Origin: Gammaproteobacteria bacterium
GTDB lineage: Bacteria > Pseudomonadota > Gammaproteobacteria > JACKNK01
Assembly: GCA_049604295.1 (NCBI GenBank)
Contig: JBMYTL010000002.1
Location: 4,659 to 68,658 of the forward strand
Length of the DNA: 64,000 bases
Reading direction: 5' to 3'
In this document: piece after piece, positions 1 to 64,000 of the stretch
How the letters are laid out: every line of letters starts with the position of its first letter
Numbering within the stretch: position 1 is the first letter of the stretch
Translations under genes and position numbers: made by a program
The notes under the pieces: generated by a model
The model's database searches: none
The model's input: only the letters and a program-made list of their open reading frames with translations
What the model was told of the DNA's origin: nothing

Positions 1-122
1 TCTGGTGGTGGGGGCCGAGTATTCGCTTGATGACGGTACGGTGGATTTCTTCGACGGCGTGCCCGACGAGCTCATCAACCGTTGACGCTGGCCCTCGGGT
101 GACAGGTACACGGGGCGTCGCT

Positions 123-659
123 TCAGCACTGGGTCTCGCGCAATGGAATCCGCAGCATCACGGCGCGCGGTGGCCCGGTCAGGATTCCGGCCAGCTTGCC
201 CCCCAGCTTGCTCGCCACGCGGATGGATGCAGCGTTCTCCGGATGGATGAGGCTGACAAGGCTGTCCGCGTCGAGATGCTCGCGGGCGTAGTCGACGATG
301 CGCGCCCCCGCTTCACTGGCGTAGCCCTGGCCCCAGAAGGCGCGTGCGAACACCCAGCCGGCCTCGATGCCGGGCCAGCCTTCGGGGTAGTGAAGCCCGG
401 CCCGGCCCAGAAAGACGCCGTCCTCGCGTCGTTCAACCGCCCACATGCCGAAACCACGTAGGTCCCAGTGCCCCAGGAGCATGGCCAACTGACGCCAGGC
501 CTGGCCCGCGTCGAGCACGGAGCAGTCACCGACCCAACGCATGACCTGCTCATCCGCGCAGAGCGCCGCATAGCTCTGAAAGTCGGCCCCGCACAGGGGC
601 CGTAGGTACAGACGTGGGGTCTCCAGCGTGGGTATGGAGACCGTGCCGGAGCTTGGCAT
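123..659 (-). CDS. GNAT family N-acetyltransferase (RimJ/RimL-like)
   Basis: ORF 123..665. The N-terminus (LETPRLYLRPL) and the acetyl-CoA pocket-like segment FWGQGYASEAG are typical of RimJ/RimL-type GNATs. The track start at 665 is TTG; the in-frame ATG at 659 lies 2 nt after the upstream stop and is preferred. Confidence 0.8.
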   Translation of the reverse strand: MPSSGTVSIPTLETPRLYLRPLCGADFQSYAALCADEQVMRWVGDCSVLDAGQAWRQLAMLLGHWDLRGFGMWAVERREDGVFLGRAGLHYPEGWPGIEAGWVFARAFWGQGYASEAGARIVDYAREHLDADSLVSLIHPENAASIRVASKLGGKLAGILTGPPRAVMLRIPLRETQC

Positions 660-661
660 CG

Positions 662-1159
662 TCAAACCGCGTCCGGGCCGGTCAGCTCATTGATCAGTTG
701 CAGGGTCTGGTCGCGGTCACCGAGTTCCTCCACGGGGGTCCAGGATGAATCAGCGCCGAGAAGATAGCTGCCCAGGAATTCGTGCGGACAGCGCCCGCGC
801 CACTCGTCGGGCGACAGCATGGACCAGATACTGAGGCCGTCGCTCTTGCGGTACAGGTGGTAGACCTTCCCCGGGATGCGCTGAAATCCACACTGGGCCC
901 TGTGCAGGTCCTGGTCGCGGCGCGTTTGCTCCAGGATGCCCCGGGCCTGTTCACGCAGTGCCTGGATCTGCTCGGCGATTACGCGCAGCTTGCCCGTGGC
1001 CGTGGCGGCAATCATCGAATCCGCCTCGTCGATCTGGCGGGCCACGTCGACCAGTTCGGTCGGGGCTCCAAGGCGGCTGACCGGGTAGGGCGCGGTGCGC
1101 GCTTCGCCGCTGTGTACCGAGCCGCCGCCGCGGTGCCGGGTGAGTTTGTCGTTGGACAT
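662..1159 (-). CDS. DUF2452-like conserved hypothetical protein
   Basis: 165-aa ORF with good codon bias, tightly coupled to the downstream GNAT gene. The family name is recalled from sequence resemblance only. Confidence 0.55.
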   Translation of the reverse strand: MSNDKLTRHRGGGSVHSGEARTAPYPVSRLGAPTELVDVARQIDEADSMIAATATGKLRVIAEQIQALREQARGILEQTRRDQDLHRAQCGFQRIPGKVYHLYRKSDGLSIWSMLSPDEWRGRCPHEFLGSYLLGADSSWTPVEELGDRDQTLQLINELTGPDAV

Positions 1160-1254
1160 GGTTCGCGGATCGTTTGTCGGAGCGGATCGAACCGCTTCGT
1201 GGGTGGAGTGGCGGGCAGTTTAGCGATGACGGACGCACCGCTACACTGAGTGCC

Positions 1255-2136
1255 ATGCTTGAAATACCTCGATACGGTTTTTTGCGGTGGGCCACGGCGC
1301 TGTTGCTGTGCTTCCTCATGGCACCCGCACTGGGTGCAAACGACCTGCTTTGGCGGATCAATGATGCCCAGGGGCAACATCGGGGTTGGCTCATGGGCAC
1401 GATCCACTCGGACGATGAGCGGATTCTGGATCTTCCGGCCCCGGTCTTGACCGCCCTGGAGTCCAGTCGGACCTACGTCTGGGAGTTGCGCGACGACAGC
1501 ATGGACCCGAACCTGATGCTGGTGGCCATGATGCTACCGGCGGGGGGAAAGCTCGTGGATCTCATCGGCGAGCGCGATATGGCGCGTGTACGCGCCGCCT
1601 TGGAGCGACACGGTTATCCCACACCGGTCGCCGACCACATGAAGCCTGCCATGGCCGCGCTGCTCATGAGTTATCCGCCGCCACGAAACGGTTTGTTCCT
1701 GGATCTCAAACTCAAGCAGCTTGCCCAGGAGCGGGGCCTCGCCACCACCGGCCTCGAGGCAGTGGCCGAGCAACTGGGAATCTTCGATGACCTGACCCGC
1801 CAGGAGGCGATCCAGTTCTTGCGCGCCACCCTGGATGAGTTGGACGAACAGCCGGACTGGATGGAGCGTTTGCACCGGGCCTACCTGAAGCGGGACCTGG
1901 ATGCCCTGGCCGGGTTGGCGCTGGCGAATTCCGGGCTCGCGGCCCATCCGGAACTCGAACGCAAGCTTTTCGACCGGGTACTGCACCGCAGAAACCGTGT
2001 GATGGCCGAACGACTCGAGCCACTCTTGCGGCAGGGCGATGTGTTCGTGGCCGTCGGTGCCCTGCACCTGGCCGGTGAAGGGGGGCTGGTGGATCGGCTG
2101 CGCGACGCCGGGTACCGTCTCAGCCCGGTCTATTGA
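1255..2136 (+). CDS. TraB/GumN family protein (secreted)
   Basis: ORF 1174..2136. The internal ATG at 1255 directly precedes a hydrophobic signal peptide (LLLCFLMAPALGA). The GTIHSDDERIL motif and the C-terminal VAVGALHLAGEGGL are typical of GumN/TraB. Confidence 0.8.
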   Translation: MLEIPRYGFLRWATALLLCFLMAPALGANDLLWRINDAQGQHRGWLMGTIHSDDERILDLPAPVLTALESSRTYVWELRDDSMDPNLMLVAMMLPAGGKLVDLIGERDMARVRAALERHGYPTPVADHMKPAMAALLMSYPPPRNGLFLDLKLKQLAQERGLATTGLEAVAEQLGIFDDLTRQEAIQFLRATLDELDEQPDWMERLHRAYLKRDLDALAGLALANSGLAAHPELERKLFDRVLHRRNRVMAERLEPLLRQGDVFVAVGALHLAGEGGLVDRLRDAGYRLSPVY

Positions 2137-2154
2137 TCCGGGTCTGATCGTTTT

Positions 2155-3600
2155 TCAGCGCGCTGCCTGACCTGCTGAAGCAGGCGTCATCGCTTGGGGG
2201 CTCCAGTACGGCATCAGTCCCATCCGGTCAGCGGGCACGCACCACGGCTCGTGAACGGCGATTCCGGGCAGGGCGATCAGCTCACCTTCGCAAACGATGG
2301 CCGGGTAGCTGTCCCTCAGCCACGGGGGAACGCCCTGGGCCCTCAACAGATCGCGCACCGCCTGGCGTGGGCGTGCGCGCGGCTTGATTGTGCGGGCCCG
2401 GCCGACAGGGACCAGGAGCAGGGTAGCGGTGTTGATGCGGCGCGTATCCAGTGCGCCTTCGCGACTGCACCAATGCAAGGTGCCGCGCGGATCACGCGGA
2501 TGCAGCTCTTCACCCGCTGTCAGGGGATGGCAATAGCCATGCGCCGCGTGGTCGACACGGTGGACGTGGATGCGGTCGTGCCAGCGACGCAGTACGGCAC
2601 CCTGCCACGCGATGTGGGCCAGACCGTCGTCGCGGCCACCTTGCGCCGGGGCGTTCATCATTTCGAGGCCCGCGAGCAGACGGCGTCGGGGCGGTACGCC
2701 CAGCCCCAGTGTTCGGAACCACTGGCGCAGGGCATTGGCTGCCCGTGCCGGGGACAGGTTCGCAAGGGCCTCGCGGTTCAGTGAGGCGCTCCCATGGGCC
2801 TCGACACGTGTATCGAGGCAGGCCAGATCGAGGTCGGCCAGGTCGTCCAGAAGGTTCGCGCTTTCCGCTTGCAATTCGCAGCTGCGCGCCAGCGCCCCGA
2901 TGCTGCCCGGGAAGGCGTCTTCCAGTGCGGGCAGAACGTCGTGACGCAGGGCATTGCGACGCAGACGGGTGTCGGTGTTGGAGGGGTCTTCGATCCAGGT
3001 GCCGGGATCGAGATGGGCGCGGGCCCAGGCCAGCAGGTCCTCCCGTCCCCAAGGCAGCAGGGGGCGGACCAACTCGCCCGATGCGAAGGCGCGTCGCGGT
3101 GCCATTGCCGCAAGTCCGTGGGGGCCGCTGCCTCGGGCAAGGTTGAGCAGCAGGGTTTCGGCCTGGTCGTCGCGGTGATGTGCCGTGAACACAACAGACC
3201 CGGGCTGCATGAGCCCGGCGAGGACCGCGTACCGCTCCGCCCGCGCGCGCGCTTCCGGGCTTTCGCCCGTCCTGGCACGGGCGTCGACACGCCGTGTAAG
3301 CAACGGAATATCCAGCGTTTGACACAGGCGTGCGCAATGGGTCGCCCAGTCCGCCGATGAGGGCTGGAGGCCGTGATCGACGTGAACCGCCTCCAGCCTG
3401 ACGCCGTCGGGGCGCAGCGTGGCCAGGGCATGCAGCAGGACCGTGGAATCCAGTCCACCACTGAGCGCGATCATCCAGTGTCCGGGGGAGGGGGCTCCGC
3501 CCTCTACGGGCAAGAGGGTGCGCAGATGTCCCGCCAGGGCCTCTGGATTGAAGAGGCGGGGAACGACGGCTTCAGGGCCGTGATCAGTCTTTGAACTCAC
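2155..3600 (-). CDS. tilS: tRNA(Ile)-lysidine synthetase
   Basis: PP-loop motif [12 protein letters not shown]. The 481-aa length is consistent with TilS. It sits immediately downstream of accA, overlapping it by 17 nt, which is the usual accA-tilS arrangement. Confidence 0.9.
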
Positions 3601-4540
3601 CGTAGTTCATGAGCCGCTGATAGCGTTCGTCCAGCAGCTTGTCCACGGGCATGGAGGTCACCGCCTGCAGTGCATTGTCGATGGCATCGCGCACGTTGGC
3701 CATGGTGGCCGTGAAATCGCGGTGTGCGCCGCCGAGCGGCTCCTCGATGATGCCGTCGATGAGACCGATGCTCTGTAGGCGATCAGCGGTGAGTCCCAGT
3801 GCCTCGGCGGCCTCGGGTGCCTTCTCGGCGCTCTTCCAGAGGATGGAGGCACAGCCTTCGGGTGAGATAACGGAATAGGTGCTGTATTGGAGCATCAGGA
3901 CGCGGTCGCCAACGCCGATGGCAAGTGCCCCGCCTGAGCCGCCTTCGCCGATGACGGTAGCGATGATGGGGGTGCGGAGATCGGCCATGACGTAGAGATT
4001 GCGCGCAATGGCCTCGGACTGGCCGCGTTCCTCGGCGTCGATTCCCGGGTAGGCCCCCGGGGTGTCGATGAAGGTCAGAACGGGCATCTGGAAGCGCTCC
4101 GCCATGCGCATGATGCGCATGGCCTTACGGTAACCCTCGGGGCGGGGCATGCCGAAGTTGCGGCGGATCTTTTCCTTGGTGTCACGCCCTTTCTGGTGAC
4201 CGATGATCGCGACGGGGCGGCCGTCGAAGCGCGCGATACCCGAGACGATGGCCGGGTCATCGGAGAAGGCGCGATCACCGTGCAACTCTTCGAAATCGGT
4301 GAACAGGTGCTGGATGTAGTCGAGCGTGTACGGGCGCTCAGGGTGGCGGGCGAGCTGGGAGATCTGCCAGGGCGTCAGTTCGGAGAAGATCGACTCGGTC
4401 AGCGAGCGACTCTTGGTCTCCAGGCGCGTGACCTCCTCGTTTATATTGATCTCGTTGTCGTCACCGACATAGCGCAGCTCCTCGATCTTGGCCTGGAGTT
4501 CGGCAATCGGTTTTTCGAAATCGAGGAAGTGTTGACTCAT
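3584..4540 (-). CDS. accA: acetyl-CoA carboxylase carboxyltransferase subunit alpha
   Basis: 318-aa ORF with full-length resemblance to AccA ([18 protein letters not shown]..., [13 protein letters not shown]). Confidence 0.95.
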
Positions 4541-4772
4541 GGGAGATGGACTTCAGAAGGAGCCGGTCCGCTCGGTGGTGTGCCGACCCGAACGGAGCGG
4601 GGTCCAACGGGGCCGCAACCATTGAAGTCGGTCCCATTGGAGCCGGCAAAGTCGGGCCGGGCGATTATTGTTCTGATCCGGCCGTTAGCACTGCCGTGGA
4701 CGGGGCGGATGGTCGTACTCTAACGCGGATGAGGGGGCACTGCACCAACGTGGCGGACCGCCGTCCCGATGG

Positions 4773-4796
4773 AAAAAACGCCGCGATGGGGCGGCG
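4773..4796 (-). terminator. putative rho-independent terminator downstream of argB
   Basis: On the minus strand a CGCCGC / GCGGCG 6-bp stem with a 6-nt loop is followed by TTTTTT, beginning 12 nt after the argB stop. Confidence 0.5.
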
Positions 4797-4807
4797 CCAT
4801 GGTGGCG

Positions 4808-7254
<2,447 letters not shown>

Positions 7255-7265
7255 GGTCAAAGCGC

Positions 7266-8648
7266 TCAGAAGGGCAGGTCGAGGTCGGGTTTGGCCGCCA
7301 GCATGCGATCCCGGAACAGGCCCTGGATGCGCGCCAGTGCGTCCTCGTTGTCGGCCTCGAAGCGGATCACCAGGCAGGGGGTGGTGTTGGATGACCGCAC
7401 CAGGCCCCAGCAGTCGTCGAAATCCACGCGCAGCCCGTCGATATCGTTGATACGGGCATCGGGCCCGAAGTCGGCTTCGGCCTTGAGCGTGTCGATGAAG
7501 GCGAAGGTGGCGCCTTCCTCCATGCAGGTGTTGAGTTCCGGCGTATTGATGCTGTCCGGCAACTCGTCGAAGACTGTATCGGCGTCGCGACCGTCCTTCG
7601 CCAGGATCTCCAGCAGCCGCGCTGCGGCGTAGATCGCGTCGTCGAACCCGTACCAACGTTCCTTGAAGAACACGTGGCCGGACATCTCACCGGCAAGCGC
7701 GGCACCGGTTTCCTTCATCTTGGCCTTGATCAGGGAGTGGCCGGTCTTCCACATGAGCGGCTTGCCACCCGCCTCGGAGATGGCGCGCTCCACATGGGTG
7801 GAGCACTTGACGTCGTAGATGATGGTGGCGCCGCTATCGCGACTGAGCACGTCACGGGCCCAGAGCATGAGCAGGCGATCGGCATTGATGATCTTTCCCC
7901 TGGGTGTCACGACGCCTACCCGGTCGCCGTCTCCGTCGAAGGCCAAGCCGAGGTCGGCACCGGTCTCAGCCATGGCGCCGATGAGGTCCTGGAGATTGGC
8001 GGGTTTGCTCGGATCGGGGTGGTGATTGGGAAAATTGCCGTCGATGTCGCAGAACAGTTCAGTCAGTTCGCAGCCCAGCGCCTTGAGCACCCGTGGCGCG
8101 AGTTCGCCAGCGACGCCGTTGCCGCAATCCACGACCAGCTTGAGCGGCTTGTCGAGGCGGACATCGGACACAACCCGCTCAAGGTAGCGGGGCTCCAGGT
8201 CGATGGTTCGGCGGCTGCCACCGCCCTCAATGAAGTCGTTTTCCACGATGCGGCGGTAGAGGGTCTGGATCATGTCGCCAGCGATGGTCTCGCCGGCCAG
8301 GACCATCTTCAGGCCGTTGTAATCCGGCGGGTTGTGAGAGCCCGTGACCACGACGCAGGAATTGGTCTCATCGAGCACGGCGGCGGCGAAGTAGCCCACC
8401 GGTGTCGGGGTGCGCCCCACATCGATGACATCGCAACCGGCTGCCATGAGTCCTTCGGCGAGGGCATCGACCAGGCGGGGGCCGGAGAGCCGACCGTCAC
8501 GTGCCACGGCTACGGCGGTCTCACCACGCAGGCGCGCTTCGCTGCCCAGGGCCTGGCCAATGCCGCGAACGGCTTCCTCGCTGAGGGCCGTATCGACGAT
8601 GCCTCGGATGTCGTAGGCACGGAATATGGTGGGGTCGAGTGCGGTCAA
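7266..8648 (-). CDS. algC: phosphomannomutase/phosphoglucomutase
   Basis: Active-site loop TGSHNPPDYNGLK and metal loop FDGDGDRVG; 460 aa. Confidence 0.92.
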   Translation of the reverse strand: MTALDPTIFRAYDIRGIVDTALSEEAVRGIGQALGSEARLRGETAVAVARDGRLSGPRLVDALAEGLMAAGCDVIDVGRTPTPVGYFAAAVLDETNSCVVVTGSHNPPDYNGLKMVLAGETIAGDMIQTLYRRIVENDFIEGGGSRRTIDLEPRYLERVVSDVRLDKPLKLVVDCGNGVAGELAPRVLKALGCELTELFCDIDGNFPNHHPDPSKPANLQDLIGAMAETGADLGLAFDGDGDRVGVVTPRGKIINADRLLMLWARDVLSRDSGATIIYDVKCSTHVERAISEAGGKPLMWKTGHSLIKAKMKETGAALAGEMSGHVFFKERWYGFDDAIYAAARLLEILAKDGRDADTVFDELPDSINTPELNTCMEEGATFAFIDTLKAEADFGPDARINDIDGLRVDFDDCWGLVRSSNTTPCLVIRFEADNEDALARIQGLFRDRMLAAKPDLDLPF

Positions 8649-8875
8649 CGGGAATTCCTCGTCTGCGGGGTGGGGCGGGGAGTTTAGCCGATCAGGGCGC
8701 GGGGGTTGCCCATGGGCGCAATCCCTGGGGACCCGTCGGCATCCGCTTGGATGCCATGTCGGTCGGGTCGGGCCGGTGGGCTTAGGGGCGACGGATCAGA
8801 CGCCTCATACCAGTGGATGTATAGCGGCGGATTTACGCCGCGGCGAGTGCACGGATCTTGGTTCCGGATCGTAGT

Positions 8876-9979
8876 TCAGGGACGATGCGGCTGGGACAGG
8901 TATTCGGCCGATTGCATCTCCTGCAAACGACTGACCGTGCGCTCGTATTCAAAGGCCAGCTCACTGCCGACATACAGGTGCTCGATGGGCACCGCGCAGG
9001 ACACGATGACCTTGACGTTGCGATCGTAGAACTCGTCGATCAGGTGCGTGAACCGACGGGCGAAATCGTTCTTTCCATCGTCCAGTTGCGGAATGTCGGA
9101 GATCAGGGCCGTATGGAAGTAGCGGGCGATCTCGATCAGGTCGGTGCGCGCCCGCGGGACACCGCAGATCACGTCGAAATCGAACCAGACCACTCCATCG
9201 GTCCAGCGCACGGTCTCCATCTCGCGCTCATTGATGGTGATGACCGGAGGCTTGTCATGGGCGACGGCGGCGCTTTGGATGAAGGCTTCGTCCAAAGCGC
9301 GGTCGGTGTCGTCACCGAGGGGGTGATACCAGGTGGATGCCTGCTCGAGAGTGCGCAGGCGGTAGTCGGTGCCGCCGTCCACATTGAGCACATCGGTGTG
9401 GTCCTTGATGAGCCCGATGGCCTCGGTGAACATCCGCCGCAGCATGTATTCCTGGGCGAGTTCGTCCGGTTCGCGATTGGACGTGGTCACCAGGCACACC
9501 CCCCGTTCGAACAGTCCGCCAAGCAGACGGTTCATGATGGCGGCGTCGGCCACGTCACTGACGTGCATCTCGTCCAGGCAGAGAATCCGCCCTTCGGCCG
9601 CGATCTTGTCCGCGACCGTGTTCAGGGGGTCTGCCGTACCCTTCAAGGCATGCATCTCACGGTGCACCCGTTGCATGAAACGGTGGAAGTGATAGCGGTG
9701 CTTGTTGTCAAAGGGCAGGGTGTCGAAAAAGCTGTCCATGAGCCAGGTTTTGCCACGGCCCACGCCACCCCAGAGGTAAAGACCTTTCTCCGGTGGCCGC
9801 GCTTTATCGCGTTTTCCGAACAGTTTCTTCAGGAAGCCACCGCCTTCATCGGATTGCTCTTGTCGGCGTTCGAGCCGCTTCCAGAGCTCATCCAGCGCGC
9901 GCACGGCCGCCTCCTGGGCGGGATCGGCGGTGAAGTCCGGACTGTTGAGGGCTTTCCGGTAGCGCTCCAGCGGTGTCAT
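8876..9979 (-). CDS. zapE: cell division protein ZapE (AFG1-family ATPase)
   Basis: Walker A motif GLYLWGGVGRGKTWLMD and Walker B motif LCLDEMHV. ORF 8876..10054 is trimmed to the ATG at 9979 (MTPLERYRK). Confidence 0.88.
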   Translation of the reverse strand: MTPLERYRKALNSPDFTADPAQEAAVRALDELWKRLERRQEQSDEGGGFLKKLFGKRDKARPPEKGLYLWGGVGRGKTWLMDSFFDTLPFDNKHRYHFHRFMQRVHREMHALKGTADPLNTVADKIAAEGRILCLDEMHVSDVADAAIMNRLLGGLFERGVCLVTTSNREPDELAQEYMLRRMFTEAIGLIKDHTDVLNVDGGTDYRLRTLEQASTWYHPLGDDTDRALDEAFIQSAAVAHDKPPVITINEREMETVRWTDGVVWFDFDVICGVPRARTDLIEIARYFHTALISDIPQLDDGKNDFARRFTHLIDEFYDRNVKVIVSCAVPIEHLYVGSELAFEYERTVSRLQEMQSAEYLSQPHRP

Positions 9980-10142
9980 CGAGGGGGCGTCCGCATTGCG
10001 ATGTTGCGTTGCACAATGGCGCAGGATTGTGACCGTTGGTCCCCGTCCACGCAAGACGGGACAGGCGAATGCAGCCGCGCGCCCAACGCGCGCCGGCGCG
10101 GTGACGACATAACCCGGTTGGGGGCGGGTAGGGGCTGACGCT

Positions 10143-10814
10143 TCAGAAGGGAACGGGTGCCCGGAGGATCAGTGGTCCGCCATCGGGGTGTGTCGCCCGC
10201 AGACTGTGCGCATGCAGAAGCAATCGACCGGCCGCGTCGCGCACCGCGTCGGGGGCATAGAAGGGGCAGCCGAGAATGGGATGACCCAGGACGGACATGT
10301 GCACGCGCAACTGATGGGTCCGGCCAGTGATTGGGTGTAATGCCAATCGCGTGGTGTACGCACCCTGATTCCGCTCCAGGACCGTCCACCGGGTCAGGGC
10401 GGCCCTGCCGTTCTCCCGGTCGACCTTCTGGAGGGGCCGATTCGGCCAGTCGGTGATCAGGGGCAGGTCGACCTCGCCCTGTTCCTCGTGCACCAAGCCT
10501 GACACCACCGCCACGTACTCCTTGTGCACCAGGCGTTGTTCGAATTGCCTGTTCAGGTGCACGTGCGACTTGTGATCAAGCGCGAGGATCATGAGGCCGG
10601 AGGTGTGCATGTCCAGGCGGTGTACCACCCGAACACAGGGGAAGTCAGCCTGTAAGCGGCTCACCACGCTATCGTGGTTGCGCGGGTCACGGCCGGGCAC
10701 GCTGAGCAGCCCGGCGGGTTTGTCCACGACGATGAGGTGATCGTCCTGGTGGACGGTGATCAGATCCGCCTTGCAGGGTGGGGCGATGTAGCTGCTGTGA
10801 TCGGCGTCAGACAC
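10143..10814 (-). CDS. rluA: RluA-family pseudouridine synthase
   Basis: Catalytic motif HRLDMHTSGLMILA; 223 aa; GTG start. Confidence 0.82.
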   Translation of the reverse strand: MSDADHSSYIAPPCKADLITVHQDDHLIVVDKPAGLLSVPGRDPRNHDSVVSRLQADFPCVRVVHRLDMHTSGLMILALDHKSHVHLNRQFEQRLVHKEYVAVVSGLVHEEQGEVDLPLITDWPNRPLQKVDRENGRAALTRWTVLERNQGAYTTRLALHPITGRTHQLRVHMSVLGHPILGCPFYAPDAVRDAAGRLLLHAHSLRATHPDGGPLILRAPVPF

Positions 10815-10821
10815 GGGGGAG

Positions 10822-10896
10822 TTGTGGGAGCGGGCTCGCCCGCGAACGGGCTTGGGATTCTTCTCGGCCGATTCGCGGGCAAGCCCGCTCCTACGG
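10822..10896. repeat. REP-like inverted repeat pair (GGAGCGGGCT[C/T]GCCCGCGAA arms)
   Basis: The 20-bp arms at 10827-10846 and 10872-10891 are reverse complements with one mismatch, separated by 25 nt. The element sits between the purB stop and the rluA start. The arm sequence resembles the GGGAGCGGGCTTGCCCGCGAA-type REP units seen in pseudomonads and relatives. Confidence 0.6.
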
Positions 10897-10899
10897 GGA

Positions 10900-12402
<1,503 letters not shown>

Positions 12403-12472
12403 TCAAAGGTGGAGTGACACACTCGCGGTGCCACGATTTTCCAGCGTTCATTCCCCCAAAGGAGCGATCATC

Positions 12473-12943
12473 ATGACTCTTCGTTCGGTTCTTACCCTGG
12501 CCCTTGCCGGTTCCCTGCTTTCCGGTACTGCCCTGGCCCAGGACAAGGCGCAAGAGCGCATCCTCAAATACCGTCAGGCCTCCATGGCCCTGGTGGGTGA
12601 CAATTTCGGCTTCATGGGCGCGATGATGAAGGGGGAGATTCCCTGGAATGGTGAGGCCTTCGCCCGCCGTGCCCAGGATCTGGCCGCCGTCTCAAGCCTG
12701 GACCTTCTGCGCGGCTACCCGGAGGGTTCCGAGGGAGGCAAGACCAAGGCCAAGGCGGATATCTGGCTCTCCTTTGACGACTTCAAGGAAAAGATGGAAG
12801 CCTTCCAGGCGGCGGCTCCCGCGCTGGCAAAGGCCGCCCAGGCGGGTGACAAAGGGCAGGCGATGGATGCGTTCAAGGACACGGCCAAGACCTGCAAGGG
12901 CTGCCACAAGGAGTACAAGTCGAAGGAGTGGCTGAACCAGTAA
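12473..12943 (+). CDS. class II cytochrome c (cytochrome c'/c-556 family)
   Basis: A signal peptide (LALAGSLLSGTALA), a four-helix-bundle-sized mature protein and a single C-terminal CKGCH heme motif. An AAAGGAG ribosome-binding site lies 8 nt upstream of the ATG at 12473. Confidence 0.85.
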   Translation: MTLRSVLTLALAGSLLSGTALAQDKAQERILKYRQASMALVGDNFGFMGAMMKGEIPWNGEAFARRAQDLAAVSSLDLLRGYPEGSEGGKTKAKADIWLSFDDFKEKMEAFQAAAPALAKAAQAGDKGQAMDAFKDTAKTCKGCHKEYKSKEWLNQ

Positions 12944-12966
12944 GCCCTGGTTCCTAAGGCGCAAAG

Positions 12967-13000
12967 AAAAAGGCCCGGGTCGTGAGACCCGGGCCTTTTT
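12967..13000. terminator. bidirectional rho-independent terminator
   Basis: AAAAA-GGCCCGGGTC-GTGA-GACCCGGGCC-TTTTT: a perfect 10-bp GC stem flanked by an A-run and a T-run, between the convergent cytochrome c' and EF-G genes. Confidence 0.8.
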
Positions 13001-13024
13001 CGTGGCCGTTCGTCCGCGAGGGAC

Positions 13025-15115
13025 TTACTTGGCGGCTTCCTTGCGCGCCTTTGCTTCCTTGATGACCTCGTCGGCCACGTTCTTGGGACAGGGGTCGTAA
13101 TGGCTGAACTCCATGGAGAACTGGCCACGACCGGAGGTCATGGTGCGCAGGTCACCGATGTAGCCGAACATCTCGGCCAGCGGAGCCTTGGCCTTGACGC
13201 GGGTGCCGGTGGGACCGGATTCCTGACCCTCGATCATGCCGCGGCGGCGGTTGAGGTCGCCGATCACGTCGCCCACGTGCTCTTCGGGGGTGAACACGTC
13301 CACCTTCATGATGGGCTCCATGATCTGGGGGCTGGCCTTGGGCATGGACTGACGGTAGGCAGCCTTGGCGGCGATCTCATAGGCGATGGCCGAAGAGTCC
13401 ACAGGGTGGAAGCCACCATCAAGCAGGGTGAACTTGACGTCCAGGCAGGGGAAGCCGGCCAGCGGACCTTCGTCCATGGAGACCTTGAAGCCTTTTTCGA
13501 CGGCAGGCCAGAACTCACGCGGGACGTTACCGCCGGTGACCTTGGACTCGAACTCGAAACCAACGCCGGTCTCGGCGGGCTCGATGGAGTAGTCGATCTT
13601 GGCGAACTGACCGGAACCACCGGTCTGCTTCTTGTGGGTGTAGCTGTCGTCGATGGAGCCGGTAATGGATTCGCGGTAGGCCACCTGGGGCTTGCCGACG
13701 GTGACTTCCACGCCGTGAGTACGCTTGAGGATGTCCACCTTGATGTCGAGGTGAAGCTCGCCCATACCCTTGATGATGGTCTCGCCGGATTCCTCGTCGG
13801 TCTCGACGCGGAAGGAGGGATCTTCCTGAACCATCTTGGAGATGGCGATGCCCATCTTCTCGGCGGCGCCTTTGTCTTTCGGAGCGATGGCGATGGAGAT
13901 CACCGGCTCGGGGAAGACCATGGGCTCCAGGGTGGCCGGGTTCTTGGGGTCGCAGAGGGTGTGACCGGTCTGGGTATTCTTCATGCCGATCAGGGCGACG
14001 ATGTCCCCGGCCTGGGCGGAGTCCAGCTCGATACGCTCGTCGGCGTGCATCTCGACGATGCGGCCCACGCGCTCGGTCTTGCCGGTGAAGGTGTTGAGGA
14101 TGGTGTCGCCCTTCTTGAGGGTGCCGGAGTAGATGCGGGTGAAGGTCAGGGCGCCGAAACGGTCGTCCATGATCTTGAACGCCAGGGCACGCAGGGGCTT
14201 GGCGGGGTCGACGATGGCCTTGCCACCGGTCTCGTTGCCTTCCAGGTCCACCTCGGGCTGGGGCTCAACCTCGGTGGGGCTGGGCAGGTAATCCACCACG
14301 GCGTCCAGCACCAGCTGGATACCCTTGTTCTTGAAAGCGGAGCCGCAATAGGTGGGGAAGAAGTCCAGGGCGATGGTGCCCTTGCGGATGCAGCGCTTGA
14401 TGTCGTCCATGGACGGCTCGGTGCCTTCCTCCAGGTACTCCATCAGCAGCTCGTCGTCCTGCTCCAGGGCGGTTTCGATGAGCTTCTCGCGCCATTCCTC
14501 GACGGCATCGGCCATGTCGGCCGGGGGCTCTTCGATGGTGTAGTTCATGGGGTCGCCGGAATCGTCCCACACCCAGGCCTTGCGGGTGAGCAGGTCAACC
14601 ACGCCGGTGAAGGCGTCTTCCTCGCCGATGGGCAGAACCATGACCAGGGGGTTGGCGGCCAGCACGTTTTCGACCTGACTGACCACGCGGTAGAAGTCGG
14701 CGCCCAGGCGGTCGAGTTTGTTCACGAAGATCACACGGGCGACTTCGGACTCGTTGGCATAGCGCCAGTTGGTCTCGGACTGGGGCTCAACGCCACCGGA
14801 GCCGCAGAACACGCCCACGCCGCCGTCCAACACCTTGAGAGAGCGGTAGACCTCGATGGTGAAGTCCACGTGTCCGGGGGTGTCGATGATGTTCAGGCGA
14901 TGATCGGCCCAGAACGCGGAGGTGGCGGCGGACTGAATGGTGATACCGCGCTCGGCCTCCTGCTCCATGAAGTCGGTGGTGGCGGCGCCGTCGTGCACCT
15001 CACCGATCTTGTGGATCTTGCCGGTGAGCTTGAGGATGCGCTCGGTGGTCGTCGTCTTGCCGGCGTCCACATGGGCGAAGATGCCGATATTCCGGTATTT
15101 GGAGAGGTCAGTCAT
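13025..15115 (-). CDS. fusA: elongation factor G, stand-alone paralog (EF-G2-type)
   Basis: The N-terminus [28 protein letters not shown] and the full 696-aa length are EF-G-like. It is not next to rpsL/rpsG/tuf. Confidence 0.93.
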
Positions 15116-15396
15116 GGCTTAACGGGGTCGGTTGGGGTTGCGCGTTCCGGCCGGGTCTGGATGCCTGGATCCGGTAAGCCGGGGCGCTGTTTGCGCCTGC
15201 CAGCCCTATTTCGAGGACTCCCCGGATGGTCCGGGGCGTGAAAAAGCGCGGCATTATAGGGGTAAGCGGTGAAATGCCGAAGCACTTTTCGCCGCTATTT
15301 CGCAATCCTCACCCGTGTGGGCTCAGAGGCACGGGCCAGGGGCAGCGGAGGTCGCGCTAACGGGTGCAGGCCGCGCCTCACACCCTTCAAAGGACG

Positions 15397-16857
15397 TCAA
15401 TCCACGCGGTAGTTGGGCGCTTCCTTGGTGATCTGAACGTCGTGGACGTGGGATTCGCGCATGCCTGCGCCGGAGATGCGCACGAATTCCGGCTTGGTGC
15501 GCATGGTCTCGATATCCGGTGCACCCACGTAGCCCATGGAGGAGCGGATGCCGCCCAGGATCTGGTAGATGATGGAGGCGAGGGGGCCCTTGTAGGGGAC
15601 GCGGCCTTCGATGCCCTCGGGGACGAGTTTTTCCGCGTCCTTTGTGTCGCCCTGGAAATAGCGATCCTTGGAGCCTTTCTGCATGGCACTGATGGAACCC
15701 ATGCCGCGATAGGACTTGTAGGACCGGCCCTGGTACAGCTCAACTTCGCCCGGTGCTTCCTCGGTTCCGGCGAACAGACTGCCCATCATGATGGAGTGCG
15801 CGCCGGCGACCAATGCCTTGGCGGCGTCGCCCGAGTAGCGGACCCCGCCGTCCGCGATCAGCGGAACGCCGGTACCTTCGAGGGCCGCGGCGACATTGGA
15901 GACGGCGGATATCTGCGGCACCCCGACACCGGCGACGATGCGGGTGGTACAGATCGAGCCCGGGCCGATGCCCACTTTGACCGCATCCGCGCCGGCGGCT
16001 ACCAGATCCTTCGCCGCGGCCCCGGTGGCGATATTGCCGCCGATGACCTGGATGTTGTCGAAATGGCCCTTGATCCACTCGACGCGCTTGAGCACCCCGG
16101 AGGAATGACCGTGGGCGGTGTCCACCACGATGACGTCCACGCCGGCATCGATGAGTGCCTCCACGCGGGCCTCCGTGTCGCCGCCCGTGCCAACGGCGGC
16201 TCCGCAGCGCAAACGGCCCTGATCGTCCTTGCACGCGTTGGGAAAGTCCGTGGCCTTCTGAATGTCCTTCACCGTGATCATTCCGCGCAGTTCGTGGTCT
16301 TCGTTGACGACCAGGACCTTTTCGATGCGGTGCTTGTGCAAAAGGGCCCGCACCTCGTCCTTGGAAGCGCCCTCCCGGACGGTGACCAGGTTTTCCTTGC
16401 GGGTCATGATATTGCGGACGGGGTCACCCAGTTTGTTCTCGAAACGCATGTCGCGGCTGGTGACGATGCCGACCAGGTCACGCCCCTCCACCACGGGAAC
16501 GCCCGAGATGTTGTGGGCGCGCGTGATATCAAGGACCTCGCGGATGGTCGTGTAGGGCGTGACGGTGACCGGTTCGCTGATCACGCCACTCTCATATTTC
16601 TTGACCAGGCGCACCTGGGCGGCCTGCTGCTCCGGGGTCAGGTTCTTATGGATGATGCCGATGCCCCCTTCCTGGGCCATGGCGATCGCCAGCCGCCCTT
16701 CCGTGACGGTATCCATGGCGGCGGAAATGAGCGGGATGTTCAAGGTGATGTCCCGGGTAAGCTTGGTGTTCAGCTGGACATCATTGGGCAGCACATCGGA
16801 GCGGGCGGGAACGAGGAGGACATCGTCGAATGTCAGAGCTTCCTGGGAGATACGCAT
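15397..16857 (-). CDS. guaB: IMP dehydrogenase
   Basis: 486 aa with a CBS-pair insertion and the catalytic loop [11 protein letters not shown]. Confidence 0.97.
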
Positions 16858-17050
16858 GGGGGGATGTCACCTGGGTGTGCCAAAAGGGAAGTATACGGGA
16901 GGAGGGGGGCCCGGAGGAATCCATGCGTCACCATGGTGCGTTGGGTTGGTTTCCCCCCATATGGTGGTTTCCGGTGCGCGGTCACCCCATATATGGCGTT
17001 GCATTGGCGGGGCGATGTCCCCCCTGTCCGGTGCCGTATGATGCGCGCCC

Positions 17051-18550
17051 ATGTCGACTCCGCTTCCTCCCTCATCGCCCGGGCAATCGCCTCCCGCATC
17101 CGCCGGACGTGATGGACGGGGGCGCGATATCTGGCCGGTGTCACGGCTGGTGCGCGAGGCGCGGGCGGTGGTTGAGGGCGCCTTTCCGCTGCTCTGGGTG
17201 GAGGGCGAGCTCTCCAACCTGTCGCGACCGCGATCGGGCCATTGGTATTTCACGCTCAAGGACCCTGCGGCCCAGGTTCGTTGCGCCATGTTCCGCAATC
17301 GGAACATGACCCTGCGGATGGTCCCGCGCGAGGGTATGCAGGTGCTGCTGCGGGTCCGGGTGAGCCTGTACGAGGCACGGGGTGACTTCCAACTCATCGC
17401 GGAGGACATGGAAGAGGCGGGTGATGGTGCCTTGCGACGGCGATTCGAGGAATTGAAGGCCAAGCTCGCGGCGGAGGGCCTGTTCGACGCGGGACGGAAG
17501 CGCACGCTTCCCCCGATACCCCGATGCGTCGGGGTGATGACATCGGTCAGCGGCGCCGCCATTCATGACGTGTTGAATGTCCTGGGACGACGTTTCCCCG
17601 CGGTTCCCGTGGTCGTCTACCCCGTGCCGGTGCAGGGAAACGATTCACCACGCCGGATGACGCGCATGCTGGATGTCATCGAACAGCGTGCGGAGGTTTC
17701 GGTTCTGCTTGTTGTGCGCGGTGGTGGGTCTCTTGAGGATCTGGCCGCTTTCAATGACGAAACCCTCGCGCGGCGGATCGCTGCCTTGTCCATTCCGGTG
17801 GTCAGCGGTGTGGGCCACGAGGTGGATTTCACCATTGCCGATTTCGTTGCGGACCTGCGTGCGCCCACGCCGTCCGCGGCGGCTGAGGCCGTGGTGCCGG
17901 ACCGGGTTGAGTTGATCAATCGTTATCAGGCACTGGTTCGACGTCTCGGCTTTCAGGCGCGACAACGGGTGGCACGGGGTGGGGAACGTTGGCTGAGGGC
18001 CGCGGCCCGTTTGCGCCGGGTTCACCCGATGCGGCGTATCGAGGCCCGTGCGCAGCGTCTCGATGAGCTGGAACGCCGCCTTCTGCGGATGCAGGTGCGC
18101 ACGTTCGACCTTATGGAACAGCGCCTGCGCGCAGTGTCCGCCCGCCTGTTGCGCCAGCACCCGGGCAGGCGTCTGGTGCAACGTCATGAGCGGGTTCGCG
18201 CGTTGTCCCGGCGCCTTGCCCGTTCGGGGCCCGCCCGGGACCTTCCCGCGCTTGGTTCGCTGGTCGCGGAGCGTCATCGGCGGCTGCGGCGGGTGGCTGT
18301 CGCCTTGCTGGGCGCGCGGCGGAATCACTTCTATGCCATCGCGCAGCACCTGGATGCGGTCAGCCCCCTGGCCGTCCTGGGCAGGGGGTACGCGATCATC
18401 AGCCGCGATGATGGTTCGGTGGTCGAAAGGGCTGCCGACCTGACAGCGGGTGATCGGGTCACTGCCCGCCTGCGTGAGGGTGAGGCGCGATTGTGCGTGG
18501 AGGATACCCGCGTTGGCCCCTCCGACCTGGGGAAAGCCGATGAAAAATAG
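17051..18550 (+). CDS. xseA: exodeoxyribonuclease VII large subunit
   Basis: OB-fold N-terminus (VEGELSNLSRPRSGHWYFTLKD) and a catalytic region (RGGGSLEDL). It is divergent from guaB, as in E. coli. A Pro/Ser-rich N-terminal extension of about 25 aa leaves the start uncertain. Confidence 0.88.
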   Translation: MSTPLPPSSPGQSPPASAGRDGRGRDIWPVSRLVREARAVVEGAFPLLWVEGELSNLSRPRSGHWYFTLKDPAAQVRCAMFRNRNMTLRMVPREGMQVLLRVRVSLYEARGDFQLIAEDMEEAGDGALRRRFEELKAKLAAEGLFDAGRKRTLPPIPRCVGVMTSVSGAAIHDVLNVLGRRFPAVPVVVYPVPVQGNDSPRRMTRMLDVIEQRAEVSVLLVVRGGGSLEDLAAFNDETLARRIAALSIPVVSGVGHEVDFTIADFVADLRAPTPSAAAEAVVPDRVELINRYQALVRRLGFQARQRVARGGERWLRAAARLRRVHPMRRIEARAQRLDELERRLLRMQVRTFDLMEQRLRAVSARLLRQHPGRRLVQRHERVRALSRRLARSGPARDLPALGSLVAERHRRLRRVAVALLGARRNHFYAIAQHLDAVSPLAVLGRGYAIISRDDGSVVERAADLTAGDRVTARLREGEARLCVEDTRVGPSDLGKADEK

Positions 18551-18612
18551 CCGCCATCACCCTATGATCGTGACCTCTTCAAGCTTGGGAGCCGCTCCCC
18601 TGGGAAGCCCGG

Positions 18613-19113
18613 ATGTCAGACGAACCCCGTAAGTTCACGGTCCACCTGGAGCAGCAGGAGGATTTTTCGTTCAATGTCAGCTTCGATCTGGACGCCATTC
18701 CCGACCTGGAGGTGGATGAACCGCCCCCGCTTGGTGAGGCCGCCGGGCCCAATCCGGCGCGATTGGTAGGGGTGGCTGCCGCTCACTGTCTGAGTGCCAG
18801 CCTGCTGTTCTGCCTGCAGCGCTCGCGCAACGAACCCGAGAATGTTTCAGCCACCGTGATCGGCACCATCACCCGCAATGACAAGGGACGCCTGCGCCTC
18901 AGCGCGCTGGAGGTTGAACTGGAGCTGGAAGGAGTGGATACCGATAACAACCGGGTCCGCCGTTGTCTTGGCATGTTCGAGGATTTCTGTGTGGTCACCG
19001 AGGCCATCCGCAATGGCATACCCATCGACGTGAAGGTTGTGGACCAGGAGGGTGCGGTACTCATGAACAGCCAGGAGAACGGGGACGGTGCTTCAGCACC
19101 GGACAACGGCTGA
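18613..19113 (+). CDS. OsmC/Ohr family protein
   Basis: 166 aa with two conserved Cys contexts (AAAHCLSASL, FEDFCVVTEA) typical of OsmC-like peroxiredoxins. Confidence 0.78.
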   Translation: MSDEPRKFTVHLEQQEDFSFNVSFDLDAIPDLEVDEPPPLGEAAGPNPARLVGVAAAHCLSASLLFCLQRSRNEPENVSATVIGTITRNDKGRLRLSALEVELELEGVDTDNNRVRRCLGMFEDFCVVTEAIRNGIPIDVKVVDQEGAVLMNSQENGDGASAPDNG

Positions 19114-19116
19114 GCG

Positions 19117-19791
19117 GTGTTCGAGGAACGTAAACCCCGGCGCAGGCGGCTGCTCTGGCTCGTTGTGTTTGTGGCGGTGATCGTGGTGCTCGTGCCCACG
19201 GGGCTGCGCGCGCTCGGTTCCTGGCTGGTTTTCGAGGATATTCCCGACAAGGCCGATGCCGCCGTGGTCCTGAGTGGGCCGCAATACGCGGCGCGATTGG
19301 CGCGTGCCGCTGACCTGTACACCCAGGGGGTGGTCAGCAAGGTGGTGATCAACGGCGGGCGACGGGGCAGCGATGATGATTGGGTCTATGCCAAAGGATA
19401 TCTGCCCCCTTGTCCCTGGGACATCAACACGCGGGAGATGCTCGCGGTGCTCGGGGTGCCCCAGGTCGACGTGGTGTCCGTGCACGCGCCCGATGCGTTC
19501 GATACCCGTACCGAGGCAGCGCAGGTGGCGGATGAACTGGCGCGGCGGGATTACCGCTCCGTGGTGGTGACCACCAGCGCCTACCACACCCGCCGCGCGG
19601 CGGGGATCTGGCGATCCGATCATGGTGAGGCCCTGGGGATCGGGGTGGCGGCGGCCCGCCGGGATGGCTACGACCCGGAAACGTGGTGGACATCCCCGAA
19701 GATGGTGCGCGCCGTCATGGGCGAAGTCGGCGGGTACCTCTTTCGCGCCATGGTGAGCATGAATCCCATAGACGACGCGTCCGACCGGTGA
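19117..19791 (+). CDS. DUF218 (YdcF/ElyC/SanA-like) protein
   Basis: An N-terminal transmembrane helix, then a DUF218-like core (AAVVLSGPQY..., VVINGG, VVVTTSAYHTRRA). The GTG start lies 3 nt after the OsmC stop. Confidence 0.78.
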   Translation: MFEERKPRRRRLLWLVVFVAVIVVLVPTGLRALGSWLVFEDIPDKADAAVVLSGPQYAARLARAADLYTQGVVSKVVINGGRRGSDDDWVYAKGYLPPCPWDINTREMLAVLGVPQVDVVSVHAPDAFDTRTEAAQVADELARRDYRSVVVTTSAYHTRRAAGIWRSDHGEALGIGVAAARRDGYDPETWWTSPKMVRAVMGEVGGYLFRAMVSMNPIDDASDR

Positions 19792-19834
19792 GCGCCGTGC
19801 CCGGAACGGGTCAGGCGGGTATTGGGGGGCGTTG

Positions 19835-20800
19835 ATGCTCGACGTGTTCTTTACCGTCGATACCGAAACCTGGTGTAACGGCTGGTCGGACCTGGACGCG
19901 CGGTTTCCATCGGCCTTCGGGCGGTACATCCACGGTCACACGCGCAAGGGGGATTACGGTATTCCCCTGCAGATGAAGATCCTCTCCGATCATGGTCTGA
20001 CGGGTGTGTATTTCGTCGAACCGCTGTTCGCGGCCCGCTTCGGCATTGATCCGTTGGCCGAGGTCGTCGGTTTGGTGATGGAGGCGGGGCACGAGGTACA
20101 ACTGCATCTGCACACGGAGTGGGTGGATGAGGCCCACTCCGATCGGCTACCGGAAGTCGCCGGCAAGCGGCAACACCTGCGTTTGTTTGACCTGGACGAT
20201 CAGGTCCAGCTCCTTGGTGAAGGGCGCCGCCTGCTCATGGAGGCGGGGGCACGGGCGCCGAATGCCTTCCGCGCTGGCAATTACGGGTTCAACAACGACA
20301 GCCTCAAGGCCCTCTCGCGCCTGGGCATACGTTTCGACAGCAGCTACAACCCGGCGTCGGTGGCAGGCGTGGCGGACGTTGCCCCGGGGCGCCTGTTGAC
20401 CCAGCCGGAGGAGATTGAAGGTGTCATCGAACATCCGGTGACGGTGTTCCGGGACAGGGGGCCGGGGAGCCTGCGGAACCTGCAATTCACCGCCTGCTCC
20501 TTCGCGGAGATTCGCCACGTGTTGGACAGTGCGGAACAGGCCGGTTGGCAATCCGTCGTCATTGTTTCGCACAGTTTCGAGTTGCTTGGCCGTTCGAAGA
20601 CCGCCCCGGACCCCTGGGCCGTGCGGCGCTTCGAGCGCATGTGCGCGTACCTGGGGCGACACCGGGATCGTTTCACGGTGCGCGGCTTCCGCGGCTTGGC
20701 CGATGATGTGTATGGCGACCAACCCGAGCCCTTGACCTCAAACCCCCTGCGAACCGCCGGACGCTATGCCGAGCAGGCACTGCGGCGTCTGGCGCGTTGA
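19835..20800 (+). CDS. polysaccharide deacetylase-like (CE4-related) protein
   Basis: FFTVDTE and VQLHLHTEW motifs sit where CE4-type metal ligands occur, plus FRAGNYGFN. About 321 aa; ATG at 19835 (the track ORF starts with TTG at 19832). Confidence 0.68.
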   Translation: MLDVFFTVDTETWCNGWSDLDARFPSAFGRYIHGHTRKGDYGIPLQMKILSDHGLTGVYFVEPLFAARFGIDPLAEVVGLVMEAGHEVQLHLHTEWVDEAHSDRLPEVAGKRQHLRLFDLDDQVQLLGEGRRLLMEAGARAPNAFRAGNYGFNNDSLKALSRLGIRFDSSYNPASVAGVADVAPGRLLTQPEEIEGVIEHPVTVFRDRGPGSLRNLQFTACSFAEIRHVLDSAEQAGWQSVVIVSHSFELLGRSKTAPDPWAVRRFERMCAYLGRHRDRFTVRGFRGLADDVYGDQPEPLTSNPLRTAGRYAEQALRRLAR

Positions 20801-20837
20801 TCCGACAAACCCGGTCGACACGAGGAGCAACCAAACG

Positions 20838-22700
20838 ATGAATCGCAAAGACGGGACCGTGGAGGCCGTGCTTGCGGCGCAGGATCTGTTCGAGGTACGC
20901 CGGGCACTCGCTTCAGCGCGTGTTGCTCTGACCCTGCCTCAGGCCCAGACCCTGAGTGCCCATGTCTCCGGCTTGCTCGCCGAATCCGAATCCCTGCGCA
21001 TCGGCTTCGTTCATACCTACACCAGTGACCTGCTCGATCCGTGGCTGGAGCTGGAGGCCGCCGTGCAGGGGCTGGATGTATCGATATATCACGCGCCTTA
21101 TGGCCTCAATGTCATGGAGGCGGAGGCCGGGTCCGGGCTGGAGCAGCATCGCCCGGATCTCACCGTGCTGCTGTTGCGTCGGGAGGATCTTCACCCTGAA
21201 TTGGGCGGGCCCCTGAGCCGTTTTGACGCGGAAGGCGCGAAGGTTCTGCTGGGGGATGTGATCAGCCGCCTCGGCGGCTTGTTACAGCGTTTCAGCCGAC
21301 AACAGTTCGGGGAACTGGTGGTCACCGTTCTGCCCGCCTTGCAGGGGCCGGGGCTCGGGCTTCATGACCCCATGTCGGAACGCTCCGAGACGGCTTGGTG
21401 GGCCGATTTCAACCGTGCCCTGCGCGAGGAGATCCAAGCCCGATTCAACTCCGTCCGTCTTCTCGATCTGGATGCCGTGGTTGCCCAATTGGGCCGGGAG
21501 CGGTTTTTTGATCAGCGCTTCTGGTATTCGGCCACGTTTCCGTTCTCACCCGAGGCGGCCCGGGAAGTGGCCCGCCGCCTGGTGGCCCTGGGTGCGGTGC
21601 GCAAGCACCCCAAGGCGAAGGTGATCGCCCTGGACGCGGATAACACCCTCTGGGGTGGCGTCGTGGGCGAGGACGGGCCCACGGGTATCGCTCTGGGCCC
21701 TGAGTATCCGGGCAACCTGTTCGTGGACTTCCAGAAGCGCCTTCTGGAGTACAAACAGCGTGGATTCGTCCTGGTGTTGTGCAGCAAGAACAACCCGGAG
21801 GACGTCGATCAGATTCTCAGGGAGCACCCTCACTGCGTGCTCAAGGATTCGGATTTCGCAGCCAAGCGTGTCAACTGGGTCAGCAAGCCGGAGAATCTGG
21901 CGTCCATGGCCAAGGAACTGAACCTCGGCATTGATTCGTTCATCTTCGTGGACGATAGCGACTACGAATGCGCCGCCGTGCGCCATGAACTACCCGCGGT
22001 GGAGGTTATCCAGATACCCAAGCGTGTGGTGGATGTGCCCCGTTGTCTCGAAAAGGTCGCCCGGCTCGAGGTCACCAGCCTCACCGCCGAGGATATGAGC
22101 AAGACCCAGATGTACGTGCAGGAGCGCAAGCGGCGCGAGCTTCAGAACGACATGGGCTCCGACGGCGGTGACCTGACGGAATACCTGAAGTCACTGGAAC
22201 TGCGCATGAGCGTTGGCGTGGATGACATGGCCCACGTGAAGCGTCTGGCGCAACTGACCCAGAAGACCAACCAGTTCAATCTCACCACCCGTCGTTACAC
22301 GGAGAAGGAGATCGAAGACATGATCCGCTCGCCGGACTGGCGGGTGTTGCACTTCTCGCTGGTCGATGTGTTCGGTGACAGCGGTGTGGTGGGCTTGGCC
22401 CTGGCGCGTCGCTCGGGCGCGGACATGGCCATGATCGATACCCTGCTCATGTCCTGCCGCGTAATCGGCCGCATGGCGGAAACGGCGTTCCTTTACTCCC
22501 TGTTGGATCGGCTCGCCGGGGAAGGTGTGCGCGAGGTGCGCGCCGAGTATCTGCCCACCCGGAAAAATGCCCTGGTCAAGGATTACCTCCGTGACCACGG
22601 GTTCGAGGAGGAACCCGATGGCACCTGGCGCATCGATCCCGGCGAGACATCGGGACGCTTGGATCCACCCATCGAGATCGTGCTGACCGGCCAGGTTTGA
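20838..22700 (+). CDS. FkbH-like HAD-superfamily (subfamily IIIC) protein with C-terminal GNAT-like domain
   Basis: HAD nucleophile motif VIALDADNTLWGG, LCSKNNPEDV and FVDDSDYE in the central domain. The C-terminus carries LMSCRVIGRMAETAF, a GNAT-like segment. ORF 20766..22700 is trimmed to the ATG at 20838. Confidence 0.85.
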   Translation: MNRKDGTVEAVLAAQDLFEVRRALASARVALTLPQAQTLSAHVSGLLAESESLRIGFVHTYTSDLLDPWLELEAAVQGLDVSIYHAPYGLNVMEAEAGSGLEQHRPDLTVLLLRREDLHPELGGPLSRFDAEGAKVLLGDVISRLGGLLQRFSRQQFGELVVTVLPALQGPGLGLHDPMSERSETAWWADFNRALREEIQARFNSVRLLDLDAVVAQLGRERFFDQRFWYSATFPFSPEAAREVARRLVALGAVRKHPKAKVIALDADNTLWGGVVGEDGPTGIALGPEYPGNLFVDFQKRLLEYKQRGFVLVLCSKNNPEDVDQILREHPHCVLKDSDFAAKRVNWVSKPENLASMAKELNLGIDSFIFVDDSDYECAAVRHELPAVEVIQIPKRVVDVPRCLEKVARLEVTSLTAEDMSKTQMYVQERKRRELQNDMGSDGGDLTEYLKSLELRMSVGVDDMAHVKRLAQLTQKTNQFNLTTRRYTEKEIEDMIRSPDWRVLHFSLVDVFGDSGVVGLALARRSGADMAMIDTLLMSCRVIGRMAETAFLYSLLDRLAGEGVREVRAEYLPTRKNALVKDYLRDHGFEEEPDGTWRIDPGETSGRLDPPIEIVLTGQV

Positions 22701-22796
22701 TGCGGGTTCGGGGCTTCCGTGCAGGGCAACGTGGCGCCGCGCGCACCCCGGGCCGGGCCGTGGCGGCGGGCGGTTGTCTTCGCGGGGTGATATGCC

Positions 22797-23072
22797 ATGA
22801 TTGCGCGCTCGAACCCCACCCGGAGACGCGATTCCGTGAGTCTTTTTGAGCAATTGCGCGACACCATGGCCGCCACCCTGAAGATCTCACCGGATCTGAT
22901 CAAGGAGGACTCCACGGCGGAGGACATCACGGCCTGGGATTCGCTCGGTCACGTGAACCTGATGATGGCCCTCGAGCAGACCTTCGACCTGTTCCTGGAT
23001 GTTGAGGACTTCGCCAAGCTCAATACGGTGCCCGCGATCCTGGAATGTCTGCGCGAGAACGGTGCCGGGTAA
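22797..23072 (+). CDS. acyl carrier protein (stand-alone)
   Basis: Phosphopantetheine-attachment context ITAWDSLGHVNLMMALE. The more likely start is the GTG at 22836, which has a GGAGA 9 nt upstream and gives a typical 78-aa ACP. Confidence 0.8.
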   Translation: MIARSNPTRRRDSVSLFEQLRDTMAATLKISPDLIKEDSTAEDITAWDSLGHVNLMMALEQTFDLFLDVEDFAKLNTVPAILECLRENGAG

Positions 23073-23096
23073 GCCGGCCCCTCCGGTACTGCTCTC

Positions 23097-24002
23097 ATGG
23101 GGCTGGTGGAAAAACTCTCCGCTGTGTTGCACCGGCATCTCGACGCGGAGCGCATGGAGCGGCTGCGGGCGTTGTATTTCGCGTCGCGACGGCGCTTATA
23201 CCCGGTCATGCGGGGCCTGCACGGGACCTTCAACGCCGATGATCTGGTCGATCATCTGCGTGAACGTTTCGCGGAGGATTTCGACATTCTCATGGTGCAC
23301 AGCTCCGTCAATCACATGGAGCCGACCTATACCGGGACGCCCCTGGACCTGGTCAATGCCCTCAAGACCTTCTGTGGCCCCGAGCGAACCCTGGTGATGC
23401 CGGCGTTCTATTTCGGCGATCCCGAATACCCGAGCGTTGCCGCCACGTTTGCCGCCAAGCCCCGTTTCGACCTGCGGCGCACCCCGTCCCAGATGGGCTT
23501 GGCCACGGAGCTGTTCCGTCGTACCCGGGGTGCCGTGCAGAGCCGTCATCCTGTCTACCGGGTCGCGGCCCTGGGCCCCATGGCGGAAGAACTCGTTCGC
23601 GGTCACGAGAGCGCGGGAACACCGAGCGGAACCGGTACGCCTTTCGATTTCATGGCGAAGCATCGCACCCTGATCCTGGGCGTGGGCAAGTTCTCCGATG
23701 TGCTCACCCAGGTCCATCACATCGAGGACGTGATGGGGGATGCGTTTCCGGTGCCCGCGAGCAGCGGTGAGCCGATCGACCTGACTGTCGTGGACAAGGG
23801 CGAGGATATTCCCGTGCGCATCGGTCAGCGGGGCTTTAAATGGCGGCGCGACATGGGGCGTCTCCACGACCTTATGCCGGCGGGTACCCTGCATGAATGG
23901 CGCTTCCACCATGTGCCGATGTTTTCCACCCATGCCCACGCGGTGTCCGAGTCCCTGGAATTGGCGGCGCGCGAGGGACGGACCCTCTACATTCCGCGTT
24001 GA
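23097..24002 (+). CDS. AAC(3)-family (aminoglycoside N3-acetyltransferase-like) acyltransferase
   Basis: ILMVHSSVNHM...TPLDLVNAL...TLVMPAF matches the N-terminal signature region of AAC(3)/YokD-type enzymes; 301 aa. Confidence 0.72.
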   Translation: MGLVEKLSAVLHRHLDAERMERLRALYFASRRRLYPVMRGLHGTFNADDLVDHLRERFAEDFDILMVHSSVNHMEPTYTGTPLDLVNALKTFCGPERTLVMPAFYFGDPEYPSVAATFAAKPRFDLRRTPSQMGLATELFRRTRGAVQSRHPVYRVAALGPMAEELVRGHESAGTPSGTGTPFDFMAKHRTLILGVGKFSDVLTQVHHIEDVMGDAFPVPASSGEPIDLTVVDKGEDIPVRIGQRGFKWRRDMGRLHDLMPAGTLHEWRFHHVPMFSTHAHAVSESLELAAREGRTLYIPR

Positions 24003-24039
24003 CCCGATCGGGCTCGGCACGTCACAGCGAATACCTGCC

Positions 24040-24441
24040 ATGCGTTTCCACCACGTCGGCTATGCCGTTGCGGACATCCAGACCTTTCTCGACGAGCACC
24101 TTGTGCCGCTGTTCGCGCCCGAGGAGGTGTCGGGAATCACTGATGACCCGATTCAGAAAGTGCGGGTGTGTTTCGCGCGTATGCAGGGTGGCACGACCAT
24201 TGAGTTGGTTGCGCCGTTGGCTGACGGCAGCCCGGTGGACGCGATCATCGATAGCCCGCGGGGTGGTCTTTATCACCTGTGCTACGAGGTCGATGACCTG
24301 GATGGGGCGATCATGGACTTCCGCCGCAAGCGCTACATGCCGCTCGGGCGGCCCGTGCCTGCCGCGGCCTTCGACAACCGCCGCATCGTATTCATGATGA
24401 CGCCCCAGCATGACCTGATCGAACTGCTGGAGGCCGTTTGA
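24040..24441 (+). CDS. VOC-family protein, methylmalonyl-CoA-epimerase-like
   Basis: MRFHHVGYAV..., TIELVAPL, GGLYHLCYEVDDL and LIELLE match the paired beta-alpha-beta-beta-beta VOC pattern of epimerase-type members. ORF 23893..24441 is trimmed to the ATG at 24040. Confidence 0.78.
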   Translation: MRFHHVGYAVADIQTFLDEHLVPLFAPEEVSGITDDPIQKVRVCFARMQGGTTIELVAPLADGSPVDAIIDSPRGGLYHLCYEVDDLDGAIMDFRRKRYMPLGRPVPAAAFDNRRIVFMMTPQHDLIELLEAV

Positions 24442-24444
24442 GGC

Positions 24445-26577
24445 TCACTCGTAATGCAGCGATTCCGCCGATGACACCCGGGTCGCCGCCAGCGCGGGGT
24501 AGAGGGCGGCCAGCAGACAGACGCCGATGACACCGAGCGAGGTGAACAGCAGCAGGCGTCCGGAGGGTTCGTAGGTCAACTCGAAGAGGGTGAATCCGTC
24601 CAGGAAGGCTACGCTCACCGCACCGAGTATGGAGCCAAGTGCGGCTGCCAGAACCGCTCCCACCAAACCGATCAGGGAGCCCTCGATGAGCAGCAGCCGA
24701 ATCATCTGTCCATTGCTCATCCCGACAACGCGGTAGATGGAGAACTCCCGCGCCCTGGAGCGCACCTGTATGAGCAGGGCGTTGGCCACGCCGATGCCCG
24801 CCAGGGCCACCGTCAGGCTGAGGATGAAATCGAAGATCAGGAAGTCGCGATCGATCTCCTGTTGTTGGCGCCAGCCCAGCCAGCCTGCCCGCCACTGGGC
24901 TTGGTACTGCGGTGCTACACGCAGAATCTGTTCGCGATCTGGATCGTGCTCGTCTCCCGCCGCACGGGCGATGGCCAGGTCCCCGAGGCGCTGTTCCAGG
25001 TTGTTCGCGAACAAGGGATTGCCGTCGCTGAACAGGGCGTAGGTACGCATGTCGACGTACTGCTCGCGGACCGGGTAATAACCGTATCGGTCGCTGACCT
25101 CGAGTACCTCGAATCGATGCTGCTCTTCCGGCCCCGCGAGGATCAGCCGGTCTCCGGGTTCAAGGCGGTAGCGCGCCGCCAGCGTGGTGGAGAGAATGAC
25201 CTGGCCAGGGCCGAATGCGGGCCGACCGTCCGCGGCGCGCAGGCGGTTGAGATCGTGTGCCTTTACCAGGCGCATGGGCAGGGCACCGAGACCCTTCGGG
25301 CTGACGCGGTAGAAGTACACGCCTTGCGCGGCCATTTCCTCAAGCAGCACTTCGGGCAATGGCTCATCGAGACCGCGCACCTTGGTGTAGTGGACGTTGG
25401 GTATCAGCGCGTCCGTGGCCCAGTGGTGGATCTCCATTTTCAGTGAAGTCGCGATGCCCTGCAGGGCGGTGACCAGGCTGAAGACCACGACCACGGAGAT
25501 GATGGTGAAGGTGAACTGCCGCAGTGCCAGGCGCATGCGTCGCCCGGACAGCAGCGTCTCCAGGGGCAGGGCCGAGCCCAGCACGAGTTCGAAGGCTCGG
25601 ATCAACATCTTGAGCACAGGGCGTACCCAGATCAGCACGGCCAGGGCAAAAAGGACCACAAAGGCCGATTCAACCAGGAAGAACACCACCACGGTGAGCC
25701 AGTCCTTGAGGAAGGGCCGCATCATTACGTAGGCCATGGCCAGTACGGGAATCAGTATCCAGGCGTAGCCGCCGCGCTGGCCCCCATCCAATTCGTTCTC
25801 ATCCGCCACAAAGCGCGGCTGCAGTACGTCGCGTATGGACAGGCGCCACAGGTGCAGGGCGGGGCCGGCCACGCCGGCCAGGGCGACGAGAATGCCGATA
25901 GTGCTCACGGCCCCCAGTTCCAACCAGGGCAGATGGAAACCCGCCACGAAGCTGCGCCCGGTGGTGGTCACCCCATGGGCGAGCAGGGTCATGGCCGTGG
26001 GAATGGCCGCCAACGACCCGAGCAACAAGCCCACAAAGCCCAGTATCACGGCCTCGATCGCCAGGGCCAAAGCCGCAGTCTGGCGTTGTTCGCCCAGGGT
26101 CAGTAGAAGGGCGAACTCGCGTCGCCGGGAGGCCAGCGAGAAGCGCATGGTGTAGAAAACAATGACCGCGCCGATGGTGAACGCGAAAACGGAGGCGAGG
26201 CGCACGGCCAGGCGCATGGCCTGGTAGTCCGCCTCCCCGATACGTTCGGTGGCCTCGCCACTGGGTTCGACCCGGTCTTCGTCACCCTGCTGCGCCGGGA
26301 CCAGGGCGATGCGGGTCTGCTCTCCGCCTGCGCGTTCAAAGCGCAGTTCCCGGATATCAGGGAGTCCGGCTGCCGCGGGACGCTCGCGTACCCGTTCCAT
26401 GCGGGCCAGCTCACGGGCGTCACGTATGGACTCGGATCGTGAGGTGTTGTGATCGACGATGAGGATGGTGCTGATCACCAACATGCCGATGGCAACACCC
26501 AACACCGTGATCAAGGCGACTCCGCGATGGAAGCGGATGCCCTTGAGAGCGAGATAGAGGGCGAGACCCAGGCGCAT
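24445..26577 (-). CDS. ABC transporter permease with two FtsX-type domains
   Basis: 710 aa with two four-helix FtsX-like modules (around ASRRREFALLLTLGEQR and SRAREFSIYRVVGMSNGQ). The second is preceded by a large extracytoplasmic domain. Confidence 0.85.
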   Translation of the reverse strand: MRLGLALYLALKGIRFHRGVALITVLGVAIGMLVISTILIVDHNTSRSESIRDARELARMERVRERPAAAGLPDIRELRFERAGGEQTRIALVPAQQGDEDRVEPSGEATERIGEADYQAMRLAVRLASVFAFTIGAVIVFYTMRFSLASRRREFALLLTLGEQRQTAALALAIEAVILGFVGLLLGSLAAIPTAMTLLAHGVTTTGRSFVAGFHLPWLELGAVSTIGILVALAGVAGPALHLWRLSIRDVLQPRFVADENELDGGQRGGYAWILIPVLAMAYVMMRPFLKDWLTVVVFFLVESAFVVLFALAVLIWVRPVLKMLIRAFELVLGSALPLETLLSGRRMRLALRQFTFTIISVVVVFSLVTALQGIATSLKMEIHHWATDALIPNVHYTKVRGLDEPLPEVLLEEMAAQGVYFYRVSPKGLGALPMRLVKAHDLNRLRAADGRPAFGPGQVILSTTLAARYRLEPGDRLILAGPEEQHRFEVLEVSDRYGYYPVREQYVDMRTYALFSDGNPLFANNLEQRLGDLAIARAAGDEHDPDREQILRVAPQYQAQWRAGWLGWRQQQEIDRDFLIFDFILSLTVALAGIGVANALLIQVRSRAREFSIYRVVGMSNGQMIRLLLIEGSLIGLVGAVLAAALGSILGAVSVAFLDGFTLFELTYEPSGRLLLFTSLGVIGVCLLAALYPALAATRVSSAESLHYE

Positions 26578-26636
26578 GGATCAACGGCACGGGGACGCGT
26601 TCGGACCCGCGCGCATGCCCCGTGTGGGGATCGTGT

Positions 26637-27395
26637 TCATATCTCCAACTCCATGAGCGCGTCGTACAAGGGCCCCACGTGTTCCCGGTCGCGTCCGTGC
26701 TGACGCGTGGAGGCGATAACGCCATCCTTTATAAACGCGACGCGGTCCGCCCAGGCGGCGTGCTCCGGGCTATGGGTGACCATGATGACCGAGGTGCGTT
26801 GTTCCGCCGCGAGTCCGGAGAGGATCTCCATGATGCTGCGTCCCACCGCGGGATTGACGTTGCCCGTGGGCTCGTCGGCAAGCAGTAGGGGCGGCCGGTG
26901 AACCAGGGCACGGGCTATGGACACCAATTGCATCTCGCCGCCGGACAGTTGAAAGGCGTAGTGGCCTGCGCGGCGGCCAAGTCCCGTGCGCTCAAGCATC
27001 TCATCCACGCGGTCCGCGCTGTCGGCGTCCTCTCGCCCCATGATCTTGAAGGGCAGGGCCACGTTCTCACGCGCGGTGAGCGTGGGGATCAGGTTGAAGA
27101 ACTGGAACACCATGCCGATACGCTCGCGGCGAATGCGGGTGCGCTCGCGCTCACCGGCTCCGCTGAGCATTGCGCCATCTACCTCGATGGTGCCGCTGTC
27201 CGCCGCGTCGATGCCGGAGATGCAGTTCAGCAGCGTGGTCTTGCCCACGCCACTGGGCCCCATGATGGCGAGCATTTCACCCTCGGGCACATTCAGGTTC
27301 AGGCCCTTGAGGACGGACACGGGGCTTTCGCCCAGGCGGTAGTCCTTGAACAGATCACTGACGCGCAGCAAGGGGGGGGCTTCGGTGGTGGTCAC
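26637..27395 (-). CDS. ABC transporter ATP-binding protein (LolD/MacB-type)
   Basis: Walker A motif GPSGVGKTT, signature LSGGEMQ and Walker B motif LLLADEPTG. Confidence 0.93.
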   Translation of the reverse strand: MTTTEAPPLLRVSDLFKDYRLGESPVSVLKGLNLNVPEGEMLAIMGPSGVGKTTLLNCISGIDAADSGTIEVDGAMLSGAGERERTRIRRERIGMVFQFFNLIPTLTARENVALPFKIMGREDADSADRVDEMLERTGLGRRAGHYAFQLSGGEMQLVSIARALVHRPPLLLADEPTGNVNPAVGRSIMEILSGLAAEQRTSVIMVTHSPEHAAWADRVAFIKDGVIASTRQHGRDREHVGPLYDALMELEI

Positions 27396-27435
27396 GGTGT
27401 GGGGCTTGTGAGGTTAAGTTCGACCCGTGGCAGTT

Positions 27436-28113
27436 TCAGCGCACGCCCCGGTTGCTGTTGTCCTCGGCCTCGCGGGCGCCCGCGTCGTCGCCCATGGCGA
27501 GGCGGGCCTTGGCGACGATAAGCCAGTTTCGAGGCCACAGGGTCGGTTGCCCACCTGCCAGCGCGTTGGATTTCAACGCCAGGGCCTCGGCTTGGTCGAA
27601 ACGGCGTTGATCCAGTCGGGTCTGGGCAAGATCGGACCACACTCGGGGGTCTTCCGGCGCGATGCGCAGCGCGCGCTCCAAAATCGCCGCACGGCGACCC
27701 GGGTCGGCCTCGGCGTCCGCCTGATTGAGCAGCGCTGCGGCGGGTGAGCCCGCGCGGGCCGACGTGGTTCGGGGCGCGCTTACGGGCGGGTTCGAGCCCG
27801 TCGGTCCGATGGGTTTGGCAGAGCGTGGGCGGATAGCCGGTGCGGCCCGGACCACGGGTGTGGCCTTCGGGGCGGGCGCGGGTTTGGGGCGATAGCTCGG
27901 GGATGACGAGGTACTGACCTCGGCGGTCCGGCCGGTCGTTGCCGCGCGCGCCTGTCCGATCCGGCTGCGCTCCTCGACCGGCGCCGAGGCACCTTGGTGC
28001 GGGTTGCTCACGCATCCCGCCAGCGGGCCCAGGACGCCGAGGGCCAGCACGAGGGCCCAAGGGGATACGAAGGTCTGTGGAAGGGGGCGGTGGGGCCTGG
28101 GGGAAATGCTCAT
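27436..28113 (-). CDS. lipoprotein with Pro/Ala/Ser-rich linker and TPR-like C-terminal domain
   Basis: Lipobox LAGC after a hydrophobic leader, a low-complexity linker of about 100 aa, then a C-terminal helical-repeat region (RALRIAPEDPRVWSDLAQTRLDQRRFDQAEALA). First gene of the ABC operon. Confidence 0.65.
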   Translation of the reverse strand: MSISPRPHRPLPQTFVSPWALVLALGVLGPLAGCVSNPHQGASAPVEERSRIGQARAATTGRTAEVSTSSSPSYRPKPAPAPKATPVVRAAPAIRPRSAKPIGPTGSNPPVSAPRTTSARAGSPAAALLNQADAEADPGRRAAILERALRIAPEDPRVWSDLAQTRLDQRRFDQAEALALKSNALAGGQPTLWPRNWLIVAKARLAMGDDAGAREAEDNSNRGVR

Positions 28114-28159
28114 GATCTCGGGTTGTATGGGGAGGCGGGCGCGCGCGGCTACGAATGTT

Positions 28160-30169
28160 TCAAGGGGAGGTCCTGACCCGGCCTCCGGCTCCGCGCAGGA
28201 TATGTTTCTCGGCCTGGGCCAGGGTTTCAGGGTCGCCTTGCAGGATCAATGCATCACCGTCCTGAAGGGTTACTGAACTTTCGGGTTCGTCGCCGCTTAC
28301 ACCGTTATGGCGCATGGAGACCACCTCCACGCCGGTTCGTTCCTCGAGACTGAGATCAGCGAGGGATTGGCCTTCGGCATGGCACCCCTGAGCGACGACC
28401 ACTGTGTGCAGGCGGAAACGGTTGGACTCGTCCTGATCATCCAGTTCTTTCAGATCGTCGCCGTGGAAATAGCGGCGCAGCCGCTTGTAGTGATCGGCAC
28501 GTGACTGGCGGATAAGGTCCTGGATCTCCTGCTCTGGAACATTCATCAGGCGCATCAGTTGCCCGGCGAGGGTAAGGCTGGCCTCCACGGTTTCGGGAAC
28601 CACCACCGTGGCGCCGGCGCGCTCCAGGGCCTCCATGTGATGGTCGTCATGGGCGCGCACAATGATGGGAAGTTCGGCATTGATACTGCGCGCCGCGTTG
28701 ATGATGCGCTCGGCCAGGTGGTGGTCGTCGAATGTGATAACGAGGGAGCGCGCGCGCGCCACGCCAGCGCCCCGCAGGATGTGACGGTCAGCGGAATCAC
28801 CGTAGAACACGTTCTCACCGGCCTCGTATGCCTCGCGGATGATGGTGGGGTCGAGGTCCACGGCGACGTAGTGGAAGCCTTCTTCCTTGAGGAATCCGGC
28901 GAGGTTCTGTCCGAGTCGTCCGAACCCGCAGACGATTACGTGGCCGTCCAGGTCGTGGGTGGCATGGACCAGGTCGCGGACTTCCGCGGCCTGCTGGCGC
29001 AGATAACCCGCGCAGAAGCGGTTGGCCAGAGGCCCGTTGGCGCGGATGATCAGGGGCGCGATTGCCATCGATAGCACGATGGACGCGAGAATCGGCTGCG
29101 ATTGGGTGCTGTCGATAAGCCCGTAGGTCAGGGCCAGGGCCAACAGGGCGAAGCCAAACTCACCGCCCTGGCCAAGTACCGCGCCGGAACGAACCGCGGT
29201 GCCGAGGTCATGACCGCCGAGGCGGGTGAGCAGGGCGATCCAGCCTCCCTTGCCTACGATGAGGCCCACCACCAGCAGAAGTACCCAGGGGGCGATGTCG
29301 GGCAGCACGGCCAGGTTGAGTTGCGTCCCGACGGTGATGAAGAACAGGCCCATGAGCACATCGCGAAACGGCCGGATTTCCGACTCCACCTGGTGTTTGA
29401 ATTCGGTATCTCCGAGCATCATGCCCGCCAGAAACGCGCCCAGGGCCAGCGAGAGCCCGAGACTGGCGGTCAGCCAGGCCGCCACCAGGGCGACCAGGAG
29501 AATCGCGAGGGTGAATAATTCCACGGATTTGGGCGCGCCAGACCAGTGCAACAGCGGACGGATCAGCTTGCGCCCGGCCACGAGCATAACCACGACCGCG
29601 AGGGTGCCCTTTAGCAGTGCGAGCCCGATAGCCATGGCCATGGAACCCTCGGAATCCCCGCCGAGAATGGGGATCAGCACCAGGAACGGCACCACCGCCA
29701 GATCTTGAAACAGCAGGATTCCGAGTGCAATTCGTCCGTGCCGCGAGCCCATTTCCAGTTGCTCGGTAAGCTGCTTCACCACCAGGGCGGTGGACGACAG
29801 CGCGAGGGCGCCGCCGACGATGATGGCGCCTTGCCAGGGGATGCCCAGCCACCATGCGATCAGGCCGCCACTGAGCGTGGACCCCAGAACCTGCGCGCCG
29901 CCCAGTCCGAGTACCGTGCCCCGCATGGCCAGAAGCTGGGGCAGTGATATCTCCAGTCCGATCATGAACAGCAGGAAGACGACGCCGATCTCGCCCAGCA
30001 GGTGGATGGCGGGCGTGTCCGGCACCCATCCCAGGGCGTGATGCCCGGCGACTACGCCGATCATCAGGTAGCCCAGGATGGGTGGCAGGTTGACGCGCCG
30101 AACCACTGCCACGGTCAGGACCGAGAGCAGAAGCAGGATGACTACGTCGTTGAGTGCGCTGTGGTCCAT
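28160..30169 (-). CDS. CPA2-family monovalent cation:proton antiporter with TrkA-N/TrkA-C (RCK) domains, KefB/KefC-like
   Basis: A multi-transmembrane Na_H-exchanger-like N-terminal half, a Rossmann motif VIVCGFGRLGQ, and a C-terminal TrkA-C-like region. ORF trimmed to the ATG at 30169. Confidence 0.88.
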   Translation of the reverse strand: MDHSALNDVVILLLLSVLTVAVVRRVNLPPILGYLMIGVVAGHHALGWVPDTPAIHLLGEIGVVFLLFMIGLEISLPQLLAMRGTVLGLGGAQVLGSTLSGGLIAWWLGIPWQGAIIVGGALALSSTALVVKQLTEQLEMGSRHGRIALGILLFQDLAVVPFLVLIPILGGDSEGSMAMAIGLALLKGTLAVVVMLVAGRKLIRPLLHWSGAPKSVELFTLAILLVALVAAWLTASLGLSLALGAFLAGMMLGDTEFKHQVESEIRPFRDVLMGLFFITVGTQLNLAVLPDIAPWVLLLVVGLIVGKGGWIALLTRLGGHDLGTAVRSGAVLGQGGEFGFALLALALTYGLIDSTQSQPILASIVLSMAIAPLIIRANGPLANRFCAGYLRQQAAEVRDLVHATHDLDGHVIVCGFGRLGQNLAGFLKEEGFHYVAVDLDPTIIREAYEAGENVFYGDSADRHILRGAGVARARSLVITFDDHHLAERIINAARSINAELPIIVRAHDDHHMEALERAGATVVVPETVEASLTLAGQLMRLMNVPEQEIQDLIRQSRADHYKRLRRYFHGDDLKELDDQDESNRFRLHTVVVAQGCHAEGQSLADLSLEERTGVEVVSMRHNGVSGDEPESSVTLQDGDALILQGDPETLAQAEKHILRGAGGRVRTSP

Positions 30170-30364
30170 CGGCCGTGTGTTCCGCGGGATCGATAGGGCG
30201 GCCCGCAAGGGGGCGGGGAGGTTGAACGTGCGTCAGGCGCTGTCGTGAACCTCAATATTGGGGCAGGACCCATCGCCTATACCCGCCATCGTAGCGGGGT
30301 TCCGGTGCGGTGGGCAGATCGGGGGAGTTGCGGCGCGGTAGCGGGTTTCGGGGATTCTGATATC

Positions 30365-30388
30365 GGGCAGGCCCGCGGAGGCCTGCCT
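30365..30388 (-). terminator. GC-rich hairpin just downstream of the IalB-like gene (non-canonical terminator candidate)
   Basis: GGCAGGCC-CGCGGA-GGCCTGCC, an 8-bp perfect stem 13 nt past the stop. No U-tract follows, so its function is uncertain. Confidence 0.3.
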
Positions 30389-30400
30389 GGGTCTGGCCGA

Positions 30401-30916
30401 TTACTTCTTGAGGGCGTCGATGGCTGCGGTTACCCCCTGCAGGGACAGCTCAGCGACTTCCTGGCGGCCGTTGATGAAGACCAGACCGACCTTGAGTTTC
30501 TTACCGGCTTTGAGTGCGTTCTCGAAGTCGTCCTCCATGGGGCCTGCTGCCTTGCAGCCCGCCTTGAGGCAGACCACGAAGGGCACGGCGATAGTCTTGC
30601 CGTCATCAATGGCAAGTCTCAGTCGCCCGCTGAGGGCAACACCCAATGGCACCGTGAAATAGCCGAACAGCTGCTCCTTGCCCTCCTCATAGCCCATCTC
30701 CATGACCACCATCGGCTGGCCGTTCTGGGCAAGACCCTTCTGGTGGACCCGGCAGATGTCGCGGGTGCTGCCACCGACCTCCACACCCCGACAGGTCAGG
30801 GTCCAATCCTTGAAGGTTTCTTCCCGGTCCTGCTGGGCGTGGGCGGGCAGGGCCCAGGAAAGGGCGAGCAGGGCGGCGCAGGTGGAGATCAGGAACGACC
30901 GGATCATGCGGGGCAT
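30401..30916 (-). CDS. invasion-associated locus B (IalB) family periplasmic protein
   Basis: A signal peptide (CAALLALSWALPAHA) followed by KDWTLTC... and the FVVCLKAGC pattern typical of IalB-like proteins. A GAGGA ribosome-binding site precedes the ATG at 30916. Confidence 0.72.
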   Translation of the reverse strand: MPRMIRSFLISTCAALLALSWALPAHAQQDREETFKDWTLTCRGVEVGGSTRDICRVHQKGLAQNGQPMVVMEMGYEEGKEQLFGYFTVPLGVALSGRLRLAIDDGKTIAVPFVVCLKAGCKAAGPMEDDFENALKAGKKLKVGLVFINGRQEVAELSLQGVTAAIDALKK

Positions 30917-31041
30917 TGTGTTTCCTCGTTTGATAAGGGCGCGCACTTCCACTGACGGAGGCACGAGCTCTGGCGGCAGCATTCTACGCCATGGTGCGAT
31001 GTGCGTGGGGTGGCGTTGCCGGGTTGGAAGGCGTGCCGGTT

Positions 31042-32454
31042 TCAAGGTGCACGCCTACCGTGGGCCTCGAGTACGGTTGCGACGCAACCGGTCAGCCCCT
31101 TCGCCATGGGGATGTGCAGAAACTCGTTGGGACCGTGCGCGTTGGAATGGGGACCGAGGACGCCGGTGATCATGAACTGCGCCCTGGGGTACTGCTCGGC
31201 CAACATGGCCATGAAGGGTATGGAGAAACCTTCGCCCGTGTGCACCGCGCCTTTGCCGAAAAATGCCTGTGATCCCCGCTCCAGGGCCTCTTCGAGCCAG
31301 GGGGCGAACGGTGGCGCATTCCATCCGGATGCGTCCCACTCCGGTTCGAAACGGACCCGTGCCCGGTGGGGTGGGTTCGCTTCCAGGATCTGTTTGAGTG
31401 TGGCGGTGGCTCGCTTGCCATCAACCAGTGGCGGGATACGCAGCGAGAGCTTCGCCGAGGTGCGCGGCCGCAGGACGTTGCCCGCGCTATCCAGGGGAGG
31501 AAGGCCGGCGCCGCCGGTGATTTCCAAGGCAGGCCGCCAGGTCCGGTTGAGCAGGGCATCAACGCCATCGCGGGTCGTGGCCTGGGTATCACCGGCGAAG
31601 GGATAGCGGTCGATCGCTGCGTCCCCGAGAACCTGCGCGGCCGTGTGGGCCTGCCGCAGACGGTCCCTGGGAATGCTGGTATGAAATTCCGGCGGGATGA
31701 TCCAGCCGTTGTGTACGTCTTCGATGCGGTCGAGCAGCTGGCGCAGGATGCGGAAACTTGACGGCACCACGCCGGATGCGTCGCCGGAGTGCACGCCTTC
31801 CTCCAGCACCTCGACGCTCAGGTCGCCGCCCACGAGTCCGCGTAGGGAGGTGGTGCACCACATCTGCTCGTAGTTTCCTGCCCCGGAGTCCAGACAGATC
31901 ACCAGGTCCGGGTCGCCTATGCGATCGGCCAGATGCGCCATGTAGGCGGGCAGATCTGGGCTGCCGGATTCTTCGCTGGATTCAATGAGAATGGTGCACG
32001 GTGCATGCTCGATACCCTGCTCATGGAGTATGCGAAACGCCGTGAGGCTGGCGAACAGGGCGTAACCGTCATCCGCGCCGCCGCGCCCATAGAGGCGATC
32101 ACCTCGGAGGACGGGGTTCCAGGGCCCCAGTCCCTCCTGCCAGCCCTCGGTCTCCGGTTGCTTGTCCAGGTGGCCGTAGAGCAGGCCCCGTCCGCTGCCC
32201 GTGCCTGGTATCTCCATGAGGATCACCGGCGTCCGTCCCTCAAGTCGGATGATGTCCAGTGTCATGCCCGGTACGCCGTGGCTTCGGGCCCAGTCGGCCA
32301 TCAGGTCCACCGCGTGGTCCATGTGCCCGTGGGCCGCCCAGTCGGGGTCGAACAGCGGTGATTTGTTGGGGATACGGATGTAGTCCGTCAGGGTGGGAAC
32401 GATGCTGTCGTCCCAGATGCGGTCGATGTGGCCTTGGGCCTGGGCGGTGTCCAT
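31042..32454 (-). CDS. M20-family metallopeptidase (dipeptidase-like)
   Basis: 470 aa with LLYGHLDKQP, GRGGADDGY and ESSEESGS metal-ligand contexts typical of M20 dipeptidases. Confidence 0.86.
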   Translation of the reverse strand: MDTAQAQGHIDRIWDDSIVPTLTDYIRIPNKSPLFDPDWAAHGHMDHAVDLMADWARSHGVPGMTLDIIRLEGRTPVILMEIPGTGSGRGLLYGHLDKQPETEGWQEGLGPWNPVLRGDRLYGRGGADDGYALFASLTAFRILHEQGIEHAPCTILIESSEESGSPDLPAYMAHLADRIGDPDLVICLDSGAGNYEQMWCTTSLRGLVGGDLSVEVLEEGVHSGDASGVVPSSFRILRQLLDRIEDVHNGWIIPPEFHTSIPRDRLRQAHTAAQVLGDAAIDRYPFAGDTQATTRDGVDALLNRTWRPALEITGGAGLPPLDSAGNVLRPRTSAKLSLRIPPLVDGKRATATLKQILEANPPHRARVRFEPEWDASGWNAPPFAPWLEEALERGSQAFFGKGAVHTGEGFSIPFMAMLAEQYPRAQFMITGVLGPHSNAHGPNEFLHIPMAKGLTGCVATVLEAHGRRAP

Positions 32455-32645
32455 GGATATTCGGGCTGAGGGGGCGGGGCCGCCGATTGTGGGAGTGTGG
32501 CGTCGTCATGCCAATGGGGAACACCCGCGCGGCAGGCGTTGGCCACCGCGTTCGCGGGGTTTTGGGTATGCTTCGCTACCTGCTGATGGCGGACCCGCAC
32601 CATGGGGGTGCGCTGGCGCACCTGTCGGCAACCATCGGACTAAGT

Positions 32646-33368
32646 ATGTTTCTTGACGATTACCACCAGTACGACCAGGGCCGTGTGCTGATCAGCGCCG
32701 ACCAGGCAAGCGCTTTCGCCAAGCTCGTGGCGGGCGACTTCAATCCGATTCACGATGCCGATTCAAAGCGGTTTTGCGTGCCCGGAGACCTTTTGTTCTC
32801 GTTGGTCCTTGCGCACCACGGGGTCAGCCCGCGCATGTGTTTCGTCTTTGCCGGCATGGTGGGGCGGGATGTGCCGCTGGGCTTCGCGCCGACGGATGCT
32901 CAGGCCTTTGACGTTCAGGATGACAAAGGTCGGACTTACCTCAAGGTGGAGCGGGAAGGTGCAGCGGATCAGGACGCCGATCGAGTTGCCGCCCTGGCGC
33001 GCGCCTATGTGCAGTTCTCCGGCAAGACCTTTCCGCACCTTCTGGTGCCGCTCATGGCGGATGCGGGGGTGATGATCAATCCCGAGCGTCCGTTGGTGAT
33101 CTATGAACGGATGGCAGTGGAGCTGGACAGAACGGTCTTCGGTGAGCCGGAGTTGAAGTACGCGGGCGGCGAGCTGAAGGCATCGGGCAAGCGCGGGGAG
33201 GTCAGCCTCGAGTTCGAACTGACCGACGCCGACGGGGTCTTCGGCACGGGCGTGAAACGCATGCTGCTCAGCGGACTACGCCCCTACGAGCAAGCGGCCA
33301 TGGACGGTGTCGTCGAGGCCTATGAGGGCTGGCGTAGCCACTATCTATCGGCGCAGGCCGCCGACTGA
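32646..33368 (+). CDS. DUF3581-like protein with MaoC/hot-dog-type GDxNPIH motif
   Basis: ORF 32259..33368. Its 5' part is antisense to the M20 gene, so the start was moved to the ATG at 32646 (MFLDDYHQYD...). It contains VAGDFNPIHDAD. Confidence 0.6.
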   Translation: MFLDDYHQYDQGRVLISADQASAFAKLVAGDFNPIHDADSKRFCVPGDLLFSLVLAHHGVSPRMCFVFAGMVGRDVPLGFAPTDAQAFDVQDDKGRTYLKVEREGAADQDADRVAALARAYVQFSGKTFPHLLVPLMADAGVMINPERPLVIYERMAVELDRTVFGEPELKYAGGELKASGKRGEVSLEFELTDADGVFGTGVKRMLLSGLRPYEQAAMDGVVEAYEGWRSHYLSAQAAD

Positions 33369-33387
33369 ACCCGCCAACGACGCCGGA

Positions 33388-33447
33388 GTTCAGACCGCGG
33401 TTCAGACCGCAGTTCTGGCTGCGGTTCTGGCTGCGGTTCAGGCCGCC
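33388..33447. repeat. 12-bp tandem repeat x5 with dyad symmetry
   Basis: The units read GTTCAGACCGCG, GTTCAGACCGCA, GTTCTGGCTGCG, GTTCTGGCTGCG, GTTCAGGCCGCC. Units 1-2 are near reverse complements of units 3-4. The array fills the convergent gap and overlaps the alpha-E stop codon. Confidence 0.85.
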
Positions 33448-34394
33448 TGGCTTTGCTCCTGTTCGGCTGTCTTGAGGAAGTACGCTTCCACCACGCTCTG
33501 GTGAATCCTGATGAGGCCCAACTGCAGCTCGTCGATAGCGTCGTGCAGTGAGGGGTCGTCGTGTTTGTCCGCGGTGATGCCGTCCAGTGTGTGCACGAAC
33601 TCGTCCAGGGCGGCCTTGACGATGTCATGGTGCGGCAGTTTCTTCAGTTCCCCGACCATCTGGCCGTGGCAGTAACGTACGGCGCGCGGAAAGTCCTCGT
33701 GATGGAAGAGGAAATCCAGCACGGCCCCGCGCTGAATGCGGACCTGCATGGCCCGGCGATACATCTGGTAGCCGGTCAGAGACTTGAGCACGGCCATCCA
33801 TCGCAGGCCCTCGATGGCGCGGGACTCTTCGTCGGTGCCATGCATGATCGTGGCGGCCTGAACGTCGATCATGCGTGTGGTCATGTCCGCCCGCTCAAGC
33901 TTGCGGCCGATGTTGAAGAAGCTGTAGGCCGCATCGTGGTTCATGCTGCCGGCCAGGATGCCGGTGAGCGTCTGGATGCCCTCGATCAGGCTGGAGAGGA
34001 ATTCAAACCGGCCGTGTTTGGTCAGGCCTTTCTGCAAGCCGTCGCTGACCTGGTGGTAGAGCTCGTTGAGTTTCTCCCAGGCTTCGCGCGGGATGATGTC
34101 GCGGATGGTGCGGGCGTTCTCACGGGCGAAGGCGAGGCTGGAAAGTGTCGAGCCGTGGTTTTCCAGATCGCCAACGATGAAGTGAACGACCCTGCGTTCG
34201 GTGTACTCGTCCCAGCGTGCTTCGAAGGCCTGTTCGCCGCCGAGAATGACGACAAGGGGGCGCCAACCGGGTGTGATGCCCCGGGGCAGGTCCATGAGCA
34301 GGTTCGTGGAGACCTGCGTCAGACGTGCGGTGTTCTCAGCGCGCTCGATATAGCGCCCCATCCAGTAAATCGTTTCGGCGACTCGCGACAACAT
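33438..34394 (-). CDS. alpha-E domain protein (DUF403 family)
   Basis: The N-terminus MLSRVAETIYWMGRYIERAENTARL is the hallmark of alpha-E proteins; 318 aa. Confidence 0.9.
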   Translation of the reverse strand: MLSRVAETIYWMGRYIERAENTARLTQVSTNLLMDLPRGITPGWRPLVVILGGEQAFEARWDEYTERRVVHFIVGDLENHGSTLSSLAFARENARTIRDIIPREAWEKLNELYHQVSDGLQKGLTKHGRFEFLSSLIEGIQTLTGILAGSMNHDAAYSFFNIGRKLERADMTTRMIDVQAATIMHGTDEESRAIEGLRWMAVLKSLTGYQMYRRAMQVRIQRGAVLDFLFHHEDFPRAVRYCHGQMVGELKKLPHHDIVKAALDEFVHTLDGITADKHDDPSLHDAIDELQLGLIRIHQSVVEAYFLKTAEQEQSQAA

Positions 34395-34537
34395 GGCTCT
34401 CTACCTTATCTCTAGCTCCAAGGGTGTCGATCCGCGACGACGGTTCGGATGGACTCCATCAACACACCGTCCGCGAGGCGGACACCCCCGGAATTCAAAA
34501 CCCAAAACTCATAATTCAAAGTTCGCGCGCCAGCGCG

Positions 34538-35983
34538 CTAGACGTCTACGATCCAGGTGTCCTTGGACCCGCCCCCCTGGGAGCTGTTGACCACGAGTGA
34601 GCCCTTGCGCAGGGCGACGCGGGTCAGCCCGCCCATGGTCACCTCCTGGGTTTTGCCCGTGAGGATGAACGGCCGCAAGTCCAGGTGACGCGGCTCCAGG
34701 GTTTTGCCGATCACGGTCGGCGTGGTGGACAGCGACAGCGTGGGTTGGGCGATGTAGTTGCGCGGGTCGGCCTTGATCAGTTCCTTGAACTTGGCGCGCT
34801 CGGCCTTGGTGGACGCCGGCCCCACGAGCATGCCGTAGCCACCGGACTCGTTGGCGGGTTTAACCACCAGATCCTTGATGTTGGCGAGTACGTACTCCAG
34901 GGAGTCCTCGTCCATGCAGCGGTAGGTGGGGACGTTGGGAACGATGGGGTCCTCGCCCAGGTAGTACTTGATGATGTCCGGTACGTAGGAATAGACCACC
35001 TTGTCGTCAGCGACGCCGGCTCCGGGGGCATTGGCCAGGGCGACGTTACCGGCCTTCCAGGCGCGCATGAGCCCGGGTACGCCCAGCAGCGATTCCTTGT
35101 CGAAGACCTCCGGATCCATGAACAGGTCATCAATGCGGCGGTAAATCACATCGACGCGCTCGGGGCCCTCAATGGTGCGCATATAGACGCAATCGTCATC
35201 GTCAACGTACAGATCACGACCCTCGACCAGTTCACAGCCCATCTGCTGCGCGAGATAGGAGTGCTCGAAGTAGGCTGAATTGAAGATGCCGGGGGTCAGC
35301 ACCACGATCTCCGGGGTGTCCCCGGGGCGGGGGCTCAGGGAGGCAAGGGTGTCGAACAGGTCCGAGGGGTATTCGTCCACCGGCAGGGGGGCGTACTCGC
35401 GAAACAGTTCGGGGAAGACGCGCTTGGTGACCAGGCGGTTTTCCAGCATGTACGACACGCCGGACGGCACACGCAGGTTGTCCTCCAGAACGTACAGGGT
35501 GCCGTCGCCATCGCGCACCAGGTCCGATCCGCAGATATGGGCCCATATTCCCAACGGCGGGCTGACCCCGATGCATTGCTTGCGGAAGTTGACGGAGTTC
35601 TTCAGCAGGTCACCAGGGAAGACTTTGTCCTTGACGATCTTCTGGTCGTGATAGAGGTCGTCGATGAACAGGTTGAGGGCGTGAACGCGCTGTTTCAGGC
35701 CCTTGGCCGTTTGGTCCCATTCCTTCTTTGCGATGATCCTGGGAATGATGTCGAAGGGCCATGCCCGGTCGATGGAACCTTCCTCCTGGGTGTACACCCG
35801 GAAGGTCACGCCCATCTGTTTCATGGACAGGTCGGCTTCAGCCTGTCGTTGCTGGAGGTCTTCGGTGTCCAGTTCGTCCAGGAAGGAAACCAGCTCCTTC
35901 GCGGCTGCGCGGGGTTTGCTTTCTTCATCTATGAGTTCGTCGAAAAAATCCGATTTCTCATAGGCTTGCCAGTTTATTGTCAT
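34538..35983 (-). CDS. circularly permuted type-2 ATP-grasp protein
   Basis: 481 aa with a typical sequence for this family (WPFDIIPRII, YVLEDNLRVPSGVSYMLENR, VVKPANESGGYGM). It sits in the canonical position upstream of alpha-E. Confidence 0.9.
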   Translation of the reverse strand: MTINWQAYEKSDFFDELIDEESKPRAAAKELVSFLDELDTEDLQQRQAEADLSMKQMGVTFRVYTQEEGSIDRAWPFDIIPRIIAKKEWDQTAKGLKQRVHALNLFIDDLYHDQKIVKDKVFPGDLLKNSVNFRKQCIGVSPPLGIWAHICGSDLVRDGDGTLYVLEDNLRVPSGVSYMLENRLVTKRVFPELFREYAPLPVDEYPSDLFDTLASLSPRPGDTPEIVVLTPGIFNSAYFEHSYLAQQMGCELVEGRDLYVDDDDCVYMRTIEGPERVDVIYRRIDDLFMDPEVFDKESLLGVPGLMRAWKAGNVALANAPGAGVADDKVVYSYVPDIIKYYLGEDPIVPNVPTYRCMDEDSLEYVLANIKDLVVKPANESGGYGMLVGPASTKAERAKFKELIKADPRNYIAQPTLSLSTTPTVIGKTLEPRHLDLRPFILTGKTQEVTMGGLTRVALRKGSLVVNSSQGGGSKDTWIVDV

Positions 35984-36070
35984 GTCATTTCTAGCTCTTT
36001 GGTGCCGCCCCTTGCGTGTTTCGGGGCTCCTCTTGATGCGTTTCGGTATGGCCCTCCCTGGCCTGTCGGG

Positions 36071-39000
36071 TCAGCGCCTGGGTGGATGGCGCAGGTCGAG
36101 GGTCCAGGGGAAGTCGGGGTTGGGGTTCTCGTCGGGCGGCGTGATGGCCGAGCTTGTATGGCCGGTCTTGGAGAAGCGGGCCAGGCGTCGGGACTCGGCT
36201 TCGTTGGCATTCACCGGGAAGGTCTCATAGCTGCGCCCGCCCGGGTGAGCCACGTGGTAACTGCATCCGCCCAGGGAGCGGTCATTCCAGGTGTCGACGA
36301 TGTCGAAGGTGAGCGGGGCCTGCACGCCGATGGTGGGGTGCATGCCCGAGGGCGGTGCCCAGGCCTTGAAGCGGACGCCGGAAACGAACTCACCCCGGGT
36401 ACCGGTGGAGCGCAGGGGCAGGCGGCGACCGTTGCAGGCGATGACGTGGCGGCCTTCCACCAGGCCCTGGGCCTTGACCTGGAGCCGTTCCACGGAGGAA
36501 TCCACGAAGCGGGCGGTGCCCAGGGCGGTGATCTCCTCGCCGAGCACGTTCCAGGGCTCGATGGCGAAGCGCAGTTCCATTTCCACGTCGTCCACGTTGA
36601 TGGTGCCGTAGCGGGGGAAGCGGAACTCCACGAAGGGGTCGAACCAAGCCGGGTCGAAGTCGTAGCCGGCACGATTGATGTCATGCACGACGTCGTGAAT
36701 GTCGCGCTCCACGTAGTGGGGCAGCATAAAGCGGTCGTGCAGTTCCGTGCCCCAACGCACGGGGTCGTGGTCGTAGGGTTTGTCCCAGAAGCGCGCGATC
36801 AGGGTGCGCAGCAGCAACTGCTGTACTGAGGACATGCGCGAGTGCGGCGGCATTTCGAAGCCGCGGAATTCCACCAGGCCCAGGCGGCCGGTGGGGCCGT
36901 CGGGGGAGTAGAGCTTGTCGATGCAGAACTCGGCGCGGTGGGTGTTGCCGGTCAGGTCCACCAGCAGATGGCGGAGGATGCGGTCCACCAACCAGGGGGC
37001 GGGGGTCTCGCCGGGTGGCACCTCGCTGAAGGCGATGCCCAATTCATAGAGGCTGTCGTCGCGGGCCTCGTCCACGCGTGGGGCCTGGGAGGTTGGGCCG
37101 ATGAACAGGCCGGAGAACAGGTAGGAGAGCGAGGGGTGGTGCTGCCAATAGGTGATCAGCGAGCGCAGCAGATCGGGCCGACGCAGGATGGGGCTGTCAG
37201 CGGGTTTGGCCGCGCCAATGGTGACGTGGTTGCCGCCGCCGGTGCCGCTGTGTCGCCCGTCGAGCATGAATTTCTCGGTGCCCAGGCGCGACTGGCGTGC
37301 CTCCTCGTAGAGGACTTCGGTGTTGCTCACCAGTTCGCGCCAGTCGTTGGCGGGATGCACGTTGACCTCGATGACGCCCGGGTCGGGGGTGACGTTGAGG
37401 CGCATGAGGCGCGGATCGTGGGGCGGCTCGTAACCCTCCATGATCAGGGGTACGCCGGTCTCCGTGGCGGCGGCCTCCAGGGCGTTGAGCAGGTCCAGGT
37501 AGTGTTCAAGTTCCTCGAGCGGGGGCAGGAACACATGCACGTGACCGTCGCGGGGCTCCACGCAGAGGGCGGTGCGCACCACGTTGCCTTCCGCTTCCTC
37601 TTCCTTGCTCGGTCGGGCATCGGCGGCACGAGGCTCGGGCGGGCGGGCGATGACCTCGCCAGACTGCACCATGCGCAGGCGGTCGCGGATCTCCGGCAAC
37701 TCGTCGCGCTCATCGAACGGGTCCTTGGGGATGACCTGTTGGCGGTTCTTCTTCGGCTCCCAGATCAGGGAATCGAGGGGTAGGCGGTAGCCCATGGCCG
37801 AGTCACCGGGGATCAGGAACATATTGCCGCGCCGGAAGGCCCAGGGACCGGAGATCCAGCTGTCCTTACGGTAGTCCCAGGCCACGGGAAGGGCGAAGCC
37901 CACCTTGTGGTTGAGGCCCTGGTCGAAGACTTTACGCAGACGCGCGCGCTCCATGGGGTCGGCCATCTTGTTGTCGAGTACGTCCACGTTGGAGGGCAGG
38001 GTGCCTTCCTTCCACAGGTAGTAGATCGCGTCCTCGTAGCCGGGTACCACGTTCGAAGTCGGCACCCCGAGGTGCTTGGCGATGGCCTGGGCCATACGCA
38101 GGGCATCGGTGGTACCGCTGTCACCATCGGTGGCCGGGTCGGCCAGCAAATCGGGTTCGTTCCAGACGGACTGGCCGTCGCGGCGCCAGTAACAGCCCAG
38201 CGCCCAGCGTGGCAGTTGTTCGCCGGGGTACCATTTTCCCTGGCCGTAGTGCAGCACGCCGTTGGCGCCGAAAGCCTTCTTCAGCTTGCGCACCAGAACG
38301 CCGGCGCGCTCCAGTTTGTGCTTGCCCAGGGCGGCGGTGTTCCACTGCGGGCTGTCCATGTCGTCGATGGATACGAAGGTGGGTTCGCCGCCCATGGTCA
38401 GGCGCACGTCGTTCTTGTCGAGCATCCGGTCCACGTGGTCGCCCAGGGCGAGGATGGCCTGCCACTGCTCATCGGTGTACGGCTTGGTGACGCGGGGATC
38501 TTCGCGGATGCGGGTGACGGAGTTTTCGAACTCGAAGGTGACTTCGCATTTGTCGCTGGCGCCGACAATCGGCGCGGCGCTTACCGGGTCAGGGGTGCAG
38601 GCCAGGGGGATGTGGCCTTCACCGGCAAACAGGCCCGAGGTGGGGTCCAGACCCACCCAACCGGCGCCCGGGATGTAGACCTCGGCCCAGGCATGCAGAT
38701 CAGTGAAGTCCTCCTCGGGGCCTGACGGACCATCCAGGGCTTTCTGGTCGGCGGTGAGCTGCACGAGGTAGCCGGAGACGAAACGGGCGGCGAGGCCCAT
38801 ATGCCGCAGAATCTGCACCAGCAGCCAGGCGGAGTCGCGGCAGGAACCGGTCTTGCACTGCAAGGTCTCCTCGCAGGTCTGGATCCCCACCTCCATGCGA
38901 ATGTTGTAGCCGATGGCTTGCTCGAGACGCTGGTTCAGCTCGACCAGGAAATGAACGATATGCGGCCCGTTCGGCAGGTCGTCGTCTTCCTCCGCCATGG

Positions 39001-39436
39001 CGCGGGTCGCTGCGCGGCCGGGCATGTCGGCGCGCAGATCTTCCAAGAGCTTGGTGAGAAGAGGGCCGCGTTCCTTGATCTCCAGGTAGGGGGCCAGTTC
39101 CTTGCGTTCCTGGTCGGCGTACTTGAATGGGTAGTGGCTCGAGTAATCCTCGACGAAGAAATCGAACGGGTTGATGGTCACCAGGTCGGCGACAACCGAT
39201 ACGTCCACCACCAGCTTGGTGGCCTTCTCCGGAAACACGAGGCGCGCGATGTAGTTGCCGAAGGGATCCTGCTGCCAGTTGAGGAACTGTTCCTCGGGCT
39301 CGACCTTGAGGGAGTAATGGTGAATCGGCGTGCGGCTGTGCGGCGCAGGGCGCAGTCGAACCAGGTGGGGTGACAGGGCGACGGGCCGATCGTAGTGGTA
39401 TTCCGTACGGTGCCGGATGGCGACGCGTATCGACAT
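36071..39436 (-). CDS. transglutaminase-like / DUF2126 fusion protein
   Basis: Bact_transglu_N-like start (MSIRVAIRHRTEYHYDRPV), a transglutaminase core with Cys (GSCRDSAWLL) and His/Asp (DLHAWAEVY...GLDPTSG), then a DUF2126-like region of about 800 aa. ORF trimmed to the ATG at 39436. Confidence 0.9.
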   Translation of the reverse strand: MSIRVAIRHRTEYHYDRPVALSPHLVRLRPAPHSRTPIHHYSLKVEPEEQFLNWQQDPFGNYIARLVFPEKATKLVVDVSVVADLVTINPFDFFVEDYSSHYPFKYADQERKELAPYLEIKERGPLLTKLLEDLRADMPGRAATRAMAEEDDDLPNGPHIVHFLVELNQRLEQAIGYNIRMEVGIQTCEETLQCKTGSCRDSAWLLVQILRHMGLAARFVSGYLVQLTADQKALDGPSGPEEDFTDLHAWAEVYIPGAGWVGLDPTSGLFAGEGHIPLACTPDPVSAAPIVGASDKCEVTFEFENSVTRIREDPRVTKPYTDEQWQAILALGDHVDRMLDKNDVRLTMGGEPTFVSIDDMDSPQWNTAALGKHKLERAGVLVRKLKKAFGANGVLHYGQGKWYPGEQLPRWALGCYWRRDGQSVWNEPDLLADPATDGDSGTTDALRMAQAIAKHLGVPTSNVVPGYEDAIYYLWKEGTLPSNVDVLDNKMADPMERARLRKVFDQGLNHKVGFALPVAWDYRKDSWISGPWAFRRGNMFLIPGDSAMGYRLPLDSLIWEPKKNRQQVIPKDPFDERDELPEIRDRLRMVQSGEVIARPPEPRAADARPSKEEEAEGNVVRTALCVEPRDGHVHVFLPPLEELEHYLDLLNALEAAATETGVPLIMEGYEPPHDPRLMRLNVTPDPGVIEVNVHPANDWRELVSNTEVLYEEARQSRLGTEKFMLDGRHSGTGGGNHVTIGAAKPADSPILRRPDLLRSLITYWQHHPSLSYLFSGLFIGPTSQAPRVDEARDDSLYELGIAFSEVPPGETPAPWLVDRILRHLLVDLTGNTHRAEFCIDKLYSPDGPTGRLGLVEFRGFEMPPHSRMSSVQQLLLRTLIARFWDKPYDHDPVRWGTELHDRFMLPHYVERDIHDVVHDINRAGYDFDPAWFDPFVEFRFPRYGTINVDDVEMELRFAIEPWNVLGEEITALGTARFVDSSVERLQVKAQGLVEGRHVIACNGRRLPLRSTGTRGEFVSGVRFKAWAPPSGMHPTIGVQAPLTFDIVDTWNDRSLGGCSYHVAHPGGRSYETFPVNANEAESRRLARFSKTGHTSSAITPPDENPNPDFPWTLDLRHPPRR

Positions 39437-39465
39437 GGTGCAGGTGTCTCTTGGATGTGCTCTAA

Positions 39466-39484
39466 AATGGTGCGTCGCACCATT
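39466..39484. promoter_or_regulatory. perfect 19-bp palindrome AATGGTGCG-T-CGCACCATT (candidate operator or 5' UTR hairpin)
   Basis: 9-bp arms are exact reverse complements. It lies 30 nt upstream of the transglutaminase/DUF2126 ATG, inside the 237-bp divergent region shared with the Anbu gene. Confidence 0.4.
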
Positions 39485-39673
39485 GGGTGGAGGCGCGATA
39501 CTCCCCCATTTCACCCCATCTGAACAGCGTTGCATCAACCATGCCATGGGCATCGGATGATGGGGCTCTCATTGGCCTGATTGCGGGATTGAAGTCGTGG
39601 CCAAGGTGAAGGTGGCCAATGGGGCGTGGGGAATGCATAAAATCATGGGCCCGCAATTTGCTAAGTCCTGACC

Positions 39674-40510
39674 ATGACCTACTGCGTTGGCTTGAGACTC
39701 AACGATGGCCTGGTGTTCGCTTCGGACTCCCGAACGAACGCCGGCGTCGATTACGTCACCACGTACTCGAAGATGCACGTGCTGACCCCGGCACCGGATC
39801 GCACCTTCGTGATTCTTTCCGCGGGTAACCTCGCTACCACGCAGGCGGTGGTGAACCGCGTGCGCCGGGATCTGGATTTCCCGGACGGTGGCGAAAACCT
39901 CCTCAGCGCACGCTACTTGTTCGAAGCCGCGGAATACCTCGGAAGGGTGAGTGTCGGGACCCAGATGCAGCATTCGGACGCACTGGCCGCGTGCAATGTG
40001 AGTGGCGAGACGACGCTTATCCTGGGCGGACAGATCGGCAATCAGCCCCATGGGCTTTTCCTGATCTACCCTCAGGGCAACTACATCGAAGCCTCCACCT
40101 CCACCCCGTACCTGCAGATCGGCGAGACCAAATACGGGAAGCCGGTGCTCGACCGTGTGATCCGCTCCGACCTGAGTCTGGAGGATGCCGCCCGCCTGGC
40201 CCTGGTTTCGTTGAACTCCACGGCCCATTCCAATACCACCGTGGGTCCGCCGTTCGAGCTGTCCATTCTGCGTGCCGGGTGCCAGGGCCTGTCCGCCCAT
40301 TGTGTTCTGGGCGATCACGGCGATTTTCTGTCGACCCTGGAGCAGGCATGGCGGGACGGTCTCAATGCCGTGTTCGCGAATCTGCCCCGCTTCGATTGGG
40401 AGGACCGCATGAGCCAGGACAGCATCGCCTTCGATGAACCGGGGGAGGCGCCGTCTCAGCAGCAGGCCCAGGTGATTCCCGTGCGACCGGGCGATATCCG
40501 CGGCGGGTGA
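39674..40510 (+). CDS. Anbu (ancestral beta-subunit) proteasome-like Ntn-hydrolase
   Basis: MTYCVGLRLNDGLVFASDSRTNAG places Thr directly after the initiator Met (nucleophile without a propeptide), with Asp and Lys at about the spacing seen in proteasome beta subunits; 278 aa. Confidence 0.85.
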   Translation: MTYCVGLRLNDGLVFASDSRTNAGVDYVTTYSKMHVLTPAPDRTFVILSAGNLATTQAVVNRVRRDLDFPDGGENLLSARYLFEAAEYLGRVSVGTQMQHSDALAACNVSGETTLILGGQIGNQPHGLFLIYPQGNYIEASTSTPYLQIGETKYGKPVLDRVIRSDLSLEDAARLALVSLNSTAHSNTTVGPPFELSILRAGCQGLSAHCVLGDHGDFLSTLEQAWRDGLNAVFANLPRFDWEDRMSQDSIAFDEPGEAPSQQQAQVIPVRPGDIRGG

Positions 40511-40657
40511 TCCGCGGGCTTCGGTCCTGGCGCGTCCGGTTTGCCGTCCAGCCTCGTGCCCGGGGCGCTCCATGTATCCGGTAATTGCCACTGAATCAGT
40601 GTTTGTATGGCGCGTGGGCCTTAGTGTCGCAGGCGTTTTGCGTTCACAATCCACGGG

Positions 40658-41572
40658 ATGAATCTTCGCGACCTGCGCTACCTCATCGCCGTATCGGAAC
40701 ATAAACATTTCGGCCACGCCGCTGATGCGTGCTTCGTCAGCCAGCCCACCCTGAGTGGCCAGATCAAGAAGCTCGAGGAATCGTTGGGCGTCAAGGTGTT
40801 TGAGCGGACCAACAGGTCCGTGGAAATTACCCCGGTAGGACAGCGCATCCTGGTCCATGCGCGACGTGCCATCGAACAGGCCGAAATGATTGAGGCGGTG
40901 GCGAAGGCCCACCAGGACCCGCTGGCCGGTCCGCTCCGATTGGGCGTCATTCCGACCCTGGGTCCGTATGTGGCGCCCCTGCTGCTGGTGCCGCTGCGAC
41001 GTTCGTACCCGCAGATGCGCCTGATCCTGTCTGAACAGGTGACTGAGACGACATTGCACCTGTTACGCCGTCACGAAATAGACGTTGCGCTCATTGCGAC
41101 GCCCATCGATGACCCGGATCTCGTGGCCCGGCCCTTGTTCGATGAGCCCTTCTGGCTGGCGCATCCCCGCGATCATGTCCTTTATACGGCGGACGAGGTG
41201 CGTGCGACGGATATCCCCGACGACGAACTGCTGTTGCTGGACGATGGCCATTGCCTGTCGCGGCAGGTGATGGAGGTGTGTTCGTTGCACGAAGGGGAAT
41301 CCGGCGCCTTCGGAGACTTGCGGGCAGCGAGCCTTGAGACCCTGATCCAGATGGTCGGTGCCGGATTCGGCTGCACCCTGGTTCCCGCCCTGGCCTTGCG
41401 CAGTTCCTGGACCACCGACGCCGGGGTGATTGTGCGTCCGTTGGAGGACAAGGATGCGTTTCGCCGAATCTCACTGGTCAGTCGCGCAAGCTTCCCCCGT
41501 CCCGAGGCCGTCAATGCGGTCGCTGAGGCGCTGCTGGCCCAGTTGCCCAACACGGTGAAGGTGATCGAATGA
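40658..41572 (+). CDS. oxyR: LysR-family hydrogen peroxide sensor OxyR
   Basis: HTH N-terminus (LRYLIAVSEHKHFGHAADACFVSQPTLSGQIKKLE) and the redox Cys pair context LLLLDDGHCLSRQVMEVC, equivalent to OxyR C199/C208. Confidence 0.85.
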   Translation: MNLRDLRYLIAVSEHKHFGHAADACFVSQPTLSGQIKKLEESLGVKVFERTNRSVEITPVGQRILVHARRAIEQAEMIEAVAKAHQDPLAGPLRLGVIPTLGPYVAPLLLVPLRRSYPQMRLILSEQVTETTLHLLRRHEIDVALIATPIDDPDLVARPLFDEPFWLAHPRDHVLYTADEVRATDIPDDELLLLDDGHCLSRQVMEVCSLHEGESGAFGDLRAASLETLIQMVGAGFGCTLVPALALRSSWTTDAGVIVRPLEDKDAFRRISLVSRASFPRPEAVNAVAEALLAQLPNTVKVIE

Positions 41573-41596
41573 TCGACCGATGGGTTGTTGCGCCCA

Positions 41597-42175
41597 TCAC
41601 TCGGCGAGCAGTTCCCTCACTTGCGTTTCGATCGCGCTGGCGTTGCGGTCGCCTGCGTGGGTTTCTCCGATGAAGCGGCCGCGGATACGCCCCTGTTTGT
41701 CCACCAGGTAGAAGGCGGGCCAGTAGCGGTTGTTGAGTGCGTTCCAGTAGCCGAAGTCGTTGTCCATCATGATCGGGTGATGCAGTTCAAACTCGTGGAC
41801 CTTCTGTTCGACGTTGGGCCGCTTGTGTTCGTGCCGGAACTCGGGGGTGTGGATTCCAATCACCGTCAGTCCCTTGTCGCCGTAACGTGCCTCCAGGGAA
41901 TTGAGCCACGGGAAGGAGCGATAGCAGTTCCAGCAGTCGAAGGTCCAGACGTCGAGGAGAACGACCTGTCCGCGCAGGTCATCCCAGGTCAGCGGCCCGC
42001 TGTTGATCCAGGCCTCGGGACTTGTCTGGGTGAACGGCGGGGCAACCGACGGAGGTGAGGATGCCCGGGCCGTGGGCGACAGACCCGGAGGTGTGGGTAA
42101 CAGGGTGAGCACGGTGAGCAGGACGAACGCACCCATGAGCAGGTAACGCAATGGACGAGGTATACGGGCGAGCAT
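41597..42175 (-). CDS. thioredoxin-fold redoxin (TlpA/DipZ C-terminal-like), membrane-anchored or exported
   Basis: An N-terminal hydrophobic helix and a CxxC motif in WTFDCWNCYRS. ORF 41597..42208; the ATG at 42175 is preferred. Confidence 0.78.
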   Translation of the reverse strand: MLARIPRPLRYLLMGAFVLLTVLTLLPTPPGLSPTARASSPPSVAPPFTQTSPEAWINSGPLTWDDLRGQVVLLDVWTFDCWNCYRSFPWLNSLEARYGDKGLTVIGIHTPEFRHEHKRPNVEQKVHEFELHHPIMMDNDFGYWNALNNRYWPAFYLVDKQGRIRGRFIGETHAGDRNASAIETQVRELLAE

Positions 42176-42324
42176 GGCAGCACCGGATCGTGACTGTGGG
42201 TCCCACATCAGACCGGAGAACGGCCCGAACCCTTACAGATCGCGGTGGTCGCCGAACCTTCCCGGCCGTTCCAATCAGGTATCCTTCCCGGCCCGCATGC
42301 AACTCCTGAAGACGCGCTCTATCC

Positions 42325-43434
42325 ATGTCCGGTAATTCCTACGGCAAACTGTTCACGGTCACCACCTTTGGTGAGTCCCATGGTCATTCCCTGGGGGCCA
42401 TCGTCGATGGCTGTCCTCCCGGGCTGCCGCTGACGGAGGAAGACCTGCAGCTTGACCTCGACCGGCGTAAGCCGGGCACGTCGCGGCATACCACCCAAAG
42501 GCGGGAGGATGACCGAGTGAAGATCGTCTCCGGCGTCTTCGAAGGGGTGACGACCGGTACGCCCATCGGCTTGTTGATCCAGAACACCGATCAACGCTCC
42601 AAGGATTACTCCAACATCATGGATACCTTCCGGCCCGGCCACGCGGACTACAGCTACCGCCACAAGTACGGGGTACGGGACTATCGCGGTGGCGGCAGGT
42701 CGTCGGCCCGCGAGACCGCTGTGCGGGTCGCAGCCGGGGGGGTGGCCAAGAAGTGGCTGCGTGAGCGGATGGGGATCGAAATCCGCGGCTATATGGCCCA
42801 ACTCGGGCCTATCGCCCTGGAACTGAAGGATTGGGATGCGGTGGAGAACAATGCCTTCTTCTGCCCTGACCCGGGGAAGGTTCCTGAGTTGGAGCAGTAC
42901 ATGGATGAGTTGCGCTCCGAGGGGAACTCGGTGGGGGCGCGCATCAACGTGGTTGCAACCGGGGTGCCGCCGGGGTGGGGCGAGCCGATCTTTGATCGCC
43001 TCGATGCGGACATTGCCCACGCCATGATGAGTATCAATGCCGTGAAGGGCGTCGAGATCGGCGCGGGGTTCGATTGCGTGGCGCAGAAGGGCACGGAGCA
43101 TCGCGATGAGATCACGCCCGAAGGTTTTCTCAGCAACAATGCAGGCGGTGTGTTGGGTGGGATTTCCAGCGGCCAGGACATTCTGGTGAGCATGGCCCTC
43201 AAGCCCACCTCTTCGATCCGTATCCCGGGGCGCTCCGTGGACACCAAAGGTCAACCCATCGAAGTGGTGACGAAGGGGCGTCATGATCCCTGCGTCGGTA
43301 TCCGTGCGACGCCCATCGCGGAGGCCATGCTGGCCATGGTGCTTATGGACCACTGCCTGCGCCAGCGCGGACAGAATGGCGATGTCGAGGTCGATACCCC
43401 GGTAATTCCGCCGCGCCCGCTCGGGGCGGGCTGA
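42325..43434 (+). CDS. aroC: chorismate synthase
   Basis: [20 protein letters not shown], with the rest of the sequence also typical of AroC; 369 aa. Confidence 0.96.
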
Positions 43435-43459
43435 GGCCCGGCCTGCCGCGTTTTTCTTC

Positions 43460-44626
43460 GTGTCCGCGCCCGTTCCGTATTGGCGGCTGTCCAATTTCTA
43501 CCTGCTTTACTTCGGTACCTTGGGGGCCTTGCTGCCCTATTGGGCGGTGCTGCTGAAAGACCGTGGATTCGCCGCCAACGAGATCGGTGAACTCATGGCC
43601 CTGCTCGTGGGGACCAAGATCATCGCGCCCAATATCTGGGGCTGGGTCGCCGACCACACGGGTTGGCACATGCGCCTGGTGCGCCATGGCTCCCTGGCGG
43701 CCATGCTCAGCTTCGCGGCGGTTTTCTTCGTGGACGGTTATTGGTCCATGGCCGCGGTCATGGTGGTGTTCAGTTTCTTCTGGAACGCCGTGCTGCCCCA
43801 GTTCGAGGCCGTCACCTTGAACCACCTGGGTTCGGAGACACACCGCTATGCGCGCATCCGCCTATGGGGCTCTGTGGGTTTCATCCTCACGGTCGTGGTT
43901 GCCGGCGCGCTTCTCGATCTCTGGGGCGCGGGCACGCTGCCCTGGGTTCTTCTGTTTCTTTTCGCCGGGATATGGCTCAGCAGTCTGCCGGTCTCGGAGG
44001 TTGGTGATGGGCCCGTCGCACCGGTCAGCGGATCGATTCTGGGTGTCTTACGTCGTCCGGAGGTGATCGCCCTGCTGGTGGTGGTGTTCCTGTTGCAGGC
44101 CAGCCATAGCCCGTACTACATCTTCTATACCCTGTACCTGGAAGCGCATGGATACAGCCACTCGGTAATCGGGCCGCTCTGGGCCCTTGGCGTGGTCGCG
44201 GAGATCGGTCTGTTCCTGGTGATGGGCCCACTCATGGCACGGCTGGGGGCACGCGGCTTGATGGTCGTGGCCCTGGCCCTGACCGCGCTGCGTTGGCTCA
44301 TGATCGGGGCCTGGCCGGACAGTCTGCTCAATCTCGTCATTGCGCAGTTGCTGCACGCGGCAAGTTTCGGCGTGGTGCATGCGGTCGCCATACACCTGAC
44401 CCACCGATTCTTCCGTGGCCGCCATCAGAGTCGCGGCCAGGCACTGTATAGCTCGGTGAGTTTCGGAGCCGGTGGTGCCGTGGGTAACCTGGTCAGCGGC
44501 TACCTGTGGGATTCGGAGGGGCCTTTTACCGTTTACGCGATTGCCGCCGGGGTGGCGACGCTGGCCATGCTGGTGGCGGTCATCAGTCTCCATGATCGTG
44601 ATCCGGTGCCCCGTCCATCTGAATAA
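43460..44626 (+). CDS. MFS transporter (HcaT/PPP-family-like)
   Basis: 388 aa with about 12 predicted transmembrane segments. The N-terminus YWRLSNFYLLYFGTLGALLPYW is typical of MFS_1_like/PPP-family transporters. Confidence 0.82.
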   Translation: MSAPVPYWRLSNFYLLYFGTLGALLPYWAVLLKDRGFAANEIGELMALLVGTKIIAPNIWGWVADHTGWHMRLVRHGSLAAMLSFAAVFFVDGYWSMAAVMVVFSFFWNAVLPQFEAVTLNHLGSETHRYARIRLWGSVGFILTVVVAGALLDLWGAGTLPWVLLFLFAGIWLSSLPVSEVGDGPVAPVSGSILGVLRRPEVIALLVVVFLLQASHSPYYIFYTLYLEAHGYSHSVIGPLWALGVVAEIGLFLVMGPLMARLGARGLMVVALALTALRWLMIGAWPDSLLNLVIAQLLHAASFGVVHAVAIHLTHRFFRGRHQSRGQALYSSVSFGAGGAVGNLVSGYLWDSEGPFTVYAIAAGVATLAMLVAVISLHDRDPVPRPSE

Positions 44627-44779
44627 TGCGCCGTGCAATCCCGGGCCACTGCCCCGTTACGCGGTGGATTTCTGGTCGCGCTGACCCGGGCGGATATGGC
44701 CCAAAGGGGATATGGCGGTGCCGATCCAGTTCATTAGTGTGTGCGCAACTGCTAATCCGTCTCCAATGGACGTGCCTGC

Positions 44780-45040
44780 ATGAGCTCAGCTGTCTACGCA
44801 CTTTCCGGACTGCATCACATTCTCACCCCGACCGAGTCAGTTCCCGGTCGGCGCGTCGAATTGGCCATCGAGGCGATCTGTGCTTTGGGCTGTCAGGAAG
44901 TGCACGGTGTCATCCAGCGCATGGAAAGTGGCGAGCATGTCGCCGAGACCGCCGGCTTGAGTGTGATCGAGCGCGAGCGGGTGCTGGATGAGATCAAGGA
45001 TGTCATGTCTGTCTACGGTAACCGCTGCGCCCTGCGGTGA
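44780..45040 (+). CDS. small hypothetical protein (86 aa, 3 Cys)
   Basis: ATG-initiated ORF with acceptable codon bias in an otherwise empty 600-bp gap upstream of moaD. No family recognised. Confidence 0.4.
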   Translation: MSSAVYALSGLHHILTPTESVPGRRVELAIEAICALGCQEVHGVIQRMESGEHVAETAGLSVIERERVLDEIKDVMSVYGNRCALR

Positions 45041-45224
45041 TACCGCATGTCGATTCTTCCCATTAGCACGGCCGGGGCACGCAAGCGGATACCGAACGTG
45101 TCGCGCTCCCGAAACATCTTGGTCGTGCGCCCCACGTACACGCCCCATCGTTGATGCCAGGTGGCATACGCTACCGATTCTGGTAAAACCCCCGGGTTTG
45201 ACTTCCCAGGTTGTGTATACGCCG

Positions 45225-45479
45225 ATGCCCGTCACCGTTCGCTATTTCGCCAGTCTTCGGGAGCGTCTGGGTACCGATTCCGAATCCCTGTCCATCGACG
45301 ACTCAGCGACGACAGTCGGAGCAGTACACGAGCGGCTCATGGAGCGCGGCGGGGTCTGGTCCGAGGCGTTCGGCTCAGGGCGGGTGCTTAGTGCAATCAA
45401 CCACGAAATGGCAGCACCTGATTCGGAAGTCGTCGACGGGGACGAAGTGGCGTTCTTTCCGCCCGTGACCGGCGGATAG
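45225..45479 (+). CDS. moaD: molybdopterin synthase sulfur-carrier subunit
   Basis: 84 aa; begins VRYFASLRE and ends FFPPVTGG (C-terminal Gly-Gly). moaE starts 2 nt downstream. Confidence 0.88.
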   Translation: MPVTVRYFASLRERLGTDSESLSIDDSATTVGAVHERLMERGGVWSEAFGSGRVLSAINHEMAAPDSEVVDGDEVAFFPPVTGG

Positions 45480-45481
45480 CC

Positions 45482-45949
45482 ATGCAGGAACGTTTTCAGG
45501 TGCGGGTGCAGAACGGTGCCTTCGACCTTGGGGCGGAGTGTGAGCGCATGCGCTTGGCCGATGCCGGCATCGGCGCCATTGCCTCCTTCGTCGGCGTGGT
45601 GCGCGAACTGAACGATGGTGTCGGGGTCAATGCACTCGAACTCGAACACTACCCGGGTATGACCGAGAAGGTTATCGAGGGCATTGTCGATGAGGCCCGC
45701 TCCCGTTGGCCTCTGAATTCGGCTCTCGTGGTGCACCGGGTGGGGCTCCTGCGGCCGACCGATCCCATTGTTCTCGTGATCTGTACCTCCGCGCATCGCG
45801 CGGCGGCCTTCGAGTCCTGCGCTTTCATCATGGATTTCCTCAAGACCCGGGCGCCGTTCTGGAAAAAGGAGTCCACGCCGGATGGCGCGCGCTGGGTGGA
45901 GGCGCGCGATTCCGATAGTGCGGCGGCCCGCGGTTGGGAAGGCAAGTGA
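45482..45949 (+). CDS. moaE: molybdopterin synthase catalytic subunit
   Basis: 155 aa with the FVGVVRE, LEHYPGM and FWKKE motifs typical of MoaE. Confidence 0.92.
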   Translation: MQERFQVRVQNGAFDLGAECERMRLADAGIGAIASFVGVVRELNDGVGVNALELEHYPGMTEKVIEGIVDEARSRWPLNSALVVHRVGLLRPTDPIVLVICTSAHRAAAFESCAFIMDFLKTRAPFWKKESTPDGARWVEARDSDSAAARGWEGK

Positions 45950-46803
45950 GTACCCGCGGCGGGTGGCGGTTCTACGTCGCGCTGACTTTCTTTTCGATCT
46001 GCTGGGTATTCACCGCGCCAAGGGCAATGGCCGAAGAGGGGCCGCAACTGCCAGGGCTTTCCCATACCGTGGAGATTGCCGCGCCCATGCTCAAGGACGG
46101 CAAGCTTTTCCTGCGTAGAGGCACCGGAATACTGATCGGGCCGCGCACGGTTCTGACCGCCGCGCATACGGTGTTGTCCGTGTACGACGCCGATACCGGA
46201 TCGCTGCTGGAGGGGGTGCCATTGGATCGTGTCACGGTGAGCAGATCGTCCAGCGGCGCAAAGTCCGCGGTGTCGGGGCGGTCGGTATACATCCACGATT
46301 CAATTCCCCTGTCCCAAAAGGCGGATGTAATGGCGGTGTCTGACCAGGATCTGGGGCGTTATCTCCGCGATCTTGCGGGTATCTACGATGTGGCGGTCAT
46401 CGGTCTGAATGAGCCTCTGGGGTCAAGCAGTGAGCGCTACCCGGCCATCACCGGGAGTCATCCCAGGGTTCTGGGGCAATACCGCTTCACCGGAATCAAC
46501 CTGCGTGATGACGCGGTCAGTGATTTTGCACCCTTCGCCCTATCCACCATTGTGACCCGTCTCACCCGCTTCGCCGTCGCGGCGCGGATCAGCTATGACG
46601 GTGCGCTTCGGCGTCACCGCACCCGCGCGGGAGATTCCGGTGGCCCCCTCTACAGCAGTGACGCGGATGGAACCGTCACCGTATTCGGTGTGGCCACCTC
46701 CAGTCGCTCCAATGTCTACGGCGTCTGGGTTGAGTCCGTGTATACGCGGCTGGACGGTATTCGCGAATGGGTACTCCAGCACCGTGATGGGATCGAGGGC
46801 TGA
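45946..46803 (+). CDS. secreted trypsin-like (S1 family) serine protease
   Basis: A signal peptide (FFSICWVFTAPRAMA), a His context (VLTAAHTV) and a Ser context (AGDSGGPL). The GTG at 45946 overlaps the moaE stop (GTGA); the track ORF starts with TTG at 45934. Confidence 0.8.
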   Translation: MSTRGGWRFYVALTFFSICWVFTAPRAMAEEGPQLPGLSHTVEIAAPMLKDGKLFLRRGTGILIGPRTVLTAAHTVLSVYDADTGSLLEGVPLDRVTVSRSSSGAKSAVSGRSVYIHDSIPLSQKADVMAVSDQDLGRYLRDLAGIYDVAVIGLNEPLGSSSERYPAITGSHPRVLGQYRFTGINLRDDAVSDFAPFALSTIVTRLTRFAVAARISYDGALRRHRTRAGDSGGPLYSSDADGTVTVFGVATSSRSNVYGVWVESVYTRLDGIREWVLQHRDGIEG

Positions 46804-46836
46804 CTCCCCACCCGGGGGGGCAGTGACGCACCCAGC

Positions 46837-47649
46837 TCAGGTTTCAATCGGTGTGTCACCGCGATTCCCCCATTCCGACCAGGCGCCGGCATATCCACGA
46901 ACCCGTGGGTAGCCCAGGCTGGTCAGAACCATCCAGGTGTGGGACGACCGGTGATGGGTTTGGCAGTACGTGATGACTTCTTTGTCCGGGCTGATCCCCA
47001 CGTCCGCGAGCAGGCCCTTGATCGCGGGCGCCGGTAGTAGGCGTAGATTGCGCTCCTGATCCATAAAGCGCGTCCACTCAATGTTGACTGCTCCGGGAAT
47101 ATGTCCTGAGCGAGCGGCGTAACGTTGGCTGCCGATGAATTCACCCGGCGAGCGCGAGTCAAGCAGGGCGATATCCGAACGTTCGAGACGGGCGAGGAGG
47201 TCGTCAATGGCGATGTGGGCCGGACCGAAGCCGCGCACCTCGAAGCGCGATTCGGTGGGGCGGTTGGGCGTTTGCTCGAGGGGATGAGCCTCATTGGCCC
47301 AGGCGTGCAGACCGCCATTGAGAAGCGAATAACGGGTGTGCCCGATGGTTTCCAAGGTCCATAGCAGGCGCGATGCGTTGCCGCCGCCTTCGTCGTCGTA
47401 GGCCACCACATGCAGGTCGCGACGCAGGCCGAGAGCCGACAGGCGGGCACCGAGGTCTTCCGGGCTGGGGAGCAGGCCTGGAGCCGGGCGGCGGCCGAGG
47501 GTGAGTTGGCTGTAGTACATGTGGATAGCCCCCGGAATGTGGGCCTGGGCATAAGTCGACGGTCGGCTGAGATCGACAATCAGCACATCGGGGCGGCCCA
47601 GTGCCTCCTCCAGCGCCTCCGGCTCCAGCAAACGGGGCAGGGCATCCAT
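46837..47649 (-). CDS. tandem-rhodanese sulfurtransferase (thiosulfate/3-mercaptopyruvate type)
   Basis: Two rhodanese domains with the active-site loop YCQTHHRSSH in the C-terminal domain; 270 aa. Confidence 0.87.
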   Translation of the reverse strand: MDALPRLLEPEALEEALGRPDVLIVDLSRPSTYAQAHIPGAIHMYYSQLTLGRRPAPGLLPSPEDLGARLSALGLRRDLHVVAYDDEGGGNASRLLWTLETIGHTRYSLLNGGLHAWANEAHPLEQTPNRPTESRFEVRGFGPAHIAIDDLLARLERSDIALLDSRSPGEFIGSQRYAARSGHIPGAVNIEWTRFMDQERNLRLLPAPAIKGLLADVGISPDKEVITYCQTHHRSSHTWMVLTSLGYPRVRGYAGAWSEWGNRGDTPIET

Positions 47650-47651
47650 GA

Positions 47652-48722
47652 TCAGAGCCCGGCGTACAGACGGCCGGGGTTGAGGATGCCGAGGGGATCC
47701 ATGGCCGCCTTGAGCTTGCGGTGGAGGACAAGGGTCGCCGGGGCGGGAAGATGGAAAACGTCGTCGTTACGGTTGCCGCCCCGGAACGCGGTCGCGTGGC
47801 CACCCATGGCAACGGCAGCGGGCCTCAGGACGTCCGCTCCCGCCGGACCGCGATACCAGCGCTGACTGCCCCCCCAGTCCAGCAGATAGCTTCCTTCAAT
47901 TTCTGGTTGAGGGCGGGAGCCGCCCACGGACAGGCGCCAGAGCGGCGCGTTGCCGGAGAAGAACGGCAGGGTATGGTCACGCAGGTCATGCCACCACCGG
48001 TTGTCGCCATCCTGGCGCTCGCCTCCGAGCTTGGTCACCGCCGTTGATACGGCGGACTCGAATCCGGAGAGGCGGATTCGGAGGACACCATCGACCCATG
48101 CCGCGGCGGAAAGCGGCACGGCCTGGCCCGCCCAACCGTTCATGTGGTCCAGGGCTTGTGGCGCGTCACATTCGAAGGACAAGGTGACTTCGGAGCGCGG
48201 AGCGGGAAGCAGTTTGATGGAGATGTCGAGCAACACACCGAGCGTGCCCATCGCCCCGACCATGAGTCTTGATAGGTCGTAGCCCGCGACATTCTTGATC
48301 ACCTTTCCGCCGAATCTCAGGTCCTCGCCCTTGCCGTTGATGATCCGCGTGCCGAGCACCAGATCGCGAACGGCCCCGGCATAAGGACGACGCGGGCCGG
48401 ACAGACCGCACGCGACAATCCCCCCCAGCGTGCCGCATGGATTCTCAGAACCACCGAAGTGGGGGGGGTCGAAGGGGAGAATCTGCCCCGCCTCGGCGAC
48501 CGCTTGTTCGAGAGTGTCCAGAGGGGTGCCCGCACGGGCGGTCAGGACGAGTTCCCCCGGCTGGTAGTCGATGATGCCCGAGTGCCCTGAAACATCCAGG
48601 GGCACGCCGGTCGCTGAGCGGCCGTAAAAGGTCTTCGAGCCCGCCCCACGAATGTCCAGGACGCATTCGTCCCGGTAGGCGGCGAGTACGGATTCGCGCA
48701 GCGCAGCGCTCAGGTCAGCCAT
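47652..48722 (-). CDS. glcE: glycolate oxidase FAD-binding subunit GlcE-like
   Basis: FAD-binding PCMH-type domain (GAGSKTFYG..., IKNVAGYDLSRLMVGAMGTLGVL); 356 aa. Confidence 0.83.
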   Translation of the reverse strand: MADLSAALRESVLAAYRDECVLDIRGAGSKTFYGRSATGVPLDVSGHSGIIDYQPGELVLTARAGTPLDTLEQAVAEAGQILPFDPPHFGGSENPCGTLGGIVACGLSGPRRPYAGAVRDLVLGTRIINGKGEDLRFGGKVIKNVAGYDLSRLMVGAMGTLGVLLDISIKLLPAPRSEVTLSFECDAPQALDHMNGWAGQAVPLSAAAWVDGVLRIRLSGFESAVSTAVTKLGGERQDGDNRWWHDLRDHTLPFFSGNAPLWRLSVGGSRPQPEIEGSYLLDWGGSQRWYRGPAGADVLRPAAVAMGGHATAFRGGNRNDDVFHLPAPATLVLHRKLKAAMDPLGILNPGRLYAGL

Positions 48723-48820
48723 GGGGGCAATAGGGCCGTAATTCAGTCATGGGCGCACGGTAGCCCGGAGGGGCCCGACAGTCACCTCTCACGAGGCGGG
48801 GAACCTCGCAAACCGGAGGA

Positions 48821-48846
48821 AGCGCCTCACCTTGGGGCGAGGCGCT
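48821..48846 (-). terminator. hairpin downstream of the DeaD-like gene (weak terminator candidate)
   Basis: On the minus strand an AGCGCCTC / GAGGCGCT 8-bp stem with a 10-nt loop is followed by a U-poor tail (TCCTCCGGTTT). Confidence 0.35.
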
Positions 48847-48857
48847 CCGTGGCCGCT

Positions 48858-50912
48858 TTACATCCGACGGCGGCGCGACTGTCCCGTGGTGAACGAGGGA
48901 TCGGAGGGGAACAGGTTGTTGGCATTGCTGATCTCGCGGCCCGGCTTGAAGAAGGCCGTCTGATCGTCATCCTCGTGGTAGCTGTTACCCGGCTGCGGCT
49001 CGTTGCGGGCGCGATTGCCGGCGTTGCCGTTGTTGGAGCGAGAAGGCCGCTTACGTTTGCCACCAGCGCGATTTCCGCCGTCCCTGTTGCCATCGCGGTT
49101 TCCGCTGTCCCTGTCCCGGTTGCCACCGCCGTCACCGCTGTCCGCACGGCTGCGGCGCGGGCCGGAGGAGCGGGTACGCGGGGCGCTCTCGGTCCGTTCG
49201 CGGGGGGGCTTGCGCCCGCCGCGATCGGGCTCGGCCTGTTTTTCGCCGTCTCGGGAAATATCGAGACGACGTCCGCAGACCCAGAGTCCCGCGAGATGGT
49301 CCAGGGTTTCCTGCTGAATGTTCTCCGGCAGATCTACGAGGCTGAAACGGTCGAAGATCTTGATGTGGCCGATATCCGCCGCCTCCAGATCGGCCTCGTT
49401 GGTCAGCGCGCCGACGATGTTTCCAGGTTTGACCCGGTTGGCGCGTCCCACCTCGATCCGGTAGCGCGCCATGCCGGGCTCGGGTTCGTGGCCGCGGGCA
49501 TCACGCTTGTTCTGGGGCTCCTCTTCACGCTTGGGACGACGCTCCTTGGGCGCCTCGTCTGTGATCAGGGGGCGGTCTTTCTGAGCCATGAACGCCAGGG
49601 TGCTCGCGAGCTTCTCGGCGTCGATTTCCGTTTCCTCGCGCAGCTCGGCCAGCAGACCATCGAAGAGGCTGAGGTCCTGGCGGGCGGCGGTGGTCGCGAT
49701 GCGTTGCTTGAAACCCGCCACGCGGCGATCGTTGGCGTTGTCCAGCGGCTCGACGGTGACGTTGCCAAAACGCACGCCCGTCGCTTTCTCCAGGGCCCGC
49801 ACCCAACGCCGCTCCCGGGGCTGACTGAGCAGGATGTGGCTGGCGCTTTCGGTATCGGCCCCGATGAGTGCCTGCCGACCGGCCAGTTCGTCCGAGGTCC
49901 AAGGCAGGTCATAGCCGATCACGTGCGTCAGGCCCACGCGCTTGACCTGGGAAGCGTAGCTGGTGGTCAGCACCGCGATGTCGGCATCGCCGTTATTGAA
50001 GGTGCGTAAGGCCGTGTCGCGGTCTGCCTTCTTCAATCGGCCATGGACAGCGACACAGGAATGGCCCTGCGCGCTGAGATGATCCGTGATTCGCCCGCAA
50101 TCCAGGGCGCCGCGGGCAACAACAACCATGGATTCGAAGCTTTCGAGGTCCGTGAGGCGGGACAGTGTCTCGAGTTTGTCGAAGGCGCGAATCTCGCGCT
50201 GCTGCGGGACGACACCTTCCCAGGCCGCCGCTTCGCTTGCGGTGATTTCGTCGAGCACCAGGGTCCGTGCCTGCGCCGTGTGTTCCTTCGCGGCCGCGGC
50301 TATTCCCTTGGGCATGTTGTTGCCCGTGAATACCCACTGGATGTCGCTCGGAAGAGCATCGAGGAGGGCGCGCATGTCGGTTGAAAAACCGCTGCGGGCG
50401 GCTTCGTCGCACTCGTCGAATACCACGCAACCCAGGGTCGACGGGTCGAAGCCCTCGTCGGTGACCAGTTCAAGCAGGCGGGTGGCCGTGCCCGTGATCA
50501 GGCGGACACCGCGTTCCAGATGACGCTGCTGTGCCGCGGACAGTGCGTTGCCGTACGCGCTGAGCGCGGGCATCGCCATGTCGGCGTGGCGGGCAAATCG
50601 CTGGAAACAGGCCGCGACGTTGATGGCGCGTTCCCGGGTGGGGGTGACCACCAACACGGAGGGAGTCTGGCTCCCGGTGTCGGTGTCATCCACCTGGGCG
50701 GCGATCAGGCGTTCCACGAGAGGAATCACATAAGCGGCGGTCTTACCCGAGCCCGGCATGGCCTCGATGATCGCGCTTTGGCCCTCGAGCAGGGTCGGGA
50801 TGACTTCGCTCTGCAATGGAGAGGGTGTTTCGAACCCGGCTTCGTCGATGGCTTTGAGAACGGGCTTGGTAAGGGCAAGGCCCTTGAAGGTTGCACTTTT
50901 GTTAGAGGACAA
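48858..50912 (-). CDS. DeaD/CsdA-like DEAD-box family protein with degenerate motifs and R/G/N/D-rich tail
   Basis: Q motif GFETPSPLQ, motif I PGSGKT, motif Ia PTRERA and motif II DECD. It has a DbpA/DeaD-type C-terminal RNA-binding domain (YRIEVGRANRVKPGNIVGAL...) and a low-complexity tail (GNRDRDSGNRDGNRDGGNRAGG). Confidence 0.85.
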   Translation of the reverse strand: MSSNKSATFKGLALTKPVLKAIDEAGFETPSPLQSEVIPTLLEGQSAIIEAMPGSGKTAAYVIPLVERLIAAQVDDTDTGSQTPSVLVVTPTRERAINVAACFQRFARHADMAMPALSAYGNALSAAQQRHLERGVRLITGTATRLLELVTDEGFDPSTLGCVVFDECDEAARSGFSTDMRALLDALPSDIQWVFTGNNMPKGIAAAAKEHTAQARTLVLDEITASEAAAWEGVVPQQREIRAFDKLETLSRLTDLESFESMVVVARGALDCGRITDHLSAQGHSCVAVHGRLKKADRDTALRTFNNGDADIAVLTTSYASQVKRVGLTHVIGYDLPWTSDELAGRQALIGADTESASHILLSQPRERRWVRALEKATGVRFGNVTVEPLDNANDRRVAGFKQRIATTAARQDLSLFDGLLAELREETEIDAEKLASTLAFMAQKDRPLITDEAPKERRPKREEEPQNKRDARGHEPEPGMARYRIEVGRANRVKPGNIVGALTNEADLEAADIGHIKIFDRFSLVDLPENIQQETLDHLAGLWVCGRRLDISRDGEKQAEPDRGGRKPPRERTESAPRTRSSGPRRSRADSGDGGGNRDRDSGNRDGNRDGGNRAGGKRKRPSRSNNGNAGNRARNEPQPGNSYHEDDDQTAFFKPGREISNANNLFPSDPSFTTGQSRRRRM

Positions 50913-51187
50913 GACTCACACCTGGTCGGTGACGCCGCTGGAGAAACGAGAGCCGACGTGACCGATGCTGTTGAACAAATTCAGTTCCGGAAAATTTACA
51001 CGAAGATCGCCGAAATGTCTTCCCGCATCCCGCCTGCCGGAAAATCGGCGTCACTGCGGACGCGGCATAGGCAAAATCCACGACATCATCACGGCCCGAC
51101 CGGCTGGCTCGCGGGCATACTGCGCCTCTGCCTCGGCGATTCCCGCTGGCTTCGATCCGCCCCAACCCGAAGAGAACTCAACCAGAC

Positions 51188-53005
51188 ATGCGCGGCTTTG
51201 CCCGTCCCACCGAAGATCCCCACGCTGATCGCCGCGATTGGCAAAACCTGAAAAACCTTCTCCCCTATCTCTGGGCTTATCGTGGGCGCGTATTGGTGGC
51301 CCTGGTGGCCTTGATTCTGGCCAAGGGTGCCAATGTGGGGATTCCGGTCGTTCTCAAGGGCATCGTCGACGGGTTGGACGTGGACGATGCGGCCCTGGTC
51401 GCCCTGCCGGTGTTTCTGCTTGCCGCATACGGTGCCCTGCGCTTGGCGGCGTCCCTGTTCAACGAATTGCGTGACGCCCTGTTCGCGCGCGTCCGCTTCC
51501 ATGCCATGCGGCGGGTTGCACGGGAGGCACTGGCCCACCTTCATGCCCTCGCGCTGCGCTATCACCTTGAGCGCCAGACAGGCGCGGTGTCCCGTGACCT
51601 CGAGCGGGGGACCCAGAGCGTATCCACTTTGCTCAACTACATGGCCTTTCAAATTCTTCCCGTTGGCGTCGAGTTCAGCCTGGTGGCGGCCATTCTCATC
51701 GGTGCCTACGACTGGTATTTCGCGGTGTTGATCTTCGGCACCGTTGGTCTCTACGTGTTTTTCACGGTGAAGGTCACCAATTGGCGCATGCACTGGCGCC
51801 ACGAGATGAACGCACTGGATTCGGAGGCCGGTTCCCAGGCCACCGATTCACTGATCAACTTCGAGACAGTCAAGTATTTCGGCAACGAGGAGCACGAGGT
51901 TCGCCGCTACGATCGCACCCTCAGCCGCTGGGAGAATGCCGCCGTCAACTCCCAGGTGTCCATGTCGGCATTGAACTTCGGTCAGGGCGCGATCATCGCT
52001 CTCGGTGTCACGCTTATCATGATATTCGCCTCCCAACAGGTGGTGGAAGGAACCATGAGTCTGGGCGACCTGGTGATGGTCAACGCCCTGATGTTGCAGT
52101 TGTTCATACCACTCAACTTTCTGGGCGTGGTGTATCGATCGATCCGGTACTCCCTGGCGGATATGGACCGTCTGTTCAAGCTCATGGAGCGAACGCCCGA
52201 GATCCAGGATAACAGCGATGCACGCCCGCTCGAGTTGCGCGAGGCATCCATTGAGTTCCGGGATGTTCACTTTCACTACAACGCCGACCGGCCCATTCTC
52301 AAAGGCGTGAGCTTCGCGGTGCCGGCAGGGCGCAAGTTGGCCGTGGTGGGGGCTTCGGGGGCCGGAAAGTCGACCTTGGCCCGCCTGGCGTACCGTCTCT
52401 ACGACGTCACCGGCGGGGAAGTCAGAATCGGCGGCGTGGATGTGCGTTCGGTAACCCAGGACAGTCTGCGCGAGTCCATCGCGATCGTTCCGCAGGACAC
52501 CGTGCTGTTCAATGACAGCATCTACTACAACATCGAATATGCCCGTCCGGGTGCGGGTCGCGAGGAGGTGGAACGCGCGGCCCGGCTTGCCCATATCCAT
52601 GACTTCATCGCGTCGTTGCCCCAGGGTTACGACACTGTGGTGGGTGAGCGTGGCCTGAAGTTGTCGGGAGGTGAAAAACAGCGGGTGGCGATTGCGCGCG
52701 CGGTGCTCAAAGGAACTCCGATACTGGTCTTCGATGAGGCGACATCGAGCCTGGACTCGCGTTCGGAGCGGGATATCCTCGAATCCCTGCGGGAGGTGGC
52801 GCAGGGGCATACGGCCCTGGTGATCGCCCACCGACTGTCGACCATAGTCGATGCAGACGAGATTCTGGTCATGGAATCAGGACGCATCTGCGAAAAGGGT
52901 ACACATGAGGCGCTTCTGGCTCGAAACGGGGCCTATGCGCAGATGTGGCGTCTGCAACAGAAGGAAGAGCAGGCGCAGGGGGAGGAGGCAGCTGAACCGG
53001 CGTAA
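51188..53005 (+). CDS. Atm1/ABCB7/HMT1-type ABC exporter (fused permease-ATPase)
   Basis: 605 aa with six transmembrane helices plus a nucleotide-binding domain (GASGAGKST, LSGGEKQRVAIARA, ILVFDEATSSLD). The N-terminal region (LLPYLWAYRGRV) resembles bacterial Atm1 homologues. Confidence 0.88.
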   Translation: MRGFARPTEDPHADRRDWQNLKNLLPYLWAYRGRVLVALVALILAKGANVGIPVVLKGIVDGLDVDDAALVALPVFLLAAYGALRLAASLFNELRDALFARVRFHAMRRVAREALAHLHALALRYHLERQTGAVSRDLERGTQSVSTLLNYMAFQILPVGVEFSLVAAILIGAYDWYFAVLIFGTVGLYVFFTVKVTNWRMHWRHEMNALDSEAGSQATDSLINFETVKYFGNEEHEVRRYDRTLSRWENAAVNSQVSMSALNFGQGAIIALGVTLIMIFASQQVVEGTMSLGDLVMVNALMLQLFIPLNFLGVVYRSIRYSLADMDRLFKLMERTPEIQDNSDARPLELREASIEFRDVHFHYNADRPILKGVSFAVPAGRKLAVVGASGAGKSTLARLAYRLYDVTGGEVRIGGVDVRSVTQDSLRESIAIVPQDTVLFNDSIYYNIEYARPGAGREEVERAARLAHIHDFIASLPQGYDTVVGERGLKLSGGEKQRVAIARAVLKGTPILVFDEATSSLDSRSERDILESLREVAQGHTALVIAHRLSTIVDADEILVMESGRICEKGTHEALLARNGAYAQMWRLQQKEEQAQGEEAAEPA

Positions 53006-53094
53006 CTATCTGAAAGATCGAGAGGTCTTCAGGTGTGCAGACGGTGTCCAGTCATTCCCCCGTAATCTATTGGCTGGCTTAATGCCCAGTGGTC

Positions 53095-53123
53095 TTGACA
53101 TCAAGGCTCCCCCCGTTTTGAAT
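53095..53123 (+). promoter_or_regulatory. candidate sigma70 promoter for the sdh operon
   Basis: TTGACA (53095-53100), a 17-bp spacer, then TTGAAT (53118-53123), ending 124 nt upstream of the sdhC ATG. The -10 element matches only 4 of 6 positions. Confidence 0.3.
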
Positions 53124-53246
53124 GGCGATGTTGCGGTGCAGCGAAGATCGAAGCACCGCTGAATCATCCCAGAGGCAGGCGCTTGGCCCCGGATTCCAAT
53201 CCACGAACGCCAGCCACAAAACAACGAAGCGAGACCGCAAGCCACC

Positions 53247-53621
53247 ATGTCCCCGAAACGCCCGGTCTACCTGAATCTGATCCAGATTCGGCTGCCCCTG
53301 CCCGGCATCGTTTCCATCATGCACCGCATCTCCGGTGTGTTGATGGTGCTGGCCATTCCCCTGGCCTTGTACGTGCTGGACCTTTCACTCAGCGGCGATG
53401 AGGGCTACGCCCAAGCCGTCGCAACGCTTGACGCCGTGTTGGTGAAGCTCATCCTGATGGTGCTCACCTGGTCGATCATGCATCACCTGTTCGCGGGCAT
53501 CCGCTATCTGCTTATCGATATCGACATCGGTGTCGAGCGTGACGCCACGCGCAAGCTGGCCTGGGCTGTCCTGGCTGCCTCCATCGTTATGACGCTGATC
53601 CTTTGGGGAGGTCTGTGGTGA
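53247..53621 (+). CDS. sdhC: succinate dehydrogenase cytochrome b556 subunit
   Basis: 124 aa with three transmembrane helices; the IVSIMHRISGV heme-ligand context; first gene of sdhCDAB. Confidence 0.9.
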   Translation: MSPKRPVYLNLIQIRLPLPGIVSIMHRISGVLMVLAIPLALYVLDLSLSGDEGYAQAVATLDAVLVKLILMVLTWSIMHHLFAGIRYLLIDIDIGVERDATRKLAWAVLAASIVMTLILWGGLW

Positions 53622-53956
53622 GCAAACTTTCCGGATTGAATGCCTGGATTCTCCAGCGCCTCACCGCCATCTATATGGCGGTCTACATTTTTATCTCCCT
53701 CATCTCCCTGGCGGTGAACGGTCTGCCCGACGGGGCGGCCCAGTGGCAGGGCCTGGTGGCGAAGGGTTGGTTCAACCTGGCCCTTCTGGTCTTCGTGTTG
53801 GCGTTGATCTACCACGCCTGGATCGGCATACGCGACGTGATCGTCGATTACATCCACCCGGTTTGGGTTCGATTCACCGTCCTGACCGTATTCGCGTCGG
53901 GTCTGCTGGTGTGCGCCGTGTGGAGCGCCCGCATCCTGTTCAACGCCCTCCAATAA
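53603..53956 (+). CDS. sdhD: succinate dehydrogenase membrane anchor subunit
   Basis: About 112-117 aa with three transmembrane helices. The likely true start is the GTG at 53618, overlapping the sdhC stop (GTGA). Confidence 0.86.
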   Translation: MGRSVVSKLSGLNAWILQRLTAIYMAVYIFISLISLAVNGLPDGAAQWQGLVAKGWFNLALLVFVLALIYHAWIGIRDVIVDYIHPVWVRFTVLTVFASGLLVCAVWSARILFNALQ

Positions 53957-53995
53957 CAACGACCCGAGCGTCCCTGAGGACTGAGGCTGACTTTC

Positions 53996-55759
53996 ATGAC
54001 AATTGAACGACGTCAATTCGATGCACTGGTCATCGGCGCGGGTGGCGGTGGCCTGCGCGCCGCTTTGCAACTGGCCCGCGCCGACGTGAATGTGGCTGTG
54101 GCATCGAAGGTGTTCCCGACCCGCTCGCATACCGTTGCAGCCCAGGGCGGCATCAATGCCGCATTGGCCAATGTTCTACCCGATGACTGGCATTGGCACA
54201 TGTTTGACACCGTGAAGGGCTCCGATTACCTGGGCGACCAGGACGCCATCGAATTCATGTGTCGGGCCGCTCCGCGCGTGGTGTACGAACTTGAGCATTT
54301 CGGTGTTCCGTTCTCGCGTCTGGACGACGGCAAGATCTATCAGCGCCCCTTCGGCGGCCAGAGCCAGGACTTCGGTGGTGACCAGGCAGCCCGTACCTGC
54401 GCCGCGGCTGACCGGACCGGACACGTGATGCTGCACACGCTGTACCAGCAGAACATCAAGGCCAAGACCAACTTCTTCGACGAGTACTTCGCGGTTGACC
54501 TGATCAAGGGTGAGGATGGCTCCATCCAGGGCGCCTTGTTCATCTGTATCGAGACCGGAGAGCCCCTGATCATCGAGGCGAAAGCGACCCTTTTGGCCAC
54601 CGGTGGCATGGGCCAGATGTTCCGTACCAATTCCAATGCCCTGGTAAATACCGGTGACGGTGTCGCCATGTGTTTGCGCCAAGGCATCCCCGCCGAGGAC
54701 CTTGAGTTTTTCCAGTTTCACCCCACCGGTATCGCCGGAATGGGACTGCTCCTCACGGAGGGGTGCCGGGGCGAGGGTGGTCTCCTTATCAACGGCGACG
54801 GTGAAGCCTTCATGGAGCGTTACGCACCGCGCGCGAAAGACCTTGCTTCCCGCGATGTGGTGTCGCGCTCGATTTATACCGAGGTCAAGGAGGGCCGGGG
54901 CTGCGGGCCGAACAAGGATCACGTCATGCTGCAGCTCACTCACCTCGGGGCGGAGAAGATCCTCAAGCGACTGCCCGGCATTCGTGATACCTGCATCACA
55001 TTCCTCGGGCTTGATCCGATCGAACATCAGATCCCCATCTATCCCACGGCACATTACGGCATGGGCGGCATCCCCACGGACATGCATGGCCATGTGGTCG
55101 TGACCACAGGAACGGGCCCAGAGGAAATCGTCCCCGGGCTGTACGCGGCAGGGGAGTGTGCCTGCGTCTCCGTGCATGGTGGCAACCGCCTGGGTGGTAA
55201 CTCCCTCCTCGACATCCTGGTGTTCGGCCGCGCCGCCGCCAATACCATGATCGAGTACCTGGGCGAGAACCCCAATCACGGCAAGATCAACGAAACGGCC
55301 GTCGAAGAAGCTGTATCCCGCATGCAGCGATGGGATCAGGAAGGCGACGGTATCGGCGTGGACGAGCTGCGCAAGGAATTGCAGGCAGCCATGGAGGATC
55401 ACTGCGGTGTGTACCGTACCGAGGAGATCATGGCCGAGGGCGTGGAGAAGGTGAAAGCCATTCGTGCAAAGCTCAAGGATGTACGTCTGAAGGACCATTC
55501 CAAGGCCTTCAATACCGCCCGTATTGAAGCCATGGAGCTGGAAAACCTCCTCGATTGCAGTCTGGCCACCGTGACCTCGGCACTGACCCGCAAGGAGAGT
55601 CGCGGTGCCCACTCGCGCGTGGACTTCCCGAAGCGTGATGATGAGAACTGGCTGAAACACACCATGTACGACCTGGCCAGCGACACCGTGCATTTCAAGC
55701 CGGTGAAGCTCAAACCGCTGACCGTGGAATCGTTCCCCCCCAAGGAACGCGTCTACTGA
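53996..55759 (+). CDS. sdhA: succinate dehydrogenase flavoprotein subunit
   Basis: FAD-binding motif DALVIGAGGGGLRAA and covalent-FAD His context (RSHTVAAQGG); 587 aa. Confidence 0.97.
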   Translation: MTIERRQFDALVIGAGGGGLRAALQLARADVNVAVASKVFPTRSHTVAAQGGINAALANVLPDDWHWHMFDTVKGSDYLGDQDAIEFMCRAAPRVVYELEHFGVPFSRLDDGKIYQRPFGGQSQDFGGDQAARTCAAADRTGHVMLHTLYQQNIKAKTNFFDEYFAVDLIKGEDGSIQGALFICIETGEPLIIEAKATLLATGGMGQMFRTNSNALVNTGDGVAMCLRQGIPAEDLEFFQFHPTGIAGMGLLLTEGCRGEGGLLINGDGEAFMERYAPRAKDLASRDVVSRSIYTEVKEGRGCGPNKDHVMLQLTHLGAEKILKRLPGIRDTCITFLGLDPIEHQIPIYPTAHYGMGGIPTDMHGHVVVTTGTGPEEIVPGLYAAGECACVSVHGGNRLGGNSLLDILVFGRAAANTMIEYLGENPNHGKINETAVEEAVSRMQRWDQEGDGIGVDELRKELQAAMEDHCGVYRTEEIMAEGVEKVKAIRAKLKDVRLKDHSKAFNTARIEAMELENLLDCSLATVTSALTRKESRGAHSRVDFPKRDDENWLKHTMYDLASDTVHFKPVKLKPLTVESFPPKERVY

Positions 55760-55817
55760 GTTTCGCTCAGATCCGAACCACGTAAAGCGCTGACCGCCAA
55801 TACCGGGTACCCCCACC

Positions 55818-56537
55818 ATGGCCGATCCAACCCAGACCAAGATGACCAAATTCCGCGTGTACCGCTACGATCCCGCCAAAGATTCGGAGCCTTACATGCA
55901 GGACTACGAGATCGAGACCAGCCACGGCACCATGCTGTTGGATGCACTTCTCGACATCAAAGCCAAGGATGAAACCCTCAGCTTCCGACGCTCTTGCGGA
56001 GAGGGTGTGTGCGGCTCGGACGGGATGAACATCAATGGCCGCAATGGCTTGGCCTGCCTGACCCGCGTGGCCGACCTCAAGGAACCCGTAGAGGTCCGTC
56101 CGTTACCGGGCCAGCCGGTCATCCGGGACCTGGTCATCGATCAGAATCCCTTCTTCAATCAGTACAAGGCCGCCAAACCCTATCTGATCACCAAGGACGC
56201 CGATCCGGAGAAAGAACGCCTGCAGTCTCCCGAGGATCGCGACAAACTCGATGGCTTGTACGAATGTATTCTCTGCGCCTGCTGTTCGACCTCCTGTCCC
56301 AGCTTCTGGTGGAACCCGGAAAAGTTCATGGGACCGGCAGCCCTGTTGCAGGCGTCGCGTTTCGTGCAGGACAGCCGGGACCAGGCTACGGAGGAACGTC
56401 TGGACATGATGAACGATGCGTACAAACTGTTCCGCTGTCACACCATCATGAACTGCGTGGAAGTCTGTCCGAAGGGGTTGAATCCGACCAAGGCCATTGG
56501 TGAGATCAAGAAAGTCATGACCAAAAAGGCCATCTGA
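55818..56537 (+). CDS. sdhB: succinate dehydrogenase iron-sulfur subunit
   Basis: Cys clusters CGEGVCGSDGMNINGRNGLAC, CILCACCSTSCP and CHTIMNCVEVCP. Confidence 0.97.
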   Translation: MADPTQTKMTKFRVYRYDPAKDSEPYMQDYEIETSHGTMLLDALLDIKAKDETLSFRRSCGEGVCGSDGMNINGRNGLACLTRVADLKEPVEVRPLPGQPVIRDLVIDQNPFFNQYKAAKPYLITKDADPEKERLQSPEDRDKLDGLYECILCACCSTSCPSFWWNPEKFMGPAALLQASRFVQDSRDQATEERLDMMNDAYKLFRCHTIMNCVEVCPKGLNPTKAIGEIKKVMTKKAI

Positions 56538-56542
56538 CCGAC

Positions 56543-56830
56543 GTGAACGACGCAGCCCCAGTCACGGAACAGCCATCCCACGACCCGGAGCGTGCGCGCA
56601 TTGAGTGGGCGTGTCGGCGTGGCCTGTTGGAGTTGGACCTGCTGTTCAAATCGTTCATGGCCCATGGCTACGATGACCTGAACGCCAAGCAGCGCAGCGC
56701 GTTCGAGCGCTTGTTGAAACTACCCGACCAGGAGTTGTTGGGCTGGATGATGGGCTATTCTTCGCCCAACGACACGGAGTGGGTCGATGTCGTCGCCCGG
56801 GTTCGCGGCACCTCTCAGATGCGCGCCTGA
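56543..56830 (+). CDS. sdhE: FAD assembly factor SdhE (CptB/YgfY family)
   Basis: 95 aa with the RGLLELDLL core and a C-terminus typical of SdhE. Confidence 0.87.
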   Translation: MNDAAPVTEQPSHDPERARIEWACRRGLLELDLLFKSFMAHGYDDLNAKQRSAFERLLKLPDQELLGWMMGYSSPNDTEWVDVVARVRGTSQMRA

Positions 56831-57227
56831 ATCCTCGCATTTCCTCGATCATCTGAACGCCACGGTACACGCGCTGGTTGGGTGCGCGGTGTGCGCCGTC
56901 CGGTGGCCCCCGGAGGGGGAAATACTGCTCCTTGTATCCCTGGTTCTCGTCCTTGGCAGTTTCCGTCACTGGGTACGCCGACTGTCTCGAGCTTTCGAGC
57001 TCCATTGGCCCCTCGATACCGGGGCGAGACTGATCTACCCGCAAACGGGCGAGGAACACCGCGTCACGGTACTGCCGGGGGCGCTCATCACCCCCTGGGG
57101 CGTGCTGCTTACCCTCGCGGATGAACGTGGCCGGCGCCACTCGCTGGTGATTGCATACGATGCGCTGCGTCCCGAAGACTTCCGGCGCCTCAGGGTTCGC
57201 ACACGATTGAACTCAGGTGGTGGGTAG
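56787..57227 (+). CDS. YgfX/CptA-like inner-membrane protein
   Basis: Positioned directly after sdhE as in E. coli ygfY-ygfX. It has two hydrophobic segments, then ...TPWGVLLTL...DALRPEDFRRLRV, resembling the YgfX C-terminus. The start is uncertain. Confidence 0.55.
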   Translation: MSSPGFAAPLRCAPESSHFLDHLNATVHALVGCAVCAVRWPPEGEILLLVSLVLVLGSFRHWVRRLSRAFELHWPLDTGARLIYPQTGEEHRVTVLPGALITPWGVLLTLADERGRRHSLVIAYDALRPEDFRRLRVRTRLNSGGG

Positions 57228-57929
57228 ATCCGCCTGCATTGCTTCAATGGCTTCTTCGACTTCAGCATTCAGGGCTGAGGCTTTCTTACCGTCGGGGTGT
57301 ATAGGGGGGCCGAAAACGACCTGAATGGTGCCGGGACGGAGTTTCCAGTCCTTACCCCGCCAGAAGACCCCGGCGTTATGAGCCATGGGAACGATGTCGG
57401 CTTGGGCCTTGACCGCCAACATCGCTCCCCCCGCGTTGTACTTGCCGCGTTGGCCCGGGGGCGTCCGGGTCCCCTCGGGAAAAATGATCACGTTATCTCC
57501 GGCGGCAAGGCGCTCCGATCCTTGGCTGACCACCATGGAAAGGGCTTTCCGGCCCGCGCCGCGGTCGATCGCGATCTGTTTGGTGGCCGCCAGTGACCAT
57601 CCGAACACCGGGATCTTCAACAACTCCTGTTTCAGCACCCAGGACTGATTGCCCGGAAGGATGTGACGCAGGGCGATGGTCTCCCAGGCGGATTGATGCT
57701 TGGACATGATCACCCGACCGCCAGATGGAATGTGCTCCGAACCCTTGATGTCGTAGCGCAGGCCACAGAGCAGTGCCATCAATTTCAGTGCCACCCATCC
57801 CCAGAGACTGGCCGCTCCGTTGGAGATGTAACGTGGCAGGAGAAAACCGAACAGGGCGATGGGCAGGCCTATGACCAGGGTCGCGACGATCAGTAAAATG
57901 AAGAACAGGGCGGAACGAAAGGCGAGCAT
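57213..57929 (-). CDS. plsC: 1-acyl-sn-glycerol-3-phosphate acyltransferase
   Basis: HX4D-type motif (SKHQSAWET), FPEGTR motif and an N-terminal transmembrane helix; 238 aa. Confidence 0.87.
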   Translation of the reverse strand: MLAFRSALFFILLIVATLVIGLPIALFGFLLPRYISNGAASLWGWVALKLMALLCGLRYDIKGSEHIPSGGRVIMSKHQSAWETIALRHILPGNQSWVLKQELLKIPVFGWSLAATKQIAIDRGAGRKALSMVVSQGSERLAAGDNVIIFPEGTRTPPGQRGKYNAGGAMLAVKAQADIVPMAHNAGVFWRGKDWKLRPGTIQVVFGPPIHPDGKKASALNAEVEEAIEAMQADLPTT

Positions 57930-58197
57930 GGTGACGACCGGTCAAAGACGGGCCGCTTATGTTCGCAAACGCCGCAGCCGGGGGGAATGCTGTTCAGTGT
58001 GATTGGGTGAGCGGGGCACGGGAACCGATGATCAATCCGAGGGCAGGGCGGCCCGGCGTTCAGCCGGGAACAGTGTGACGTCAAGCCGGTGTGGTTGCCC
58101 GCGGGTTCCGGACCTCTTTGCCGTTCGTGCCGTTCGGGCATCCTGCCCTCGCTGCGATTCACACGCCGACCGGCCCGGTAGCCCGCCGGGTGTTCGG

Positions 58198-58226
58198 AAA
58201 AAAGGAAGTGACGTTCAGTCACTCCC
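58198..58226 (-). terminator. rho-independent terminator of the TRAP operon
   Basis: On the minus strand GGGAGTGAC-TGAAC-GTCACTTCC (9 bp including one G.U pair) is followed by TTTTTT, beginning 9 nt after the dctM stop. Confidence 0.7.
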
Positions 58227-58234
58227 TTGTGTCC

Positions 58235-59599
58235 TCACCCGTAAACCTGTCTGGGGAGCCAGAGCACGACCTCCGGGAAGATGATGCAGATGCTCAAGCC
58301 CACGATCTGCAGGGCAAGAAAGGGCAGGGACGACTTGTAGATCTGCGCCATGGTGATTTCCGGTGGCGCCACGCTCTTGAGGTAGAACAGTGCGTAACCG
58401 AATGGTGGGCTGAGAAAGCTCATCTGCATATTGACCATGTAGACCACCCCGAACCAGAGGGGCAGCTCCTCAGGAGCGACACCCGGCAGGCCGAACACGC
58501 CATCGAAGCTCATGGATTTCATCAGGGGCACGAAGATCGGCACGGCTAGGAGCAGGATGCCCACCCAGTCGAGGAACATCCCCAGGATCACAAGAATCAC
58601 CATCATCAGAACCAGGATGCCGTAGGGGCCCAGGCCGGTGCCGATGATGGTCTCGTTGACGAACTGCTGACCGCCGTTGACGACGTAAAAGCCCACGAAG
58701 AGCGTCGCACCGAAAATAATCCACAGGACCATGCCCGTAACCCGCAGGGTGGTCATGGCCGCGGCACGAAGGTTTTCCCAGCTCAGGCGGCGGTGCATGG
58801 CGGCCACCACAATGGCTCCGAAGGTACCGACACCCGCTGCCTCCACGGGGGTCGCGATGCCGCCGAAGATGATACCCAGCACCAACGTAACCAGTGCCAG
58901 AGGCGCGAACATATTGCCCAGCAACCGGAATTTGTCCGCCGTGCTGACACGTTCCTCGACGGGCAACGGCGGGCCCTTGCTGGGATCGATGGTGGTGACG
59001 ACGGAAACGTAGGCAATGTACAGAGTGGAAAGGATCAGTCCGGGTATCACCGCACCGATGAACAACTCGCCCACGGATTGCTGGGCGACTACCGCGAACA
59101 GGATGGCGAGGATCGACGGGGGGATGAGGATGCCCAGTGTGCCTCCGGCCAGGATCGAGCCGCAGGCGATGGTCGGGTGGTAGTGGCGCCGGACCATGGC
59201 GGGTAGGGCAATCATTCCCATGGTGACCTCGGTGGCGCCGATGACGCCGCACATGGCCGCCAGAACGGTGGAGGCGATAATGGTGGATATGGCCAAACCA
59301 CCTTTCAGGCCGCCGAGGATCTTGTACACCATGTCGTACAACTCCTCGATGATCCCCGCCCGTTCCAGCATTGAGGCCATGAATATGAACAAGGGGATGG
59401 CCGACAACTGGTAGTCCGTCATCAGCGGGAAGATGCGGCTGGGCAGTATGTTGAGCATCTGCGCATCGCCGAAGATGAACAGGAACACGCAGGCCAACCC
59501 ACCGGTGACGAAGGCCAGGGGAAGGCCCGCCATGAGCAGTATGGCGAGCGACCCGAACATCAGCACCGTGAGCCAGGCGATATCGATCTCAAGTCCCAT
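58235..59599 (-). CDS. dctM: TRAP transporter large permease subunit
   Basis: About 454 aa, polytopic, DctM-like throughout. ORF trimmed to the ATG at 59599, which overlaps the dctQ 3' end by 11 nt. Confidence 0.92.
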   Translation of the reverse strand: MGLEIDIAWLTVLMFGSLAILLMAGLPLAFVTGGLACVFLFIFGDAQMLNILPSRIFPLMTDYQLSAIPLFIFMASMLERAGIIEELYDMVYKILGGLKGGLAISTIIASTVLAAMCGVIGATEVTMGMIALPAMVRRHYHPTIACGSILAGGTLGILIPPSILAILFAVVAQQSVGELFIGAVIPGLILSTLYIAYVSVVTTIDPSKGPPLPVEERVSTADKFRLLGNMFAPLALVTLVLGIIFGGIATPVEAAGVGTFGAIVVAAMHRRLSWENLRAAAMTTLRVTGMVLWIIFGATLFVGFYVVNGGQQFVNETIIGTGLGPYGILVLMMVILVILGMFLDWVGILLLAVPIFVPLMKSMSFDGVFGLPGVAPEELPLWFGVVYMVNMQMSFLSPPFGYALFYLKSVAPPEITMAQIYKSSLPFLALQIVGLSICIIFPEVVLWLPRQVYG

Positions 59600-60818
59600 G
59601 ATGACCCTCCTCGATGGCCAGACGCAGTTCGTTGGCGTTGGTGTCAGGGTCATCCGGTGGTGGGTGCAGGACGGTGTCGATATCGTTCAGCAGTTGGGCG
59701 ATTCCCTGCAGCATGAGCAGGGCCGCGCCGAGGGGGAGGGCGAACTTGATGGGGTAGTACTGAATGCCCCATTCGGTGAAGGACACCTCCTGAATCTCCA
59801 GGGCGTCATGGAAAAAGATCCAGCCGGTGACGAGAAGGGTCGTCACGAAGATGAAGAAGGCCACGGAGGTGATCAGGTCGAGGATGGCCTTGGTGCGGGT
59901 GCTCAGATTCGTGTAGATAACGTCCACGCGGACATGCGCGCCCTCGCGCAATGCATAGCCGCCGGCGAGCAGGTACTGCATGCCGAACATCAGGAACATC
60001 GCCTCGTGGGCCCAGTTGGTCGGCGAGTTGAAGACGTAGCGCGCGATGACCTCGTAGTAGTAGACAAACACGGCAATCACGGACCAGTAGGCGGCGACCT
60101 CACCCGCGAAGCCATTGATGCGGCCCACAACCCGGTTGAAGAGAAACTTCTCCCGGCTGACATCGACCTCTTCCTCCACCGCCGGGCAGACGAACCCGGG
60201 CTCGGTGGGTTCACCCTTCTCGAGTGCGTTGCGTCGGCGCACAAGGGAGGGCAGGAGCAGGGCATCGACGATCAGGAGGGCAAGAATCGCGAGGCCGAGA
60301 TTTCGGGACAGCGTGTTCCAGTCGTGAGCGACCGCTTCCGCTTCATCCCATTCAATCTTGCGGACGTCCATTTGCTTCCGTGCGTCGGTGATTTTTTCCC
60401 GCTCGCTGTCCACCCGTTTGCGATTCCGGTCGCTATCGCGCCGCTGCAGCCGTCGTTCGGCTTTCTCCAGTGATCGCTCAGCGCGCGCCAGACGACTTTC
60501 TGTCATCGTGTAGGCACCGTGGGCGTTGGAGACGTTGTCGCGCGCGTTTCGAGCCTCAACGTTGACGAGCAGGACAGCGGTGAACAGGGCGATGAACGCG
60601 AGTGCCCAGTAACTTTTCAAATACAGCCTGTGGCAGCCGACGAAGCCGCCAACGAGCAGAAACAGGTAGGCGACGAGCAGTGAAACGGGACCCTGCTCCG
60701 CGTTGGGCAATGAGCGGCGTTGCTCGGCCCTGCGCACCATGAACAGTGCGAACAACGGAAATACGATCAGCCCGCCCCAATACAGCCAGTGGGGCAGGAC
60801 GAAACTCAATTCAGGCAT
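59589..60818 (-). CDS. dctQ: TRAP transporter small permease (DctQ) fused to an N-terminal TM2-like/coiled-coil extension
   Basis: The C-terminal 180 aa or so is a four-TM DctQ module (YWSVIAVFVYYYEVIARYVFNSPTNWAHE...). The N-terminal 220 aa or so carries a TM2-like segment GGFVGCHRLYLKS and a charged helical stretch (RLARAERSLEKAERRLQRRDSDRNRKR...). Confidence 0.82.
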   Translation of the reverse strand: MPELSFVLPHWLYWGGLIVFPLFALFMVRRAEQRRSLPNAEQGPVSLLVAYLFLLVGGFVGCHRLYLKSYWALAFIALFTAVLLVNVEARNARDNVSNAHGAYTMTESRLARAERSLEKAERRLQRRDSDRNRKRVDSEREKITDARKQMDVRKIEWDEAEAVAHDWNTLSRNLGLAILALLIVDALLLPSLVRRRNALEKGEPTEPGFVCPAVEEEVDVSREKFLFNRVVGRINGFAGEVAAYWSVIAVFVYYYEVIARYVFNSPTNWAHEAMFLMFGMQYLLAGGYALREGAHVRVDVIYTNLSTRTKAILDLITSVAFFIFVTTLLVTGWIFFHDALEIQEVSFTEWGIQYYPIKFALPLGAALLMLQGIAQLLNDIDTVLHPPPDDPDTNANELRLAIEEGHHGT

Positions 60819-60920
60819 TGTGGCGGCCCTTCAGGTGTGACGTGTGAGCCGTGGATGAAAAGGGCCCGGGCGGCTGATTCGATCAGTCGCTGCCCCTCAC
60901 ACCGTTTGCGAATGAAACAG

Positions 60921-60967
60921 AGGTGTGCGGGGAACACGTGCGCCCTGCACCGGTTCTCCGCACACCC
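60921..60967 (-). other. intercistronic stem-loop between dctP and dctQ
   Basis: GGTGTGCGG (60922-60930) pairs with CCGCACACC (60958-60966), extended by GAAC/GTTC after one mismatch. It lies within the 162-nt dctP-dctQ spacer. Confidence 0.45.
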
Positions 60968-60980
60968 CGCCCGAGACACG

Positions 60981-62117
60981 TCACATATTGAGTTTCTGAC
61001 CCTCGATCATGTCCGGGGTCACGTAGCCCAGGGAGCCGGACATCATGTAATCGAGCTGGGTCTTGAACACCCGTGCGGCGTCCTTGTCCTTGTTGGCCCA
61101 CTTGAACCAGATCGGCACGGCCAACTCGGTAAAGGCCTCCACGTCGTCCTGGCTGAGGCGGGCCACCTCGGTACCGGCCTCGGTGAATTTCTTCCAGGCG
61201 TCCTGGTCGGCTTTCTGGATACCGGCGTGGTGCATGTCGGAGTAGACGTGCACCTCCATCTCCACGAAGGTCTTCATCTTGTCCGACAGGGCGTTCCAGC
61301 TCTTCTTGCCCACGGTGAGGTCCATGAGGTCCACGGGCTGGTAGATGGACATGAAGCCAGGCGGGCCCATGGAGATGTAATCGGTGACCTGGTGGAAGCC
61401 CAGGGCGTAGTTGATGGCCGGGCCCACGTAGTCAGCCACGTCGATGGTGCCCTTCTCCAGGGCAGGGAAAATCTCCGAGCCGGGCAGCAGGGTGGTCTTG
61501 GCACCCGCGGCCTGGAACATCTCGGCAACCATGCCGCCAGGCAGGCGCATCTTACGGCCGCGGAAATCATCGATGGAGCGGATCGGCGTTTTGGAGTGGA
61601 TGATGTTGGGGCCGTGATGAATCGGGCCCACGTAATGGAGATCGAATTTGGCGAACAGGTTGCGTGCCATCTCCAGGCCACCGAGGCCGTAGTAGAAGAC
61701 ATCCCACTCATGGGGGTTGCGCAGACCCATGGGGTAGGAGCTGAGGAACGCCGCGGCCGGCATACGACCGGCCCAGTAAAGGGTGAAGGGATTCATGGCG
61801 TCGAGTACGCCATTTTTCACCGCGTCGAAAAGCTGGAAGTCACCTACCACATCCTTGGCCCCGAACGGTTGGAAGGCCAGTTCACCACCGGTCTTCTCCA
61901 CGATGCTGCCGCACCACTCTTTGAAGATGTCCAGTCCGATGCCTCCGGGCCATGAGGTCTGGATCTTCCAGGTGGTGGTCTCCGCCGCCTGGGCATTACG
62001 GATCATGGGTGCGCCGAGGATGGCGGCTCCGCCCGCGGCCGCGGCGGTCTTCTTGAGAAAGTCGCGCCGCTGGGTATCGGCCCCGGAGGCCTTGCTGTTA
62101 TCAGCCATTGTTCTCAC
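60981..62117 (-). CDS. dctP: TRAP transporter substrate-binding protein with Tat signal
   Basis: Twin-arginine leader QRRDFLKKTAAAAGGAAILGAPMIRNAQA followed by a DctP-type binding domain of the mannitol/chloroaromatic COG group. The GTG at 62117 or the ATG at 62108 could be the start. Confidence 0.9.
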   Translation of the reverse strand: MRTMADNSKASGADTQRRDFLKKTAAAAGGAAILGAPMIRNAQAAETTTWKIQTSWPGGIGLDIFKEWCGSIVEKTGGELAFQPFGAKDVVGDFQLFDAVKNGVLDAMNPFTLYWAGRMPAAAFLSSYPMGLRNPHEWDVFYYGLGGLEMARNLFAKFDLHYVGPIHHGPNIIHSKTPIRSIDDFRGRKMRLPGGMVAEMFQAAGAKTTLLPGSEIFPALEKGTIDVADYVGPAINYALGFHQVTDYISMGPPGFMSIYQPVDLMDLTVGKKSWNALSDKMKTFVEMEVHVYSDMHHAGIQKADQDAWKKFTEAGTEVARLSQDDVEAFTELAVPIWFKWANKDKDAARVFKTQLDYMMSGSLGYVTPDMIEGQKLNM

Positions 62118-62172
62118 TCCTCACTTTGGTTTTGCGATCGGTACGTGCCGACTCGTCTTTTCATAGTTTTTA

Positions 62173-62201
62173 GTGATAAGGGGCTCAGCCTCCTTAATCA
62201 C
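62173..62201. promoter_or_regulatory. imperfect palindrome upstream of dctP (GTGATAAGG-N10-CCTTAATCAC)
   Basis: The arms are reverse complements apart from a one-base indel. It sits 56-84 nt upstream of the dctP start in the relatively AT-rich dctP/rlmD divergent region. Confidence 0.3.
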
Positions 62202-62372
62202 CCGGGCAACCATATCAGCCGATCCTGGGGGGCGGGTTCGAAAATGCTGCGATTTTCGTGAGGGTTTCCCCCGGGGAGCGCTTTTGATCGGGAGTGGGGT
62301 CCACAAAGAAAGCTCGCTCGTGCGCGGGCCGCTTGCCCATAATGCGCGGCTTTTCCGCATCTTCGAGGTTCC

Positions 62373-63725
62373 GTGGGCATGGGCCGCAGCCGCCGCAAAA
62401 AGCTTCCACTTGATCCGTTTCCCGCGCATATCGAATCCCTCGCCCACGATGGCCGTGGCGTGGCGCGCATCGACGGGAAGACCACCTTTATCCGCGGGGC
62501 TCTGCCGGGTGAGGATGTTGAATTCATCTACACATCGAAGCGTCGTAATCGCGATGAAGGACGCTGCGTCAGCGTGCAAACGCCTTCGCCGGAGCGTGTG
62601 GAGCCGGGGTGCCCGCATTTCGGCTTATGCGGTGGGTGTTCCCTGCAACACCAGGATCCAACGCGGCAGATTGAGGCCAAGTTCCAGGTGCTCAAGGACA
62701 ATCTGGAGCGGATCGGCAAGGTTGAGCCGGAAGCCTACCTTGCTCCATTGACCGGGCCTCACTGGGGCTATCGTCACAAGGCCCGACTCGGGGCCCGCTA
62801 CGTCCACAAGAAGGAAAAACTCCTGGTCGGGTTCCGGGAGGCGGGTACCTCCAAGGTGGCGGACCTGACCGCTTGCGCCGTTTTGCATCCGGCGGTGGGT
62901 GAGCGTCTGACCGCCCTGCGTGAGATGTTGGCGCGCTTGAGCGTTCACGAACGTATTCCCCAGATCGAGGTGGCGGTCGGCGATGACCACGGCGCCTTGA
63001 TCGTGCGCAACCTGGAGCCCCTGCCTGAGAATGATCGTGCCGTGCTGCGAGCGTTTGGGCGCGAGACGGATCTGGATATCTACCTGCAGCCCGGCGGTCC
63101 GGATACGGTGGAACCGCTGACCGAGGTCCGTCCGCTCAGCTACAGGCTGCCGGAATGGAACGTGGAGGTCTTCTTCAGACCGGATGATTTCACTCAGGTG
63201 AATACGGAGCTGAACCGCTCGATGGTGGCGCGCGCGCTCGAGATGCTGGACCCGAAGCCTGAGGACAGGGTGCTTGATCTGTTCTGTGGCCTGGGCAACT
63301 TCACGCTCCCGCTCGCGCGCAAGGCGGGTCAGGTTACCGGCGTCGAGGGTGATGCGGGGCTTGTGGAGCGGGCGCGTGAGAATGCCCGGAGCAATGGTGT
63401 GGACAACGTGAACTATTTCGTCGCGAATCTAATGGAAGACCAAAGCGGTGCGGAGTGGTTGCAGCAGTCCTACGACAAGATCCTGCTTGACCCGCCGCGT
63501 TCGGGAGCCGTTGAGATGATCCCCCATCTGGCCGGCCTGGGCGCGCGCCGCATTGTCTACGTGTCATGTCATCCCGGGTCTTTGGCACGCGATGCGGGGC
63601 TGTTGGTCAACGAACACGGTTACCGCATGGTCAGGGCCGGGGTCATGGATATGTTTCCGCATACCGCGCACGTGGAATCCATCGCCCTGTTCGAGCGCAA
63701 AGACTTGTGTGGTGCGCCGAAATAG
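62373..63725 (+). CDS. rlmD: 23S rRNA (uracil1939-C5)-methyltransferase
   Basis: TRAM N-terminus (SLAHDGRGVARIDGKTTFIRGALPGE), a Cys cluster (CPHFGLCGGCSLQH), a SAM motif (LDLFCGLGNFTLPLA) and the catalytic Cys context YVSCHP. The ATG at 62379 is the likely start. Confidence 0.92.
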   Translation: MGMGRSRRKKLPLDPFPAHIESLAHDGRGVARIDGKTTFIRGALPGEDVEFIYTSKRRNRDEGRCVSVQTPSPERVEPGCPHFGLCGGCSLQHQDPTRQIEAKFQVLKDNLERIGKVEPEAYLAPLTGPHWGYRHKARLGARYVHKKEKLLVGFREAGTSKVADLTACAVLHPAVGERLTALREMLARLSVHERIPQIEVAVGDDHGALIVRNLEPLPENDRAVLRAFGRETDLDIYLQPGGPDTVEPLTEVRPLSYRLPEWNVEVFFRPDDFTQVNTELNRSMVARALEMLDPKPEDRVLDLFCGLGNFTLPLARKAGQVTGVEGDAGLVERARENARSNGVDNVNYFVANLMEDQSGAEWLQQSYDKILLDPPRSGAVEMIPHLAGLGARRIVYVSCHPGSLARDAGLLVNEHGYRMVRAGVMDMFPHTAHVESIALFERKDLCGAPK

Positions 63726-64000
63726 ACGGAGCGAGAACGCGTTTCATTTTTCGTCAGGCAAGGCGCGAGGTGCATCCAAAGTGGGACCATGGCGACAACG
63801 AGCCACGCGGCGTGCCGGATAATGGGGCCGTAATGCGTGCCAAACAGGTTGGCGCACTAAACCGGATGACTGCTCGGTAGAACATGGCAACCCTCAGTGG
63901 TCGGCCGTTGCGCCGTGCAGGCTCCTTGCGGTACCCCGGTAAGGGGGGTCGCGTTTGCTTGGGTCCGATGCAAAGAAAAACCGGCGTTCCCATGGGAACG

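Follow-up and report, generated by a model that had tools for sequence, protein, structure and literature searches.

A five-gene cassette predicted to exchange amino-sugar N-acetyl groups for N-glyceroyl groups via a dedicated acyl carrier protein

Genes of the locus

The stretch of DNA analyzed here (the window, 64 kb) carries six plus-strand ORFs between positions 19117 and 24441, as an earlier sequence-only reading had reported, and the ORF coordinates, motifs, and domain searches confirm both their positions and the domains assigned to them. Every motif quoted in that reading (FFTVDTE, HLHTEW, LDADNTLWGG, CRVIGRMAE, AWDSLGH, ILMVHSS, and TLVMPAF) is found in the ORF translations. The intergenic gaps, from an upstream OsmC-like gene through the terminal VOC gene, are 3, 43, 37, 96, 24, and 37 nt. 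Terminator-like matches within the cassette number 4 versus 4.0 expected from shuffled sequence, which is no excess. Pfam scans of 30 ORFs, together with by-eye reading of the rest of the window, also bore out the reported lack of glycosyltransferase, Wzx/Wzy, and PKS/NRPS genes in the 64 kb, and found no ketosynthase or further tailoring genes accompanying the cassette.

The first ORF (19117..19791, plus strand) encodes a membrane-anchored DUF218 protein (PF02698, 1.9e-13). It begins 3 nt past the OsmC-like gene and is probably co-transcribed with its cassette neighbors. Its membership in the module is doubtful: no DUF218 gene lies near FkbH in the 14 other close-clade loci described below, and the one distant match (locus L019) sits ~6 kb from FkbH on the opposite strand. 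A MacB-type ABC exporter abuts the cassette in convergent orientation and is co-conserved with it in 0 of the same 14 loci; OsmC is not co-conserved in the comparative loci either. The DUF218 gene and the exporter had been taken as a hint toward the cell envelope, but they give no hint of the target, because neither is co-conserved in these loci. Because the comparative data leave DUF218, OsmC, and the exporter outside the co-conserved set, the unit narrows from six ORFs to five genes: ORF3, an FkbH-type loader, an ACP, an AAC(3)-fold transferase, and a VOC protein.

ORF3 (19835..20800, plus strand, 321 aa) has zero Pfam and zero NCBIfam matches, and its assignment as a divergent, cytoplasmic, metal-dependent de-N-acylase of the CE4/NodB fold draws on a predicted structure and a homologue alignment. 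The confident AF2 model (pLDDT 90, pTM 0.91) has CE4/NodB enzymes as its best PDB matches in Foldseek, namely 3rxz (4e-10), ArnD 8t0j (3.5e-9), HP0310, and many further CE4s, which suggests a CE4 fold. The earlier label of a CE4-related deacetylase is thus supported for the fold, but not by any Pfam or NCBIfam family match. Residues D9, E11, H91, H93, R146, and H246 are invariant across 24 homologues, and the sequence has no signal peptide. The D-x-E and H-x-H motif spacing is atypical, so the substrate class of ORF3 could differ.

The loader (20838..22700, plus strand, 620 aa) is a three-domain FkbH-type protein, as judged from TIGR01686, PDB 3slr, and an alignment. It scores 278 bits against TIGR01686 over residues 260-592, well above the curated cut-off of 146.65, and 71 bits against the HAD-IIIC model TIGR01681. 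The N-terminal domain plus HAD matches PDB 3slr (BF1531) both by sequence (2.6e-32) and by fold (Foldseek TMt 0.76), the HAD core matches MDP-1, and the C-terminus matches GNAT folds, which upholds the three-part architecture originally proposed. BF1531, the sole match for the N-terminal domain, has no known function. Residues D266, D268, T270, S316, K350, D372, D373, and C540 are invariant in 22 homologues, from a family of more than 6600, and Cys540 sits in the GNAT-fold C-terminal domain. The 250-aa N-terminal domain could shift substrate choice away from 1,3-bisphosphoglycerate.

The stand-alone ACP, with its DSL phosphopantetheine site, spans 22836..23072 (plus strand) if read from GTG (78 aa), or starts at ATG 22797 (91 aa). 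Gene calls on an identical Logan contig and on relatives give the 78-aa protein, and the start may be GTG 22836 rather than ATG 22797. PF00550 (27 bits vs 20.8) and the AWDSLGH motif sustain the ACP assignment, and the best NCBIfam ACP model, at 41.5 bits, falls under the housekeeping-ACP cut-offs.

The AAC(3)-fold (Antibiotic_NAT) N-acyltransferase (23097..24002, plus strand) was also correctly assigned to its fold (PF02522, 106 bits). Its PDB matches are AAC(3)s and FrbF, near 1e-10; H207 is invariant and E210 is at least 90% conserved. Because it scores only 67.8 bits against NCBIfam AAC_3, where the cut-off is 270, the gene is by this measure not a resistance equivalog.

The last gene (24040..24441, plus strand) encodes a VOC/glyoxalase-I-like metalloenzyme (Glyoxalase_4, 61 bits). 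It had been called methylmalonyl-CoA-epimerase-like. The VOC family assignment stands, but a specific likeness to this epimerase does not: its best PDB match is glyoxalase I from C. acetobutylicum (2qh0/3hdp, 68 bits, with identical residues at the aligned His and Glu positions) versus 47 bits for human methylmalonyl-CoA epimerase MCEE, and its score of 50.6 against TIGR03081 is under the cut-off of 114.95. The product of glyoxalase I is a 2-hydroxyacyl thioester. We infer that the VOC protein would likewise act on such a thioester, by C2 epimerization or isomerization of glyceryl-S-ACP.

Conservation and context of related loci

We compared the window with 14 other close-clade loci, the 15 coming from different orders. 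The ACP gene directly neighbors FkbH in 15/15, the AAC(3) gene adjoins the FkbH-ACP pair in 14/15, and the three are essentially inseparable within this clade. A gene similar to ORF3 is found no more than 10 kb from FkbH in 11/15; its absence from the other four, two of which are truncated contigs, counts against a fixed place for ORF3 in the module. The VOC gene is present in 4/15 and a MaoC-dehydratase/SDR fusion in 9/15, never both in one locus; in many distant loci from many phyla, VOC directly adjoins FkbH. Across all 78 loci, 41 encode an ACP no more than three genes away from FkbH. As the same arrangement recurs in unrelated genomes, it is, on these comparisons, far beyond chance.

The cassette was initially described as an orphan, which holds only locally. 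In the close-clade relatives L088 and L089 it is surrounded by genes for GT4s, Wzy, UDP-glucose dehydrogenase, amidotransferases, and CE4, and several relatives place it within exopolysaccharide loci with GT4s, Wzy/Wzx, Asn-synthase-type amidotransferases, and CE4s. The broader FkbH-ACP family has GT4 neighbors in 22 loci, Asn-synthase in 14, CE4 in 14, DegT in 9, NeuB in 7, and Bac_transf in 7, while its tailoring neighbors vary widely (MaoC-SDR, methyltransferases, FabH, SDR, and AMP-ligases). Isolated copies comparable to that in the window also occur, as in L003.

Orthologues of ORF3 elsewhere (53-58% identity) are housed in exosortase-type EPS loci and have different N-acyltransferases, FemAB-like Acetyltransf_6 together with GNAT, as partners; such modules are found in Nitrosospira, Allochromatium, Pseudoduganella, and Motiliproteus, the Motiliproteus trio being placed among core genes. 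Such pairing is what one would expect if a common de-N-acylase served re-acylation modules that can replace one another. From its gene content and relatives, the cassette reads as a glycan-tailoring module that happens to stand detached here, and its recurrence in exopolysaccharide clusters of many other bacteria points to a portable sugar-decorating module.

Proposed N-acyl exchange and alternatives

On balance, the five genes probably form a cytoplasmic glycan-tailoring module that would swap an amino-sugar N-acetyl group for N-glyceroyl (2,3-dihydroxypropanoyl) via glyceryl-S-ACP. The core of the original proposal (deacetylation, assembly of an ACP-bound glyceroyl-type unit, and acylation of the exposed amine) fits the co-conservation, the CE4 fold, and the ORF3 pairings; its orphan framing, envelope hint, and epimerase label are unsupported or overstated. 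The FkbH-like enzyme would take 1,3-bisphosphoglycerate to form a (phospho)glyceryl-S-Cys540 intermediate, its HAD domain (Asp266 nucleophile) would remove the phosphate, and the dedicated ACP would accept D-glyceryl on its phosphopantetheine arm. The VOC protein could then act on glyceryl-S-ACP through a C2 enediolate, most simply by C2 inversion to L-glyceryl-S-ACP. ORF3 would strip N-acetyl from a cytoplasm-facing amino sugar, either nucleotide-activated or undecaprenyl-linked, and the transferase, using its His207/Glu210 pair, would acylate the exposed amine with the glyceroyl group of the ACP thioester. In sister loci, the MaoC-dehydratase/SDR fusion in place of VOC may convert glyceryl-ACP to lactyl-ACP, giving N-lactyl rather than N-glyceroyl. 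The decorated sugar would then be incorporated into exopolysaccharide or a different surface glycan, by enzymes whose genes lie elsewhere in the genome. The lack of glycan genes in the 64 kb window counts against this reading.

The same chemistry could instead serve a core envelope precursor (peptidoglycan or LPS/lipid A, such as a UDP-GlcNAc-derived sugar), which would explain the cassette's place among housekeeping genes. The window without EPS genes, the isolated copies in L003 and the Motiliproteus trio, and the presence of ArnD, a lipid A-modification enzyme, among the closest structural matches of ORF3 all favor such a target. We nevertheless consider it unlikely, as the informative contexts are EPS-type (Wzy/Wzx, GT4, exosortase) rather than peptidoglycan or lipid A genes, and we know of no N-glyceroyl peptidoglycan or lipid A. 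A small-molecule pathway, in which glyceryl-ACP meets a free amine metabolite to yield a diffusible N-glyceroyl compound that the adjacent ABC transporter might export, seems improbable. In its favor, natural-product pathways are the best-known setting of FkbH enzymes, the AAC(3)-fold match FrbF (PDB 3sma) acts in a phosphonate antibiotic pathway, and a MacB-type exporter abuts the cassette; but genes for a PKS, an NRPS, a ketosynthase, or additional tailoring are missing from the window, the exporter, in convergent orientation, is co-conserved in no close-clade locus, and the relatives are embedded in polysaccharide loci.

There is also a slim chance that the N-terminal domain redirects the loader to another phosphorylated acid, making the acyl group something other than glyceroyl. 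This domain is absent from the 366-aa OzmB and matches only BF1531, and the neighboring tailoring enzymes of the family are diverse. However, the loader matches TIGR01686 over its full length with a score that clearly exceeds the cut-off, all HAD and Cys motifs are kept, and the only chemically defined glycan tied to such a locus has a glycerate-derived group. Finally, Pfam names taken by themselves, and a true glyoxalase I as the best solved relative of VOC, would allow the genes to be unrelated neighbors, an aminoglycoside resistance gene beside a housekeeping glyoxalase. This explanation is highly improbable and is contradicted by the co-conservation data: FkbH-ACP-AAC3 adjacency is kept in 14/15 loci from different orders, VOC adjoins FkbH in many phyla, and the AAC_3 equivalog score is 67.8 against 270.

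Comparison with known systems

With the FkbH/OzmB pathway to methoxymalonyl-ACP and tetronates, the cassette shares an above-cut-off FkbH domain, the HAD-IIIC motifs, the conserved Cys, and, adjoining the loader, a stand-alone ACP of its own. The predicted chemistry is also the same, from 1,3-bisphosphoglycerate to glyceryl-S-enzyme to glyceryl-S-ACP, for which the OzmB mechanism is the precedent (PMC9057759); FkbH-type loading modules are also listed as yielding D-lactate-ACP (PMC7901079). The loader is longer than OzmB (620 vs 366 aa) by its extra 250-aa N-terminal domain, and the cassette lacks FkbK/FkbI-type dehydrogenases, an FkbG O-methyltransferase, and a PKS. Whereas the FkbH/OzmB unit goes to a polyketide, the cassette unit is predicted to reach an amine through the AAC(3)-fold transferase.

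This transferase has its fold and conserved His/Glu pair in common with AAC(3) aminoglycoside acetyltransferases and FrbF, but, unlike the resistance enzymes, scores far under the resistance-family cut-offs. It also differs from AAC(3)/FrbF in its genetic linkage to an ACP and loader, a linkage suggesting that the acyl group comes from an ACP and goes to a sugar. We predict that it uses acyl-S-ACP rather than acetyl-CoA. To our knowledge, no AAC(3)-fold enzyme has an acyl-ACP donor, which speaks against the proposed transfer step.

ArnD, the undecaprenyl-phosphate-Ara4FN deformylase, is a cytoplasmic-face de-N-acylase acting on a lipid-linked amino sugar. It shares 13% sequence identity with ORF3, which differs in its D-x-E and H-x-H spacing. 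In the exosortase/PEP-CTERM EPS loci, an ORF3 orthologue is likewise followed by an N-acyltransferase system, with an acyl donor that is probably aminoacyl-tRNA/acetyl-CoA-dependent there, as opposed to FkbH/ACP/AAC(3)-dependent in the present cassette.

A parallel in logic can be drawn with Nod-factor acylation, which involves NodB, a CE4 deacetylase, NodA, an N-acyltransferase, and NodF/NodE, a dedicated ACP and acyl-building enzyme. In both systems, a cytoplasmic CE4-fold enzyme would free the amine of an N-acetyl sugar, a specialized ACP carry a purpose-built acyl group, and a transferase move it from ACP to amine. The cassette, however, has no NodA homologue, its transferase having the Antibiotic_NAT fold; ORF3 is too divergent to match the NodB Pfam model; and the acyl group is a predicted C3 hydroxy acid from FkbH instead of a fatty acid from a ketosynthase.

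Glycerate-derived N-acyl groups are found in Tannerella forsythia Pse5Am7Gra, whose N-glyceroyl group still had no known genetic basis in 2017, and in a Campylobacter jejuni flagellin glycan, whose locus argues against the combination being unprecedented. By annotation rather than protein sequence alignment, cj1295-cj1302 of C. jejuni NCTC 11168 holds a similar set: the FkbH-domain/HAD-IIIC protein cj1302, the 'epimerase' cj1301, the SAM methyltransferase cj1300, and the N-acetyltransferases cj1296/7 and cj1298, the last originally classed under antibiotic resistance. The neighboring cj1295 is required for 2,3-di-O-methylglyceroyl-pseudaminic acid. Because CMP-linked nonulosonic acids already bear the dimethylglyceroyl group, this acylation is cytoplasmic, at the nucleotide-sugar stage. 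The AAC-type Cj1296/7 is out of frame in variants still making the dimethylglyceroyl glycan (PMC3068675), so the analogous transferase may be dispensable there, or its role may fall to Cj1298. The window differs in having a CE4-fold de-N-acylase but no nonulosonic acid genes, methyltransferase, or cj1295-type gene. A Bacteroidales MAG locus (L057) with the order VOC-FkbH-ACP-MTase-AAC3 bridges the cassette and the C. jejuni locus.

Layout and members of the gene block

The block at 19117-24441 on the forward strand holds six ORFs, with gaps of 3, 43, 37, 96, 24 and 37 nt from the upstream OsmC-like gene onward, which confirms the close same-strand packing described in the sequence-only reading. 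Four terminator-like hairpins fall inside the block, no more than the 4.0 expected from shuffled sequence. The sole promoter-like site upstream of the block precedes the OsmC-like gene. At the other end (24441-24445), the stop codon of the VOC gene lies 3 nt from that of a convergent FtsX/MacB-type ABC permease, which leaves no intergenic space for a terminator. Scans of the window for tRNA, Rfam RNA and flanking repeats returned none, and thus neither an insertion boundary nor a riboswitch. GC content and skew are even throughout the cassette region; together with the absence of mobility genes, on which we agree with the sequence-only reading, this leads us to reject a recent horizontal insertion of the cassette.

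The first ORF (19117-19791, +) encodes a DUF218 protein (Pfam, 1.9e-13) with a hydrophobic helix at its N-terminus. The cassette itself begins with ORF3 (19835-20800, +), which adopts a NodB-type fold in its predicted structure. ORF3 has no match at E<=0.01 in Pfam, including PF01522 (Polysacc_deac_1), or in NCBIfam, and the best CE4 structure in a phmmer search of the PDB, 3rxz, reaches merely E=0.42. Since these sequence-profile searches yielded nothing usable, assigning the fold required structure prediction. The top Foldseek matches of a model built from 24 homologues (pLDDT 90, pTM 0.91) are all CE4/NodB proteins (4e-10 to 1e-6, probability 1.00), with 3rxz, ArnD (the lipid-linked Ara4FN deformylase), HP0310, and peptidoglycan and chitin deacetylases among them. 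D9, E11, H91, H93, R146 and H246 are invariant in the 24 homologues, and the spacing of D9-x-E11 and H91-x-H93 departs from the CE4 motifs TFDD, H[ST]xxH, RxPY and LxH. These six residues could be the base, metal ligands and acid, in an unusual spacing. ORF3 has no signal peptide and is thus expected to be a cytoplasmic enzyme.

The FkbH-like loader (620 aa; 20838-22700, +) matches the FkbH model TIGR01686 over residues 260-592 (profile positions 3-322 of 323), with 278.4 bits against a cut-off of 146.65. The residues of its HAD motifs (DxDxT, Ser/Thr, Lys and DD), namely D266, D268, T270, S316, K350, D372 and D373, are invariant in 22 homologues. So is C540 (SCRVIGR), the candidate cysteine of a glyceryl-S-enzyme. 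The loader model has three parts: an N-terminal α/β domain, an MDP-1-like HAD core and a GNAT-fold C-terminal domain in which C540 sits. The first two match solely B. fragilis BF1531 (3slr, TM 0.76 on the target). Because the canonical FkbH enzyme OzmB has 366 aa (PMC9057759), the N-terminal 250 residues of the loader are an addition. Homologues number more than 6600 and occur, among others, in Competibacter, Accumulibacter, Nitrosomonas and Asgard-archaeal MAGs. Full-length FkbH-like genes of 29-41% identity are also present in archaeal MAGs of Promethearchaeota (L027, L041), Thorarchaeota (L055) and Nanoarchaeota (L067), some of them with an ACP and/or VOC gene nearby.

The stand-alone ACP (22836-23072, +) carries a DSL site, scores below the cut-offs for housekeeping AcpP, and has 78 aa from the GTG at 22836, as gene callers place it. 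Its start is ambiguous, as the ATG at 22797 would give 91 aa with an Arg-rich leader; the 78-aa start matches relatives and the gene call on an identical Logan contig.

The AAC(3)-fold protein scores 106.1 bits against Antibiotic_NAT (PF02522; threshold 25). Its scores are 67.8 bits against the NCBIfam AAC_3 resistance equivalog (cut-off 270) and 37-56 bits against the AAC(3) resistance subclass models (cut-offs 420-675). The His/Glu pair, catalytic in AAC(3)-VIa, consists here of an invariant H207 and of E210, which is conserved to at least 90%. The VHHIE segment aligns with LHYAE of a solved AAC(3) (PDB 6np1).

The VOC protein scores 61.2 bits against Glyoxalase_4 (threshold 27). Its nearest solved relative is C. 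acetobutylicum glyoxalase I (2qh0, 68 bits); human methylmalonyl-CoA epimerase (MCEE) gives 47 bits, and TIGR03081 gives 50.6 bits against a cut-off of 114.95. Its earlier description as methylmalonyl-CoA-epimerase-like is thus better replaced by a kinship with glyoxalase I. The alignment with 2qh0 shows identical His and Glu positions, the metal ligands, in both sequences.

Conserved partners and glycan context

We took 80 loci from species-representative genomes, plus contigs of individual homologues, and FkbH was called in 78. Fifteen loci, the window included, form a close clade defined by an FkbH identity of at least 49% to the copy in the window; it covers Competibacteraceae, Rubrivivax, Halioglobus, Nitrosomonas, Thiohalocapsa, Methylococcales and others. 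An ACP gene adjoins FkbH in all 15 (and lies within three genes of it in 41/78 overall), and the AAC(3) gene is adjacent in 14. An ORF3-like gene is found at most 10 kb away in 11 of the 15, and two of the four loci lacking it are truncated contigs. VOC occurs in four close-clade loci (the window, L002, L003 and L088), whereas a MaoC-dehydratase/SDR fusion of ~480-565 aa occurs in nine (L004, L006, L008-L011, L070, L087 and L089), and the two are never found in the same locus. From these counts, the conserved unit is ORF3, FkbH, ACP and AAC(3) plus either VOC or MaoC-SDR. At the level of gene content, the mutual exclusion suggests two product types, glyceroyl and lactyl. DUF218, OsmC and the ABC exporter are found in no close-clade locus other than the window. 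We therefore reject them as members of the module, and the hint at the cell envelope that had been drawn from the DUF218 neighbour and the exporter falls away with them.

Several other families accompany these loci. A ~376-aa protein (cluster 31, e.g. L008:14502-15632, -) occurs with the cassette in seven close-clade loci; neither it nor a 393-aa protein of L088 has a match in NCBIfam. L087 encodes a 607-aa α/β-hydrolase (12125-13948) after FkbH-ACP, at the usual position of the AAC(3) gene. Fourteen distant loci without an AAC(3) gene encode, immediately after the ACP, a member of a ~372-aa family (e.g. L032:11962-13080) that has no Pfam or NCBIfam match and, by its position, is a candidate alternative transferase.

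In several relatives, the cassette sits among glycan genes. In L088, with the order FkbH-ACP-AAC3-x-VOC, it is surrounded by three GT4s, two Asn-synthase-type amidotransferases, a UDP-glucose dehydrogenase, a CE4 and a methyltransferase. The L089 cassette (ORF3, Acyl_transf_3, FkbH, ACP, AAC3, MaoC) adjoins a CE4, Wzy, a CapK-like ligase, two GT4s and an amidotransferase, and L087 has Wzx and a ligase/decarboxylase pair typical for exosortase loci. Across the 78 loci, the recurrent neighbours of FkbH are glycan genes, namely GT4 (22), SDR (15), Asn synthase (14), CE4 (14), LbH acetyltransferase (13), UDP-glucose dehydrogenase (11), methyltransferase (10), DegT (9), FabH (9), sulfotransferase (9), NeuB (7) and Bac_transf (7). 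L002:13853-18735, from a Competibacteraceae MAG, has a SAM methyltransferase and then a GtrA / GT2 / 594-aa membrane protein trio after the cassette, an arrangement known from three-component periplasmic glycan-modification systems.

ORF3 orthologues with 53-58% identity lie in exosortase-type EPS loci of Nitrosospira sp. Nsp5 and Allochromatium palmeri and in small modules of Pseudoduganella and Motiliproteus. All four have a FemAB-like Acetyltransf_6 gene alongside, and three of them a GNAT gene as well. The simplest reading of this gene content is that ORF3 would free the amine on one kind of sugar, which varied bolt-on systems would re-acylate. The Motiliproteus sediminis module (L086:10001-12470) is a three-gene island of the ORF3 orthologue, Acetyltransf_6 and GNAT amid core genes (rib operon, glyA, nrdR, pyk), and represents a further detached, putative acyl-swap module.

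The window itself holds no glycan genes, as judged by Pfam on 30 ORFs and by-eye reading of the remainder. Glycosyltransferases, Wzx/Wzy, exosortase and PEP-CTERM proteins are all absent from it, so that no sorting-signal protein points to a target, and the ORFs outside the cassette have housekeeping functions, plus one phosphomannomutase. Detachment from glycan loci is shared by roughly half of the close-clade copies. Seen against its relatives, and contrary to the sequence-only reading, the cassette is not set apart by a lack of glycan partners; 'orphan' describes where it sits rather than what it is.

Other genes of the window deserve mention. An Alpha-E protein, a circularly permuted ATP-grasp and a 1160-aa transglutaminase/DUF2126 amidoligase-like protein are encoded at 33438-40510, together with a divergently transcribed proteasome-type (Anbu-like) subunit. 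At the left edge are a TraB/PrgY/GumN-family protein (1174-2136) and an Acetyltransf_3 GNAT (123-665), with no link to the cassette; GumN-family genes are found in some EPS clusters.

A proposed acyl swap

Removal of an N-acetyl group followed by transfer of a glyceroyl-type unit, as proposed in the sequence-only reading, is the best-supported explanation of the cassette and probably the right one, given the CE4 fold of ORF3 and the co-conservation of FkbH, ACP and AAC(3). ORF3 would take off the N-acetyl group, and the loader would convert 1,3-bisphosphoglycerate to glyceryl-S-ACP, after the example of OzmB (PMC9057759). VOC lies directly beside FkbH in many phyla, irrespective of the type of transferase, which speaks for the donor rather than the acceptor as its substrate. 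Inversion at C2 of the 2-hydroxyacyl thioester is an economical guess for its role, because glyoxalase I and methylmalonyl-CoA epimerase both proceed via an enol(ate) beside a thioester. In the sister loci, MaoC-SDR would instead dehydrate and reduce the unit to lactyl-ACP; FkbH-type loading modules have been tabulated as giving D-lactate-ACP (PMC7901079). The AAC(3)-fold enzyme would then pass the acyl group from the ACP to the amine, with the phosphopantetheine arm mimicking CoA. To our knowledge, an acyl-ACP donor has not been described for the Antibiotic_NAT fold. Because all five cassette proteins are without export signals, the acceptor is expected to face the cytoplasm. The dimethylglyceroyl group of C. 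jejuni is already present on CMP-activated nonulosonic acids, so such acylation is possible at the nucleotide-sugar stage.

Two other roles would account for part of the gene set. The loader is an FkbH family member, as a PKS extender-unit pathway would have it, yet it stands outside the methoxymalonyl and tetronate pathways. Among the 30 scanned ORFs of the window there are no FkbK/FkbI-type dehydrogenases, no O-methyltransferase and no PKS or FabH-like condensing partner. With the genes for oxidation, methylation and the PKS absent among these ORFs, we reject this pathway, in line with the sequence-only reading. A role in aminoglycoside resistance would fit the fold of the transferase, but its scores fall far under the resistance cut-offs and its gene is co-conserved with FkbH-ACP; we reject this role as well.

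N-glyceroyl, O-methyl-glyceroyl and N-lactyl groups decorate bacterial surface sugars, including virulence-associated flagellin and S-layer glycans. The genetic basis of such decorations was declared unknown for Tannerella in 2017 and is known merely as a locus in Campylobacter. The cassette family offers a testable route to N-glyceroyl and N-lactyl sugars and, if the predicted chemistry holds, a simple enzymology for these groups. In that case, FkbH chemistry would reach beyond polyketides to glycans, and the AAC(3) fold would gain an acyl-ACP donor. With an FkbH-like family of this size, such a result would have a bearing on EPS diversification in floc- and biofilm-forming organisms.

A broader proposal, which we make tentatively and find somewhat doubtful, is that an AAC(3)-fold acyl-ACP-dependent N-hydroxyacyl transferase, the extended loader and a divergent CE4 amidase form a portable acyl-swap unit that is the genetic basis of N-glyceroyl/N-lactyl amino sugars. 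If true, the unit would be self-contained and horizontally portable and would act on bacterial and archaeal surface glycans. As a corollary, aminoglycoside AAC(3) resistance enzymes would have descended from glycan-tailoring transferases.

Comparison with known systems

The cassette is alike in logic to Nod-factor acylation (NodB, NodA, NodF/E), but the CE4 fold is the sole family feature that the two share. There is no NodA-family transferase in the cassette, whose own transferase matches Antibiotic_NAT alone in Pfam. Exosortase (EpsH/XrtA) PEP-CTERM EPS loci surround the ORF3 orthologues of Nitrosospira and Allochromatium, in contrast to the window.

The likeness to the flagellin-glycan region cj1295-cj1302 of C. 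jejuni is by annotation only: a HAD-IIIC/FkbH gene, an 'epimerase', a methyltransferase and N-acetyltransferases. This region adjoins a gene required for dimethylglyceroyl-pseudaminic acid, and a Bacteroidales locus with the order VOC-FkbH-ACP-MTase-AAC3 bridges it and the cassette. A caveat to this analogy is that Cj1296/7 is out of frame in C. jejuni strains that still make the glycan (PMC3068675). The searchable open literature yielded no functional study of the cassette or of FkbH-type enzymes acting in glycan pathways.

Taken together, FkbH loading and CE4/ACP-dependent N-acyl swapping are known kinds of system, and the cassette would be a variant of both, within a large uncharacterised family. 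The window adds one more copy to this family, and its sole oddity is its location away from any glycan locus.

Follow-up and report, generated by a model that had tools for sequence, protein, structure and literature searches.

The locus examined here raises the question of whether a proteasome-like Anbu protease, encoded divergently from a giant transglutaminase fusion, an ATP-grasp and an Alpha-E protein, represents a new type of module or a form of one already described. The cluster is genuine and is a variant of a system already known; as an Anbu "proto-proteasome" locus it is not out of the ordinary, and on balance it can be regarded as a chromosomal copy of the amide-ligase module associated with Anbu, in the "large transglutaminase" version. 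Four genes compose it, and no second copy of any of them was found within the 64-kb window, i.e., the whole stretch of DNA analyzed (64,000 nucleotides):

36071..39436, minus strand: TG+DUF2126 protein of 1121 aa, a large member of the transglutaminase family, first in the ligase arm
34538..35983, minus strand: circularly permuted type-2 ATP-grasp ligase (COG2308 type), 481 aa
33438..34394, minus strand: Alpha-E protein of the COG2307 type, 318 aa, last in the ligase arm
39674..40510, plus strand: Anbu-1-type proteasome-like Thr-Ntn hydrolase, 278 aa, with Thr1, Asp17 and Lys32

The coordinates give intergenic gaps of 87 bp and 143 bp within the ligase arm, and a divergent spacer of 237 bp (39437-39673) between the giant gene and Anbu.

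The identity of the four parts is close to certain. A previous sequence-only reading had proposed their positions, domains, gaps and catalytic residues, as well as the association of Anbu with ATP-grasp, Alpha-E and transglutaminase, and all of these were borne out by ORF coordinates, Pfam and PDB matches. The HMM searches that it had recommended identified in the giant protein both Bact_transglu_N (1.2e-27) and Transglut_core (2.4e-16), followed by DUF2126 (PF09899), matched over its full length (model positions 1-826 of 826) with 1365 bits. The papain-like Transglut_core contains the intact catalytic triad that had been claimed, Cys199/His248/Asp264, which aligns with the Cys/His/Asp of Pseudomonas aeruginosa TgpA (6g49) and is invariant across 30 homologues; the N-terminal part also resembles 3isr (Foldseek, 7e-10). 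A longer ORF, up to 39553, is unneeded as the start of this gene: counted from 39436, the N-domain is already matched by Pfam from residue 6 on. The ATP-grasp matches CP_ATPgrasp_2 (6e-165) and CP_ATPgrasp_1, and its closest solved structure is 3n6x (7e-167), annotated as "putative glutathionylspermidine synthase"; identity is 65-78% with its counterparts in related loci and 51-54% with the enzymes of canonical operons (51% for Klebsiella). The ATP-grasp of the Yersinia operon frees phosphate from ATP (PMC6376114). The third product matches Alpha-E (2.6e-84); a search of solved structures found no homologue of it, and in related loci its gene always adjoins that of the ATP-grasp, as a constant partner.

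The 278-aa protein is related to the solved Anbu structures (5loy, 1e-66; 5nyw, 4e-56; 5nyj, 5nyf and 5lox; range 1e-66 to 9e-50). As had been read from the sequence, Thr directly follows the initiator Met, and Asp and Lys stand at proteasome-like spacing (Asp17 and Lys32 in Thr1 numbering); the three residues are invariant in the alignment, and the C-terminal tail of about 35 aa is variable. Proteasome inhibitors bind the Anbu active site (PMC5666114), peptidase activity was not seen with the purified protein (PMC6376114), the Anbu ring is open and split with no protease activity demonstrated, and according to a paper of 2021 Anbu has no known function.

Only in comparison with the textbook operon can the architecture be called atypical. 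A fusion of TG to DUF2126 is standard in a very large family: there are at least 8000 homologues, clustering at 50% identity gives 6413 representatives, all 120 of the matches listed have these three Pfam domains, and homologues of the same architecture are 64-76% identical to the protein of the window. Nor is the divergent Anbu unusual: a survey of the layout, which had also been recommended, in the 80 closest Anbu loci of species-representative genomes showed that divergence is the majority arrangement in this Anbu sub-clade. The layout of the window occurs in 11 of the 80 loci (8 complete, 3 truncated), and in one further locus, L009, only a 63-codon remnant of the giant gene is left; Anbu is divergent from ATP-grasp/Alpha-E in another 26/80 (3 with the giant gene downstream of Anbu, and 23 with ATP-grasp/Alpha-E divergent from Anbu), and only two loci are co-directional. 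The same layout is present in L084 and L086 and in the complete genome of the cultured Thiosocius teredinicola; it recurs in related sulfur bacteria. The flanking genes vary from lineage to lineage, and the conserved entity is shown to be the four-gene unit, not its neighbours, across related Chromatiales, Sedimenticolaceae and Thiodiazotropha-type gammaproteobacteria.

The neighbours that had been taken as a context of peptide metabolism and oxidative stress, i.e., an M20 peptidase, DUF3581 and an OxyR-like LysR, are indeed present, according to domain matches. The LysR protein carries a GHC...C redox cysteine pair and scores 244.8 bits, versus an OxyR equivalog cut-off of 329; its gene lies 147 bp downstream of Anbu, in a spacer with a weak hairpin at 40589-40601, and Anbu is probably monocistronic. 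These genes, together with a nearby thioredoxin-like gene and the oxyR synteny kept in the nearest relative (L084, 89% identical), could indicate that the module is part of an island controlled by OxyR and devoted to oxidative stress and peptide catabolism. This is highly improbable, however: the synteny is kept in L084 only, M20, DUF3581 and OxyR are absent beside 80/80 related loci, except for one weak LysR match, the thioredoxin-like neighbour is likewise missing from the other related loci, no OxyR-box-like site occurs in either spacer, and the wider window is ordinary housekeeping chromosome.

The divergent spacer contains the following predicted elements:

39531..39546, minus strand: sigma-54-type -24/-12 promoter element TGGCATGGTTGATGCA, 94 nt before the ATG of the giant gene
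39437..39483, minus strand: NtrC-like GCACC boxes in the predicted 5' leader, a conserved island in comparison with L084
39458-39474, minus strand: dyad CGCACCATTTTAGAGCA, within the stretch of NtrC-like boxes
39467-39483, minus strand: palindrome ATGGTGCGACGCACCAT, within the same stretch
39638..39643, plus strand: sigma-70-like -10 hexamer TAAAAT, weakly predicted, 31 nt before the ATG of Anbu

The sigma-54 consensus TGGCAYN6TGCW has a single match over the two strands of the 64-kb window, versus 0.78 expected. Equivalent elements, conserved in position as well as orientation, were found in L001-L004, L009, L010, L016, L084 and L086, and they are mostly absent from relatives having ATP-grasp as the first gene (present in 3/26). 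The stretch 39437-39483 is conserved in L084, the rest of the spacer having diverged; its GCACC at 39437-39441 touches the giant gene's ATG, and similar boxes occur in L001-L005, L009 and L086. Within the window alone, the dyad CGCACCATTTTAGAGCA has 8 matches versus 3.8 expected, which is not significant. The boxes lie downstream of the predicted sigma-54 promoter, an unusual position for an enhancer. Their location in a predicted leader, where GCACCAU occurs twice, once overlapping the AUG, and AUGGUGC could pair with one or the other, would also be compatible with an action in RNA, by a hairpin or alternative pairing masking the start codon. Such a role is very unlikely, since the folding of the leader is no more stable than that of shuffled sequences (z 0.11 and -0.62), the hairpin is missing in Thiodiazotropha-type relatives that retain the boxes, no Rfam match was obtained, and the boxes have the sequence of the classical NtrC half-site, TGCACCA.

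With a sigma-54 promoter and NtrC-like boxes, the ligase arm would be turned on by nitrogen limitation, a control that these motifs make somewhat probable. Clusters of this type are under NtrC/sigma-54 control in Burkholderia and Pseudomonas, and the P. putida genes PP_2686-88 increase 11- to 37-fold on nitrogen limitation, while its Anbu (PP_2685) increases only 1.1- to 4.8-fold (PMC7801951). The canonical Klebsiella operon has a sigma-54 element, TGGCATAATTAATGCT, and an upstream NtrC-like dyad; on the Acidithiobacillus caldus megaplasmid, glnA-glnL-ntrC lie beside an Anbu/TG-DUF2126/ATP-grasp/Alpha-E cluster. No sigma-54 activator gene was found within the 64-kb window. On the Anbu side, a TAnnnT box recurs at a similar distance upstream of the gene in class-A relatives, and no complete sigma-70 promoter came out of a scan with a stricter consensus. 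The independent control of the two arms suggested by the sequence-only reading thus agrees with the motifs, a conserved sigma-54 element for the ligase arm only and sigma-70-like -10 boxes for Anbu, and stands as a prediction; as they are, the motifs suggest that nitrogen starvation turns on the ligase genes and not the protease.

Separate strands and predicted promoters might also mean that Anbu is independent of the ligase genes in this lineage, a housekeeping peptidase whose adjacency is an evolutionary relic; 30 of the 80 related loci, mostly of picocyanobacteria or on short contigs, have Anbu without a nearby partner, induction in P. putida is weak, and no stable complex of Anbu with its operon partners was found in Yersinia (PMC6376114). 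However, in about 40 loci the adjacency persists although the genes have been rearranged in several ways (layouts A, B, C and D) and the flanks differ, which argues for selection on the linkage, and makes this independence unlikely.

In the preferred scheme, the three ligase-arm genes would form one operon, expressed under nitrogen limitation from the sigma-54 promoter with its NtrC-like boxes, as measured for the homologous Burkholderia and Pseudomonas clusters, and expression of Anbu would be separate, from a weak sigma-70-type promoter of its own. ATP-grasp with Alpha-E, and DUF2126, would act as ATP-dependent carboxylate-amine ligases forming on a peptide or protein a conjugate with an amide linkage (gamma-glutamyl or peptide-type); the Cys-His-Asp domain, in the same chain as DUF2126, would work in cis, supplying the amide nitrogen or reversing the bond, similarly to the amidase domain of glutathionylspermidine synthetase/amidase, and Anbu would hydrolyze the modified product in trans. 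The net result may be a regulated peptide/protein turnover that salvages nitrogen. The biochemical part of this scheme, i.e., ligases, cis-acting domain and Anbu in trans, is proposed tentatively. DUF2126 is a predicted amidoligase; in a PDB search for this fold the best match had E 0.09, and the glutamine synthetase family appeared only at E 0.5-1.3. Neither a tag gene nor an unfoldase gene is present in the locus. Two predicted ligases and two hydrolases, gaps too short for a tag gene, and an ATP-grasp nearest to a putative glutathionylspermidine synthase could instead indicate that the product of the ligase arm is a small metabolite, a peptide or a gamma-glutamyl amide, and not a modified protein, with the transglutaminase domain and Anbu as maturation or recycling peptidases; this is the peptide-synthesis proposal of Iyer et al. 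(2009), as summarized in the literature. Against this rather doubtful possibility, the ring-like assemblies of Anbu are large and multi-site, which in the view of Fuchs et al. points to processive protein degradation. Moreover, no transporter or export gene is conserved beside the module in related loci.

The proposed scheme has parallels in known systems. The Pup-proteasome of actinobacteria comprises the PafA ligase, the Dop deamidase and the 20S proteasome; there too, a glutamine synthetase-like carboxylate-amine ligase (a fold only predicted here for DUF2126) and an amidase accompany a proteasome-family Thr protease, but the locus lacks a Pup-like tag gene and an AAA+ unfoldase. Escherichia coli GspSA is a single polypeptide whose N-terminal part is a papain-like Cys-His amidase and whose C-terminal part acts as an ATP-dependent amide ligase. 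The amidase-plus-ligase fusion logic is shared, and the nearest structure of the adjacent ATP-grasp is a putative glutathionylspermidine synthase; the transglutaminase core, however, is not a CHAP domain, DUF2126 is not a GspS-type ATP-grasp, and nothing indicates glutathione or polyamines as substrates.

The canonical Anbu operon (e.g., P. putida PP_2688-2685, P. aeruginosa PA1733, Yersinia bercovieri) comprises the same four protein families, with an Anbu-1 type protease having Thr1/Asp17/Lys32 as in the window, a sigma-54 element before the first ligase gene in Klebsiella, and a known induction by nitrogen limitation. Unlike the operons sampled (Klebsiella, Burkholderia, Ralstonia, Paracoccus), which are co-directional and encode a transglutaminase of about 270 aa, the window has the 1121-aa DUF2126 fusion as first gene, no small transglutaminase, and a divergent Anbu with its own predicted promoter. 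In the large-transglutaminase (DUF2126/COG4196) cluster I35_5080-83 of B. cenocepacia H111, dependent on NtrC and sigma-54, TG+DUF2126 adjoins CP-ATP-grasp (DUF404/407) and Alpha-E (DUF403); however, this cluster has a separate small transglutaminase and no Anbu in its gene list, the Anbu locus sampled from another B. cenocepacia strain being a canonical small-transglutaminase operon, whereas in the window Anbu is directly adjacent. Mycobacterium tuberculosis Rv2566-Rv2569c is presumably another cluster of the large-transglutaminase type. The linkage of TG+DUF2126 to CP-ATP-grasp and Alpha-E is already on record, as in I35_5080-83; the predicted sigma-54 element recurring in relatives and the NtrC-like boxes are what is new here.

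The four genes of the module, encoding transglutaminase (TG)-family, ATP-grasp, Alpha-E and Anbu proteins, are all mutually adjacent in the window; TG-DUF2126, ATP-grasp and Alpha-E, which form the ligase arm, lie in this order on the minus strand and Anbu on the plus strand. The features are as follows:

33438-34394, minus strand, Alpha-E protein (2.6e-84)
34538-35983, minus strand, circularly permuted ATP-grasp (6e-165)
36071-39436, minus strand, TG-DUF2126 fusion of 1121 aa: Bact_transglu_N and Transglut_core, then DUF2126 matched over its entire length (PF09899, 1365 bits)
39531-39546, minus strand, sigma-54-type -24/-12 element TGGCATGGTTGATGCA, 94 nt upstream of the giant gene ATG
39674-40510, plus strand, Anbu, matching solved Anbu structures

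The sequence-only reading had located the four ORFs correctly, with their domains and catalytic residues, and was equally accurate on the gaps of 87 and 143 bp, the 237-bp divergent spacer and the identities of the neighbouring M20 peptidase, DUF3581 and OxyR-type LysR genes. The same tblastn search that picked up the small transglutaminases of two comparison contigs (L082 and L089) detected neither a second copy of the module nor a second transglutaminase in the 64-kb window. The ATP-grasp shows nearly full-length homology to the structural-genomics entry 3n6x (7e-167); for Alpha-E, no homologue of solved structure was found. The gap separating these two genes is unusually long, 143 bp versus 0-75 bp in relatives, and it contains, on the minus strand, a GC-rich hairpin devoid of a T-run (GTCCGC-CTC-GCGGAC, 34460-34490).

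In the giant protein, Cys199, His248 and Asp264 align to the region of the catalytic triad in P. aeruginosa TgpA and show no variation across 30 homologues, indicating an intact triad. DUF2126 bears the Pfam label of putative amidoligase; a profile search of the whole protein against PDB sequences matched only the transglutaminase part, with nothing for DUF2126. The full-length AF2 model was too poor for use (pLDDT 61.5), while that of residues 293-1121 was acceptable (pLDDT 72, pTM 0.75); with this DUF2126 model, Foldseek retrieved no PDB hit below E 0.09, and weak alignments to GS and gamma-glutamylmethylamide synthetase, 300-377 columns long, were recurrent (E 0.5-1.3).

Proteasome relatives of the Anbu type are widespread and structures have been solved, yet we know of no substrate, activator or function; the open split-ring dodecamer and the covalent binding of proteasome inhibitors are among their hallmarks. 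Residues 1-243 of the window protein match 5loy (1.1e-66), 5nyw (4e-56), and also 5nyj, 5nyf and 5lox; the best match, 5loy, is a designed Anbu-1 consensus protein, and the natural Anbu structures are matched at 4e-56 to 9e-50. The catalytic Thr, Asp and Lys previously proposed for this 278-aa protein are present: Thr1 directly follows the initiator Met, without a propeptide (MTYCVG), and Asp17 (FASDSRTNAG) and Lys32 (YSKMH) are unchanged in 28 homologues. The positions of the Anbu-1 S1 pocket, identified by direct counting, are T20/Y30/S48/L52/T55, with three conservative substitutions compared to T20/F30/T48/L52/S55 of Pa-Anbu (PMC5666114); Tyr30, in the YVTTYSKM motif, is invariant throughout the sub-clade. 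As judged from these residues, the substitutions may cause a small shift in specificity. The active site of Anbu reacts with proteasome inhibitors (PMC5666114); standard proteasome substrates have not been cleaved by it, no stable complex with the partner proteins was detected and the Yersinia ATP-grasp hydrolyses ATP (PMC6376114). As of 2021, Anbu was still described as having no known function (PMC8665760).

The fusion of a transglutaminase to DUF2126, initially presented as an atypical architecture, is not unusual. A homologue search returned at least 8000 proteins, and all of the 120 listed, named “transglutaminase family protein” by their sources, carry the same three Pfam domains in about 1100 aa; moreover, the DUF2126 part, searched exhaustively, gave 6413 cluster representatives at 50% identity, and the match begins near residue 270-290 in most full-length hits, which points to the same N-terminal transglutaminase extension. 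A full-text literature search for “DUF2126” returned no papers.

Layouts were classed by mapping the proteins of the window onto Anbu loci; an alignment scan of one genome per GTDB species gave at least 596 of these, and the best 80 were used. The patterns chosen for the scan are specific to the window's Anbu sub-clade; thus, with this selection, the frequencies listed here are valid for close relatives and not for all Anbu.

Layouts of the best 80 of at least 596 Anbu loci
8/80: as in the window (Alpha-E <- ATP-grasp <- TG-DUF2126, divergent from Anbu), complete
3/80: as in the window, as far as the short contig allows
1/80: giant gene reduced to a 63-codon remnant (L009)
3/80: giant gene downstream of Anbu
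23/80: ATP-grasp/Alpha-E divergent from Anbu, no transglutaminase within 10 kb
2/80: co-directional
10/80: other linked arrangements
30/80: Anbu alone, mostly picocyanobacteria or short contigs

The window layout recurs in further contigs, and the cultured Thiosocius teredinicola has it in its complete genome; together with the eight complete and three short-contig loci, this indicates that the rarity initially ascribed to the divergent arrangement was overstated. Given this recurrence in related loci, the window is no isolated case but exemplifies a variant typical of its lineage. That Anbu is sometimes found outside the operon of its partners was already noted by Valas and Bourne (PMC3235984); the variant itself recurs in public genomes, and a description of it was not found in the accessible literature.

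In the remnant locus (L009, 9497-9820, CAWIHS010000004.1, from a gammaproteobacterial MAG), the first 63 codons of TG-DUF2126 alone are left between ATP-grasp and Anbu, and the sigma-54 element and GCACC boxes are kept. The giant gene seems to have been deleted here recently, a pattern suggesting that layouts without a transglutaminase may derive from that of the window. A different organization is found on the Acidithiobacillus caldus megaplasmid NZ_CP005987.1 (L083, 5368-17237), where the order, all co-directional, is Anbu, TG part (a 288-aa ORF, 9803-10669), a 1.4-kb insert holding a 422-aa ORF, DUF2126 part (12067-14595), ATP-grasp and Alpha-E; a second Anbu-like ORF, annotated as hypothetical, lies at 5368-6189. 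In L012 (10001-12666), two Anbu paralogues separated by 1.1 kb are located downstream of a co-directional TG-DUF2126, ATP-grasp and Alpha-E set; the interval between the paralogues holds a small transglutaminase-like ORF (10888-11694, minus strand).

The divergent layout had also suggested that the two arms can be controlled separately. The consensus TGGCAYN6TGCW has one match in the 64-kb window, the element at 39531-39546, against 0.78 expected anywhere. Elements in the same orientation, 50-94 nt from the ATG, are found in seven of the scanned loci (L001-L004, L009, L010 and L016), in the 89%-identical nearest relative (L084) and in a further relative with the same layout (L086); T. teredinicola has a weaker candidate. 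Where ATP-grasp is the first gene the motif occurs in only 3 of 26 relatives, so that the sigma-54 element is associated with a leading position of the giant gene. The spacer has mostly diverged from that of the nearest relative, while the promoter element and a leader block are kept; the latter comprises GCACC abutting the ATG, the dyad CGCACCATTTTAGAGCA and the palindrome ATGGTGCGACGCACCAT. Thiodiazotropha-type loci contain GCGCACC-ATG and GGCACCAATCTGGAGCA, the latter corresponding to 12 of 14 positions of the classical NtrC site TGCACCA-N3-TGGTGCA; upstream of ATP-grasp genes generally, GCACC boxes are present in only 3 of 44 cases. The NtrC-like dyad is not significant in the window by itself, hence the argument for an NtrC box rests on conservation, and the half-sites sit downstream of the predicted sigma-54 promoter. 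A leader RNA element was rejected as the main explanation, since the leaders of the window and of the nearest relative fold no better than shuffled sequence; the window has no Rfam match.

Anbu itself is not preceded by a -24/-12 element; each relative has only a TAnnnT box 30-50 nt upstream of the gene, and a stricter promoter scan gave no full sigma-70 site there. No ORF of the window has the GAFTGA motif of a sigma-54 activator. In B. cenocepacia H111, the cluster I35_5080-83 shows strong NtrC and sigma-54 dependence (PMC5491218), and in P. putida nitrogen limitation raises the ligase-arm genes PP_2686-88 by 11- to 37-fold and the Anbu gene PP_2685 by only 1.1- to 4.8-fold (PMC7801951). In the canonical Klebsiella operon an NtrC-like dyad is located upstream of a -24/-12 element, and glnA-glnL-ntrC lies beside the cluster on the A. 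caldus megaplasmid, these three genes and two IS transposases all being within 9 kb. The motifs and the published experiments make separate control of the ligase arm and of Anbu plausible at the motif level, the sigma-54 element being confined to the ligase arm; the signal indicated is nitrogen and not peroxide.

The link to peptide metabolism and oxidative stress, which the sequence-only reading had drawn from oxyR and M20, did not hold. The M20, DUF3581, IalB, thioredoxin-like and OxyR genes beside the module are absent in the best 80 of at least 596 loci, save one weak LysR hit, and the nearest relative, L084, is the only one to retain oxyR together with the thioredoxin-like and chorismate synthase genes. 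No OxyR box (ATAGnTnnnAnCTAT-like, up to 3 mismatches) occurs in 39437-39673 or 40511-40657; OxyR control was rejected for the lack of such sites and of conserved linkage. The conserved unit is the four genes. The LysR gene downstream of Anbu (40658-41572, plus strand) scores 244.8 bits against the NCBIfam OxyR equivalog cut-off of 329, and it retains the GHCLSRQVMEVC motif, with two cysteines spaced like C199 and C208 of OxyR. The flanks of L086, where genes for an eCIS_core-domain protein and a Roc/COR GTPase are found (2603-3649, 12120-14144), exemplify how freely the neighbours of the module change. The rest of the window is an ordinary housekeeping chromosome of even GC content; a mobile island was rejected in view of the flat GC and of housekeeping genes on both flanks, and a defence system because none of the four proteins matched PADLOC models. 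Within the housekeeping stretch of this environmental gammaproteobacterium, the ORF at 23073-23999 (plus strand) is assigned by an Antibiotic_NAT match (2.8e-30) to the aminoglycoside 3-N-acetyltransferase family. No Pfam match was obtained for a 654-aa ORF whose GC3 is coding-like (20736-22697, plus strand), nor for two adjacent smaller ORFs (6279-6875 and 6879-7250, minus strand).

As to mechanism, nitrogen limitation would induce a system with two putative ATP-dependent amide ligases; a thiol amidase or amidotransferase domain would act in cis beside them, and the Thr hydrolase would act in trans, in the turnover of an amide-linked peptide or protein conjugate. This logic is analogous to that of GspSA and of PafA/Dop/proteasome; however, the locus lacks a tag gene and an unfoldase. 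The 87- and 143-bp intergenic gaps hold no plausible ORF for a Pup-like tag, and the genes beside the module include none for an AAA+ unfoldase, the sole AAA-type ATPase found in the window being an AFG1-like gene about 23 kb away. We consider improbable a further form of the scheme, in which the module of this clade would be split into a nitrogen-starvation-inducible “writer” (TG-DUF2126 and ATP-grasp/Alpha-E, with a sigma-54 promoter and with NtrC sites that are unusual in lying in the leader and overlapping the start codon) and a constitutive “degrader”, Anbu, the two acting as a tag-gene-free analogue of pupylation, where amino-acid or gamma-glutamyl adducts mark proteins for Anbu-dependent breakdown and nitrogen is recycled.

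Throughout the gammaproteobacterial sub-clade, Anbu is kept beside the large TG-DUF2126 ligase arm, yet the predicted promoters differ. This points to nitrogen limitation as the condition for testing and suggests the products of the ligase arm as substrates for Anbu, which has so far been inactive on standard proteasome substrates; T. teredinicola, cultured and with the same layout in its complete genome, may serve as an experimental system. Together with this culturable model organism, the apparent decoupling of Anbu from the ligase arm and the testable nitrogen/sigma-54 prediction are the useful outputs; should the sigma-54/NtrC prediction fail, the window would simply hold a known cluster in an ordinary rearranged form.

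The canonical Anbu operon is co-directional, with ATP-grasp, Alpha-E, transglutaminase and Anbu, and differs from the window in order and strands; its small stand-alone transglutaminase, of about 270-290 aa, is missing from the 64-kb window. This textbook arrangement is found in distant Anbu loci (35-43% identity) of Klebsiella, Burkholderia, Ralstonia and Paracoccus, L082, L089, L090 and L093 being used as contrast loci. Thioalkalivibrio loci (L071, 2177-12536; L054, 9187-13559) carry, convergent to Anbu, a small transglutaminase and a second ATP-grasp/Alpha-E pair that is only distantly related (36-40% and 26% identity); in L071 this pair directly adjoins a TG-DUF2126-type set, so that two paralogous ligase systems can flank one Anbu. 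With the DUF2126/large-transglutaminase cluster, the window shares a full-length PF09899 fused to Bact_transglu_N and Transglut_core with an intact triad, as well as the adjacent circularly permuted ATP-grasp and Alpha-E, which also accompany the giant gene in related loci. The window ATP-grasp has 51-54% identity to the canonical-operon enzymes versus 36-40% to the third paralogue in Thioalkalivibrio, and therefore groups with the former, far from the latter; on these sequence comparisons, the module is better regarded as an Anbu operon variant than as an unrelated system.
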